This document shows positions 1 to 64,000 of a stretch of 64,000 nucleotides of DNA, in pieces. Every line of letters begins with the position of its first letter. The first letter of the stretch is position 1. The notes beneath the pieces were generated by a model. The model was given only the letters and a program-made list of their open reading frames with translations, made no database searches and had not been told where the DNA came from. The position numbers and the translations under genes are program-made. Source of the DNA: Lingula anatina (lineage: Eukaryota; Animalia; Brachiopoda); contig CM120648.1 in assembly GCA_051362555.1 (NCBI GenBank), positions 18,534,587 through 18,598,586 on the forward strand, given 5' to 3'.

Positions 1-50
1 GGCATGTGACGCGCCGAGGAAAGTGAAATGCAATAACAGGACACGTTATG
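1..50 (+). CDS. Chitin-binding (CBM14/peritrophin-A) multi-domain protein, partial exon cut by the window edge
   Basis: Frame from nt 2 reads ACDAPRKVKCNNRTRY (C5-C6 end of a CBM14 domain), then a phase-1 donor G|GTCAGG at 51. Joins in frame with the exon at 396. Confidence 0.7.
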
Positions 51-57
51 GTCAGGA

Positions 58-63
58 TTCTTC

Positions 64-141
<78 letters not shown>

Positions 142-212
142 GAAATAAAATAACAAAGAAATTATAACACGACGTCTCTTATTCTCTCTCTCTTCTTCCA
201 TCTCTCTCTCTC

Positions 213-247
<35 letters not shown>

Positions 248-345
248 AACACAGTGAAATGAAATAACAAAAGAAATTATAGCACGACGTCTCTAATTCT
301 CTCTCTCTTCTTCCACCTCTCTCTCTCACTCTCTTTCTCTTTCAC
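58..345. repeat. (CT)n/(CA)n microsatellites in a short duplicated intronic unit
   Basis: Dinucleotide runs with a duplicated acagtgaaat...cacgacgtctct block. Confidence 0.9.
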
Positions 346-395
346 ACATATGTAAAAACGATGACTTAACTAAGGCAGAAGGATTTGTTTTGCAG

Positions 396-662
396 CCACC
401 CCATTGTGTAAGAAACCCAGCGGGAACTTTGAAGAGCCAGCAGACTGCCACAAGTTCCTCTCCTGCTATTTATACCGCGTTGTCCGCCACAGACCGTGTC
501 CCGCTGGTCTCTACTACGACCAGGCATCAGACAGATGTGATTATCATTTTAACGTCAATTGTCATAAGCGGCCCGTGATCGATGTCGTCTTGATGCCAAG
601 GAACACCACCACGGAAGCAGCGCCATCTATGGTCATGTCAAACACCTCAGATGTCGCGGCAG
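396..662 (+). CDS. CBM14 protein exon: one chitin-binding type-2 domain plus T/S-rich linker
   Basis: Acceptor ttttgcag|, donor G|GTATTC. Reads TPLCKKPSGNFEEPADCHKFLSCYLYRVVRHRPCPAGLYYDQASDRCDYHFNVNC (6 Cys, CPxGLxY motif). Confidence 0.9.
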
Positions 663-968
663 GTATTCAGCATCATTGTGCAATTACTTCACATTTCATT
701 AATTTCTTGTTTCTGAAACCAATACCCAGAGGCATTGATTTTAAAGATGTATGGGATAAACGGTGGAGAGAATTGCACCATTAGAACGACATACTAACTT
801 TTTTGACATTCTTTCACTCAGATTAATTAAAAAGTCTGTTTAGTCTAGGTTATAATAACCACTTAATATGGAATATTATTTTTTGGCGAGTAAATTTACG
901 ACAAAATATTTAATTTCTCTCAAACTACTTTAAATCCAAAGCTGAGGTGTCACTCCATGTGTAGCCTG

Positions 969-1702
969 GCCCCCGTTTTACAAAAAAACTTAAGTCGGTT
1001 TCCCTGACTAAGAGCTTGGTTACCAACATAATTAAGTCGTTACGTCACTAAGTCCCGTTTCACAAAGAATCTAAAAGGTCGCTTACGTCGTTTTTTTCTT
1101 AGCTGCTCGTCGACGATGTCTAGCCTCCTCGGGAGGAGACTTAAGTCGGCAAGCTCAACTAAAACTCGGTAAATCAGAGCATAAACAACAAAAATTTTGG
1201 AAAGAACATACCTCCTTGAAGATATTGTGTTATAATATCCTTGAATAGCACTGACATTTATGGAATATTGAAATAAAAAATAAAATGCCACTTCACCCAG
1301 CCGATCGCGTGTTTGTTTATGTTTTTGACCGCTAGACGTCCGTCAGCAGTGTTCCACGACAAGCTAATGTTTAACTGTTACTTTGAAGTTGTATCGAAGT
1401 TAAACTAATCAATAAAGTTCAAAAACAAACTTTGTTTGTGTTTTGGCTGATTTTTATCTTTGATAAACGATCGTTCTCGGCCGAAAGAAGCCATGAAACG
1501 TCATGTCTCGTGAAACTTTTGAAACTTTACACCTCCTTTTCTTGAAGAGTTTCTATGCGCGTCGACTACGGTAAGCACGCCAAGCTAAGACGTTAGATTC
1601 TTTGTGAAACACTCCTAGTCGACTTCAGCGTAGTCGATCTAGCTAGGTCACCTAGCTCGAGCTAGTCGACTACGGATTTAAGATTTTTTGTGAAACGGGG
1701 GC
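969..1702. mobile_element. Non-autonomous PIF/Harbinger-type MITE
   Basis: TIRs GCCCCCGTTT(T/C)ACAAAAAA...TTTTTTGTGAAACGGGGGC, flanked by CTG and CAG (CWG-type target, the two copies not identical). No ORF. Confidence 0.75.
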
Positions 1703-1899
1703 CAGGTGTGTTACCTAATTACCACACAACTCTCGAAACAATTGATGCATGCAGTTGCATGTTCTGTGGTCAGAAAAGTGAGGGGTGGTCTTTTCGGCAA
1801 TTTCTGCCCTTTTATAAAAACGCATGGGTTTGGTCAATCTTTGGAGTGTGTTTAGAGAAGCAACAAAGGGATCGCTCTGAAACTTGACAGGTACCTTAG

Positions 1900-2895
1900 T
1901 GAAGATATGGTTCGACAGCTAAGCAACGCAGCTTACTATGGGATTCTTGCTCTCAGAGAAAATGGCCAGAAACGGACAGCCATTGCCAGATAATTCAACA
2001 TTTATCAGGAACCGTTTGTGAAGTCCTCCAAAGAAATGCTGCAACAGGGGCACCTACTCCAATACCTCGACCAGGGTGTCCGTGTATCACACCAAGAAGA
2101 CAGGATCGCCTTCTCCTTAGAGGACGCCGTGCTGGTCGTACAAAGACAACCAGTGTCCTCAGACAAGAGAGGCAGAATGTCATTCAAACGCCCGTTTCAA
2201 GGTCCCTCGTGAACAAGAGATTACTGCAAGCCGGTTATTTTGCACGAAGGCCAGTAGGGAAACCACTGTTAACAGCAGGTCATATACAGCGACGTCTGCA
2301 ATAGGCTGGGGACCACGTGCGTTTGCAGCAAAAACACTGGAATCACGTCGTTTTCAGTGATGAGGCAGATATGGATTTTTTTAGGGTTGATGGTCGAATC
2401 CGTGTCCACCGACGTGTACGAGGGTCATAAAACGATGATTGTGTACTGCCTAGGGTGCAAGCATGGGATGGTAACGCCTCTGTTTGGGGAGCATTTCTTG
2501 TCGGTGCCCAGAACCAGTTGGTTTTTCTAGGAGGCAACCTCATCCAGGATTCCTACAGAGACATTCTACAGCAAACAATGCTTCGATTGGTAGGAGTCAT
2601 CTTCATCTTTGTGTACCAAGACTACTGCGCAACCCCACATCGAGGCCGCAGAATCACTGTTTTTCTTCAAAACCAATGGGTTCAGCAACTGCCCTGGCCT
2701 GCAAACTCTCCAGATATGAATCCAATTGAAAATCTGTGGGCGGAAGTAACTCAAAGAATTAATAGCTATGGTCCTCGGTCGGTAAATAGTGATGAACTGC
2801 GACAGGCAAATATCACTGCGTGGATTGCACAGGGTATGCCATGTAGAATGAGGGCGCTGCAAGCGGCTGCTGGAGGTCATACCCGCAATTACTGA
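1900..2895 (+). mobile_element. Decayed Tc1-family transposase
   Basis: Fragments ARRPVGKPLLT, WNHVVFSDE, VWGAF, YQDYCATPHR, WPANSPDMNPIENLW, GGHTRNY* are Tc1 DD34E hallmarks. Internal stops and frameshifts. TIRs not confidently located. Confidence 0.9.
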
Positions 2896-3332
2896 CTTTT
2901 CATGATTTACTGTAGTGAGTTCTTTGATTGTGTAACATATCAATGTCCGGAGGCTATCATTTTCTTTAATATCTTATCTTAAAGTTTATACTGACATCAA
3001 ACTGTTGATATGGTTTTCTGGGGGAGTCCCTTTCTTCTGAATGGCATCTTATGTCAGTTTTGATATTATTGACCAAAATATCTCTCAGCAGAAGACTGGA
3101 TGTTATTATCACTCAGTGACATACTTTTTTAATGACTCAAGCCAAAAAAATAATAATCAGCACTCAAATTAATAACAATGATAAAAAATATTCCGTTTTA
3201 AGTAGCAACCCTGTACGTTGAGTTATGGTCTCCCCGCCTCCACATGCGCCGTTGCTGCAGGGGCCTAGCAATTAAACCTCGGGCCGAGATTAATTTCGTT
3301 TATGGTTTAATTCGTTTAATTCCATATTCCAG

Positions 3333-3542
3333 GCGTCCCTTCTTGTCTGGGTCCAGACGGCCTGTTCCCACACCCGCTTCACTGTAACCAGTACATCGCC
3401 TGTTATGGCGGCGTTCCCATGGAGACGTTCTTCTGCCCAGAGAACCAGAACTTCGACTTCAGGGACGGTCACTGTAAGAGGAGAGATAACGTCACCTGCG
3501 TCCAGCGTCCGTGGTTGATGCGGGAAGGTCCGGTACCTGTAG
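3333..3542 (+). CDS. CBM14 protein exon: one chitin-binding domain
   Basis: attccag| ... |gtaagg, 210 nt, phase 1-1. Reads VPSCLGPDGLFPHPLHCNQYIACYGGVPMETFFCPENQNFDFRDGHCKRRDNVTC. Not in the ORF track. Confidence 0.88.
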
Positions 3543-3557
3543 GTAAGGTCAAAACAT

Positions 3558-4264
3558 AGTCTCTGAAGACAGGGGCCGCAGTACTTAGTATCTGAACACA
3601 GGGGCCACCGTACTTAGTCTCTGAACACAGGGGCCGCAGTACTTAGTCTCTGAACACAGGGGCCGCAGTACTTAGTCTCTGAACACAGGGGCCGCAGTAC
3701 TTAGTATCTGAACACAGGGGCCGCAGTACTTAGTCTCTGAACACAGGGGCCGCAGTACTTAGTCTCTGAGCACAGGGGCCGCAGTACTTAGTCTCTGAAC
3801 ACAGGGGCCGCAGTACTTAGTCTCTGAACACAGGGGCCGCAGTACTTAGTATCTGAACACAGGGGCCGCAGTACTTAGTCTCTGAGCACAGGGGCCGCAG
3901 TACTTAGTCTCTGAACACAGGGGCCGCAGTACTTAGTCTCTGAGCACAGGGGCCGCAGTACTTAGTCTCTGAGCACAGGGGCCGCAGTACTTAGTCTCTG
4001 AACACAGGAGCCGCAGTACTTAGTCTCTGAACACAGGGGCCGCAGTACTTAGTCTCTGAACACAGGGGCCGCAGTACTTAGTCTCTGAACACAAGGGCTG
4101 CAGTACTTAGTCTCTGAACACAGGAGCCGCAGTACTTAGTCTCTGAACACAGGGGCCGCAGTACTTAGTCTCTGAACACAGGGGCTGCAGTACTTAGTCT
4201 CTGAACACAGGGGCCGCAGTACTTATAGTCTCTGAACACAGGGGCCGCAGTACTAAGTATCTGA
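3558..4264. repeat. 29-bp minisatellite, about 24 copies, intronic
   Basis: Unit AGTCTCTGAACACAGGGGCCGCAGTACTT repeated head to tail, starting just after the donor at 3543. Confidence 0.95.
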
Positions 4265-4390
4265 CGAAGGGGGGAATGAAGTATTTCTTAATGAGTGGGG
4301 ACAATGGTCCATCAATTCAGGCACGCACGTAAATTATATTACAATAAGAACCGAGTCAAACAATTCCCAAATTTTTTTACTTTTTTTCAG

Positions 4391-4564
4391 TGGGTAATGG
4401 CAGTTGCACGTTTTCTCAGGACGACACCAACTGTGGAGGCTTTGTCCTCCACTGCCTCAACTCCACAGTGAACTTCTCCTGTCCCGGGGAACTGAGGTAC
4501 GACGAGAACACCGCAGAATGCAAGATGGCCGCCGATGTTGACTGTAACGGCAGACCAGAATATA
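4391..4564 (+). CDS. CBM14 protein exon: one chitin-binding domain
   Basis: tttttttcag| ... |gtaggt, 174 nt, phase 1-1. Reads GNGSCTFSQDDTNCGGFVLHCLNSTVNFSCPGELRYDENTAECKMAADVDCNGRPEY. Confidence 0.85.
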
Positions 4565-5662
4565 GTAGGTCAAATCTATATTCAACCTGAGATATTTAGT
4601 TCAATGAACTGTCACTATGCGGTTGGTATGAAACCAGTTCTGGTGCAGTTTTACATACGTCATCGTTTAGACTCTATAAACAAGTACTATCTGACCACAG
4701 GGGGCGCTGACAGTCTGTCACAGAAATATTGAAAGCGACACAGTGTAAATCATCTCATAGAAATTATAGCTTTTGTATAGTATTCTTGTGGGGCCCTGAT
4801 TTCAGAGGGTAAGAAACAGGCCACATCCGGTCAGGGTTAGAACACTTCTTGCTAATCAAATTGCATATCGAGATCATGCATGCCCCCGGTAAATGTCCAT
4901 GTACATACCCAGGTTTGGGGGGGGGGGGGTGGGCAAAGGGAACGTAATGAAGATTGACGACAGTAATTTATAATTAAGATTATAGTATTGGGTTTTTGTA
5001 AATGTATACTGGACTTATTGTTGCCTTGGTTTTCATGTACTGTACACACGGTTACAGAGGCAAACACGACGGGGGTTAGTGGTGGTGGTGGTGGTGGTGG
5101 TGGTGGTGGTGGTGGGTGTACTACATGTGGGGAGGTGGGGGTGGGGGGCATTATCAAATGTGGAGAAAAGACTGTTGACACCTGAATAAGTAATGAAATA
5201 TGTATCATAATTGAACCGTATTATCCAAACAATTTTTTTGAATGGGAAGAGGTCAGAAATTGTAAATATCCCACATTGTTCCTTGAATATTACTTATCAC
5301 TCGTAATTGAAAAAAATGAAACTGAAAAAAAATTAAAACGGGTGTTAGAGTAGTCGAAAGTTTAAATGCCTTCAAAACATACATGTAAGAAGCGATAGAT
5401 TAATTCTTATCGAAAAAAAGTTGAAATTGTCACTGATGACAACAGAAGGGAGATAGTTTCCAGTTCTCAAATGCAAGCTCTTGGTTTATGTTACCTTTTT
5501 CATCGCACGTTAAACGCTTATGCTTTGAATAAACACGGGTATGTAAACCTTAAATGTAAGTATTGCTGTTGGAGCAACATAGCACCATTACAGCTGAGAA
5601 GGCATATTGCTACAGGTGAGATGACACAACACATTCATCACCACCTCTTTTCCTACTTTCAG

Positions 5663-5880
5663 AGGCCATTTGCAATCGTCACAATGGAAACTTTGAGGAA
5701 CCCACCAACTGCGGGGAATTCGTCTCTTGCGCGTACAACCGGGTCTTCCGCCACCGTCGATGCCCCGCCAGCCTTAATTTCAATCTGGAACTCAACAGTT
5801 GTGATTGGCCATTTAGAGTCACGTGCGGGGACCGTCCCACAAAAGAACCAAAAGGTGCACTTGTCAAAGACAAAGATTAA
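5663..5880 (+). CDS. CBM14 protein, probable terminal exon
   Basis: ctactttcag| then AICNRHNGNFEEPTNCGEFVSCAYNRVFRHRRCPASLNFNLELNSCDWPFRVTCGDRPTKEPKGALVKDKD* (TAA at 5878-5880). AATAAA near 6205. Confidence 0.85.
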
Positions 5881-8644
5881 TTCCTTCGCAATTTTGAAGG
5901 TCAACCAGTTCGAACGCGCCACGTTGATTATTTAATAATTCTATGACATCGGGTTCTCATTGCCTCTTGTGTTATGATATAAGAATGTAACTTGTTCTCA
6001 AGAATTTAAATTTGATTTCTAGCTACGAGACGCAACTTTTCGACCCTTCCTTGGATGACTTTCCTCCCTCATAACGCCAATACCTTTGAGGAATGGTTGA
6101 AAACTATGCCGTAAAATCAAAAACACCTTTATTCTCCCTAGTTACCTTTTGTTTTCATCATATGTGACTGTTTAAGTTCAACATAATTTACTGATCAAAA
6201 GAAAAATAAAGTATAAACATGTTTATATGCATACATTTGATCCCATGGTGCAAAGTGCTTGATAAGCTCAGAAGTAATTGATACATTCAAGTTGTTCAAG
6301 GAGCGGTTACTGTCTGTAAGCAGGGTCGGCAACCCAATTTTTTTTGACACGAATAATTTGAGTAGGCATGGCGCCTGAAGCTTTTGATCGGTTATTTTCT
6401 TTAAAAACGAATTTACAGCATTATAATTACACAACAGGTCGGTAGATCAAATAAAAATGCCATTATGTTGGTGTGACTGAATCACAATATTTAAACAGGA
6501 TTATAACTAAATGGCCAGTGCATATTAACAGTACAGAGAACGGCACTAGAATCATACTTGAGCGACAAATACATGTGATATTAGAAATATTGGACTTACG
6601 TGTTACCTTCTGAAATTACATGTATATACCATCCGTTTTAGATTCGTTTTAAATTCATCCTCAGAGAGACCCCTGCCTCAGAAAACACAGAACATTTTCA
6701 TCGTGATTTTATTGTTGTGGAAGGAAAAACCAGTCAACAGGCCTCCAGCATACTTTAAATGCTTGGAAGTATACTGTGGCAATTAATCATCTGCAAATTA
6801 ACAAAAGACAAAAGTTGATATTTTCAATAGCAAAGACAACATTTTGATCACACTGTTGGAAATAAAGACTTTTTATTGCCATAACCAGTTGGTATGGATA
6901 GCAACGAGCTACCTATACACAGGCGTTCTCTTCATAAGGCTGGATACGCTAGCCCTTGCACAGCAAATTTTACAACTACTATTCATTTTAGTATCAGAAG
7001 ACCTTAAGTGAACGGATTATATAATGTTGCAATGTTATATGGTCCAAACATAAGACTTTTGATTCTTACATGTACATGTACCCTAATGCATGAGTGAACC
7101 GTGATAACGCTGAAACACTCGGTGGAAGCTGCCAAAAGTGATTCTTGGAATCTATGCGATTTCTAAATGGAGATTTAGTCAGAAATTATTATCAGCAATC
7201 CCGAGCGACCCCTTGCGGTGGACAGCGAGTGAAGAAGACAAGGAATGGGTAGGGGTGTCTAATGCACCTTTTTCTAGAACTCCTCCGGGTGAGCAAGGAC
7301 CGATGCAGATAAAAGTGCGTTTCGTGAAACACTCGTGAAACAGCAATTTTCTGTCTGTATAAAACATCCTTACAGGAAAATAATGAGTCACATGTTGATT
7401 ATTATTTCTGGATTGGCACAAACTGCACACGTTTTGCATATGAATGCGGAAAGAGGGTAGTGCTGACTGTTTTATACGGAAAAGATTGCTACGTGTATCA
7501 ACCCATGACCTTGAAGCTCTTTATTCTGGGATGGAAGGAGTTATTTGTTTCGCAAAGCGTACAAAGGCCATGTATATACATTGAAAATCAAGTAGATAAG
7601 ATCCGCGGAATAGGAGTCCATATTTACGCACCATGATGATGTTCTTCTTTCAGCGGAAACTGATAATGATCCTGCACTCCTAGAAGGACGTGTACTAGAC
7701 GATCTCTGAGAGACGAAAATAAAGCAATTCTACAGTATTATTTAAATGCCTTTCATAAACTACAATTTATACGGACTACAATAATTTGTTTTGAAAAACT
7801 ACGCTGAATACAATCCTTGCTTAAGGTCATAATGGAGGTCTCCTAAACTTATGGAATCTTATGATCTTATGTCATTAAGTGCCATAACTATTCTACAGTA
7901 TATCATATTACTCCTAAAAGATGCCCGTCTTTCAGAATACTTTTTAATTCCCTTTTAAGGATTTACATAAATGTAATATTTCACAACCATATATAGTACG
8001 TTTATTAGCCTCTTAACACTGTTCCTAACGAAATGTCTAGCTCTGCCTTAATTTAAAAAAAAGGAAGACGGCTCTGTCCCTTAAGGCACCACCGCAGTAC
8101 TTTGCATTCAAATAAAAGGTGTGCACTTGATTGTACCCTACCATGACATACATGTAAGTTATACATTTCAGGTTCAAGGTTGATATATGATTAACCTATA
8201 TAAAAAATCACCAAAACATGTTTATCACTCAGAAAACGCTGTGTCATATATTAAATTTAAAAATATTTTTTTGTGCTGGGTTCGCAATTACCACACGTGT
8301 TAACACATGCACGTTTCCGAATTGTCTGGTAACACGCCGTGCTCAGTTCTGAATTGATTACCAGAGCGTGTCAAAGGATATTCTTTTAACTCGTATTGTA
8401 CCAGGAAGTGAACTGAGACTTCTGTCTTCTCAGGACTGTTGATATTTGACACACATATGGCCCGTGCAGTTATCCAAATAAAATATATTTTCCTTGAAAT
8501 ACAAAATGTTAATGTGTCTTTCCTAAACTAAACGGTATTATATACATTTTGTTTAAACATGGTGGATCGAACTGACTACAACTGGTTTAATTCCGAGCTA
8601 ACAGATACATTCTGAAGAAAGTAAAAGCACCCACACTAGGATAT

Positions 8645-8877
8645 CTACAAGACTAAAAAGCTTTTTAGCATCATTTTATCAGCAAAATTTGGAAACAGTA
8701 ACCTGAAAGATATGAATATTTTGGATGGTATATCTGTGCTAGTGTATACTTCATATTGCCTAGTAACAGTTGCCTTGGTGATCTCCAGGGCAACAAGTTC
8801 TGGTTCTACTGGCTGTATGGTGTTGTGCCAGTCACTGCCAAACATGCCTACGAATGATTTCACCGCTCTCTCCGTCC
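8645..8877 (-). CDS. HSD11B1L: HSD11B1-like SDR, exon 6 (terminal)
   Basis: RTERAVKSF...PVEPELVALEITKATVTRQYEVY...KSFLVL*. The six exons sum to 909 nt (302 aa plus stop) with consistent phases. Confidence 0.87.
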
Positions 8878-9168
8878 CTGAAAAGATAAGGTTCAGTAAA
8901 TAAAACGCATCTAGAAAGACCAAAGAAAACATTTGTTTTTGATTCTTGTTTATCATTTTGAAAGAGAGAAAAAGTAAAGAATTAAGGTTTGATTTTGGAA
9001 CCATCGGAAATGCCATTAAAACGTCAAGTTGAAGTTATACAAATATTTTTTCCACATTCACATGATTAACATAATGTGCAAAAATCAAAGACACTATGTA
9101 CATGCCAAATACAAATAACAATAATAAACACAATATCACACTTGACTATAAACGATGGCATAGCTATA

Positions 9169-9376
9169 CCTGTACTCACGTGTAGCGCCTACCATACACA
9201 AGGTAACAGACACCCCAGAGTTATAGAGAGCCAGTTCCTGTACTTACGTGTAGCGCCTACCATACATAAGGTGACAGACACCCGAGAGTTATAGAGAGCC
9301 AGTTCCTGTACTTACGTGTAGCTCCTACCATACACAAGGTGACAGACACCCCAGAGTTATAGAGAGCCAGTTCCTG
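9169..9376. repeat. 68-bp tandem repeat (3 copies) made of the exon 5 3' end plus donor
   Basis: Units start at 9169, 9237 and 9305. Confidence 0.9.
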
Positions 9377-9453
9377 CCTGAGGACGCCAAAGAACCCCTG
9401 GAGAGCGTACTTAGTGGCGGTGTACACGGCTGTATATGGAGTGGCAGTAACTC
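9316..9453 (-). CDS. HSD11B1L: HSD11B1-like SDR, exon 5 (catalytic YxxxK)
   Basis: GVTATPYTAVYTATKYALQGFFGVLRQELALYNSGVSVTLCMVGAT, ttatttcag|...|gtaagt. Confidence 0.92.
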
Positions 9454-10040
9454 CTGAAATAACAGCGTGGTCTGAATTAGTACAGATACTGTAGTGACAT
9501 CTTCAGTCATTAGTACTTGGTGGCGGTGTACACGGCTGTATATGGAGTGGCAGTAACTCCTGAAATAACAGCGTGGTCTGAATTAGTACAGATACTGTAG
9601 TGACATCTTCAGTCATTAGTACTAAGTGGCGGTGTAAACGGCTGTATATGGTGTGGCGGTTACTCCTGAAATAACAGCGTGGTCTGAATTAGTACAGATA
9701 CTGTAGTGACATCTTCAGTCATTAGTACTAAGTGGCGGTGTAAACGGCTGTATATGGTGTGGCGGTTACTCCTGAAATAACAGCGTGGTCTGAATTAGTA
9801 CAGATACTGTAGTGACATCTTCAGTCATTAGTACTAAGTGGCGGTGTAAACGGCTGTATATGGTGTGGCGGTTACTCCTGAAATAACAGCGTGGTCTGAA
9901 TTAGTACAGATACTGTAGTGACATCTTCAGTCATTAGTACTAAGTGGCGGTGTAAACGGCTGTATATGGTGTGGCGGTTACTCCTGAAATAACAGCGTGG
10001 TCTGAATTAGTACAGATACTGAAGTGACATCTTCAGTCAT
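9407..10040. repeat. 106-bp tandem repeat (6 copies) made of the exon 5 acceptor plus exon 5' end
   Basis: Units start at 9407, 9513, 9619, 9725, 9831 and 9937. Confidence 0.95.
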
Positions 10041-10582
10041 CCAAAGGAAATAGTTCAATTCTTATTATGTTCATTGCTATGACATACGCCCACTGGACTA
10101 TAGGTACCATAAAACTAAAACAACTATAGTCGTGCTATTTTCAAATATATTATTTTATAAATATATTTATATAATTATAAATTTATATATATTATATTAG
10201 TTCATAACGAGATTGACAGAATTGCAGGAAAATAAAACGATGGAGTTTGTACATGTGTGACAGGAATGGAAGACCGGGCTTCCATATTATTAGTACAGGT
10301 TAGGGTTAGTGGTGTGACAGGAATGGTAGTCCTAGGAATGGAAGTCCAGGGTCCCATATGGTTAGTACAGGTTAGGGTTAGTCGGAGTTTTGGGGTTAGT
10401 TTATTGGACTGTACAAAGTTGTGGAGAATGGACTACAGTTCCTGTCAAACTGACCACTTCTGTCGCGTCTTCAATACAACAGCAACACATTCAACATTTT
10501 ATGGAATTGAACTTTTTTTTAATTCTCTTGTTATTTGAAACTTTTTTGTTTGAAGTGATCGACAAGCAGACGACATACCCAC

Positions 10583-10796
10583 CCGCAGTAGAGGAGACCA
10601 CAGAAATGTGACCATGACTATTGGTTAACAGAGGTAGTGCATGGGACGCCAGGTGAACATATGACCGGAAGTTAACGTCCATACTGGTGGTCAGTCTCGT
10701 GAAGTTGTCCCCTGTCCCCAGCCACGGCTGGACGTTAGGGAGTATGGCGTGATTCAAAATCAGTATGTCCAGCCCTCCGAGTTTGTTTTCCGTAAA
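10583..10796 (-). CDS. HSD11B1L: HSD11B1-like SDR, exon 4
   Basis: FTENKLGGLDILILNHAI...MDVNFRSYVHLASHALPLLTNSHGHISVVSSTA. LGGLDxLILNH is a HSD11B1 signature. Confidence 0.93.
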
Positions 10797-11198
10797 CTTG
10801 GATTATAAAAAAAAAAAAACAATGATGTTTTTTTTTTTTTTTTTAATTTAACCAATCGTTTGTTGCAATTCTAGAGACATTTTGCAGTTGTACACACTTT
10901 AATTCTCACTGTTAATTGACACTGTCCTCACTGTCCGTGCTTTCGTCAAGGTCACAAAATTCTTCACGCCTGTTTCCATGAATATTATATTATATTTATT
11001 AGAAAAAGAATAAGACTGGTTTCTAATTCCACTTTATTCAGACACCGTCCCGTACATTTGACAATACTGTAATTCACAACGTTCACATTGTTCAGGACCC
11101 ATATAACCCCTCTACCAATGATGACTGCCGAAATTGATAATGCCAGGAATTTAGCTGTGTTCCCGATCTAACGTCCTTCTGTGGAAAATCATTGATGT

Positions 11199-11339
11199 GT
11201 GTGTACTGTGTACCTTGATAACCCTACTGTAGCTGTCTCCTCCATGTCTCCCAGGTCAATGTGTGTGTGTGTGCGTGTGTGTGTGTGTGTGTGTACTGTG
11301 TACCTTGATAACTCTAGCTGTCTCCTCTATGTCTCCCAG

Positions 11340-11380
<41 letters not shown>

Positions 11381-11492
11381 GTGTACCTTGATAACTCTAG
11401 CTGTCTCCTCTATGTCTCCCAGGTCAATGTGTGTATGTGTGTGTGTGTGTGTATACCTTGATAACCCTAGCTGTCTCCTCCATGTCTCCCAG

Positions 11493-11529
<37 letters not shown>

Positions 11530-11664
11530 TGTGTGTATGCTGTGTACCTTGATAACTCTAGCTGTCTCCTCTATGTCTTCCAGGTAAATGTGTGTGTGTG
11601 TGTGTGTGAGAGAGTGTGTACTGTGTACCTTGATAACTCTAGCTGTCTCCTCCTTTTCTCCCAG

Positions 11665-11701
<37 letters not shown>

Positions 11702-11810
11702 CTGTGTACCTTGATAACTCAAGCTGTCTCATCTATGTTTTCCAGGTAAATGTGTGTGTGTGTGTACTGTGTACCTTGATAACTCTAGCTGTCTCCTCCT
11801 TGTCTCCCAG

Positions 11811-11853
<43 letters not shown>

Positions 11854-11900
11854 GTGTACCTTGATAACTCAAGCTGTCTCATCTATGTCTTCCAGGTCAA

Positions 11901-11931
<31 letters not shown>

Positions 11932-11979
11932 ATACTGTGTACCTTGATAACTCTAGCTGTCTCCTCCATGTCTCCCAGC

Positions 11980-12020
<41 letters not shown>

Positions 12021-12145
12021 ACTGTGTACCTTGATAACCCTAGCTGTCTCATCCATGTCTCCCAGGTCAATGTCTGTGTGTGAGTGTGTGTGTGTGTGTG
12101 TGTGTACTGTGTACCTTGATAACCCTAGCTGTCTCTTCCATGTCT
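11199..12145. repeat. Compound minisatellite: exon 3 3' end plus donor plus variable (TG)n, about 12 units
   Basis: Repeated ACTGTGTACCTTGATAACTCTAGCTGTCTCCTCCATGTCTCCCAGGTCAA separated by (TG)n. Confidence 0.95.
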
Positions 12146-12216
12146 CTCAGATCAGCGACTGTGTACACATGGTTTGGCTCAGGTGCCGGAGATAACTTTT
12201 TACACTCTGCGATGAC
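12115..12216 (-). CDS. HSD11B1L: HSD11B1-like SDR, exon 3
   Basis: VIAECKKLSPAPEPNHVYTVADLRDMEETARVIK, tcag|...|gtacac, phase 0-0. Confidence 0.85.
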
Positions 12217-12376
12217 CTGAAACCGTTATTATGGAAAGATGTAAATGACACCCAACTGATTATTCAAATAACAACCCCAATCTGTAAGTTATAGAGCAGC
12301 TTGTGTAAAGAGAAATAAAATGTTAATAAAGCACATTGCCTTAGATACGAAATGAGAAGTTATACCGGCAACTGAC

Positions 12377-12507
12377 CTTTTTTAAGAGATTTTCTCTGCG
12401 CGCCGTCAAAACAAGGTTTGCTCCCATCTTGGCGAAATGGTACGCCACCTGTTCTCCAATTCCAGAGGACGCCCCGGTAATGAGCACTCTCTTGCCTCTC
12501 ACCATGG
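12377..12507 (-). CDS. HSD11B1L: HSD11B1-like SDR, exon 2
   Basis: AMVRGKRVLITGASSGIGEQVAYHFAKMGANLVLTARRENLLKK. Carries the TGxxxGxG Rossmann motif. cag|...|gtcagt. Confidence 0.93.
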
Positions 12508-12766
12508 CTGTGATAAAACCGATATGCTCATTATTATTTTGATTTCTGTTATAAATCTGGAAATTTAATAACGCACTGGTATTTTTTTTTAATTCACGTG
12601 TAATGGCAAAGTTTCATGTGGCCTTATTTTGGGCAGAAGACGTAGATTGTGGTTATGATTTTGAAGACAAGGAAAGAAATATATATATGGTACGAAATCC
12701 ATGCGTTAGCACTCCTTTTTTCGGCTTTATGTATGTGTTTTCTGGTTGTGTTTACTTTGTTTAGCG

Positions 12767-12807
<41 letters not shown>

Positions 12808-12998
12808 GTACACAAAATATGATCGACTTGCGTTTTTTCAGCATCACCAAACTAAGTTGGTCTAACTAAAGTCACTAATCGTTTACGCCCACACATATTA
12901 CAAATATGAGGCCCATTTCAACCGTGTAGAGTACAGTAGACTATATGAACATGTACATCAGACTTAGATAAGGACCTGCAAAGACCGTTCATGCTCAC

Positions 12999-13089
12999 CA
13001 GGATTGAAATCATCCACGTAGAGGGTGGCGATGTAGACGGCAGTCACAGTGAGGAGGACAGCAACCAGTGTTTTTGTCTTGGAACCCAT
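12999..13089 (-). CDS. HSD11B1L: 11-beta-hydroxysteroid dehydrogenase 1-like SDR, exon 1
   Basis: MGSKTKTLVAVLLTVTAVYIATLYVDDFNP then G|GTGAGC. Hydrophobic N-terminus and a DxFxP motif typical of HSD11B1/HSD11B1L. Confidence 0.85.
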
Positions 13090-13719
13090 GTTGAATTATT
13101 TCTCACGTCCAGTTCTCAAACAAAGAGCATACCAGTACACGATAGCCTCTGCATCCCTGAGTGACCTTTTAATGTATTCCCGGCCTACTCCCCGTTCTAT
13201 CAGTAGCATTGAGACCTATCATTATTAAACTGTGAACATAACATTATTTATCAGGTCAGGTTAGTACATAAGATAACAGGTACGTGTGAGGTACGCTGGC
13301 TGACAGGAGTCTAAAGTCGACAACACTAAGGGCTCGCACGGGGGGAGGGGGGGAGGAGGAAAATAAGACTGGGTCTGCTGTGTTAAATCCTATATAGGCA
13401 CATTCAACTGAAACACTTATCATACATATTATTTAGATATTTATATTTTTATTATGAATACTGCGGATATTAAGAGGACACGAGACATTCACTTACACTT
13501 AACATTTAAAAGGTTAAATAAATAAGACTGAAGTAGCCTATACATGTGGCTAGAAACAAACGGTGGTATGGAAGTGTTAGGTGATCATCATGTACGTGTT
13601 GTGTACACACACAGACACTTGTCTTGTGCGTTCTTGTTTATGTTTTCTGGTTCAGACAGGACAGGTGGTAATTAAGGGGATATGTATAGACAGTTCAAAA
13701 TGAAAGAACGATGTTATAC

Positions 13720-13936
13720 ACAGCAACCAGTGTTTTTATCTTGGAACTCATGTTGAATTATTTCTCACGTCTAGTTCTTAAACAAAGAGCATACCAGAAC
13801 GCGATAGCCTCGATCTGCATCCCTGAGTGACCTTTTAATGTATTCCCGGCCTACTCCCCGTTAGATACCAGTAGCATTGAGACCTATCATTATTAAACTA
13901 TGAACATAACATTACTGATCAGGTCAGGTTAGTACA
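13720..13936. repeat. Local duplicate of the HSD11B1L 5' end (13059-13268), including the ATG
   Basis: Near-identical CAGCAACCAGTGTTTT...CAGGTCAGGTTAGTACA. Separately, 13585-13720 is duplicated at about 14603-14745. Confidence 0.85.
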
Positions 13937-14156
13937 GATTCAGATTCAGAAGTTTATTGACAATCGCCCTACATCCGGACATGATCAAATACAAATACAA
14001 GAAGTAATCCACAGAGTGATTACCATAGCCTATACAGTTTGATATACATTATATAATGTCTAGACTAAAGCAGGGAAAGTACAAGTACTAGTCAATAAAG
14101 ATCAATATACATTGTAGGGATAACAAAAGAAAAAAAAAAAAGATACATAAGATAAG

Positions 14157-14438
14157 GCCACACTTTTTTATTTTTATGGATGACATCCTGCGTGCGCACC
14201 GATTTTTGTCTGTTCTCGCAACCCCCCCCCCCCCCCCCCCCCAGGAAGTCGGTTGTCGCAAACGTCGTTGTTGAATTTGCCGGAAAATGCAATCGGCAAT
14301 CCTCGGCTAATTCTGCAAGCTCTATACTGTCATTGTCGACTGCGGAGACATCCGAGTAGTTCCGAGTGCGGAAAATGAGCTTTCTGCGCATGCGTATTAT
14401 CACCACGTGGAGATATGGCCGCTTTGCCGTCAAATTCA
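14157..14438. mobile_element. Terminal fragment of the same TIR element family as 61171-62239
   Basis: Begins TAA|GGCCACACTTTTTT...ATGGATGACATCCT. Reverse complement matches about 61938-62239. Confidence 0.8.
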
Positions 14439-15904
14439 GGGAGTGGAAACGCGCTACTTATATGATTAAGACGAGCCTAGCCGTCAGTACCGGATATTGT
14501 TTTGTGACCTTGAGGAGCAATTAGGTTTGGTCGTTGCGGCACGCATGAACAGTAGTTGAACTACCACACCTGGGTCTTTTGTTTTTGACAACTGTTCACT
14601 CGTCATCATGTACGTGTTGTGTACACACACAGACACTTGTCTTGTGCGTTCTTGTTTATGTTTTCTGGTTCAGACTGGACAGCCGGTAATTAAGGGGATA
14701 CGAATATGAATAGACAGTTCAAAATGAGAGAACGATGTTATACACAGACTCCAAGCGTTTGATTATGAAGAACTATAAACCTTTTTCAAATTCATAATAG
14801 AAGTCGCATGATCTTATATACCATGAAATATAATGTTTATTTTTTACCGTCCCGAATCCAAAATCCTCTCAGAATCCAATCCATCATTGTGATTATATTG
14901 ATTAACTTTTCTCCGAATATGTTCTGGCTGCGCAAAAAAATAGATTTGAACACCTTTTGGGACATGAGTTAACGCAGTATTTCACAATCAATATTATTTT
15001 AATAAAGTAGATGCCGATAATTCCCATTACTCTAGCTCTGTTACTAATGAGAAATTCCATTCTGAATTTGATGAAAATAATGGTTAACAGTACCCCTCAT
15101 AAGATAGGAGTAATTTACATTCAAAAATAAGCTGTGTAATAGATTCTACCGCTTTCATACAAAAGTTACACAATTTACTGCATCATATACACGTCTTACT
15201 AACACCTGTACATATGATGGCCTTACTCAAAAATCACCACAACAAATCACCGCTTCTTATTCACTCGTGACTGTTACTTACTAATATTACACACACACAC
15301 ACACACACACACATACACAGTACACACAGAACACACACACAGTACACACAAACACACACACACAGTACACACACACACACTTTTATGTGTCCATCTGACA
15401 GCCGAAAAGCACTGTGTGTGTGTTTTGTGTGTGTGTGTGTGTGTGTGTGTAGCGACAACATAGGTCACTTACGCTGTTGTGAATACAGTGTACTACTAGG
15501 AAATAATGGTGATGACGAAGGGGGGGGGGCACTTATTCCAAGGATCAGCAAGTGATGACGATCTAGAGGATGAACATCAAGAAAAGCAGCAGCATCTTGT
15601 AACAAAAAAGTGCTCAATTTGTAAAATAAAACTATAAACACATGTCGGGGTTCTTGAAGAGGCTGTTTAATATGTTTTGGCATTATGTCACACTGTAAGT
15701 AAGTTAAACAAAGTTAGGGTATAGTTTCAAATTCAGTACTTTTCGGTCAATCATATTGGACACGTGTACTCAGTTCAGTTATGGACCAGGTGATGAATAG
15801 TTTGCTTCTTTCTCTCATTTGTAACAAAATTCAGGTGAAAACAAAGCTTCACAAATCATTGCGATATCATTTATTGTTACTAGTAACAAACACAGTCATT
15901 GGTT

Positions 15905-15975
15905 TCATGCGGGTGTCAATGTTGTACTTGTAGACCCGTGATTTGCTGGCTCAAGATCGTCATCATGATGAATTG
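15905..15975 (-). CDS. Small secreted peptide precursor, probable terminal exon
   Basis: ccttgtttttcag| then (A)IHHDDDLEPANHGSTSTTLTPA*. AATAAA 30 nt after the stop (15875-15870). Confidence 0.45.
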
Positions 15976-16416
15976 CTGAAAAACAAGGAAAATGTACAGT
16001 ATGAAATATTATGAATATATATATTATGATAGCCATCTTGCTGTTTAGAAAAACTATTTAAAAGGATAGCACCAGTATTGAGAACACCAGTGGGATTGGT
16101 TAAGTGCAGTATTTCCTGTCAGCAATCAAATCCTCCGAAAGTAGAAATGTTTCCTCAAATGCAAATTGAGGATGCAAAGATATTTTTTTGGTAGAAATAT
16201 GAATCTTTTGAAAAAATTCTCTCTCCATTCAATTCCAGATAAATCATTTATGCGTTCTACTAAAACAATAAATATTCATCATAATCCCTGTGTTGATCTT
16301 GTTTTTAGAATTCTTAAATTAGGCTCAAATGCATTTATAAAAATCAACTAAAATTACACATGTAAATATAAAACACCCACGCTTTCAGCAAAGCGCCTTC
16401 TTCAGGGACTGTTTAA

Positions 16417-17446
16417 CCCTCAGGAGACCAAGCTATTTTACTGACTGAAATGACCAAGTGGGGTCATCTATGACCCCATTGTGCTCTGTACAGGGATCCT
16501 TATTATAAAAGGCTGTTGAGGGTTTATCACACCTATACTACTCCCAGGATTTAAGACAAGTATTTTATAATGATCTAATGTAATAAATATTTGGTAATAA
16601 TACTTTTATTGCATGGAATAACCAAGCTCAGATTTTAAGAACAACATTACACCGGTATTTAGACAGTCCTTGTCAGTTTCCACTTGCAGAAATATTATCT
16701 TTTTATTTGCCACACTAAATGAAAAAAGTACATTACAAAATTACTTTGAGTAAAAATATTTTAACATATGTTGAGATAACATCCTGCTAACTTCAATAAC
16801 AATAATTAGATGACTTGCTAAGTAGGGAATACCCTAATGCTGGTAAGGAAGTCATACTACTCAGAACACATTCAATCAACCTACATGTATGTTACTACCA
16901 CATCTGTGTATAAAACAAAATTTACACAAACAATTTGTTAATATATGTATATGATATCAACAGAATTCTTTAGATTTCCGAAATACCCGAAAATTGTAAC
17001 CGTCAAAATGAGAGACCCAGTTATGAGAATAAGTTCTAAAAAAGCTACTGAAATTAGATTCAGCGTTGCACTATTAGTAACACTTCAAGCATAATCTTCA
17101 CAAACCACTTATTTGAGCCTATGTTTTGGGCACACTGGTTGGTTGCATGAAGCACATGCATGTGACATTTTCCTGTCAGTGTTGCGTGGGCAAAACATTT
17201 GAATAATATTTAAAAACTGATATTTAAAAACCAGTGCTTCTCTTTGGGGTCATAAATGACCCCACAAGAGTTTGTGATATATACGCCACACTAATTGGTT
17301 GATCCCTACAAAAAACTGTGAAAGTGTGTAGGATTAGTAGACTAACAAACTCATGCAAGGAAAGAAAATTCGAATAAAAAATAAAGAGATGGCACATTAA
17401 ATCATATGGCTGGGGTCGTAAATGACCCCACTCGGTCACTTGAGGG
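16417..17446. mobile_element. Non-autonomous piggyBac-like element
   Basis: TTAA|CCCTCAGGAGACCAAG ... CTCGGTCACTTGAGGG|TTAA, with subterminal GGGGTC...GACCCC palindromes. Confidence 0.8.
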
Positions 17447-17771
17447 TTAAGCATAATTTTAACATTAAAGCCACCTACATGTAGAGTCACAATCATCATC
17501 AAAATGGAAGGACCTCCTTAACTCTCGAGAATGCATAAATAAATATCCAAACAGCGCACCTGAAATTAAGAATACATGAGGCATGTTAGCTACATTATGA
17601 TAGGCTCCAACAAACGTGCTAGTGGCATTATGATAGGCTCTTACAAACATGTTAGCGACATTATGATAGGCTCTTACAAACATTATAATAGTCTTTTACG
17701 ATCACTGGGAGGGTCTACAGTCTATCGGATATTTAGCTGCTATCCCCGATATTCAAACAGATCCAAAAATA

Positions 17772-18510
17772 AAAACAAGGCAGCAAAGCTGTCCAATACA
17801 CAGACAGAAATCAGAAAATAATTCACAACATTTTAATTTTAACAATAAACTATATAATTTCCAGAAAAATTGACAGGTTTTTCAATTGTAGCTGTATTTT
17901 AGTTCTATGTTACCTTTCTGTAAGTTTGAGAAGAGTAAGTGACATGGTTTTCCTTTAATGGTCACTATGGGGGCAGTGCCCACTTAATTTTTGATACAAA
18001 ATTACATGATGCTTAACAGCATAATGGCCATCAATTTTAAATAATAAAATAAAAGTATCATGAATATTCAGAAAATGTGACATGGAAAGGTCTTCAAGGC
18101 CATGGAAGTTCAGAGTCACACCTTGAAAATGAAAAAAATGTAAACTGTGATGAAATGAGTTTATTTCCATTTTCAACATCTTTTTACATAAAACAAAATA
18201 ATAATTTTACTGTCATTTTTAAATGATCAAACAAGAAAATTGTTGACATAGGGAAAATATCAATATTAAATGTACATTGCTGCATTCTGAGATTCTGAAC
18301 ATGGTAAATGATCGAATCTGACAAACTGCTATGATATGAGTTTATTTCCGTTTTTGACACTTTATTACACAATATGCAAAAAACAGGTTTACCATTATTT
18401 TTATGTCATCAACTAACAATATTTTTAAGATGGAGAAAATGTCAAAGGAACACTTGTGCATATCTAATTAGTTAAAAAAATGAGACTATTAACATCCCTA
18501 AGACTTACAT
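17772..18510 (-). mobile_element. Inverted fragments of the Helentron-like family seen at 43463-55319
   Basis: AAACAAGGCAGCAAAGCTGTC is the reverse complement of the family 3' end. 17880-18510 matches 44520-45200-type sequence. Confidence 0.7.
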
Positions 18511-18649
18511 CTGAGACAGAAAAAAAAGCATAAATATATATAACTTTTGTAAAAATGGTTCGATTAAGCTGGTTGTTTTAAAACTCCACCTGTATTTTAG
18601 TAAGATTGTTCACTCCTGCACTCCTGTGAATTTCACGACAATAAGCCCA

Positions 18650-19850
18650 TTAAAAACCTTTGGCCTGTGGAATTTATTTGAGTCATACAAGCTACTAGTA
18701 GAAGTGGCTTATATGCATTACTGGGAATCCACGCTTCCCCAAATAAATAAATCACTTCATCAACCATAAAATAGCTTTAAACTACTCATTCCTTTAACTT
18801 TTCGGTCATAAATTTAACCTACTTGCCAGTATCTGACCTAATTATCTACACTTTTCATATACAACAGAGAAAGCTAGCAGCAAAATCTGTTCAAATATCA
18901 TTTTCGGTGAATATTAAGCGATGTCTTTTGGTAATTTTCTTAATTATACTATTTGAAACTATCTGCTGGCTGGCAAAAATTGACTTTGCATATGTATACA
19001 TCTTTAAAAGTCTTTGTCTTCCTAGAAATTGTGATGGTGCTTTGTAAGTTAATGTTTCTTGAAATCTTTCCTTAGATACTTTGCAATGTGGTTGAAGGGA
19101 TCTGTGACGGAACAAATTTATATAAACAGTACATTCTATGTATTATCCATATTCTTTTACTGAGTTTTAAGATGTTCATTTCTTCTGTCATTTTCCCTTT
19201 CTTGCCTGGGCACTAACAGTCTCCGATCTGCATATGCTAACTTTTAACACTTAATTAGACAATAAAGGTTTTGTGCATTATCTAAATAACAACATATGAG
19301 ACCTCTCTTGTTCAGTTCACTTGTCACTGAGTTCAGAAATACATAATTCAAAAATGATATATATCAGTAATATCTGGATGCAACAAGTCATGAAAGTTCT
19401 TGAATTCTTTGTAAGTAGAAAACCCTGCCAAAGACATACCAACTTCTGGTTTCTTTTCAATGACATCATTCTGAAAGTTTTTTTTTTCTTTTACCTTTTG
19501 GACATTTTCCTTCAGGTCTTTAATATGTTCTTTCCACAAACTGTTTTCCTCTACGTGTTTTATTGCCAGTTGCTCATCGGTCTGAAAATACTTAAGATCC
19601 TTTATGCCTCTGAAAATTTGGAAGTTGAATATCGTATAGTCTGTCCTCCATTTCGTAAATGCCATTTTTCACAGCTGTTAGCAGTTGTATGACCAGAATG
19701 AGGCATACAGTAGGAATGGTCTTTATGAACCCCCAAAGCCTCTTTTTGCATTTTAGATATTTCATTTTCATATGCAACAGTTGTCTTGTCAAGGTTCCCA
19801 CGATTAACTTATATTTCTGGTCTTAAATTTCCCGTTGGTCTTCTATTACT
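18650..19850 (-). pseudogene. Decayed ORF, possibly transposase-derived
   Basis: Broken frames including KDHSYC and GFSTYKEFKNFHDLLHP, reminiscent of N-terminal regions of THAP/Harbinger-like transposon proteins. Many stops. Confidence 0.3.
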
Positions 19851-19994
19851 AGTACAGATTTTCTTTCCGCATTCGTCATGATAGACGCAAACGGCGCCCT
19901 GTTCCTGCGCCAAACCTGATAAGCTTCCCCTTTTCCGGCACTACCAATTGTGTCTACCTGTATTTTCCATTCAAGTTTGGATCGGGACACACAT

Positions 19995-20468
19995 CATGTT
20001 AAACAACGCATGGTTCTTAGTAGTTCTATACATGTTTCCACATACCAAGGTCTGAACACATGCTGATATACACTGTAGATCCTGTGGTACATGTTAAACC
20101 AGACATGGTTCTTAGTAGTTCTACATATGTTTCCACATAACAAGGACTGAACACATGCTGATATACACTGTAGATCCTGTGGTACATGTTAAACCAGACA
20201 TGGTTCTTAGTAGTTCTACATATGTTTCCACATAACAAGGACTGAACACATGCTGATATACACTGTAGATCCTGTGGTACATGTTAAACCAGACATGGTT
20301 CTTAGTAGTTCTATACATGTTTCCACATAACAAGGACTGAACACATGCTGATATACACTGTAGATCCTGTGGTGCATGTTAAACCAGACATGGTTCTTAG
20401 TAGTTCTATACATGTTTCCACATAACAAGGACTGAACACATGCTGATATACACTGTAGATCCTGTGGC
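19995..20468. repeat. 95-bp tandem repeat, about 5 copies
   Basis: Unit CATGGTTCTTAGTAGTTCTA...GATCCTGTGGTACATGTTAAACCAGA. The ORF-track entries here are offset by 95. Confidence 0.93.
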
Positions 20469-20607
20469 ACAACAATCTGTATACATGCATTTATGCATAT
20501 TTTTATGTAACTGGGTGTTTATGTGAATCACTATCATTCAGTTCATGTACACTTTGGGTTAAAACACAAACTAATGCACACACGCACATACAAACACACA
20601 CACACAC

Positions 20608-20656
<49 letters not shown>

Positions 20657-20690
20657 AGGTGGGGGGTGAGAGAGAGAGCATTACAATCAC

Positions 20691-20714
20691 CTGTCCTCTT
20701 CTTCACTGGAGCAG
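20691..20714 (-). CDS. Small secreted peptide precursor, 24-nt microexon (AAPVKKRT)
   Basis: ttttttttccag|CTGCTCCAGTGAAGAAGAGGACAG|gtgatt, phase 1-1, in frame with the signal exon. Confidence 0.6.
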
Positions 20715-20817
20715 CTGGAAAAAAATGTGATAAACATTTTATAAAACAAAATAACTGTTGAATCGCTTCAAGAGATTCCAGTCAAAACTTTTTTCTCTCT
20801 CTCCCTCTCTCTCTCTC

Positions 20818-20854
<37 letters not shown>

Positions 20855-20861
20855 CACTTAC

Positions 20862-20922
20862 CGGAAGATATCATAGCCAGGGTCAGGAGACAGGAGAGAA
20901 TAATAACTGCAGTGGCTTTCAT
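20862..20922 (-). CDS. Small secreted peptide precursor, exon with signal peptide
   Basis: ATG at 20922, MKATAVIILSCLLTLAMISS then G|GTAAGT (perfect donor). Confidence 0.7.
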
Positions 20923-21472
20923 CTTTATCTGATATGATATGCATATGGAAACGTGGTACAAGATAAAATACACATCAACGTTTGCGTTACAGGCAACAGA
21001 TGCAAACGGATTAAAAAAAATGCTGGTGCACCTTAATGTCGTTTTCATGTCTCCATACTGGTATATATTTGTCGTTTGTTGGGAAGTTAGCTTCAGTATA
21101 GAAGGTCTTGAATTGTAAATGTTTCTGTGGTCCTCCAATATCTACTGCATGTTGGCATAGTTGTGACACTACATTTTCAGTTGACTTTCACGGTCCACAT
21201 TTCAGTCCGCTAAAAACTGGTTTTATTATTACAATGTGACTGTACCAATGTTGACACCACAGCCCCTTACACCATAAACCATTTGGCCAAGAAGCAATCA
21301 CTTTAAAAGGGAATATCAGTGAACAGTTCCACAGATTATCTATATTCCATAAACTCTATACTTATCTGGTGGCCTGCATGAAGAATAAATGTAATTTATA
21401 ACGACAACAAAGATTACTGACACTGAGATGAAAACCACTAAGTACCTGCATCAAAAATAATATCAATTTGAT

Positions 21473-21545
<73 letters not shown>

Positions 21546-21950
21546 TGTTTATGAAAACCTACATATTTTCAGTTGAACACATTTGCTATTATATATGTTC
21601 ATTACGCTATAAAATAATTGCAAACTGAATCTGATTTGCATCTCTTAAATAGAGATGTTTAAATTTAAGAGGGTTGATTTTTGTTTCAAAATAAATAGTT
21701 CCTGTTTTTATTACTCTAACATATCTCAATGTTAGAGTAATAAAAATGAAAAACTTTAGAGAAAAATTCTTCTAGGCCTGTTGTCCAATTCATCCCGTTG
21801 AATATTTCAGTCTATGTATAGATTATTTCTCATAAGGTCTGGTGAGTATATAACATTACAGGCACGTGTTGGAGACAAAGATTACAATACTGATGGCCAT
21901 GCAAGGGAGGGGACGCAAAATAACACACACAACAACACACAATAACACAC

Positions 21951-22847
21951 AACTCGAAAGCATCGCGAATTGCGACCGCACGCAAGTGTAGCGATCAATT
22001 GCTATTTGCGACGGCGATTGTACTCGCCTGCCAACTCAGAGCCTTGGCAAACGCAACGCGATTATAGCCTCGAACGCTACTGAAATTCTATTGTCACATA
22101 AAATGAAGACGTCATAACATAAGTACACACAATGTAATTTTATTTCAGAATGATGCTTATCAAGACATTGTTTTAATTCATAGGAATATCACAATTACAA
22201 ATATTGATGTTTGAAGTGTTTGACACCAATAAAATATCAAAAACAATTCAATAAGCAAAGGGCACGTGTTTGGACTGATTACAATTACTGATACATTGGT
22301 GAGTAGTGTTCAGTCTCACTTTAACAGACACTGAGGAAAGTCACGGTGTGATGGAATTATTTGTTTCTGCTTTTTCATTTTGTGTAGCAAATGACAATTT
22401 TAAACTTATGGTTATTATCAATAGACTTCTCAAATGAATATTCATCAGAAGATATAAAATGATATATGAAATATTTAATTTTGAAAGAATATGCAGAATA
22501 CAACATGAATTTGGCATTCTTCACGTGAATATTTACGCATTTTTTTTTTCAGAAGTACAGAGTGACTCATTCTTTTATAAGCTCTCATGTTTTGTAATAT
22601 GCTATTAAGACTGGCAACCCAAAATTGCCGCCATTATTAATTACACCAAAGACTCTATTAAAGGGAAATGTATGCATGCGCAAAGGCCATCATACCTAAT
22701 GGGATTTACTCGTCACAAATAATAGCCTGTAAACTGAAGGTGATGTCGCTATTAGCGCTCGGTCGTGATTTGCGATGCTTTCGAGTTAAGGGATAGCGAC
22801 AATCACCATACTTGTGCTCGGTCGCAATTTGCGATGCTTTCCAGTTA
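21951..22847. mobile_element. MITE-like element with TIRs of about 35 bp
   Basis: AACTCGAAAGCATCGCGAATTGCGACCG ... CGGTCGCAATTTGCGATGCTTTCCAGTT. An extra internal TIR copy near 22760-22787. Confidence 0.6.
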
Positions 22848-24745
22848 CTGACCCATGATCTACAAAATTTCTAACAATTATCATTTATCAATTGTAATAA
22901 ATACTACAAATATTAAGAGAGCATATGGTATTCACTTACAGAAGATAGAAACAATTGTTTCATTTGAAGAACTATAAACCTTGCTTAAATTCAAAACAGA
23001 AGTCTTATGATCATATACCACCAATTATTTTCCGTATATCATCCAAACGGATTACAATCTATCACTGGAATTAGATTTCTTAACATTTTTTTTCAAAAGA
23101 TACCATTTTTCAGATTACATTCTAACTCCGCACATATTAACCCTAGGTTCAAGATTTCAGTTTTGCCAACTCGATCTTGATTTCATATATAACCCATATC
23201 AGCAAACTGGCTCTAACCACTACCGTCAACCTGGAGGCGTGTCCGGCAAAATTTTGCCTGGGGCGCTTCCATATTTGGAAGGCACAAGTCTCGTACGCCA
23301 CAGTTGTATCCGCCTGGTGCTCCATATTTGGAAGTCATTAGTCTCGTACGTCACAGCTTTGACCGGCTTGAGCTGCCTTTCCCGCCTTGCGCTGACGTTA
23401 TATCGTGCAGACGAGAGAAGTAGCACAGTGGCTGGCACGGAGTTAGAAGTTTGAACTAAGAATATCTTGCACTGGAAGGTCAGTACCACAACACAAGCAA
23501 CATTCTTTAAAAACTAATTTTTGGTGTAGCCATTGTGCAGTCCTTATGGTGGTATCGGGCATACAATGTAGCTGTCAAACATGGCACAACACGACAAGCA
23601 CGTGTATTGTGTTTATATCTTCAGAAGCAAATGTTTTTTGATAAGCAAAAAATGCAAAAACATCCGTTGTATCTTTTTCTTTTAAAATGTATTTATTTTT
23701 CAATTTACATCTTACATACAGTAAATGAAATTAAATAAAGCAAAATCAAATCTGATTTACGTTTCATATTGGACTACAGTGCCGCCGGAATGTCCCCTTA
23801 CCAAATGGCCGTATGGTTTCCCAACCCTGCCCCATATGGTCGAACAATAGAGGCCGTATGATAATTACAGGGTAGGGGAATCCCCAAGAAATCCTTATCG
23901 GACACCCAAATTAGTCGGTTCAACGAACACGGTCTGCCCCTTCTTAATTGCCTCACTTAAAGTTTCTATTATAGCTGATGCAAAGAGATTGCTATCGACA
24001 CGAGCAAACAATACCGGGTTATGTATCAACTGCAACAGAAGACTCGAGTAAAGGCAAGTCAAATATTAGAACAAAACTCTGAAGAACAAATCAGGCTTAG
24101 TTTTAAAACACGTACCCTGTATAACAATTTTATTTGATGATAATAAGTCACGATCAACAAAAGCGTAGTTAAAATGGAAAATATTAAATAGCTAATACAT
24201 CAAATAAATATCAATGTCTCATTACCTTTATTACATGTGTTGCTAGTTTAGTAGCCTGATGCACGACCTTCTCTCTCAAGTACCGCTGGAATCATCTTCT
24301 TTAGGTGATTTATATATTTATTACTGTATAATACACTTTTCTGCGTTAATATGGTCATCTCCTCGTCTATAACGTTCATGTGGCGCAGGTCAACCTTTGA
24401 GGGATTGAAGAGCGTCATCGCAATGTTAACATTAATTTCAGACGACGCGTGTCACACAGTAGTGATTATGTAATAGTCAGGGCTTAATCACTGTGTTTAC
24501 CCAGCATGAATAAAGCTAACCTGAACTGATTGTTAATTAATGTGAGATGACACGTGCCAACCAGTGAAGTTAGCCCGAGAGATTGTAATCCAGTTTTTTT
24601 AAATTAATTTCTTTTGATGCGTTTAAGTATGAAGAAGGCTTTTGGTTAAGTTTGGGCTTTAGATCGTAAAGATGAACTATTCCTATCGTTTTGAATTACA
24701 TATCAAACAATGATAGAGAAACAGTTCCTACTTTGTGTCCTACAG

Positions 24746-25086
24746 AATCAAGGAATCAGTCTTTCGGCCGGCCACCCGTCGCCTTGTCAAATAAAGAAAT
24801 ATTCGAAATTCGACAACGGGCAAGTTCCCCAGGCAACTTTTGCGTTCAGTTGATGGGAAGGTTGTTTACGATTCATGAACGAATACGAAAGGACAGAAAT
24901 GTTACGGGTGTAGATGAGAGAGATCCTATATGCAAATATAGACTGAACTATATTAAAGATATGGCTAACAAAATGTTTATCACTGAAACAACTGACAAGT
25001 CTTTTTGGAAAAAAATGCATTTCGTCTATGAACAAAACTAATAGAAATATAAGGACATACTATAAAAATAAATTTCAATCTTGTTA
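24746..25086 (+). pseudogene. BEN-domain exon with a +1 frameshift in an A7 run
   Basis: tcctacag| then ...RASSPGNFCVQLMGRLFTIHERIRKDRNVTG...RLNYIKD...FWKK. Removing one A near 25010 gives WKKCISSMNKTNRNIR..., the expected C-terminal BEN helix. Confidence 0.7.
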
Positions 25087-26329
25087 ATAATATGTATATA
25101 GGAAAGACAGTTTGAAGCCTAATAAATATTACATGTACAAGTAGTGTTTTATTTGATCTTTAATAAATTCATAAATTCATTTATTAAACTCTATGTAAAT
25201 TTAATCAATTCATAGTACAATGTACACGAAAATTGCTGTCATCACCGAATCTTTTTGGTAAAGCGACTTTTAAAAATCACTGTTGTTAATTGCGACCACG
25301 CTCACCTTCGATCTTTATCTCAGCGAGCTAGGGTTAGGCTCTTTTGTTAGCAGAAAGTTTGTCACGATAATTGCCCGACGGGCAGGGTATGGAACTATTG
25401 TTAACAGAAACCAAACAGCGTATGGATGACAATGTTATTTCCATAGTTACCGAGCCAGGCCGTCCGTACAACCCGCAGCGACCCGGAGGGTAAGTAAGGG
25501 GAGATTCCGGCGGCACTGTATGTGTGTGTGCGTGTGTGTGTGCACGAGAAAAGACAGAGATCTTGAAATCATGAGCACATTTGAACTGGCCTTTACAAGG
25601 TGACAACAAGTTTGTAGAACACGACACGGAGGCTGCCCTAATCTTACACTTCTTGCCAGTATATACTGCCATGCATACGTTATTTTCTGGACCTCTTTTG
25701 CAATGCCCCCCCCCCCCCCCCCCCCAAGCTGTAAATTAATATTTTGAAGTTTTGTTCACTTTTAAAGCGGTTAAAAGACATGCATAGTGATTTGAATGAA
25801 GCAAGTAGGAAATTTAAGAAATCATCACATGTATTCACATCAAACTGGCAAAGGAAAATGTAGTTTTCAGTTTCAGCTTTCTTTCAAGTTTTTAGGTAGA
25901 AGGTACTTAATTTTCAAATAATAATAATAATAATACAGTCCGATTTTCATGATTTTTAACAGGTCATTTGACCTTAATTGAACTAAATTATTTTGTTACA
26001 ATATGATCGATCTATCAACATAAAACGTGTCACATCAAACTAAACTCCTTATTCAGGGAAAAATTAAAGTTAAAGCGTTGACAGCACGTCATGTCCAGGT
26101 CCACTTCTGTATTTTCTTTTCCTGAGGACGCTCAGTGGCACTCCCAGAACACCCAGCTCTACTATCATTGCCGGACAATGGCGTCTCATTGACCTATGTA
26201 AACATTATACAGACTTGACATTTAATATGGAATATTTTCTCTAAATCATAATTAATCAGTTTTTTCCCTATTTTGCTGACTGATAAATGAAAATAAGGAT
26301 TAAAATCGTGTTTTAAAAGCTTTTGCTAA

Positions 26330-27420
26330 TCTGTTCGCTGTCATTGTGACAACAGTTCATTAACTGAATTCGCCAGTGAAGCAAACAAAAATACATTGCC
26401 TATTTAAAGTCATACGACAACCATTGAAAGCGATAGTTTGGATCTCCATATCTTCCAAATTATCGTCTTTAAAAGAGTTACAGGCCCACAAAGGCCCCTC
26501 ATGTTAGTGTCAGTCACAACAATGGTCGCTGTTACGCCAGACCTCATCTTGCTGCTACCAGAGTTTTCTAGCGGCAAGCCATTCCTTAGGGTAGGTTTTT
26601 AGAGTTTAATCTGGAATAAAATTCCAGGCAACGGTTAAAAATTGTCCAATTTGATTCTGTTTTGTTTTAGGTCATGCAGTCTGTTGATTCGGTGAGTAAT
26701 GGCCTACCCACATATTGTCTATGTGGTACAAATATGGCGATTTTGATTACCAAGGTAGCTGCTCATTCCCTTGGTTCTGTAAGTTATCTGCTACTAAAAG
26801 TGTTCTGTGTGAACCGGCAATCTCATCGTGGAACCTAAAATTGCCCCTAAGGTCCCCCCTATCAAATGATGGTCAAGTGGTTCCCAGAGTATTCCTTTAT
26901 TTGATCTGGTTCAGGTTTTCATCGATGATTTCCATTAGTGTTTTGGCACCAATGTGGTATCCACTGCAAATGGTGACGCTGTCATTGACCCTAGTCACTT
27001 ATGAAGTGGCACACGCCTTGTCGTAGGCCTCTTCGGGATGCCCGTAAACTCTGTTTTGACCAGTTAAGTGGAACTGGTGAAATCTGACCTCAATAAAGAA
27101 AGCCGCGTGGTTCAGTGTTCTATCCAGAAACGGTCATGGTCCCCAGTTCATTAAAGAAACAGACTACGCTGTTTTGGTGTTTACAGTGGCTTCCTCAGAG
27201 GTCGCCTGATATCCTAACCTGTTGAAACCATTTTGTTGTCCGCTAAGAACCCTGAAAATCGCGTTTTGGTGATAATTTGCCCCTCATTCAAAACGGACTG
27301 GGTGGTTTTGGTTTAATTGCAGCAGCATATCCTGAACGAAAGTGAAACCTGTACCCTGGTGGTAAGATGTCGATACATTGGGCGTGGTCTCTGTGTAGGT
27401 GCATCAGTCTGGGCATAACT
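26330..27420 (-). mobile_element. Decayed Penelope-like retroelement (RT C-terminal part to GIY-YIG region)
   Basis: Ordered fragments QCIDIL (~RYIDDIF), LLQLNQNHPVRFE (~LNxxHPxIKFT), VLNEGQIITKTRF, GHPEEAYDKA, YHIGAKTLMEII. Many stops. Confidence 0.6.
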
Positions 27421-28686
27421 CTATAAAACTGTGCAGACCATTCCGTTTGACACAAGAATCTGTCTGGCAGTGTCTGTCTTTTTCGCTTCATTTTGGCACA
27501 GCTTAACAATTTTATAAGACACTGCTTAACTTATTTTACGCACTGCAAAACCGACCGCTTGCATGCAAAATTTCAGTTTCTTCGAGATAGTAGTTGCCGA
27601 CATATGGATACTTTTTTGACAGAACTATGCTTCATCAAAGCCAAGCTTTGGCCAGCCCAAAGGAGCACTAGCCAATTAAATCACCGCATATTACACCATG
27701 CAGCAGTGCAACAGACTTGGTAGTCACTTAATTAGTAGCGACACACCTGACTTCATACTTCTCCAGTCAGATATCTTATGTGAGATCTGTGTTTTTTTAA
27801 AAAAGAACGCATTTTTACTTAGGTATACCTTTAAAACTGAAATATTCCATATTAACTGTCAAGTCTGTATTTGTAAGTTGGTGCGATACAACTGTTGTGT
27901 TTGCGAAATATATTCTGAAATTTGCTTCTCCCTGTGGGTCAAAATTTAGATCACACTTATTGCTCCATAAAATAAAACAATTATCATTTAAATTCACAAA
28001 CTAGTGTTGTTTGGGTCATTTCATAAAATACTCCTCTGCAAGGAGAATTCTTTATCAAACAAAAAGCAAAGATGAGGCAAATAAAATCAAATAAAGCAAA
28101 TGTTTTAGTAGACGCAGTGATTACGTCATAGTGCTCAGGGATTTCCAAGGACTTCTCAGGAATCCAAGCACCACTTGTGGTCTCTGCATTACTTTAAATG
28201 AAGTTATATTATGAAGATATACATCTATGTGTATAAATTTATAAGGCTGGAGACATTGCCTTCAGTTCTTTTTTTATTATTTATTAATTATTTTATTTCG
28301 CTGAAGATCAGTGGTTAACAGTGTTTTAAGAAAAAGTCCTTACATGTAACAGCTCCTTGTACTTTATGTATCATTTGTCTGAAGGGAACCTCCACCTTTC
28401 GGGTCTCATTGACTTAATGGTATGATTCAATCACCCGTCATTATGTCAACCATATACCCCCTGTATAAAATGGAGGGTGTGTATTGATTCCTGACTTTCA
28501 TAAGGGGTCTTTCAACCAATTTCATATCAGATACTGGTAGAAAAGAATGAGAAGACCTTTGGTGGAGGGTATAACCACTGCACATGCTTGGCACGTTTAC
28601 ACTCACCACTAGAATAAAGCGCAGGGCGCTGCAACTCAGAAATGAATTAAAATATCCGACATTTACTGATGTTTGGGTAATAGGGC

Positions 28687-28882
28687 GCATTCCCATAGAT
28701 TTTAGATCGATCTATCCCCGTGGGGAGTCTCACTAGATTACTGTCAGATAATCCGGCTTAAATGTCCGTCCCGGGGTAAAGGGGTAATTAACTACCGTGC
28801 GCGCTCGGCTGACTGCAATATAGCGTGAACCCCCAGGGAGTTAGGTCGATCTAGTTGGATCGATCTAAATCTCTGGGAATGC
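28687..28882. mobile_element. Short foldback MITE-like repeat
   Basis: GCATTCCCATAGATTTTAGATCGATC ... GATCGATCTAAATCTCTGGGAATGC. Related pieces near 37110-37200 and 37900-37995. Confidence 0.6.
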
Positions 28883-30020
28883 CGTTGTAGACGACGCGCA
28901 ATTCTTCCTTTATGCAAGGTTAGGGAGACAACAGGGATTTATGGTTACAAACTGAAATAACCTTGAAACTTATCTGAAAACTTAGAGCAAAGATGTATTT
29001 AGCCTGCACGTATGTGATATCTTCAAGATTATAAATCCATTACTCAATAAAAACGCCGTTAAAATGAAAAGTATAATGGTAATATAATTAAAACGCCACA
29101 CAGGTTACACAAAGTGACAAAGAATCTAATTCGTGGCAATAACTGATATCTATGAATCAAGTCACAGAAGTACAACGAGTTATTTCAATGACAGTATCCC
29201 CTCTCAGTAGCTACTGTGCTGGTAGGTACCCATGTATGCTAGTACCTGCTTTAAACACATATGACATGGTTACTTGGATATTGAAAAAGGCCGGAACACA
29301 TTTGACATCAGTAGAATTGAGAACAAAATGTGTGTAGTCGTAAATCATAATTTTCAACAACATTTTCTATTATAACATGTGCAGGTAACTCAAGTCACCT
29401 TGTTAAGATAATGGCACACAAAGAGCCGGTTGCCCGCCATTTCTTAAAAAGGGGAATCCCCGCCCTAATGTTGTAGATTGATAGTTTTCTGGCCAATAGA
29501 TGTGATTGTAACATTACATCCTAGACACATTTCATGACACATGTACCGTAGGTATTTGATTTTTTACTAGTAACAAATCCTCGAGCATCATCAAACCCCT
29601 TTAACCGTTTAACCCTGCAGGCAAACATGCAGCAGTTTATCAGAGGAAGGATGCGACAGTTGCTAAGGATCATATTTACCTTATGTGGGGACGTTTGAGA
29701 TAACGGACATAAATGCAGAAAGTCAAAAGTGTTAGTGTTATTTAAACTGTATTTACTCGTCCACACAGAGCACTTGTACTCGCTGATTACTTTCAGTAAC
29801 AAAGCAACAACTGCAGCTATCAGAATAACCAAATGTAAGCCATATAGACAATCTGCTGGCTGTCATTCCTCGCTGAATCAGCGGCCTACTGGTCCTACAA
29901 TAAATCTGAACCAGCTACAACAAATACTTCGATGGTGTCACTTGGATATCGGCTGTGCCTGTTTTGGCAGTTATTAGTCGCTCCCTTCTGGTAAGTAAAA
30001 TTCGCCTATGACATAATTAA

Positions 30021-32596
30021 CACCTTTCTATTTTGCGGTGGGATAGAAATCGGTTTTATATCCTGTTTCACCTATATTATTCGATCATTGATCAGTGACG
30101 GATTTAGGGTATGCCAGAGGGATCCTGTCCCTCCCTCCCGATTTCTGAAATTAATCACAACAATGGTCCCCTCTTGAAATGAACCAAGGGGGGGGGGGGT
30201 CGCCTTTACATCCCCGGAATCCCCTTCAAATAATCCTGGTTCCACCCCGATTAATGATGGAAAATGCTAAAATAATGTCTCAATTGTGGCGTGCTTAGAC
30301 CCCGTATTTTGGAAGGAAACGGAAGTGCGCTGATAACGTTGCGTGAGGTAAAACAAATACACAGACACAATATGGGTATCTAAAATGACGAAAGTGTGTA
30401 ATAAAATGAATATCAGCGATAAAACGTCTAATATTATTCATATTGTTGATCTTTTTACGAGATTTTAAATATAGTTGTTGTTCAAATCATTAAATACTCA
30501 TTAACAGCTTCATTGAATCGGATTATGAAACAAAACGAGGGGCAGAAAGACACTGTGACGTGGGAGTATTTGAAGCAATTTGTAGTCGTATAGTAATTGG
30601 AATTGTTTTATAAGAGTATTAATTTCAGTCATTGTTTTTTCTTCAAGACTATGCTTCACAAAAGTGTCCTCTAACATAACGAAAGTCAGTTTGTCACTGC
30701 TTTCTAGGACTTTACCTCTCGCCCTCTGAAAAAAAAAAAAGATCGCAACCATAATTTTGTCTAGATTTCCGTAGGGTTAATTCTTGAAGCCCACTCAAAA
30801 AATTATCAAACCTTTGATGTAACTTGATTCAACCTCACCGCTGTCTGTAAATACCAGCACAAATTTAATACAGTTTTCGTAAGGGGAAACCCTCAGTCGC
30901 TCATGATGGGGCAGTAGTCGACTAGATCTGCCTCATCAGATTGACTTAGGGACAGCTTTCCATGCACACCTCCCTTCAGAAAACATATTGTAATTTACTA
31001 CCGTATTTCAAGTTCAGTGTTATTGTCCACTATGTCAGCTCAGCGTAGCAAGGACTGCATGTACATCGTGTGTACAAAGATATAATTTTGGGAGGCTATA
31101 TTTAGAGAGCGCACATCGCAACCAACCGCTTATCGCAGGCAATACAAATACTGATATCGATTACCGTCATTAAAACGTCAAAGCTTTTTCTGCTGGCGGA
31201 AACAGAAATTAAAACTAAGATGTATCTTTGAGAGTTCTGTTGACAACTGCGATATCTCTGTCTGATACACAGTTGCCTCACATATTCTCTTTTGTTGTTC
31301 TAAACTAAGGTTTTGACTGTAATGGTATAGGTCCTATACATACATGTATATTCTTCCATAATACACCACCGTACCATTCCACTATAGTTCTGCCTAAGTA
31401 ACTATAGATGGGAGACATCTTCAGAGAATCCCATTTATGTAACCATCTATGTTACTCAGTGATTACTGCATGGAGAAATTGTATGCATGTGTCACACTGT
31501 CCCGAAATGGACACAGAATGCACACACGGTGAATTAAAACTTCAAATAGGGTTCTGATTGTGAAAAAAATAAAAAAAAAAGAAAAGGCATCACAATGTTG
31601 ACAAAAACATGTAATTCATTCAATGATAATTTTAACATTCTGTTATGTGCATGTATAAAATATAATACAAAATGTTAAACAATAAAAAGATAAAAACGGA
31701 GAATTTGGTCAGATGACCGAATGTAATACAAAGGAACATATTTCAAAATATGAAAGCTATAGGGAAATATATATCGCCGTCTTTACCCTCCAAATAACAA
31801 ATAAATAATAAATAAATAAATGAATAAACAATTACAAATACAGAAATGGCACGTTCAGCCGACGCTGAGGTTTCGTGCATTTTGTGCATGATAGCAAGTT
31901 TTCGTCCAAAAACGGCTTAAGTTCTTAAAGAAAAGAAACCTGCTTGTCAGTAGAACAGATAAAGACATGATTCATGATGCTAATGTCACATCACCATAAC
32001 ACGATATCAGTTGATTATATTGACGTACTGTCAGAAAAATCCTCTCTGTTGAGCTCGGCAGCTGTATATAGTATCACTAATCGTACACCATTTACTGCGT
32101 CCTTGCCAAACATATTTGATTTAATTGCATTTCTTGTGAATATAATATGTAACGTTCACAGGGACTGATATCTATTATCCATCCCTTCTGTAAACTGTTG
32201 CATCCTGTATACGTGTTTTTAGCAACATAAAAAACCGCTTACATTCCGCCCAATAAGTCGTGAAAGACATTGGAAACTTAAATAATTCTGTTTGTCAAAG
32301 TTCTCCTTTACCAGAACACCCACGAACATACTGACACCATTTAGTACTCCAAAACACTGTCAGCAATTTTTTCTTAATTTTTCATTTCGGATATTATTGT
32401 TGCTAAAGCAAAATAGTGCCTTTGTTTAGAGAAGATCTGTAAATAAAGGATCGTAACTCCATAACAAAAGGATTAATCAAAATGTCGGCAAGCAATTGTA
32501 GCCCACTGACTCGTGGTCAACTTTCGTGATACAATCTTATTTGTGGATAAAATAACGCCCCAAACCGATTTCTATCCCACCTCAAAAAGAAAGGTG
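30021..32596. mobile_element. 2.6-kb segment bounded by inverted repeats of about 36 bp and TTAA
   Basis: TTAA|CACCTTTCTATTTTGCGGTGGGATAGAAATCGGTTT ... AAACCGATTTCTATCCCACCTCAAAAAGAAAGGTG|TTAA. Confidence 0.55.
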
Positions 32597-32968
32597 TTAA
32601 ATTGAAGATAAAAGCCTTAAGCTGCCATGTTTATACATTGCAACGAGTGCATTTTATTGTTTGAAATCAGCAAAATAAACCCATTATTGAATAATAAGAT
32701 ACAGGGAAAACTCATTTTCGGTATCTAGATGATAACAAATGGTTAAAATACCCCTAAGCTTCGTCAGCTTATTTTTCCCTAACAACCAGCACACAGCTTA
32801 TCAGGCCGAGTACTAAAGTGACGTCACCCTTATTCAGCGAGCGGTGATCCCCGCCTGGCGCAACGTCCGCTCTATTAAAAAAAATTCTAACAAACGTTGT
32901 GAATTAGGTTTGACTTCCTTTGTCTTTTCGAATAAGTTTGTAAAACATGAATAGTTTCGATAATTCCC

Positions 32969-33026
<58 letters not shown>

Positions 33027-34280
33027 AAAAGGAAAGGTATTGCTACAGGGGGACCACAAGGTCAACGTTCACCATTTGTATGAATAGTAACATTTAAGAT
33101 AATGAGAGAATTAACTCTTAAATTGTACAGTACATCGCTCTAAAACGGTGGATAACGCTGTTACCAATGTGTTTCAAAGTCGTGCCTGTCTACATAAGGT
33201 TATGACCCTGAGCCAAGCACAGTAAGTAACAAATATAACAACAGATATATCGTATCCATCTATTGCAAATGCTGCGGGTGCATTGTTACAGAAAGGAAAC
33301 TTGTACTGTAAAACGGAGAAATTGTCTACGGTAATTTGTCATTGTTTTACTCAAGAACAACCAGGTCGTTGCAAAGGCAGCCTTCCAAATATAACTTCCC
33401 TTTTAAATAAACTGATCCTGACGCCTGTAAGTAAAGATAAGCAGGGTATGATATCATTCTCTGTTGACCTGTAGAAGGCGATTTCAAGAAAGTTAACCTC
33501 TATAACCAAGATAAACTGATCAGGGCATGGGAATTTATTGACATCAGAGCTGGGTGCAGTGAAATTATTGTTTGAAGAGATTAAATCTATCTACTCTTGT
33601 GGACGCAGGCTGTGCTGTAACAGCCAACGTATGTTTAAGAGAGAGATAAGACACTGTCACCCGAGCAATATATATTGCATTCAGTTTAACTGGCGTAAAT
33701 GTCTGCCCCACACTTAACATGAAGTACTTGGATAAAGTCGGGAAAATTTTAGGTCCACGATGTTGCGAGGTTATGGGATCGCAGTCTTAAACGCCTTCCT
33801 TCTAATTTTTATTGCCCTTTACGTTAAACTTCTCTATACTTTATTGACTTAATTTTTTTACCCCAAAAGACGGTAACTTTTAAACAAACTTCACAACAAG
33901 TTGCGGAATTTTTCTAGGATTCAGTTCCTTAAAGAGAGCGTTCACACAAACAATTGCCTTCCATTCTTAAAGGATTTAAAGAAGTGAAATAGTGAGACTA
34001 GAACAGACGAAACAAAAGTCTGCCATAGATCAGTATGATCATATATGTGGAGGATCATGTCAGCTTGATATTTTTACATTTACGAGCTTGTCACAATATT
34101 TTTAAAAAGGTAAAACATTCAACAACGAACGTGGTTAGGTACTATATAGTTGTTAGTTGCGCTCTACTTTCTGGTTTAAGCAAGGTCCTTAAAGAAAGCT
34201 TAAAAATCGTTACAATTGCATCACTTGCAATTAAACAGTAAACAATATTTGAATATGGGTAAATCAATAATTGCACATTA

Positions 34281-34770
34281 CCGTTTTCAAGGTGTGTGTC
34301 AGATCGCATTTCGGAGTATCATACCCCAGAACAAATTTTGTAGCACGACTGCGGGGCTCATCCACGCTCGGCTGAACAACCTTAAACTGTACTCTTACTT
34401 TAGAGTACTCTATTTCATTGTCTCTATGGGGGTATATGGGGACTTTACGACATTCGGTTTGAATGTTTTAACCACTTTAAATAGGGCTTTTTTGCATTGT
34501 ATTAGTTTAACGTGGCAGTCTAAGGTTCATCTAGGTGGCTTTCGAATTTATGCACCCGGTTTTACGGTTTTAAAATCATATAGCGATTAAATACGACAAT
34601 CGTTTACTATCCAATCAAGGTGACAGCCGAGCGTGGGCTCATCCTGTCGGTGTTCTGGCTGATACTCCGAAATGCGATCTGACACACACCTTGAAAACGG
34701 GTAGTGTGGTCCGATATACCGGTTAATTCAGGATCCTTAGGTGCCGAGTCTGGTAGTTGGGTAGGCCTGA
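34281..34770. mobile_element. TIR-bearing MITE fragment
   Basis: CCGTTTTCAAGGTGTGTGTCAGATCGCATTTCGGAGTATC (34281) is inverted at 34661-34700. The end GGTGCCGAGTCTGGTAGTTGGGTAGGCCT is shared with 35415-35856. Confidence 0.65.
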
Positions 34771-35414
34771 TATTGTTCTCCGTTTACCTGCAGAGGGCCA
34801 TATCAAGAAGTTAACTTCTATAACTTAGATCAGGGCATGGGAATGTATTGACATCAGAGCTGGGTGCAGTGATATTATTGTTTGAACAGATTAAATCTGT
34901 CTACTCTTGTGGACACAGGCTGGTACTGTGACAGTCACTGTATGTTTAAGAGAGAGATAAGACAGTCACCCGAGCTAAATATACCAGCACACCTTGAGCA
35001 TCAGAGATGTTTTGGCATTTATCTTGAGAGGGGGGGGGGGGCGTGCATCATGCCACATACATACAGAAATAATGTAGTTTTAGACGCAGTTAATCTACAA
35101 GAAAATGCCGAGTTAATAACAATTGACGTAACTTCTACATACACACAAAGAAGTGAATAAATTTATTAATTTTTTTGCAATAAACTCATTGTTTGTTGTG
35201 CAATTAAGCACCTACTTACTACCAGATATATTCTAAGATGGCATTTTGCAAGGAGAGTCTTCTAAAATAATCGCTGGATTATTCACAGCTTACCTGACAA
35301 ATGCCAAATCATTGAAATAAATCCTGCATCGTTACCTCTCAAAAACTCGTATTAACACGAGTGAGGGGTACTTTTTCAACAAAGATACAAACAATGCCAT
35401 CCTATTACTCTGTC

Positions 35415-35856
35415 AGGCCTACCCAACTACCAGACGCGGCACCAAATGATCCAGAATTCACCAAAAAACGGATCGCGCTACTGCTTTAGAAGTTGTGTAT
35501 CTGTAAGCACTTTGAAGTACATGTATCAGACGTGGCACCCTCCTGTTATGGGTTAAATAAGTTTTTCATGGCTACCGGAATGGACACATTTGACGGAGCA
35601 AGCATATATGATGATAGTTTTCTGCTGGTGTTACAATATTTTTTCTCCGTCTACACCTGTCGCCATATCGCACCTGACGAGGCGCGATACCCGAATGAAA
35701 GGTACAAATCTCAGTCGTCGTACAAACTTTGTCCCGGGTTAGGATACTATGGAATGCGTACTGATACACACCTTGAAAACCGGTACCGCGATCCGATCTG
35801 ATGGTGAAATCTGGATCCTTCGGTGCCGCATCTGGTAGTTAAGTTATAGTAGGCCT
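35415..35856. mobile_element. MITE of the same family as 34281-34770
   Basis: AGGCCTACCCAACTACCAGACGCGGCACC ... GGTGCCGCATCTGGTAGTT...TAGGCCT. Confidence 0.65.
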
Positions 35857-36334
35857 GTTGATCAATAACAGAGAAGGAATCTTTAAATGCAATCTCACGC
35901 CTATTTGTTGCAGTTACATGTAATCGCTTTTGTTTGTTTCTTGCTACATATCCTTGGTCCCCAAGTTTGTATCATTTGGCGAGGTCTCTGGGCAGAATTG
36001 CCGAACAAAATGCTGAACGCTGACAATCTTATAGCGCCATCGGAAAATGTTTCCAAAAACGATTTTTGGCATCTCGAGTTACTCAAAGATAGTAGACGAT
36101 GACCAAGGGTTTCATATGATCGTAAAACTGATAACAGGTAAAACTCTCAGCTCAGTAATTGACCAGTAGGTTCTGTTAACCTGACTGTGAATTTTTTTGT
36201 CATTTTAACAGCTTTCTAGACTGCCGGGATAAGTGAATTTCTCCCCATCTAAAAGATATATTCTCATCGTACTAACTGGATCGATCTAATTTTGCAGGAG
36301 TTCTTGCTAATATGACTTCGGTATAATCAGCTCA

Positions 36335-36756
36335 ATTGTCTATATAGTGGCAAGTCCCGTTGGGTAACTAGCAGCTTAATTAGGCGTGTCAACATTTAAG
36401 TCATCGGTATATAATCATCTCTATTGTCTATATAGTGGCAAGTCCCGTTGGGTAACTAGCAGCTTAATTAGGCGTGTCAACATTTAAGTCATCGGTATAT
36501 AATCATCTCTATTGTCTATACAGTGGCAAGTCCCGTTGGGTAACTAGCAGCTTAATTAGGCGTGTCAACATTTAAGTCATCGGTATATAATCATCTCTAT
36601 TGTCTATATAGTGGCAAGTCCCGTTGGGTAACTAGCAGCTTAATTAGGCGTGTCAACATTTAAGTCATCGGTATATAATCATCTCAATTGTCTATAAAAG
36701 TGGCAAGTCCCGTTGGGTAACTAGCAGCTTAATTAGGAGTGTCAACATTTAAGTCG
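36335..36756. repeat. 88-bp tandem repeat, about 4.8 copies
   Basis: Unit ATTGTCTATATAGTGGCAAGTCCCGTTGGGTAACTAGCAGCTTAATTAGGCGTGTCAACATTTAAGTCATCGGTATATAATCATCTCT. Confidence 0.95.
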
Positions 36757-37739
36757 CTTACACTGAATACAATTAAGTGAGAATCCCTGCAGAGTTAGAA
36801 CTTTATCCAGCAGTCACGGCTCCACTCCCGTGTACTTCCACCTAAAAATGAAAGCTTCACGTCTTACACAAAACAGATAAAATCATAGAAACACTACCCT
36901 GTTCTAATATGCAGTTTGAAAAAAAAAAAAACTTCCCAAAATTAAACAGAGATGCGTTTTGTCCAACGGTCGACGCTATATCTCCATTTTGGGGAAATTT
37001 TAATTTTTGATTTTAGGATTTTTTTTAATATCGGAATTAAACTTATTTCAACGGCATCATTAAGCGGGATGAAAGATTTTTTTTCAAATGATACTGGGTA
37101 ACTTCCTTGTTCCCATAATCCTATCGTAATAGCTGGATCCATATAATTCCTCGGGGATTCTCACTAAATTGCATTCAGTTTAACTGCCTTAAATATCTGC
37201 CCCTCCCCCCTCGTAACTTGAAGTACTTGGATAAAGTCAGTTATGGGAACGCAGTTTTAAACACCTACCTTCTGATTTTATGGTCTTTTACGTTAAATTT
37301 ATCTTTACTTTATTGACTTCATTGGGCTTTTAACCTACAAAGACGGTAACTTTTAAGTAAACAATTTTCTCCAAACTCCCTGATAACAATATGTAGGCCT
37401 AGTTCACATACTTCACAACAAGTTGCGTTTTTTTGTAGGGATCAGTTCCTTATAGGGAGCTTTCCAACAAACGTTCTCCTTCTATTCTTTGAGGATTGAA
37501 AGAAGTGCAAAAGACTAGGACAAAGAAACCAAAGTCTGCCCTAGATTGATATGATCATACATGAGGCGTTTCAATATTTTAAGTCAGTTCGATAGCCGTC
37601 CTGGTATTAGAGAACATCCCAAAACCGAAAATGATATTTTTCTTCCCAAAATGTCCATAATTAATTGGTCTTTTCGGAAGTTTGTTTATTTTTAAAACAG
37701 CAAATTAGAACAGGGATATAAATATTGACTCTTCACCAC

Positions 37740-37804
<65 letters not shown>

Positions 37805-38074
37805 CCAAATATATAATTTCCCAAAGTCAACGATATTTTCAGCTTATCCAGTTACAGCACATTTTAAAACTATTTTTTGCTGTCAGGGGTCTCTAAGAGA
37901 CCATTCCCAGAGTTATCGTACTAACTTTGGATCGATCTATCTCTAGGGGGATCCACACTACATTGCTTTCAACTTAAGCGGCTTAAATGTCTGTCACACC
38001 TACTAAAAATGTTAGGGAATAATTAACCACCAGAGGCCGAGCGTGCACGAAAATTAATTATTCCTTAGTTGATT

Positions 38075-38205
38075 CGAAAGGCATGGCAGAAGAACGCCTT
38101 AGCGGATTGGCTCTCTTGCTTGTCCACAGAGGAAGTTACGTTATTCCTGATCCTGAGACAATCTACGAAATGAAGTCCAATTGGCGTGTTGTGTTGAAAA
38201 AATGA
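38075..38205 (+). mobile_element. hAT transposase C-terminal (dimerisation domain) fragment
   Basis: MAEERLSGLALLLVHRGSYVIPDPETIYE matches the MxxERLxxLALLxxH motif of THAP12/ZMYM1-like hAT proteins. Confidence 0.7.
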
Positions 38206-38366
38206 CTGTATTTATAGCAAAATGAACCCACAATTTCTGACTTCTAATTGAGCAATAAATAACAGTTTGTAGGTATATGGAGCAAGTGTTTATGTTACTG
38301 TGATCTCAAAGCTGCAGCACCAGAAGTGAACATAAAGTTTAGCAATCGCTGACAGAAATATTACAG

Positions 38367-39317
38367 GATCTACTGTCGGAATGGAAGCCATGTTAGGGCA
38401 GTCTAGACGAGGTGTAAATCCAAGATCAGGACAGGTGACAGTACAGACACAACCTCCATTAGCTGAACAGGAAACAAATACAACATCAGCTCCAAATCAA
38501 TTTGTATTCTTAGAGAAGGCAGAATGTGTGCGTTCCTTCAGTGCTAAACTGGAAGATGATAGAAGAGGAATATTCATAACTGGGTTAGCCATAGATAAGG
38601 AACACATGTTTGTTGTGGATATAGGAAACAACAGAACAAAAGTATTCACACATGAAGGACAATTTAAGTTTGACATTAAAGTAAACAAACCATGGGATGT
38701 GGCTGTGTCACAGACTGGTCACCTGTATATAACATCACCAGGTGACAGATGTGTCCAAGTGTACTCCACCAGAGGTCAGCAGGTGACAACCATGGGTCAG
38801 GGTCTACTGGAGTTACCACGGGGTATTACACTGAACAGACAAGGTCATGTGATGGTTTGTGACAGTGGGATAAAGAAGTTCATCTTGACATTCCATGCAG
38901 ACAGTGGACAGCTCCTGAACACTATTCCACTCAGTATGTGTGAATACCCAGAGTACATCACAGTGAACAGTGTGAATGATAACATTGTGATATCAGACGT
39001 GTGGGGACACTGTGTACATGTGCTGTCACCTACTGGTGATCATCTGTACCAGTATGACGGCAGCAGAGAAGGCAGTGAACTGAGTTATCCATGTGGAGTG
39101 TGCACAGACAGCTATGGTCACATCTTCATTGCTGACAGGTATAACCACAGTATAGTGGCACTGAGTCCACAGGGACAGTTTATCAGATACATTGTCACTG
39201 AGGATGATGGGTTGGAGTATCCCAATGCAGTAGTCATCAACCCTGCTACTGGTCAACTGGTGGTGGGAGAGATAGAGGGCAATGTTAAGACATTCCAGTA
39301 CATTGAACTGAAACAAG
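38367..39317 (+). CDS. NHL-repeat beta-propeller exon (TRIM2/3/71-like C-terminal domain), ORF 38381-39325
   Basis: Repeats ITGLAID, KPWDVAVS, LPRGITLN, YPEYITVN, YPCGVCTD..GHIFIAD, YPNAVVIN. Open for over 310 codons. Candidate phase-1 acceptor ttacag| at 38366 and strong donor AAG|GTGAGT after 39317. Confidence 0.9.
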
Positions 39318-40149
39318 GTGAGTAACATGTATAAACTGTGGATAAATATGATTATTATGTAAAAAATTAGAAAGTTTATTAGTTTTACAATGTTTTTATC
39401 CATGAATATGTTTGCCTTTATTTCAATAAAAAAAACTTTTAAGCAAATTTAAATTCAGTAAGCACACAGCTGTGCTTTAGTAAAAATGTATGTAGAGTGG
39501 AGACATTTTCTATAGTTAATACTTTACTGTTACTGACCAATTTCCATGAACCCATTATAGTGATTAGGATTTTGAATAAAGATAAAGAACTCTTTTTAAT
39601 GGAATTTATAGTATGCTTTATTTGTATTTTTATTAAGTCAGAAGAAAAACATCTTACATTGTTTAATCCCTGAACTTCTTGTCCATTTGTCAGTGAAGAA
39701 CAACTCAAGTCTCACAACAGAACAGTCCAATTCTTCATATTCTTCATCTTGTAGCTATTCATGAAAGCTTAGATATACCTAAATTCTCAAATGTACTTTG
39801 TCAAGTTTCTTGATGTCTTACCACTTCTAGATTCAAAGACATTTCATCACCAGTTTGTTGTTAACACACACAAATAAATTAAATGTTGAAGTACTTTGGA
39901 TGATACCTTATTTTCCTGACTTTGTGGATTGTTCTTTGCAAATAAAACTAGCAGACGACCATTTTTCATGAAATGGAACTACTTTTCACAGGAAGTAGTG
40001 TATTCATACACAACAGTGACCTTGGGTTTGGAATACAAAAAAATAGTACATGCATTCATACTGTCACAGCATGCAAATTATAATGAAATATACAAAACTA
40101 AACACATTTTTATGTAACACAAAAAGTTAAATGCATTTTTATTTATTTA

Positions 40150-40201
<52 letters not shown>

Positions 40202-40715
40202 CTGGATAAAAATGTTGATGAAATGGTTTTGACCACCTTTTTGGACTTTTTAAACTGCATGCTGATGGACCCACATATTTATGTCAAAGGCCAGGACCAA
40301 ATCTAGTCCCATGCATAAAAAGCCCAGACCCCATATGTTTATTATGCCCTGGCTGGGCCCATTCTTTATGCTGTTTGTATTGTTAACAGCATAATGGGCA
40401 AGTTAATTGACCAAGTTAATTGGCCAAGCTTATTGGCCAAGCTTCCAGTTTGTTTGTATGGCATGTGCAGGGGATGTCTTAGATCAAGGCGCATATTATG
40501 ATACCTATAGGTGTGGCAAATGAGATGTGCTTGTATTTCATTACCTGTAATTTGTAAAATACATCAGAGGATGATACTTTTAAAGCTGTTTAATGTTTAT
40601 ATTTAAAGACATGTGTGTCGTAGATTGATTTAGTAGCATTTACTAAAGAATTTAAGCACAACATTCGGAGCAGCAAGACATTTACTTTATGTGGACATCA
40701 AACAGAGGAGACATG

Positions 40716-41203
40716 GCAGATGTGTCTGTACATATTTATAACCTGTAAAAAAAATTGGTGATAATTATTCTGTAATTTATTATGTAATGTTACATCAACA
40801 AAAATCTTTTTGTGCTGCTACTACAAACATTATGAAAAGAAAACTTTGTTACTTATTATTATTTTTAACTTGCAAGTATGATCTTTAGGATTGGCATGCA
40901 GTTCAAATTTATTAGAAAGCCAGCTCAATTGGGTTATCATTTATTATTGAATTCATGCAATTTTGTGTGAAATTTTCATTTTTCTCATTCTGGCATTTTC
41001 AAAGTGTGAACTCCCATGGGCCTGAAGCCATATTCTTGTTACACATTTTACTTACATAGGTATTACCTGTTGAGCACAAAAATTTGATGTTGAATTTGCA
41101 GTTAAGCATAGTGTACTTTTGCATCAGAATTGACAGTAGCCTATTTTGTGCATTGTTATTGTCTGCTTTTTGTCTTTACATTTGACAGCTATGCTGCCTT
41201 GTT
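40716..41203 (+). mobile_element. Internally deleted Helentron-like copy
   Basis: Starts with CAGATGTGTCTGTACATAT, matches about 46030-46440, and ends TTTGACAGCTATGCTGCCTTGTT like the larger copies. Confidence 0.6.
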
Positions 41204-42179
41204 GTACCACCAGCGTTAGCGCTGGCGGTACACATGGTTTCGGTCCCGACCAGATCGTTCCGCCGGCTCCGCCGGACGGCTACCGTTACCGCTTCTCCTC
41301 CTAGACCATAAGGACCCCCATACCCATCTCTTGGATTTAGGTCACCTATAATCTCAACTCGTTCCACGTAAAATTTGGGCTTTGTCGGTATTGGGGTCTG
41401 GGTGTGGCACTCATTGCAATGCACCCTTGTCCAAAAATGGCAAAATTAAATGCTAATTATCTACCCTACGGAAGGGGTTATGGGAAAAATTTCTACAGAC
41501 GGCTTTCCAAAAGTCATATGTGTAGATTTCAAATATGCCCTTGGATTTGACCTTTGACCTTTACTTCAAGGTCAAACGGGCCAAAATTTTCAAAAAAATA
41601 AAAATTTTTACGAAAAAAAATTTTTTTTGCCCTGTTATTCAGACACCACACAGACTTAACCAATAATATTATTGGAAAGTGTTACCCTTCAGGTCATCTT
41701 TCATCTCCGTGAATTTGGGGTCAATCGGTGCATTTTCACGGGAGTAGCGACCATAAGATACCGAAACTGAAAACTGTCTCTAATTCGGGAACCGTTAATG
41801 CTAGAGACCCATTCTTTTTTGCATTTTGTAGAGCATGTAAAGCCCAACATTGGAAGTGGTCTCCGTTTTTTTGTATTCCATACGGTTTTTGAGTTACGCT
41901 GTATCAAAAAGTACATATTGGTAGTGAAAGCAAAATGTGCAGTACGGTAATGGATAATAAATTTTGAACTCCGGAAAAATAAAACATAAGGCTTGGCAAA
42001 GCAGACAACTTGTGGTCAAAAATGACATTATTTCATTAAATTTGAACTTTTGATACTTCAGAGCACCTCCCATTTCAAGAATTTTGACCTAAATGACCTT
42101 TTCTTTATATTAAAATTTAATTTTTTCTGTAGGAAATTTATGGCACATTATGGTAACTCCAAAATTACAACATTTAGTC

Positions 42180-43440
42180 CCTTATATCTCCAAAACTGGC
42201 AGAGATATGTCCATAGTTACTATTGAAGTTAAATAGGAAGTCATATACTGGCAATCTAAATGTGACCTTAAAATTGACCTTTGACCTACTTTTCACCATG
42301 AACTGAACTTGGCAAATTTTGCTTCCCTTTTATCTCCAAAACTGGCAGAGATAGGTCCATAGTTACTATTGAACTTGAATAGGAAGTCATATACTGGCAA
42401 TCTAAATGTGACCTTGAAATTGACCTTTGACCTACTTTTTATCATGAATTGAACTTTGCAAAATTGCTTCCCTTTTATCTCCAAAACTGGCAGAGATAGG
42501 TCCATAGTTGCTATTGAACTTGAAAGGGAAGTAATATCCTGGCAATCTAAATGTGACCTTGAAATTGACCTTTGACCTACTTTTCACCATGAACTGAACT
42601 TTGCAAATTTTGCTGCCCTTTTATCTCCAAAACTGGCAGAGATAGGTCCATAGTTACTATTGAACTTGAATAGGAAGTCATACACTGGCAATCTGAATGT
42701 GACCTTGAAATTGACCTTTGACTTACTTTTCACCATGAACTGAACTTTGCAAATTTTGCTGCCCTTTTATCTCCAAAACTGGCAGAGATAGGTCCATAGT
42801 TACTATTGAACTTGAATAGGAAGCAATCTGAATGTGACCTTGAAATTGACCTTTGACCTACTTTTCACCATGAACTGAACTTTGCAAATTTTGCTTCCCT
42901 TTTATCTCCAAAACTGGCAGAGATAGGTCCATAGTTACTATTGAACTTGAATAGGAAGTCATATACTGGCAATCTAAACGTGACTTTGAAATTGTCCTTT
43001 GACCTACTTTTCACCATGAACTGAACTTTGCAAATTTTGCTGTCCTTTTATCTCCAAAACTGGCAGAGATAGTTCCAAAGTTACTATTGAACTTGAATAG
43101 GAAGTCATACACTGGCAATCTTAATGTGACCTTTAAATTGACCTTTGACCTATTTTTTTATTATGAACTGAACTTTTCAAAATTTGCTTCCCTTTTATCT
43201 CCCAAACTGGCAGAGATAGGTCCAAAGTTACTATTGAAGTTGAATAGGAAGTCATATACTGGTAATCTTAATGTGACCTTAAAATTGACCTTTGACCTAC
43301 TTTTTACCATGTACTGAACTTTGCAAATTTTGCTTCCCTTTTATCTCCAAAACTGGCAGAGATAGGTCCATAGTTACTATTGAAGTTGAATAGGAAGTCA
43401 TATACTGGCAATCTTACTGTGAAATTAACCTTTCACCTAC
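42180..43440. repeat. 146-bp tandem array (about 8.5 copies) with Helentron/HINE-type core motifs
   Basis: Unit contains ATAGTTACTATTGAACTTGAATAGGAAGTCATAT and TGACCTTGAAATTGACCTTTGACC. Further copies at about 49320-49540. Confidence 0.9.
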
Positions 43441-43462
43441 CTTTTGATGAACTTTTGATATA

Positions 43463-46400
43463 TTTTTATGTACAGACACAGATGTGTCTGTACATATAGC
43501 CGTCATCTGCGTCTGTCATCGCCGTCGTCGCTGTCGCCGTCGCCATCGCCGTCGCCGTGCACTTTTACCAATAACACGATAAGTGGAAAACTGTTTTTTC
43601 TTTTGGCTTGAAACTTACAGAACTAATGAATATTCATAATACGCAGGTCAAGTTCGAAAATCAGCATGATCGGGTCACTTATAGGGAATTTATGCTGTTT
43701 TTTCACTTTTTTCAGCATAAATGAAGCACCGATAACACGATAAGTGAAAAACTGTTTTACTTTTTGGCTTGAAACTTACAGAACTGATGAATATTCATAA
43801 TACGCAGGTCAAGTTCGAAAACCAGCGTGATTGGGTCATTTTTAATGAATTTAGGCTATTTTTCTCTTTTTTCAGCATAAATGCAGCACCGATAACATGA
43901 TAAGTGGAAAACCATTTTACTTTTTGGCTTGAAACTTACAGAACTGATAAATATTCGTAATACGCAGCTCAAGTTCAAAAATCGGCATGATTGGGTCATT
44001 TTTTAGTGAATTTAGGCTATTTTTTCTCTTTTTTCAGCATATATATACAGCACCGATAACACGATAACTGGAAAACCGTTTTGGCTTTTGGCTTGAAACT
44101 TAGAGAACTGATAAATATTTATAATACGCAGGTCAAGTTCGAAAATCAGCATGATCGGGTGACTTGTAGGGAAGTTATGCTGTTTTTTTTTTTACTTTTT
44201 TCAGCATATATGCAGCACCGATAACAAGATAAGTGGAAAACAGCTTTACTTTTTGGCTTCAAACTTACAAAACTGATGAAGATTCATAATCCGCAGATCA
44301 AGTTCAAAAATCAGCATGATCAAGCCATTTTTAGGGGAGTTATGCTATTTTTTCACTTTTTTCAACATATATGCAACACTGATAACACTATATAAGAAAA
44401 ACAGATAGGCCAATTGTCATTATACTTACAGGAGTGGTCAATCTTACTAAAATGCAGGTTGAGTTGGAAAATCAGCATAATCTGGCCATTATTTTAGAAG
44501 TTATGCTGTTTTTTCACATTTCCTCAGATTCAATTCTTAAGCATGTTAACAGTCTCATTATTTAACTAATAAGATACGTAACAGTGTTTGTTTGATATTT
44601 CCTGCATCTTTACAACATTGTTAGTTGATTATGTAAAAATGATGGTAAACTTGATATTGTGTATTGTGTAATAAAGTGTCAAAAATGGAAATAAACTCAT
44701 ATCATATCATATTGCAGTTTGTTAGATTCAATCATCAACTATGTTCAGAATCTCAGAATGGAGGAAATTGGACATTTAACACTGTTCTATTGATATTTTT
44801 CCCATCTCATCAATTTTCTTAGTTGGTCATATAAAAATGGAAGTATACTGTTTATTTTGTTTTGTTTAAAAAGTGTTAAAATGGAAATAAACCCATTTCA
44901 GAACAGTGCTGTCTTTTTTTACAGTTTGGCATTTTTAAGATGTGACTTTGAAGTTCCATGAGCCTGCAGATCTTTGCTAGTCACATTTTCTGAATATCCA
45001 TGATACTAATATTTTATGATTAAAAAGTGATGGTCATTATGCTGTAAAACATTATGTAATATTGCATCAAAATTTGAAGAAACCCCTATATTGGGCACTG
45101 CTCCCATGATGACCATTTAAGGAAAGTCATGTCACTTACTGTTCTCAAACTTACAGGAAAGAAACATGGGACTAAAATACAGCTTCAGTAGGCAATGCAG
45201 TCTGTTTGGTAAATTTTTCTGGTAGTTAAGCAGTTTTTTTGTGAAAATTTAATTTTTCACATATTGGCATTTTCAATGTATGACTTTGAAGTTCCATGAT
45301 CCTGAAGACCTTTGCTTGTCACATTTTCTGAATATGCGTTATACTAATATTTTATAATTAAAAATTGATGGTCATTGTGCTGTTAAACATTATGTAATGT
45401 TGCATCAAAATTTGAAGAAACCCCTGTTTTGGGCACTGCTCCCATGATGACCATTTAAGGAAAATCGTGTCAATTACTGTTCTCAAACTTACAGGAAAGA
45501 AACATGGGTCTAAAATACAGCTTCAGTAGGCAATGCAGTCTGTTTGGTTAATTTTTCTGGCAATTAAACAGTTTTTTGTGAAAATGTAATTTTTCACATA
45601 TTGGCATTTCCAAGGTGTGACTTAGAACCTCCACGGGCTTGAAGACCCATGCTAGTCACATTTTCTGAAAATTCATGACACTTATATTTTATTATTAAAA
45701 ATCGATGGTCATTATGCCGTTAAGCATTATGTAATGTTGCATCAAAATAGAAGAAAACACAATTTTGGGTGCTGCTGCCTTGATGACCATTATGGGAAAA
45801 CTGTGTTACTTATGACTGTCAAACTTTCAAAAAAGAAACACAGGACTAAAATGCAGCCTGAGTTGGAAAAGCAGTCTAATTGGCTTCTTTTTCTGGAAGC
45901 TATACATTTTAGTGTAATATTCATTATCTTTTTGGCATATTCATTGTGGGACTCAGAGCTCCCATGAACATGAAGCCGAATGGTAATCATATTTTCTACA
46001 TGTCCATCCTATTTATAGTCAATAAACAAAAATTGGTGATAATTATTCTCTAATTTATTATGTAATGTTACATCAAAATTGACAACAATCTTTTTGCACT
46101 GCTACTGCAAACATTATGAAAAGAAAACTGTGCTACTTATTATCATTTTTAACTTACAAGTACGATTTTTAGGATTGGCCTTCAGCTCATATGAGAAAAC
46201 CAGCTCTATTGGATTATCATTTTTATTGAATTTATGCATTTTTTGTGAAATTTTCATTTTTCTCATTCTGGCACTTTCTAAGTATAAACTTGAACTCCGA
46301 TGGGCCTGAAGCCTTATGCTTTTAATTTCGTCTGTGTTACCTGTTGTGCATAAGTTGATGTTGACTGTGCAGTTAAACATAATGTATTATTGCATCAGGA

Positions 46401-47550
46401 TTGGTAGTCTCCTATTTTGGGCATTATGGTTTTGTGCTTTTCTTAAAGTGTGACTTATGGGCCTAAAGACCTTTGAGTGGGTCAGTCTGTAAATTACCCT
46501 TGGGTATCACTAGATTAATTTCAGAGTTATAAAGTCATTTGCCTTAATAGGCCATTAAATGAGATTACATAAAGCACACTTGTTGATATTTCCCTGTAAA
46601 CTCCCAAAGGTAAAGCTCTCTGCTAGATTAATAATAAGGAAGCAGTGATAATTATGCAGGTAAATTTTGTTTAATATTGCAAATAAGTTTTAAATAATAT
46701 ATATATATATATATCAAACTGGAAGATTAAAAGTTTGAATAGCATCTTCATTGGAATTAAATTTACCTCAAGCTCTGCCAAGGAGGTCATATTTTCACCC
46801 CCATTTGTCTGTCATCCACATAACACAAAAAGTTATGGACTGATTTTGCAGAAATTTTCAGGAACTGTCGGAAGTGGGCCAAAGGGGACAATGATTAATT
46901 TTTGGTGGTGGTCTGGAACAATAATCAATCAATTATCAATAATAATCAACAATTGCTGCCTTGGCAGAGGTCTGCACTCTCAAAGTGCTTTTCTAGCTTT
47001 GTTATGTTTTCCTTTATAATTTTTTCTCAAACACTTGCATTTGTGACTTTTAACTCTCATCTGCCTGGGGCTCTGCACATTTTCTGTATTTCCACATAAG
47101 CAGTTGTATTGTTTTTTATGTCTTTAAACATGTATTATTATTTTATGCACTGTCATCATTTTTCAAATATTGAGAGTTTCATAATGTGAATTTGAACTCT
47201 CATGGTCCTGAATCTGTAATTTTATTGAAGGGGTGGACCATCTTCTGGGTCTTCCTGAAGACAGTCAGGTTATTAAGTTTATATTGACTGGTATGTATTT
47301 TTTCTGTTGGAAGACCATCAAAATGGTGGATGGATCAACATAGATACTTTGGAATACTGTCAGAAAATATCTCTGGGTCCGCTCCTGTTATTGACCATGT
47401 TACCTGTTGTGCAAGATTAAAATTCAGTGTTGACTGACAGTGCTATTATAAGCATTATTTATTATTGCATCAAAATTGACAAAATGACCTTTTTTGCATC
47501 TTTATTTTCTGTTTTTTGTCTGTACATTTGACAGCTTTGCTGCCTTGTTT
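43463..47550 (+). mobile_element. Non-autonomous Helentron-like element with internal 161-bp tandem repeats
   Basis: T-rich start, palindrome TGTACAGACACAGATGTGTCTGTACA, (GTCGCC)n, 161-bp units, and a 3' subterminal TGTCTGTACA followed by TTTGACAGCTTTGCTGCCTTGTT. Confidence 0.75.
46763..46998 (+). mobile_element. Short nested Helentron-like MITE (second copy about 54570-54755)
   Basis: CTCTGCCAAGGAGGT...CCTTGGCAGAGGTCTGCACTCT subterminal inverted repeat. Confidence 0.6.
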
Positions 47551-49670
47551 TGCATATTTTGAAAATTCTTGTTGATTGCATTTTTACAGCTTGTCAAGCA
47601 AAAGACTGGTGGCTGTGTCCCTTATTTTGTGTATGTAGGGGTCTATACGAATGCGCTTGCTCCAGCTGGTGGTACAATATTCGGAGGCGGTATCACCTCT
47701 CTGATCCTCTAGTTTACCCTTATCTTTGGATGCTGTGTTTTCACTCAATGCACATGTGCCAGTGTATGAATGGATTTGAAGTTAGTCATAATTTCTTGAT
47801 ATTTCCAATTCCTCTTGTTCAACTTCAGGTATTTTCATTGGTGTTTGTATTTTGGTCTGTTATTACTTGAGCGTGATGCTGAGAATGATTGACTGATGAT
47901 GAAGACAAAAGAATGAGTTCGCACACTTTATATGATATCTCTATTGCACTGTTTATTTTCATACAGCATACTCTAATTATGATTTTACATTAAAGAAGTG
48001 CTTTAAATGTCATTCGAACATTGGAATTACTGTAATTTTTTGTTTTTGATGTGCAAGAAGTTTGAAAAGCACCAGAAAAATGGGATAGGTATTTTTGTTA
48101 TAACAACCAACACAATAATTAGCTTCCAAAATTGTAATTCTCTTATTATATCTGTCCATAATTGTTTCATTTAAGCTTTCCTACTTGTACATGTCTTGTT
48201 CTTCAGACTGCATATTCAGTTGAGATTTTTTACTGAGAATGAAAAAAGTATGTCTGTGACCATAATGTAACAACGAACACCAAATTTAGCTTCTACTGGT
48301 TGCAAAGAGCAGTGTATGTGTGCACTGTTGTGTCATTGCTTTGTATATTGGTACAAGATCTAGAAAAAATACATGTGATCTGTTCTCAGACAAACTGTGT
48401 AGCTTCCAGGTGTATTTTAGTGCTCATAAGTATGTCCATTCTTAAGATGTAACAACCAACACCAACATTGTTATTTTCCTGTGTTCATTCACAGTGTATT
48501 TCCAACTGATGCTTGTTTTCTGTCAAAAGGGTTGACATAAATTTGAATACATACTAAATGAAAGTCATGTAGGTGTGTTTTCTTGTTTATTTTTAAAAGT
48601 TTGAATGTGTGGAAGGGTTGATTGTTACGCCGGACATACCACAACATGCAAATATTTACAGAAATTATTTCTCATGGCAATTTTTGCATTGTATATCCCC
48701 TAAGGATAGCTTTCTTTTCAAATTAAATGTTAAGATTACTCCCAACAATTATTTCTTCATTGCACAGGAGCTGTATTTGTATGTCCGGCGTAACAACCAA
48801 CACCAAGCTGTCTCATCAGCTATTTCTAGCTGCTATATCTCAAAAACCTGCTGATGAGTTATCTTTTTATATGCAGGGTAACACTCTTAAAACAGCACAC
48901 TTTCAGTACCACTAGCTGTGACACCTGAAAAAGCATGTCTAGTTTTGGTCCTTTTAGTTATCTTTTGCCACGACATTTTGTCACATGCTCATATACATAT
49001 GTTTGTGCCAATTTTTAGAAACTACACCGACCTAAGTGGGGGGATTACATTTTGGGACTTCATCTTCGGGAGTTTGGGGTCAATTGGTGCATTTTCACAG
49101 GAAAAGCAGCCGTTAGATGCCAAAGCTGAAAACTCTCTATTAAACCCGAACCCTAAATACAAGAACCTCTTGTTTTTTGCATTACGTAGAGCTTGTCAAG
49201 CTCAATTAATACTGGGGTTGGAATCCATTTTTTTTTGTTTGTTTTTGATATGTAGGTTAGGAGTTGTGCTATATAAAAAAGTACATTTCAATTTTCAGTA
49301 GTGAAGCAAAATGTGAAATACTCAAAAACTGGCAGAGATACACCCATGGTTACTATTGACCTTGAATAAGAAGTCACATACTGGCAGCCAAACTGTGACC
49401 TTGAAATTGACCTTTGACCTACTTTTCATCATGTACTAAGTCTTGCAAATTTTTTGCCTCTTTTATCTGCAAAAATGACAGAGATACACTTATAGTTACT
49501 ATTGACCTTGAATAGGAAGTCATATACTGGCAATCTTACATTACGCCGCTTTGTAATCTGGAACATAGTCGATCTTACACGTCAGAATTTGTGTGCAAAT
49601 CGACTTTGTGATTTACATGATAAATGTCTTTATACTTCACTTCGTTCTTCAGCAGTGATTCAGTATCCAG

Positions 49671-50357
49671 GGGCCGGTTTCACAAAGCAGTAGTTAGTTA
49701 GCCATCGGTAGTTAGCCTCTCGCTAGTTATAGTGCCATTTCACGAAGCAGTCGCTATTTCTTTGCTCGTTATTGTCTCGTTGTTGTCTTGGATATTTAAC
49801 GACTGGTCAGACCAGTCGCTAACTCTAGAGTTTCATCGTACGCATGCGTAATGAGTGAAATAAAAAGGTTGCTTAGTTACCGTTGTCTGTCGTTTGTCTT
49901 TGTATCCAATATGGCGGCTACTTTTTTTTGTTATCCGTACCGCCAGACGGCAACGTAGACTACAACGTTTTCATGAAAGGCAGAATCTATTAGAATATAC
50001 ACACGATGATGCAATTTACGAGAGGTTGCGCCGAGCTGTGACAAAAAGAGCGGCAAAAAGGTGGCGGAGATCCTTTACGACGACCTCAAAGCAGACGTTC
50101 TTATGCATTTCCAGCCACCAAAAATTGGAGAGTTAGTGCTTTTGTGACACTTTTACGCAAGATTTCCACTTCCGGCAGACGGTTTCGAGACTACGGTGAG
50201 TAACGAGAGAACTAACGACCGAACTTTACGACTGAACTTAGCGATGAGTTAACGACTGCTTCGTGAAACACCTCTCGAAAATCGCAAAATTTGCTCGTTA
50301 GCGAGGTAGTTCAGTAGTTAGTTGTTCTAACTAACTACTGCTTTGTGAAACCGGCCC
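49671..50357. mobile_element. Non-autonomous Harbinger element, 687 bp
   Basis: Perfect TIR GGGCCGGTTTCACAAAGCAGTAGTTAGTTAG at both ends and a 3-bp TSD CAG on both sides. Confidence 0.9.
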
Positions 50358-50371
50358 CAGATTACACACCC

Positions 50372-53300
50372 TTTTTATGTACAGACACAGATGTGTCTGT
50401 ACATATAGCCATCATCTGCGTCTGTCGTCGCCGTCGCCGTCGCCGTCGTCGCTGTCATCGCCGTCGTCGCCGTCGTCGCCGTCGCCGTGCACTTTTACCG
50501 ATAACACGATAAATGGAAAACTGTTTTTTCTTTTGGTATGAAACTTACAGAACTGATGAATATTCATAATACGCAGGTCAAGTTCGAAAATCAGCATAAT
50601 CGGGTCACTTTTAGGGAATTTATGCTGTTTTTTCACTTTTTTCAGCATATATGCAGCACTGATAACACGATAAGTGGAAAACCATTTTACCTTTTGACTT
50701 GAAACTTACAAAACTGATGAATATTCATAATACGCAGGTCAAGTTCGAAAATCAGCATGATCGGGTCACTTTTAGGGAATTTATGCTGTTTTTTCACTTT
50801 TTTCAGCATATATGCAGCACCGATAACACGATAAGTGAAAAACCATTTTACCTTTTGGCTTGAAAGTTACAGAACTGATGAATATTCATAATACGCAGGT
50901 CAAGTTCGAAAATCAGCATGATCGGGTCACTTTTAGGGAATTTATGCTGTTTTTTCACTTTTTTCAGCATATATGCAGCACCGATAACACAATAAGTGAA
51001 AAACCATTTTACCTTTTGGCTTGAAAGTTACAGAACTGATGAATATTCATAATACGCAGGTCAAGTTTGAAAATCAGCATGATCGGGTCATTTTTAGGGA
51101 ATTTATGCTGTTTTTTCACTTTTTTCAGCATATATGCAACCCCGATAACACGATAAGTGGAAAACCATCCTACCTTTTGGCTTGAAACTTACAAAACTGA
51201 TTAATATTCATAATACACAGGTTAAGTTAGAAAATCAGCATGATTGGGTCATTTTTAGGGAATTTATGCTGTTTTTTCACTATTTTTCAGCATATATGCA
51301 GCACCGATAACACCATAAGTGGAAAACCAATTTACCTTTTGGCTTGAAACTTGTAGAACTGATAAATATTCATAATACGCAAGTCAAGTTCGAAAATCAG
51401 CATGATTCGATTATTGTTAGGGAATTTATGCTGTTTTTTCACTTTTTTCAGCATATATGCAGCACTGATAACACAATAAGTGGAAAACTGTTTTTTCATT
51501 TGGCTTGAAACTTACAGAACTAATGAATATTCATAATACGCAGGTCAAGTTTGAAAATCAGCAAGATCGGGCAATTTTTATGGAAGTTATCCTGTTTTTT
51601 TTTTTTTTTGTTTTTTTTTCAATTTTTTCAGCACTTTTATAACACCGATAACATGATAAGTGTAAGAATGTTTGTCCTTTTCTTGGATTGAAATTTACAG
51701 AACTGGTGAATATTTATTATACGCAGGTCAAGTTTGAAAATTGGCATGATTGGACTATTTTTACAAAAGTAATGCTGTTTTTTTCCCTTTATTCAGCATA
51801 CATGCAACACTGATAACGCATTTTAAGGAAAACCAATCAGCCTTTTGTCTTGCAACTCACAGGAGTGATCAATCTGACCAGTATACAGATCAAGTTTGAA
51901 AATAAGCTTGATCAGTTAAGTTTTGATGAAGTTATTAGCCTTTTTGTATATAAGTGGTTTTTCTTCAGATTTAATTCTTAAGCATGTTAACAGTCTCATA
52001 ACGGTACTAATTGGATATGTTAAAGTGTTGTTTTAACATTTTCTGCTTCTTAACAATATTGTTAGTTGATTATATAAAAATGACGGTAAACCTATTATCC
52101 TGCATTGTGTAATAAAGTATCAAAAATGGAAAGGAACTCATCATTGCAGTTCATCAGATTCAATCATTCACTATGTTCAGAATCTCCAAATGGAGCTAAT
52201 TGGACATTATAAATTGTTCTATTGATATTTTTCCTATGTCAACAATTTTCCTAGTTGATCATTTAAAAATGACAGTTAATTGATGATGGTTTTATGTAAA
52301 AAAGGTGTTGAAAATGGAAAGAAAATCATTTCAGTACAGTTATCTCTTGTTAACATTTTGGCATTTTGAAAGTGTGACCCTAACTTCCATGTCCTTGGAG
52401 ACCTTTCCATATCACATTTTCTGAATATCCATGATACTTTTATTTTTTTATAAAAAATTTGATGGTCATTATGCTGTTAAGTATTATGTTATATTGCATG
52501 AAAGTTAAAGAAAACCCTATTTTGGACACTGCTGCCAGGATAGCGATTAAGGGAAAACCATGTTACTTATGATAATCAACCTTACTGAAAAGAGTGAAGT
52601 GCAGCTTGTGTTGGAAAACCATCGTAATTGTTTTCTGTTTTGAAAGCAATGCAGTACAGTGCTATTTGGTGCAATAAATGTATATGGATAGTAGGCAGTT
52701 AATTCAGGGTTATAAAATAATTTGCTTAATTGATTTTCAAGTTATTTCAGGGTTATAAAATAATTTGCTTAATTAATTTTCAAGTGGGTATTAAATGAGA
52801 TTACATAAACACACATTGAGATTTCATTGTAAAGTCCCATCGGTTTAGCTTTCTTAACTGTGTCACATAATTAGGAATCGATGATTATTATGCAGGTAAA
52901 TGTTATTTAATATGGAAAATAAGTTTACAAAAAAAAATTTGTGTAACGCTTACATTATAATGCTAAAGATGAATAACAGTGCCTTATTATTCTCAAACTC
53001 AATAGGGTTATTCATATCATGTTAGTAATTGTACAGCTAGATTAAAAGTTTGAATAGCAGCTTTATTGGTATTTTTTGTTATGTTTTATTTTACATTTTC
53101 TTTTAATTTTTTTATGCTGTTTTTTCACTTTTTTCAACATATATGCAACATTAATAACACAATATAAGAAAAACAGCTTAGCCAATTGTCATTATACTCA
53201 CAGGAGTGGTCAATCTTACAAAAATGCAGGTTGAGTTCGAAAATCAGTGTTATCGGGCCATTATTTTAGAAGTTGTACTGTTTTTTCAAATTTCCTCAGA

Positions 53301-54447
53301 TTCAATTCTTAGGCATGTTAACAGTCTCATTATTGAACTAATAAGATATGTAAAAGTGTGTGTTTGATATTTCCTGCATCTTTACAACATTGTTAGTTGA
53401 TTATGTAAAAATGATGGTAAACTTGTTATCATGTATTGTGTAATCAAGTGTCCAAAACGGAAATAAACTCATATCATTGCAGTTTGTCAGATTCAATCAT
53501 CCACATCTGCCATGATGACCATGATGGGAAAACCGTGTTCGTTATGATTGTCAAACTTTCAAAAAAGAAACACAGGACTAAAATGCAGCCCAAGTTGGAA
53601 AAGCAGTCTAATGGGCTTCTTTTTCTGGAAGTTATTCATTTTAGTGAAATATTCATTATCTTTTTGGCATATTCATTGTGGGACTCGGAGCTCCCATGGA
53701 CATGAAGCCGGATGGTAATCAAATTTTCTACATGTTCATGCTATTTATAGTCAATAATCAAAAATTGGTGATAATTATTCTATAATTTATTATGTAATGT
53801 TACATCAAAATTGACAATAATCTTTTTGCACTGCTACTGCAAACATTATGAAAAGAAAACTGTGTTATTTATTATTATATTTAACTTAAGAGTATGATTT
53901 TTAGGATCGGCATGCAGTTCAAATTAGAAAGCCAGGTCAATTGGGTTATCATTTATTATTGAATTTAATGCAATTTTGTGTGAAATTTCATTTTTCTCAT
54001 TCTGGCACTTTTTAAGTATAAACTTGAACTCTGATGGGCCTGAAGCCTTATGCTTTTACTCTCATTGGTGTTACCTGTTGTGCAAAATTAAAATTTGATG
54101 TTGACTGTACAGTTAAACATAATGTATTATTGCATCAGAAGTGGTAGTCTCCTATTTTGTGCATTATTGTTTTGTGCTCTTCTTAAGTTGTGACTTATGG
54201 GCCTGAAAGACCTTTGAGAGGGTCAGTCTATAAATTTCCCTTGGGTATCACTTCGCTAATTTCAGTTATAAAGTAATTTGCCTAATTGATAGGCTACATA
54301 AAGCACACTTGTGATTTGAGATTACATAAAGCACACTTGTTGATATTTCCCTGTAAACTCCCATAGGTTAAGCTCTCTGCTAGATTAATAATAAGGAAGC
54401 AGTGATAATTATGCAGGTAAATTTTGTTTAATATTGCAAATAAGTTT

Positions 54448-54524
<77 letters not shown>

Positions 54525-55319
54525 AACTGAAAGATTAAAAGTTTGAATAGCAGCTTCATTGGAATTATATTTACCTCTGCCAAGGAGGTTATATTTTCAC
54601 CCCTGTTTGTCATCAACATAACTCAAAAAGTTATGGACCGATTTTGCTGAAATTTTCAGGAACTGTCAGAAGTGGGCCAAAGAGGACAAAAATCAATAAT
54701 AATCAACAATTGCTACCTTGGCAGAGGTCTGCACTCTCGGAGTGCTTTTCTAGTTTTGTTGTTTTCCTTTATAATTTTTTCTCAAACACTTGCATTTGTG
54801 ACAACTCTCATCCGCCTGAGACTCTGACATTTCTGTTTTTCCACATAAGCAGTTGTATTGTTTTTTATGTCTTTAAACATTATGTTACTTATGTAATATT
54901 ATTTTATGCACTGTCATCATTTTTCAAATATTGAGACTTACATCATGTGAATTTGAACTCTCATGGTCCTGAAACTGTAATCTTATTGAAAGGGTAGATT
55001 GAGACCATCTTCTGGGACTTCCGGAAGACAGTCAGGTTATTAAGTTTATATTGCCTGGTATCTATTTTTTCTTCTGTTGGAAGACCATCAAAATGGAGGA
55101 TGGATCAAAATAGATACTTTGGAATACTGTCAGAAAATATCTCTGGGTCCGCTCATGTTATTGACCATTTTACCTGTTGTGCATGATTAAAATTCAGTGT
55201 TGACTGACAGTGCTATTATAAGCATTATTTATTATTGCATCAAAATTGACAAAATGACCTATTTTGCATCTTTATTTTCTGTTTTTTGTCTGTACATTTG
55301 ACAGCTTTGCTGCCTTGTT
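50372..55319 (+). mobile_element. Second long Helentron-like copy with about 9 x 161-bp repeats
   Basis: Same 5' palindrome and (GTCGCC)n head and same 3' end as 43463-47550. About 53500-55319 is a close copy of about 45770-47550. Confidence 0.75.
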
Positions 55320-56286
55320 ATCTATCTAGATCTATTTTACTCAAAGTTTGTTTTACCCTGATATAAATAACGCACCATAGTATTTTTGGGAATTTCTCAA
55401 TTCAGTTGAATTCAAAATTTTTTATTGAGCTGCGATGTAACGACTTTTGTCATCGTGAAAATGTAAGATTTTACCTAACACACTAATACCCAATGCATTT
55501 TCCATTTGAAAAAAAAAAAAAAAAAACATTTCCACCAATTTAGAGTAGGTACGAGGGAGTTTTTGTGCAGGGATGGAGCAATAAGGGGGAGTATCGGTGC
55601 AGGAAAATATAAGTACAGGAAGTATTGGTGCGGGAAATTTAAACTGTGACGTACCTTATACACATATAGGTACTGGGAATTGTCGGCACGGGGGTTGTAT
55701 AGGTACGGAGGAGTATTTGTGCGGGGACTTAAAGCACAGGGGAGTATCGATCAAGGGACATACACAGATAGGTAGGGAGAGAATTGGTGCCGGGGTGTAT
55801 AAGGTATGCTGCCGTTTAGTAGCAGTAGCGAAAGTGTACCAGTATTATGTTAAAAATTTGACGTTGTGACAGGAAAGGTAGTTTTAATGGGTGGATTCAA
55901 ACATGGTCGTATAGGCACGATCTGTACATATTTCTGTAACATACATTGAGAACTCCAATAACCTTTTCCCAGCCTATTTTATCTTGATATTATCCTCCTC
56001 TGTGCTGCTCCTTCATTTACTGTTTAAATTCACTTCCTTTCTTGAATGCCACTCCTTCCATCATCTCAGCATCATCATTTAGACATAGCTGTTCAGTCTT
56101 GCTACTACTCACCTCCATCCTGTTACTCTCAAGCACATATGCAGGCATCCACCTCTCTAGATTTTCTCTCGCTTCCTCTCTGCTATTGCTTCACAATAAA
56201 TATAACATCTGCAAACATCATCATTCACCTTATCCATAATCCATGAGTCCTTTTGTCAATGTGAAGCATCACATTTGTATTACCAG

Positions 56287-56517
56287 GTGAGTTTAATGAA
56301 CGGCTTCGCCGATTGTGTGAAAGTGGTAAGATTCCAGTATACCGACAGCGAGTAGCTATTGTTGGACCTTACGGTGTGGGAAAGACTCATCTCGCCAAGC
56401 GCCTCATCCATGAGGAATATATCAAAGAAGAAGATGCAAATACAACTGGCGTGAATATATACCGCCATAGGTGTGTTGTCCATAAAGCTGGCCGATCCTG
56501 TTGGATCAGAGGAAAAG
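56287..56517 (+). CDS. Roc (ROCO-family) GTPase N-terminal exon, G1/G2 boxes
   Basis: taccag|...|gtaagc, 231 nt, phase 1-1. Reads EFNERLRRLCESGKIPVYRQRVAIVGPYGVGKTHLAKRLIHEEYIKEEDANTTGVNIYRHRCVV..W. The GxxxxGKT, TxGV and GxxxxYxxRxxxVG lead-in are typical of invertebrate Roc-COR proteins. Confidence 0.8.
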
Positions 56518-56849
56518 GTAAGCAGAATAAAGGAAAACATTTGACACATATGGAATTTGTTTATAAAGAATACGAAGAACAGCAGATAAGACATTTTCAA
56601 TTTTACCGCATAACCCACAATAAGGAATTATACATACGTGTACATGTGGGTGTCGAAATGTGTCCTTCCCTATCTTAGTATGGTAGACGAGGGGCTGAGT
56701 GAAATAGCACCTAAATAAGTGGTGCCTTTGTATTGTTATCAATCAATTGACATACATGACGCTTTACAATCTACTCCTACAGCCCATTGATTATTTTTTA
56801 ACTGGGTATAAACACGATAATTTCATTCTCTGTAAAAACACCATGCTTT

Positions 56850-57335
56850 ATTATGTACAGACACAGATGTGTCTGTACATATAGCCATCATCTGCGTCCG
56901 TCGTCGCCGTCGTCGCCGTCGCCATGCACTTTTACCGATAACACGATAAGTGGAAAACCATTTTACCTTTTGACTTGAAACTTGCAGAACTGATGAATAT
57001 TCATAATACGCAGGTCAAGTTCGAAAATCAGCATGATCGGGTCACTTTTAGGGAATTTATGCTGTTTTTTCACTTTTTTCAGCATATATGCAGCACCGAT
57101 AACACGATAAGTGGAAAACCATTTTACCTTTTGCCTTGAAACTTGCAGAACTGATGAATATTCATAATACGCAGGTCAAGTTTGAAAATCAGCATGATCG
57201 GGTCACTTTTAGGGAATTTATGCTGTTTTTTCACTTTTTTCAGCATATATGCAGCACCGATAACACGATAAGTGGAAAACCATTTTACCTTTTGACTTGA
57301 AACTTACAGAACTGATGAATATTCATAATACGCAG
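56850..57335 (+). mobile_element. 5' part of the Helentron-like family (about 2.5 x 161-bp units)
   Basis: Same palindromic head and repeat unit, truncated at about 57335. Confidence 0.8.
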
Positions 57336-57336
57336 T

Positions 57337-57654
57337 ATGGAACGCCATTCACGCAAAAAATGCAGACGTCAATTCAACAATCTATCGTCACTATTTAACA
57401 ACCAAAACCTACTTTAACTATCTAAACTTAATTCTACTAAATTAGTTTTGGTCATTTTAATCATTCGTCAAAATCTAACAATCAATAATAACGATTCAAA
57501 AGTCAATTACCGCAACTCAACAATCAGTCACCGCAACTCAACAATCAGTTATCGCAACTCAACAATCAGTTACTGCAAACGGTCATTCGCGGACTTAACA
57601 CCAGATGGCGCGCGCGCACCGTCAGCGATCTGAAACGTCCTTGACCTTTTCCAT
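57337..57654. repeat. Repeat of about 310 bp present in inverted orientation at about 63692-64000
   Basis: CGCCATTCACGCAAAAAATGCAGACGTCAA ... CACCGTCAGCGATCTGAAACGTCCTTGACCTTTTCCAT, with its reverse complement at the window end. Confidence 0.8.
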
Positions 57655-57989
57655 CGTTTTAACAGTATTAAAATACGTGGTGCCTCGATTTGAAACCATT
57701 CAGCTTAAATTGTGTTTTTAATCTCCAAATACTTAAAAAAATCAATAAAGCTAATCGACAAGAACCTATTATATTGTATCTTTTATATTAATTATTATTA
57801 CATATCACAATAATAAACGAGTCGCCTTTTGATGTACGCCCGGCTATAACCTCTATTAAAAAATATCAATTTTTATGAGATTCGTATTGTTTGGTTCCAT
57901 TGCCTCGCTTTCAAAAATTAGAACAGGCGCTCCAAAATCGTAAGATGAAGTTAAAATTTTTATATTGGCCGAGTTCGCCACCGACTAGA

Positions 57990-59713
57990 ATGCCGATACA
58001 CCCCCACTGATACTCCCGCGTACCAATACTCCACAAAAACACTACTCCCCAAAGCAAAGATTCCCTGGGCTTTGTAGACACAAATCGTGATTCAAAACCC
58101 TTTCTATTATGCTATTTTTTTCAAAGTTGCACAACCCTCTTGGGACATATAATTGACACATTTTATTCGAAATATATTGGGGAAAATAAAGGGCGTTACT
58201 CGAAGTCGATCTCAGACTTTGCGTGCAGCTTAACAGTCCGTAGGCCTACAGCTATGCCTTGTAAATTTGAGAAATGTTTGTGCAAAATTAATATTGTTCT
58301 CCTACTGTAGTTACCGTATTTATATTATACGCCCTTTTATTTATTTACTTAAGGCAAAGTTAGTTTTAATCTAAGATGACGCAGCTATGTCTTTTCCTCA
58401 GGCAACGATGATTTTGTTTAATTATTAAATAATAAAAAAGCAGTGCTAAAGCGCTTCGTTTTCTGTTATCTTCCTCCAACCTTCTTTTCTGCTCTTAAAC
58501 TTCTTTCCCTTGTCTTTTGGAGGCATATTAGAATCTGAATTGAGCAAAATTCAAAATTTTTGAAAATTGTTGGACAACGAAATTGTAGAGACACGAGCAT
58601 GCGTCGTGAGCACACCTTTTATTCTCGCAGTCCCGCCGTGTTTTCGACTTACTTCGTCATAGATGTGAGGGCGTGCGCCGTACTCAACACGCAAAGGGCA
58701 CTTTCTCTTTCATTGCTTGCGACGTGCATCTTGGACCACGCAAGTCTCACTTGCAAACTCCTCGCAAACTCCTTGCGAGGGAGCAAGTTACGCTTGTGGC
58801 CTCGCTGTTTAAAGATTATTTAAACAGCGAGGCCGCAAGCGTAACTTGAGATTATTTGTAGAATAAAGCGTAACAAAGATTATTTGTAGAATCTATTGGA
58901 AATGTTTAGTATCCTCCGTACGTGCTTACATACGTGCGAACTCGAAATTTCGCATAAAGGACTTGCGTGGCACGTGAGATTCTCCGCAAAATTTGGACTC
59001 AAACGGGTCGTAAGAGCCCGTGCGGCCGGTTGTGACCGAGACTAATGTGTTGTCGCCCAAGATTTTTTAGGAACTTTGCGGCTTCTTTTGTATAATACCG
59101 ATGCTCAATTGTAAGCAATTAAGATTTGTATGCACTGCGCAATAGCATAAAAACAACATCACCAAGGATCTCCCTGTGGCCATTATTTTTTTCACTTATC
59201 TCACCAATATCCAAAGCGTTTTTCCATTTGAAAAAAGTATTTCTTATACAATGTAGGCCGTGCTTCCGAGTAGTTGACCAATTTTTCAAATCTATATGTG
59301 AAAAAAATCGATGCAAGGTGACAGACTCTCCCATGATAGACAGTCCGGTTCCCAACAATTTGCATATAGGTAATTCAGCCCCGCCCTAGATTTTGACCCA
59401 CTTTCGTCGATTGACCCTAACCTGTAGCCTATAATTAAATGGATGGATGACTCTCCGTTACCCAGACCCTCAGTTTCGTGGAAATTGCATAGGGGGAGTA
59501 ATAATGCGGGGAGTAGGGCCTATCGTTGCGGGGGAGTAACGGTGCGCGTATAGGCCTAACGGCAATTCTAGAGGGGATTTATCGATGCGGGGATCTATCG
59601 GAGTGAGGTTGTATCGACGTGCATAATGCAAAAATTTACTAAGGGGAAGTATCGGTGCGGGGGAGTATTAGTACGGGGGAGTATTGGTGCGGGGGAGTAT
59701 CGGCATGACCCCC
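57990..59713. mobile_element. Non-autonomous element with repetitive GGGGGAGTATCGGTGC termini (Mutator-like?)
   Basis: ATGCCGATACACCCCC... on the left and ...GGGGGAGTATCGGCAT on the right, CTAGAAT near both ends. Related motifs at 55585-55800. Confidence 0.45.
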
Positions 59714-60092
59714 TAGAATATCCTCACAGCATTATCTGCAATTTTTTAATGTATTTTGCAATATAATTTTCATTCCTCCCGATGATTAATTTTATTAATC
59801 AAGAGTGGGGGAGGGGTGGAAAATCCCCTTGGTGCCACATATAACACTATAAATGCGAAAGGAATTACCCTATTTGTGAAGAGAAAATAAATGTATTTGT
59901 TTATTTCAAACAGCGTACTTTTCGCGCATGCGCAGTAGTTTGAGACCTGTGCTATTCCGCATATTATTCGAGTAGGAACTACATGTGGTTCATTGCCATA
60001 TCTTATTTCAGTATGATGTGATTGAACGCAATCCTACTATTATATACTTAACTATATCATGACAATACGAACACGATGAACCACATGTACTC

Positions 60093-63000
60093 CAGCCATT
60101 CCACGAAAAGGGGTACAATTCCAAAACAAGAAATGCAGCGATATGAACTTTGCAAAACTGGAAAACTTTTTATATTATTTTGATGAAGAGGTATTCAGAA
60201 AGTAGTAGAAGAATTTTAACCCACACCATTACTGTATTTAAAGAAATATGCACGTGTAAACATGGTACAGTATTTTTTTCGTTACGGAGGTTAGGTAACA
60301 TCTAAATTAGGTTATATTTCAATCATGCCAAAGGTCACAGGCTCCATATTTGATTCAATTATTAAGAATTTGTATGTATTCAAAATATTATTGCCCATTA
60401 AAGATTTCTCTTCAATTATAGAAAATGCGGTGCAAACACATTGGTAATAAGTGGCTCGTTTTCTATAAATACAAAGGCTGAGATATTCCAATTTAAATAT
60501 TTTATTAATCGTTGGGGACAGACTTGCTTTTTTATCATACTATTTGTTTATGAACAAAGTGCTATCAATCTATTATGATATTAGCATTGATCAATGAGCA
60601 CACACATATCCAGTGTTCAAATGAAAAAGGAGTAATTTCGTAACGGAGGTTAGGTCATTCTACATAGGTCAGCGATCATATATTTGTTTTGATATTTTTA
60701 GCTTAAGGTAGACTTTAGAAGATGAATTCGGAATTTAAAGTATTACAGATACGACAAATTTACATAATAACATAGAAAAATTGATAAAACATGTTTATTC
60801 AAACCATTAAATGGCAAATGGTTACAACGGGTTGTTTTGCTTACTTTCAAGGACTTCATAAATACATTTACCACTAATGGATACATTTCACTGCTAATAT
60901 GTTGATCTATGTATCTGTAGAATTCACATTCCATCTTTTACCAGAGTAAGAGTTTAATTTATAATCTTAGTAACAGAGGTAAGGTAAAACTCTAGTCTAA
61001 ATTATGTCATACATGTACATTTAAACCGTTCAAAATCTTTCACAAGAAAAGCTTCACGGTCATTAGATTTTTTTCTTTCTCTGTAGTGTTTTTGTCGCTC
61101 TGTATTTGTTAGTGGCACATTGGTGTCTGTATAACAAAACATTAAACCTACATGCACATGATCGCAGTTAGGCCACACTTTTTTATTTTTATGGATGACA
61201 TCCTCTGGGGACCCCAAAATCGGTGCGAGCGGGCGAAAAAAAAAAAAAACTGCTTAAGAAAAGTTATGTTTTCAGTACACAGCTGGAAACACTAATTTAC
61301 CACAGAAACACGTATCAAACTAACAACATGTCTTTATCCATGCTCTCAAAATATTAAAGCATTGTGAATAGGGTCTACTTCGTAGAAAGGTAAAAAGTCA
61401 TGAATATATATATGCTGCATATTACCAAATCTATTTAAGGTTATTTCATGCATTCTGTTGGTATAGCAATCAATAAAACAAATATCAAATAAACAGTCTT
61501 TATTTGTACTCTCAGAAAATTTAAGCATTGTGAACACTTCACAGAATTGTTAAAAAATGAAGCAAAGATAGGCCTATGCTTCCTACTACCAAATCTAAAA
61601 AAGGTAATTTCGGTCGATGCCATTTTTTCTACTTCGACTCACACGTAGCAGCCAACTATTGGGTGGCCTGTCCGACCTTCAGTCCACCAAATACCAAGAC
61701 GCTCTTGTCGACCCTTTTTTCGCTACAAAAAAAAACCTGGTAAGCCTATGTGCTGCTTTGGACAGAATGTCACTGAAATTTTCCGGGCGATGATCGCTGG
61801 CCGCGGCCAGCCTTTCGTATAATTGTAAAAAGGTGATATCTCCATGTCCAATATCAATGGCAAACCAATCCAAAACGACGGCCCCCGTTCTCTTTATGAC
61901 TTTAATTGTCGTGTATTTTGAAATTAATGCTAGAGATGAATTTGACGGCAAAGTGGCCATATTTCCACGTGGTGATAATACGCATGCGCAGAAAGCTCAT
62001 TTTCCGCACTCGGAACTGCTCGGATGTCTCCACAGTCGACAATGACAGCATGGAGCTTGCGGAATTAGCCGAGGATTGCCGATTGCATTTTCCGGCAAAT
62101 TCAATAACGACGTTTGCGACAACCGACTTCTTTGGGGGGGGGGGGAGGGGGGGATTTTTTTTTTTTTTTTTTTTTTGGAGAACGGACGAAAATCGGTGCG
62201 CGCGCAGGATGTCATCCATAAAATTAAAAAAGTGTGGCCTTATAGGCAATAAAAACAACAAAATACCCGAGAAAGTTAATGCATACAATCAAGTAGGCCG
62301 ACAATAGACACGTGTTTGCCAATAACTGTCCATTTAAAGTAACTGGAAGCATCTAGAAGATGATAAAAACAATTATGTGCTACTGAAATAGTAAAATAGG
62401 ACCTAATAATCCCGCAGTTCTACCTGATAAATGTAACTGTAGCTTCAATGCTTAATATATTTCGCCATGTGTCTCCCGCGAAAATAATGTCTGCTACATG
62501 CACGTTAGTACTGATGTCAGCTAGTACCATTTTTCTTGCAAAGACAGTCCTGAAAACTACTCATTTCGCTTAAAATCAGAATGATAAGTTCAAAAAGGCA
62601 TCGTCAAGTGACAAACGGAAATCAATTCGATAAAACAAATCGCGATTTACCCTCGATTTCATAGCAAACTGGAGTAAAAAACTTAGATCATTAGCCTTTC
62701 TTGATAGAATTATCAGCTATATATGTATATTTTATATCTATATTAATGCGGGGTAATGTCTTTAACAGCAAGCAGTATGAATGCATACTACATCAGAACA
62801 TAGAAGTAGAACTATTTATATGATCCGAATTAACTCACAAAACCACAGAAATAACGTTTTGAAGTATTAACAGTCATTTTTATAACAATTAACTTATTTC
62901 GTAACGGAGGTTAGCATAACGGACGTAAGGTGACACGCATTCTTTTTCAGTTTTTATCCTCGGGAAAACTTTGCATAACTATTGAATGAATTTTTTAGGA

Positions 63001-63668
63001 AGAAGTTGGTCCTTGCTTAACAAAAATGATGTTTTTAACTTTCTAAAGCAACATTTTCTTCAAATTTGGTCCGTTACTGAGGTTAGGCTCTTAAATGCGA
63101 CACCCCGACTTTTGTGAGTTAACATTCTCTATGATGGAACGCATCATTCAAAATTAACAAATAGCACTGTTTTATTAAACTTCATGTATTATGAGTTTGA
63201 AAAATGCACAGGAAGGCCATTTAAGAGCATTTTCATTTATTCTTACATTGACTTAAAAAACCGTTACGGAGGTTAGGGGTTACTGAGCGACATTGATTAA
63301 ACTATGACAGTGACGTAAGTAACCTACAAATTCGACAGAGATCACCATGTATGATAAAAAGAAACATGAATTCAAATTAGTTGAGGACTAAAAACACTAA
63401 AACACGGGAAAATATAAACTTTTTTTTGTGGCAAATCAGCTATAATACCGAAGCGACACGTCGAAATCGTGCTTTTTGCGGCATATAGACCCCCGGGGTT
63501 CCCGTCAAAGCAAGTGGTACTATATTAATTGTTGTTTTTTAAGTAGAACACATCGGGTCCAGCTAAAAAAGGCTAAAAAAAGCAAAACTGCAGATGCCTT
63601 TACTACCGAAAATAAGCTGCGACAGGTATTATTCAGAATTGTACCCTTTTTCGTGGAATGGCTGACTC
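60093..63668. mobile_element. DNA transposon remnant of about 3.6 kb (possibly Sola-like)
   Basis: TIR CAGCCATTCCACGAAAAGGGGTACAATTC / GAATTGTACCCTTTTTCGTGGAATGGCTG, recurrent TACGGAGGTTAGG-like motifs, and an ORF relic PLTNTERQKHYRERKK on the minus strand. Confidence 0.6.
61171..62239. mobile_element. Nested TIR element with TTA TSD (Zator or PIF/Harbinger type)
   Basis: TTA|GGCCACACTTTTTTATTTTTATGGATGACATCCT ... AGGATGTCATCCATAAAATTAAAAAAGTGTGGCC|TTA. Contains a truncated 93-aa ORF (61960-61679). Confidence 0.85.
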
Positions 63669-64000
63669 CCATAATATGCGGAATTGAAAACATGGAAAAG
63701 GTCAAGGACGTTTCAGATCGCTGACGGTGCGCGCACGCCAACTGGTGTTAAGTCCGCGAATGACCGTTTGCGACAACTGATTGTTGAGTTACGGCAACTG
63801 ATTGTTGAGTTGACGTCTGCATTTTTTGCGTGAATGGCGCACCATGCATTCGTGCCATTCACGCAAAAAATGCATTGTTGAGTTGCGGTAACTGACTTTT
63901 GAATCGTTTATTGACTGTTAGATTTTGACGAATGATTAAAATGACCACAACTAATTTAGTAGAATTAAGTTTAGATAGTTAAAGTAGGTTTTGGTTAAAT

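Follow-up and report, generated by a model that had tools for sequence, protein, structure and literature searches.

An NHL propeller spliced to a Roc GTPase domain in Lingula anatina: a candidate intracellular receptor family with one hypervariable face

Among the closest described systems are the bacterial LRR-AP-GTPase-COR-effector proteins and the brown-algal ROCOs, both of which have been proposed to act as immune sensors (PMC8195603 and PMC11378527, each in the portion available to us). The prokaryotic LRR-AP-GTPase(Roc)-COR-effector proteins share with the NHL-Roc gene reported here a fast-evolving N-terminal repeat sensor, and they have a Roc-COR core, swappable C-terminal effectors such as TIR, caspase and trypsin, and several paralogues per genome, but in the available text of PMC8195603 these systems are bacterial, their sensor is an LRR rather than an NHL domain, and they are likewise predictions. 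The term NHL is absent from the main text of that paper, and the hits listed for it from 12 of the 13 supplementary files are stretches of sequence letters. Set against the Kaur 2021 class, the gene in our window (the whole stretch of 64,000 nucleotides of Lingula anatina DNA that was analysed) has an N-terminal variable sensor, with NHL in place of LRR, and the variable C-terminal effector (caspase, HEPN) is seen across its Roc clade and would lie outside the window for this copy.

The brown-algal LRR-ROCOs, as presented in the available part of PMC11378527, likewise combine an N-terminal sensor that is shuffled with a presumed binding face under diversifying selection, but they shuffle one LRR per exon, whereas the whole propeller of the NHL-Roc gene is a single exon moving as a unit; that part of the paper, one supplement included, does not mention NHL. 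The six-bladed NHL fold is shared with the TRIM-NHL proteins (TRIM2/3, Brat, LIN-41/TRIM71, Mei-P26), from which the window gene differs in that it lacks RING, B-box and coiled coil (in the 64-kb window, tblastn with eight TRIM proteins matches only the NHL part), in that its NHL is N-terminal, and in that its top face is hypervariable and, by residue count, shows no basic excess. We read the locus as the first two exons of a Lingula-type NHL-Roc gene, which probably encodes an intracellular immune receptor with a predicted COR and caspase or HEPN end.

The two exons and the splice between them

The original prediction had joined an NHL open reading frame to a downstream Roc exon by a phase-1 splice, and both parts were located as claimed on the forward strand, the NHL frame at 38336-39325 (Pfam NHL, 66.6 bits against a cut-off of 20) and the Roc exon at 56287-56517 (Pfam Roc, 28.0 bits against a cut-off of 27). 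Exon 1 (38267-39317), defined by read depth, loose ends and Pfam NHL, consists of a 5' UTR from at least 38267 and a coding sequence of 38381-39317, whose ATG (38381-38383) is also the start in RefSeq paralogues. A start of the NHL exon at 38367, as an acceptor, did not hold up, because 49 X4 reads pass through 38366 and transcription runs from at least 38267. Exon 2 (231 bp, phase 1-1), supported by Pfam Roc and splice reads, is the start of the Roc GTPase domain and shares 97-99% identity with the Roc exons of Lingula RefSeq models; its translation contains the P-loop (G1) GPYGVGKT at 56364-56387, a motif also found in models P0006 and P0007, and the switch I (G2) threonine region TTG at 56442-56450, in line with the motif scan of paralogue P0006. 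Because NACHT (14.7, cut-off 26.7) and NB-ARC (13, cut-off 23.5) give only weak, sub-threshold P-loop scores, the proposed likeness of this protein to NLR/STAND proteins would lie in the way it works and is not one of membership.

RNA evidence was taken from raw runs carrying the same species label, whose donors were individuals other than the sequenced one. The junction from 39317 to 56287 is borne by reads from both sides, with 7, 11 and 9 reads in two runs of one study. Behind 39323, 7 X4 reads have loose ends whose consensus matches only 56293-56322, and 5' of the Roc exon 11 X4 and 9 X5 reads have loose ends (agreement 0.74 and 0.85, respectively), and the 30-nt consensus of these ends matches the last bases of the NHL exon. 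These reads use both the predicted consensus donor (GT at 39318, phase 1 confirmed) and the predicted phase-1 acceptor (AG at 56285-56286); the junction is listed in X4 and X5 only, and not in X1, X2, X7 or X8. The splice joining the NHL exon to the Roc exon is real in the gene family. Since most mapped reads are 95-99% alike to the window and every covering X4 and X7 read differs from it at positions 38880 and 38887, the reads come from other alleles or paralogues, and the junction reads support the splice in the gene family and not expression of the exact window haplotype.

Intron 1 (39318-56286, phase-1 GT-AG, 16,969 bp) is mostly repeats, as had been predicted: repeats occurring within the window cover 67% of it, compared with 21% of the remaining window. 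It contains a tandem array of 8.6 copies of a 146-bp unit (42178-43445), an element made of a 28-bp palindrome, (CGTCGC)n and then 161-bp units (43463-44521), with more copies at 50372-51935 and 56848-57335, and a 1.8-kb block (45775-47549) with a second copy at 53507-55319 (86% identity). Hidden exons inside this intron are excluded by the direct junction reads and tblastn only. Intron 2 (56518-64000) leaves the window; the Roc donor at 56517 is in use (31 and 9 reads), with reads joining it to the next exon of models P0004 and P0006, and tblastn found no match to that exon within the 64-kb window. G3-G5, COR and effector of this copy would lie beyond 64000, as predicted from its relatives.

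Two other readings of the gene structure have to be weighed against these data. If the NHL frame were a stand-alone gene ending at the TAA at 39325, with the Roc exon in another transcript, one would understand why four RefSeq models (P0127, P0128, P0130, P0132) finish just past the donor, why an AATAAA lies downstream of the stop, and why 4-6 X4 reads fall inside the intron directly 5' of the Roc exon. These short models, however, end 2-11 residues from the donor, as expected of read-through annotations, and the AATAAA, which does exist, although at 39425-39430 rather than at about 39424, shows no use and has no read at the site. The TAA of the unspliced frame (39323-39325) is intronic, and the depth is zero over 39370-39603 in four of four runs, so that transcripts ending at this stop are not seen; nor do the loose ends before the Roc exon point to a different upstream exon, their consensus being the NHL exon end. 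Together with the two-sided junction reads, this leaves the stand-alone gene largely refuted and very improbable. It is also unlikely, on our assessment, that, within a family whose architecture is genuine, the window copy is an untranscribed duplicate, silent or truncated at its 5' end, with its upstream part replaced at 38266/38267. The 5' end of the window copy does differ from that of expressed copies, since 66 reads (42 X4, 24 X7) leave the window upstream of 38267; a fragment common to other transcripts adjoins 38266/38267, a 25-nt motif from the expressed copies' upstream sequence has no window match at three or fewer mismatches, and the window letters at 38880 and 38887 are carried by no X4 or X7 read. 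Yet the two exons have open reading frames, each of the three splice sites is canonical, the junction consensus equals the window exon end exactly, of the 118 X4 reads covering the Roc stretch 59 are at least 99% alike, and mismatches are expected for a hypervariable family when the runs come from other individuals.

Origin of the propeller and variation on one of its faces

The product of exon 1 is 312 aa long, and AlphaFold2 models it as a six-bladed NHL beta-propeller with a 40-aa disordered leader (mean pLDDT 89, about 98 over the blades). The best Foldseek matches are the NHL domains of TRIM2/TRIM3 (E about 1e-19), and the fold also matches those of Brat and TRIM71; from the disordered leader, the product is predicted to be cytosolic. 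The TRIM-type origin that had been suggested is confirmed, as the exon nests among Lingula TRIM NHLs in the tree, with 59-68% identity to those tested, and this shows, on sequence grounds, a derivation from the Lingula TRIM-NHL (RING-B-box-NHL) expansion. Homology to TRIM proteins starts at 38369, and in the alignment the ATG at 38381 falls on a linker leucine of the Lingula TRIM-NHL proteins, which makes a TRIM copy truncated at its 5' end the likely source of the gene. RefSeq paralogue models begin at the same Met, without a TRIM N-terminus.

Variation among the NHL paralogues is confined almost wholly to one face of the propeller. Across nine paralogous NHL exons, 28 of the 73 positions in the top-face (DA/BC) loops are hypervariable, that is, have three or more residues, compared with none of the 53 positions in the bottom (AB/CD) loops (Fisher p 2e-8), and the top/bottom entropy ratio, which is 1.0 in 12 distant NHLs and 2.4 in 14 Lingula TRIM-NHLs, reaches 35 in the NHL-Roc family. 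Of the read differences, the best 40 of 85 by support were considered, and they do not amount to a formal dN/dS. In the NHL coding region they are non-synonymous at 26 of 27 bases and in all 21 affected codons, in the Roc exon (X4 and X5) at only 3 of 8 bases and in 2 of 6 codons (Fisher p 0.0009). The window copy has top-face residues of its own, with 86-90% identity to the RefSeq models. By residue count, which is not an electrostatic map, its top-loop positions hold 10 K/R and 16 D/E, and a basic excess on these loops is not consistent in 11 paralogues. The immune sensor-switch idea of the original prediction is now backed by this one-face hypervariability, and the gene may well encode such a switch.

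Roc-COR relatives, rival functions and a possible mechanism

The same NHL-Roc join occurs in RefSeq models P0004 and P0006, and full NHL-Roc-COR in P0193 and P0332. P0006 carries the G1-G4 motifs, including WDFAGQ and IIGTHKD. Over 141 aa, its second half matches P0011 at 96% identity; P0011 is a Roc-COR-HEPN model that contains an RNxxxH motif and has a hydrophobic tail. COR follows Roc in P0011 and in the NHL-bearing P0193 and P0332, whereas the COR of this copy would lie outside the window; no Pfam effector was found after COR in P0193 or P0332. In the same Roc clade (100% SH-aLRT) fall P0009 (Roc-COR-caspase), P0010 (Roc-COR-HEPN) and P0007 (HEPN-Roc-COR), in a Roc-COR tree that is a quick one with long-branch warnings and from which P0021, P0047 and P0049, having no G3 match, were left out. 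Modules found on sister Roc genes are caspase, HEPN, Death, CARD and TIR, and the NHL exon is found on two distant Roc types and one non-Roc tail, the NHLs of Roc types A and B being 88% identical against 44% over 54 aa for their G1 exons. Judging from these models, the window gene belongs to a multi-copy family whose end modules have been swapped, and the earlier suggestion of phase-1 exon shuffling holds, with a phase-1 join and the NHL exon on different partners. Ongoing swapping of the NHL exon between Roc types was not demonstrated by the AU tests, in which neither monophyly of the type-B NHLs (p 0.075) nor that of the type-A NHLs (p 0.21) was rejected; a single type A and type B NHL clade was rejected (p 3e-8), which is weak evidence because the N-termini of three type-A members are not determined.

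One-face diversification reveals an arms race or balancing selection without naming its cause, and a variable recognition switch could also be driven by self/non-self recognition, gamete recognition or transposon control. We regard such a non-pathogen driver as distinctly unlikely, given that the product is predicted to be cytosolic and that the modules of the sister genes are typical of immunity. Still more improbable is a Brat/LIN-41-like RNA-binding regulator of the animal's own mRNAs with an added GTPase, although the propeller fold matches the TRIM2/3, Brat and TRIM71 NHL domains and an RNA target would fit with a HEPN end. The NHLs of Brat, Lin41 and Mei-P26 bind RNA via a strongly positive top surface (PMC9070667, available part), whereas the counts given above reveal no such basic excess, and a regulator of host RNAs would keep its top face conserved.

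For the immune receptor that we favour, the top face of each copy would bind a different foreign ligand, more likely a protein or another kind of non-RNA molecule than RNA because that face shows no basic excess by residue count. Caspase and HEPN effectors are known to need two copies to work. Ligand binding may shift the nucleotide state of Roc-COR and its monomer-dimer balance, and this shift would activate the effector, with cell death or RNA decay as the output; overall, such a protein would be NLR-like in reversed order, with a GTPase replacing the ATPase. The bacterial Roco studied is monomeric with GTP and dimeric with GDP (PMC5714945, available part), so that either nucleotide state might be the one that triggers an effector dependent on dimers. 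APAF-1 has been reported absent in Lingula (PMC11463336, in the part available). A wider reading, which we put forward only tentatively and would not yet bet on, is a combinatorial receptor system in which a mobile TRIM-derived NHL exon with an antibody-like diversified face sits, through a phase-1 junction, on varied Roc-COR-caspase/HEPN proteins and replaces the apoptosome and NLRs, with freshwater mussels having arrived at this build independently.

Related architectures

The protein had been put forward as possibly undescribed, which stands in so far as searches of the openly available literature aimed at NHL with Roc found no describing paper, and 'NHL' and 'propeller' are absent from the available part of a Roco review (PMC6337361), but not in so far as RefSeq models already have the architecture, all of them labelled 'uncharacterized'. 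In Lingula anatina, LOC106151306 (XP_013379953.1) and LOC106159696 (XP_023930482.1) have the same NHL exon, start, join and Roc type as the window gene, and LOC106168600 (XP_013403180.1) and LOC106163476 (XP_013396530.1) are complete NHL-Roc-COR models with the same NHL exon and start; the complete models have a Roc of a distant type and lack a recognised effector, and the type-A models are truncated. The unionid mussel models KAL3892357.1, KAK3576896.1 and KAK3598550.1 have an N-terminal NHL-like propeller, Roc-COR and a HEPN, TIR or Death end, but they are hypothetical proteins only and fall into separate clades in both trees, that of Roc-COR and that of NHL; a single clade uniting them with the Lingula genes is rejected (p-AU 8e-49), and their build likely evolved independently. 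Owenia fusiformis has a caspase with a ROC pro-domain, a lophotrochozoan Roc-caspase, with no mention of NHL in the available part of PMC11463336, and its Roc-CORs fall in another clade than the Lingula genes in the Roc-COR tree. The ESM Atlas yielded clusters of Roc-COR(-HEPN) proteins from molluscs and of WD40-Roc proteins from bacteria, none of them showing an NHL family.

To our knowledge, there is no settled account of what switches Roco GTPases on, LRRK2 included, and a natural variable head combined with a directly readable caspase or RNase output makes this question testable. The family points to an NLR-like, GTPase-based class of immune receptors in lophotrochozoans, in which the NHL propeller, familiar as a conserved reader of RNA, appears to be used as a diversified recognition surface. 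By analogy with the systems compared here, an NHL propeller spliced to an LRRK2-type Roc switch would be a variant on the already proposed sensor-Roc-COR-effector logic.

Splicing of the NHL and Roc exons

The open frame at 38336-39325 encodes NHL repeats (Pfam, 66.6 bits against a cut-off of 20), and 17 kb downstream an exon of 231 bp on that strand (56287-56517), encoding the P-loop GPYGVGKT, scores as Roc (Pfam, 28.0 bits against a cut-off of 27). Canonical splice sites, both in phase 1, lie at 39318 (donor) and 56286 (acceptor), and RNA reads confirm from both exon sides the phase-1 join across the intervening intron that the original prediction had put forward. We aligned six of nine raw RNA runs labelled as this species, sampling 6-26% of each. 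Seven reads of run X4 depart from the window behind 39323, and their consensus matches a single place, 56293-56322; the departure lies 6 nt past the donor, since GTGAGT opens the intron and the Roc exon alike. Before the Roc exon, reads depart (11 in X4, 9 in run X5) with a consensus equal to the NHL exon's final 30 nt; at its other end, 31 reads in X4 and 9 in X5 connect 56517 with the following exon of paralogues. Agreement between junction reads is 0.69-0.85. X4 and X5 belong to one study, and the junction is absent among the loose ends listed for runs X1, X2, X7 and X8. Most reads are 95-99% alike to the window, and at 38880 and 38887 100% of the X4 and X7 reads differ from it. Given these mismatches and the single study behind the junctions, the splice is therefore established for the family and the exon-pair sequence, not for the exact window haplotype.

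We regard the fusion as real with near certainty. The competing idea that NHL and Roc are two separate genes, with a transcript ending at the TAA at 39325 and its AATAAA, is very improbable, as read depth is 0 over 39370-39603 in all four of four runs and this end is therefore unsupported. The proposed exon start at 38367 had to be abandoned: the exon begins further upstream, with 49 X4 reads crossing 38366. Upstream of 38267, 42 X4 and 24 X7 reads carry sequence unlike the window, for which no match was found in it. An 87-bp fragment (38180-38266) adjoining the exon's 5' end is common to other transcripts, with reads loose on both sides, and in the 5' UTR (38277-38303) two in-frame upstream ATGs open a short uORF of 8 codons. 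Exon 2 itself starts (56287-56292) with a donor-like hexamer, AG/GTGAGT, identical to the start of intron 1; skipping of this phase 1-1 exon would preserve the frame and lose the P-loop, and no skipping appears among the read events listed.

The intron measures 16,969 bp, of which 67% lies under repeats found within the window, versus 21% for the remaining window; these include arrays of 146, 161 and 338 bp. Three copies of one element (43463-44521, 50372-51935 and 56848-57335) are built from a palindrome of 28 bp and a (CGTCGC)n tract together with 2.5-7 repeats of a 161-bp unit, presumably resembling non-autonomous Helitron-type elements with internal arrays. No further NHL, Roc, COR or TRIM exons were found in the window. 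It also holds exons for a chitin-binding peritrophin-A domain (374-784, plus strand; Pfam CBM_14, E 8.5e-10) and a short-chain dehydrogenase (10491-10802, minus strand; Pfam adh_short), a DDE_3 (Tc1/mariner-type) transposase remnant (2431-2895, plus strand; Pfam) and a coding-looking frame of 121 aa (24676-25041, plus strand) with no Pfam match at E 0.1.

Roc-COR relatives and a mobile NHL exon

Three RefSeq models of Lingula anatina match the Roc exon at 97-99% identity, and in two of them it is joined to NHL in the same way. Model P0006 extends through G3 and G4; over 141 aa, its second half shares 96% identity with P0011, a Roc-COR-HEPN model that has a hydrophobic tail. A quick tree of Roc-COR (42 rows, three dropped) places this Roc group in a clade exclusive to Lingula, alongside models of the Roc-COR-caspase, Roc-COR-HEPN and HEPN-Roc-COR types. 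A scan of 24 relatives finds caspase, Death, CARD, TIR, HEPN or trypsin modules attached to the core, mostly on its C-terminal side, and NHL, Macro, Bcl-2, CARD or HEPN preceding it. The window gene is probably a Roco member, with COR predicted from paralogues. TRIM and NLR identities were rejected. Some annotations may be split from longer genes: the NHL-only P0132 and the Roc-COR model P0016 lie on contigs of equal length (242,707), and the caspase fragment P0333 has an accession adjacent to that of P0011 and sits on a contig as long as that of P0011.

The NHL exon is present in 12 Lingula models (some maybe alleles): two join it to Roc of this copy's kind, three to a distant Roc type (two complete through COR) and two to a tail that is not Roc and scores weakly as CARD; five have it alone or partial; the join position is identical for all partners. 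Between this copy and P0193, of the distant type, NHL is 88% identical and the G1 exons 44% over 54 aa, which places the transfer or conversion of NHL later than the split of the Roc types. Continued swapping between Roc types is unsupported in AU tests (p 0.075 and 0.21). The suggested TRIM-type origin of NHL holds: 11 rows of the exon family form a clade (support 99) that lies within the RING-B-box-NHL genes of Lingula (96), and the NHL-Roc start Met aligns with a TRIM linker residue.

A Lingula NHL profile matched eight of 124 Roc-COR relatives, all eight unionid mussel models. These are separate from the Lingula genes in both the Roc-COR and NHL trees, and a joint clade was rejected, which suggests, although the branches involved are long, that the propeller-Roc-COR build arose a second time, in unionid mussels. 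The unionid propeller-Roc-COR models P0027, P0029, P0039, P0041 and P0023, apparently of separate origin, end in HEPN, TIR or Death.

Variation on one propeller face

An AlphaFold2 model of NHL gives a six-bladed propeller (mean pLDDT 89) whose first strand closes the ring, with TRIM2 and TRIM3 as the closest structures. With loops delimited from the strands of this model, at least three residues per position occur among nine paralogues at 28/73 DA and BC loop positions versus 0/53 in AB and CD loops (p 2e-8), a count that loop indels may inflate. We take DA and BC, from propeller geometry, to form the top face. The top/bottom entropy ratio, 35 in this family, falls to 2.4 across 14 TRIM-NHLs from Lingula and to 1.0 across 12 distant NHLs, both sets serving as controls; saturation depresses the last value. 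About 30 TRIM-NHL-like RefSeq models (P0133-P0162) constitute a Lingula expansion, possibly a TRIM-type sensor repertoire, whose top face is the more variable (ratio 2.4). Among the read differences listed, 26/27 bases and 21/21 codons in NHL are non-synonymous (random expectation 77%), and in the Roc exon (X4/X5) 3/8 bases and 2/6 codons; as these are the best 40 of 85, the excess is indicative.

Proposed function and known systems

A conserved GTPase core that combines a head under diversifying pressure with exchangeable death or nuclease tails follows the pattern of innate immune receptors. Ligand would bind the top face and shift the Roc-COR nucleotide cycle, which in turn may change the pairing of the predicted effector. 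For a bacterial Roco, PMC5714945 describes a dimer with GDP and a monomer with GTP. We consider this ligand-driven receptor mechanism fairly likely for the window gene. That the window copy is a silent duplicate is unlikely, and that the variable face serves non-pathogen recognition less likely still. A regulator of host RNA is improbable: Brat, Lin41 and Mei-P26 bind RNA by a positively charged top surface (PMC9070667, in part), whereas the top face here has no basic excess.

The NHL-Roc-COR architecture is already in databases, as unnamed models; no description of NHL with Roc was found in the literature searched, subscription papers being mostly outside its scope. The accessible parts of PMC11463336 note ROC-caspase in Owenia and APAF-1 as undetected in Lingula, those of PMC9334734 note ROCO-TIR proteins in Aplysia, and NHL goes unmentioned in these parts and in those of PMC8195603 and PMC11378527. 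As far as the same excerpts describe them, the bacterial LRR-AP-GTPase-COR-effector proteins (PMC8195603) and brown-algal ROCO receptors (PMC11378527) have a working mode like that proposed for the window gene.
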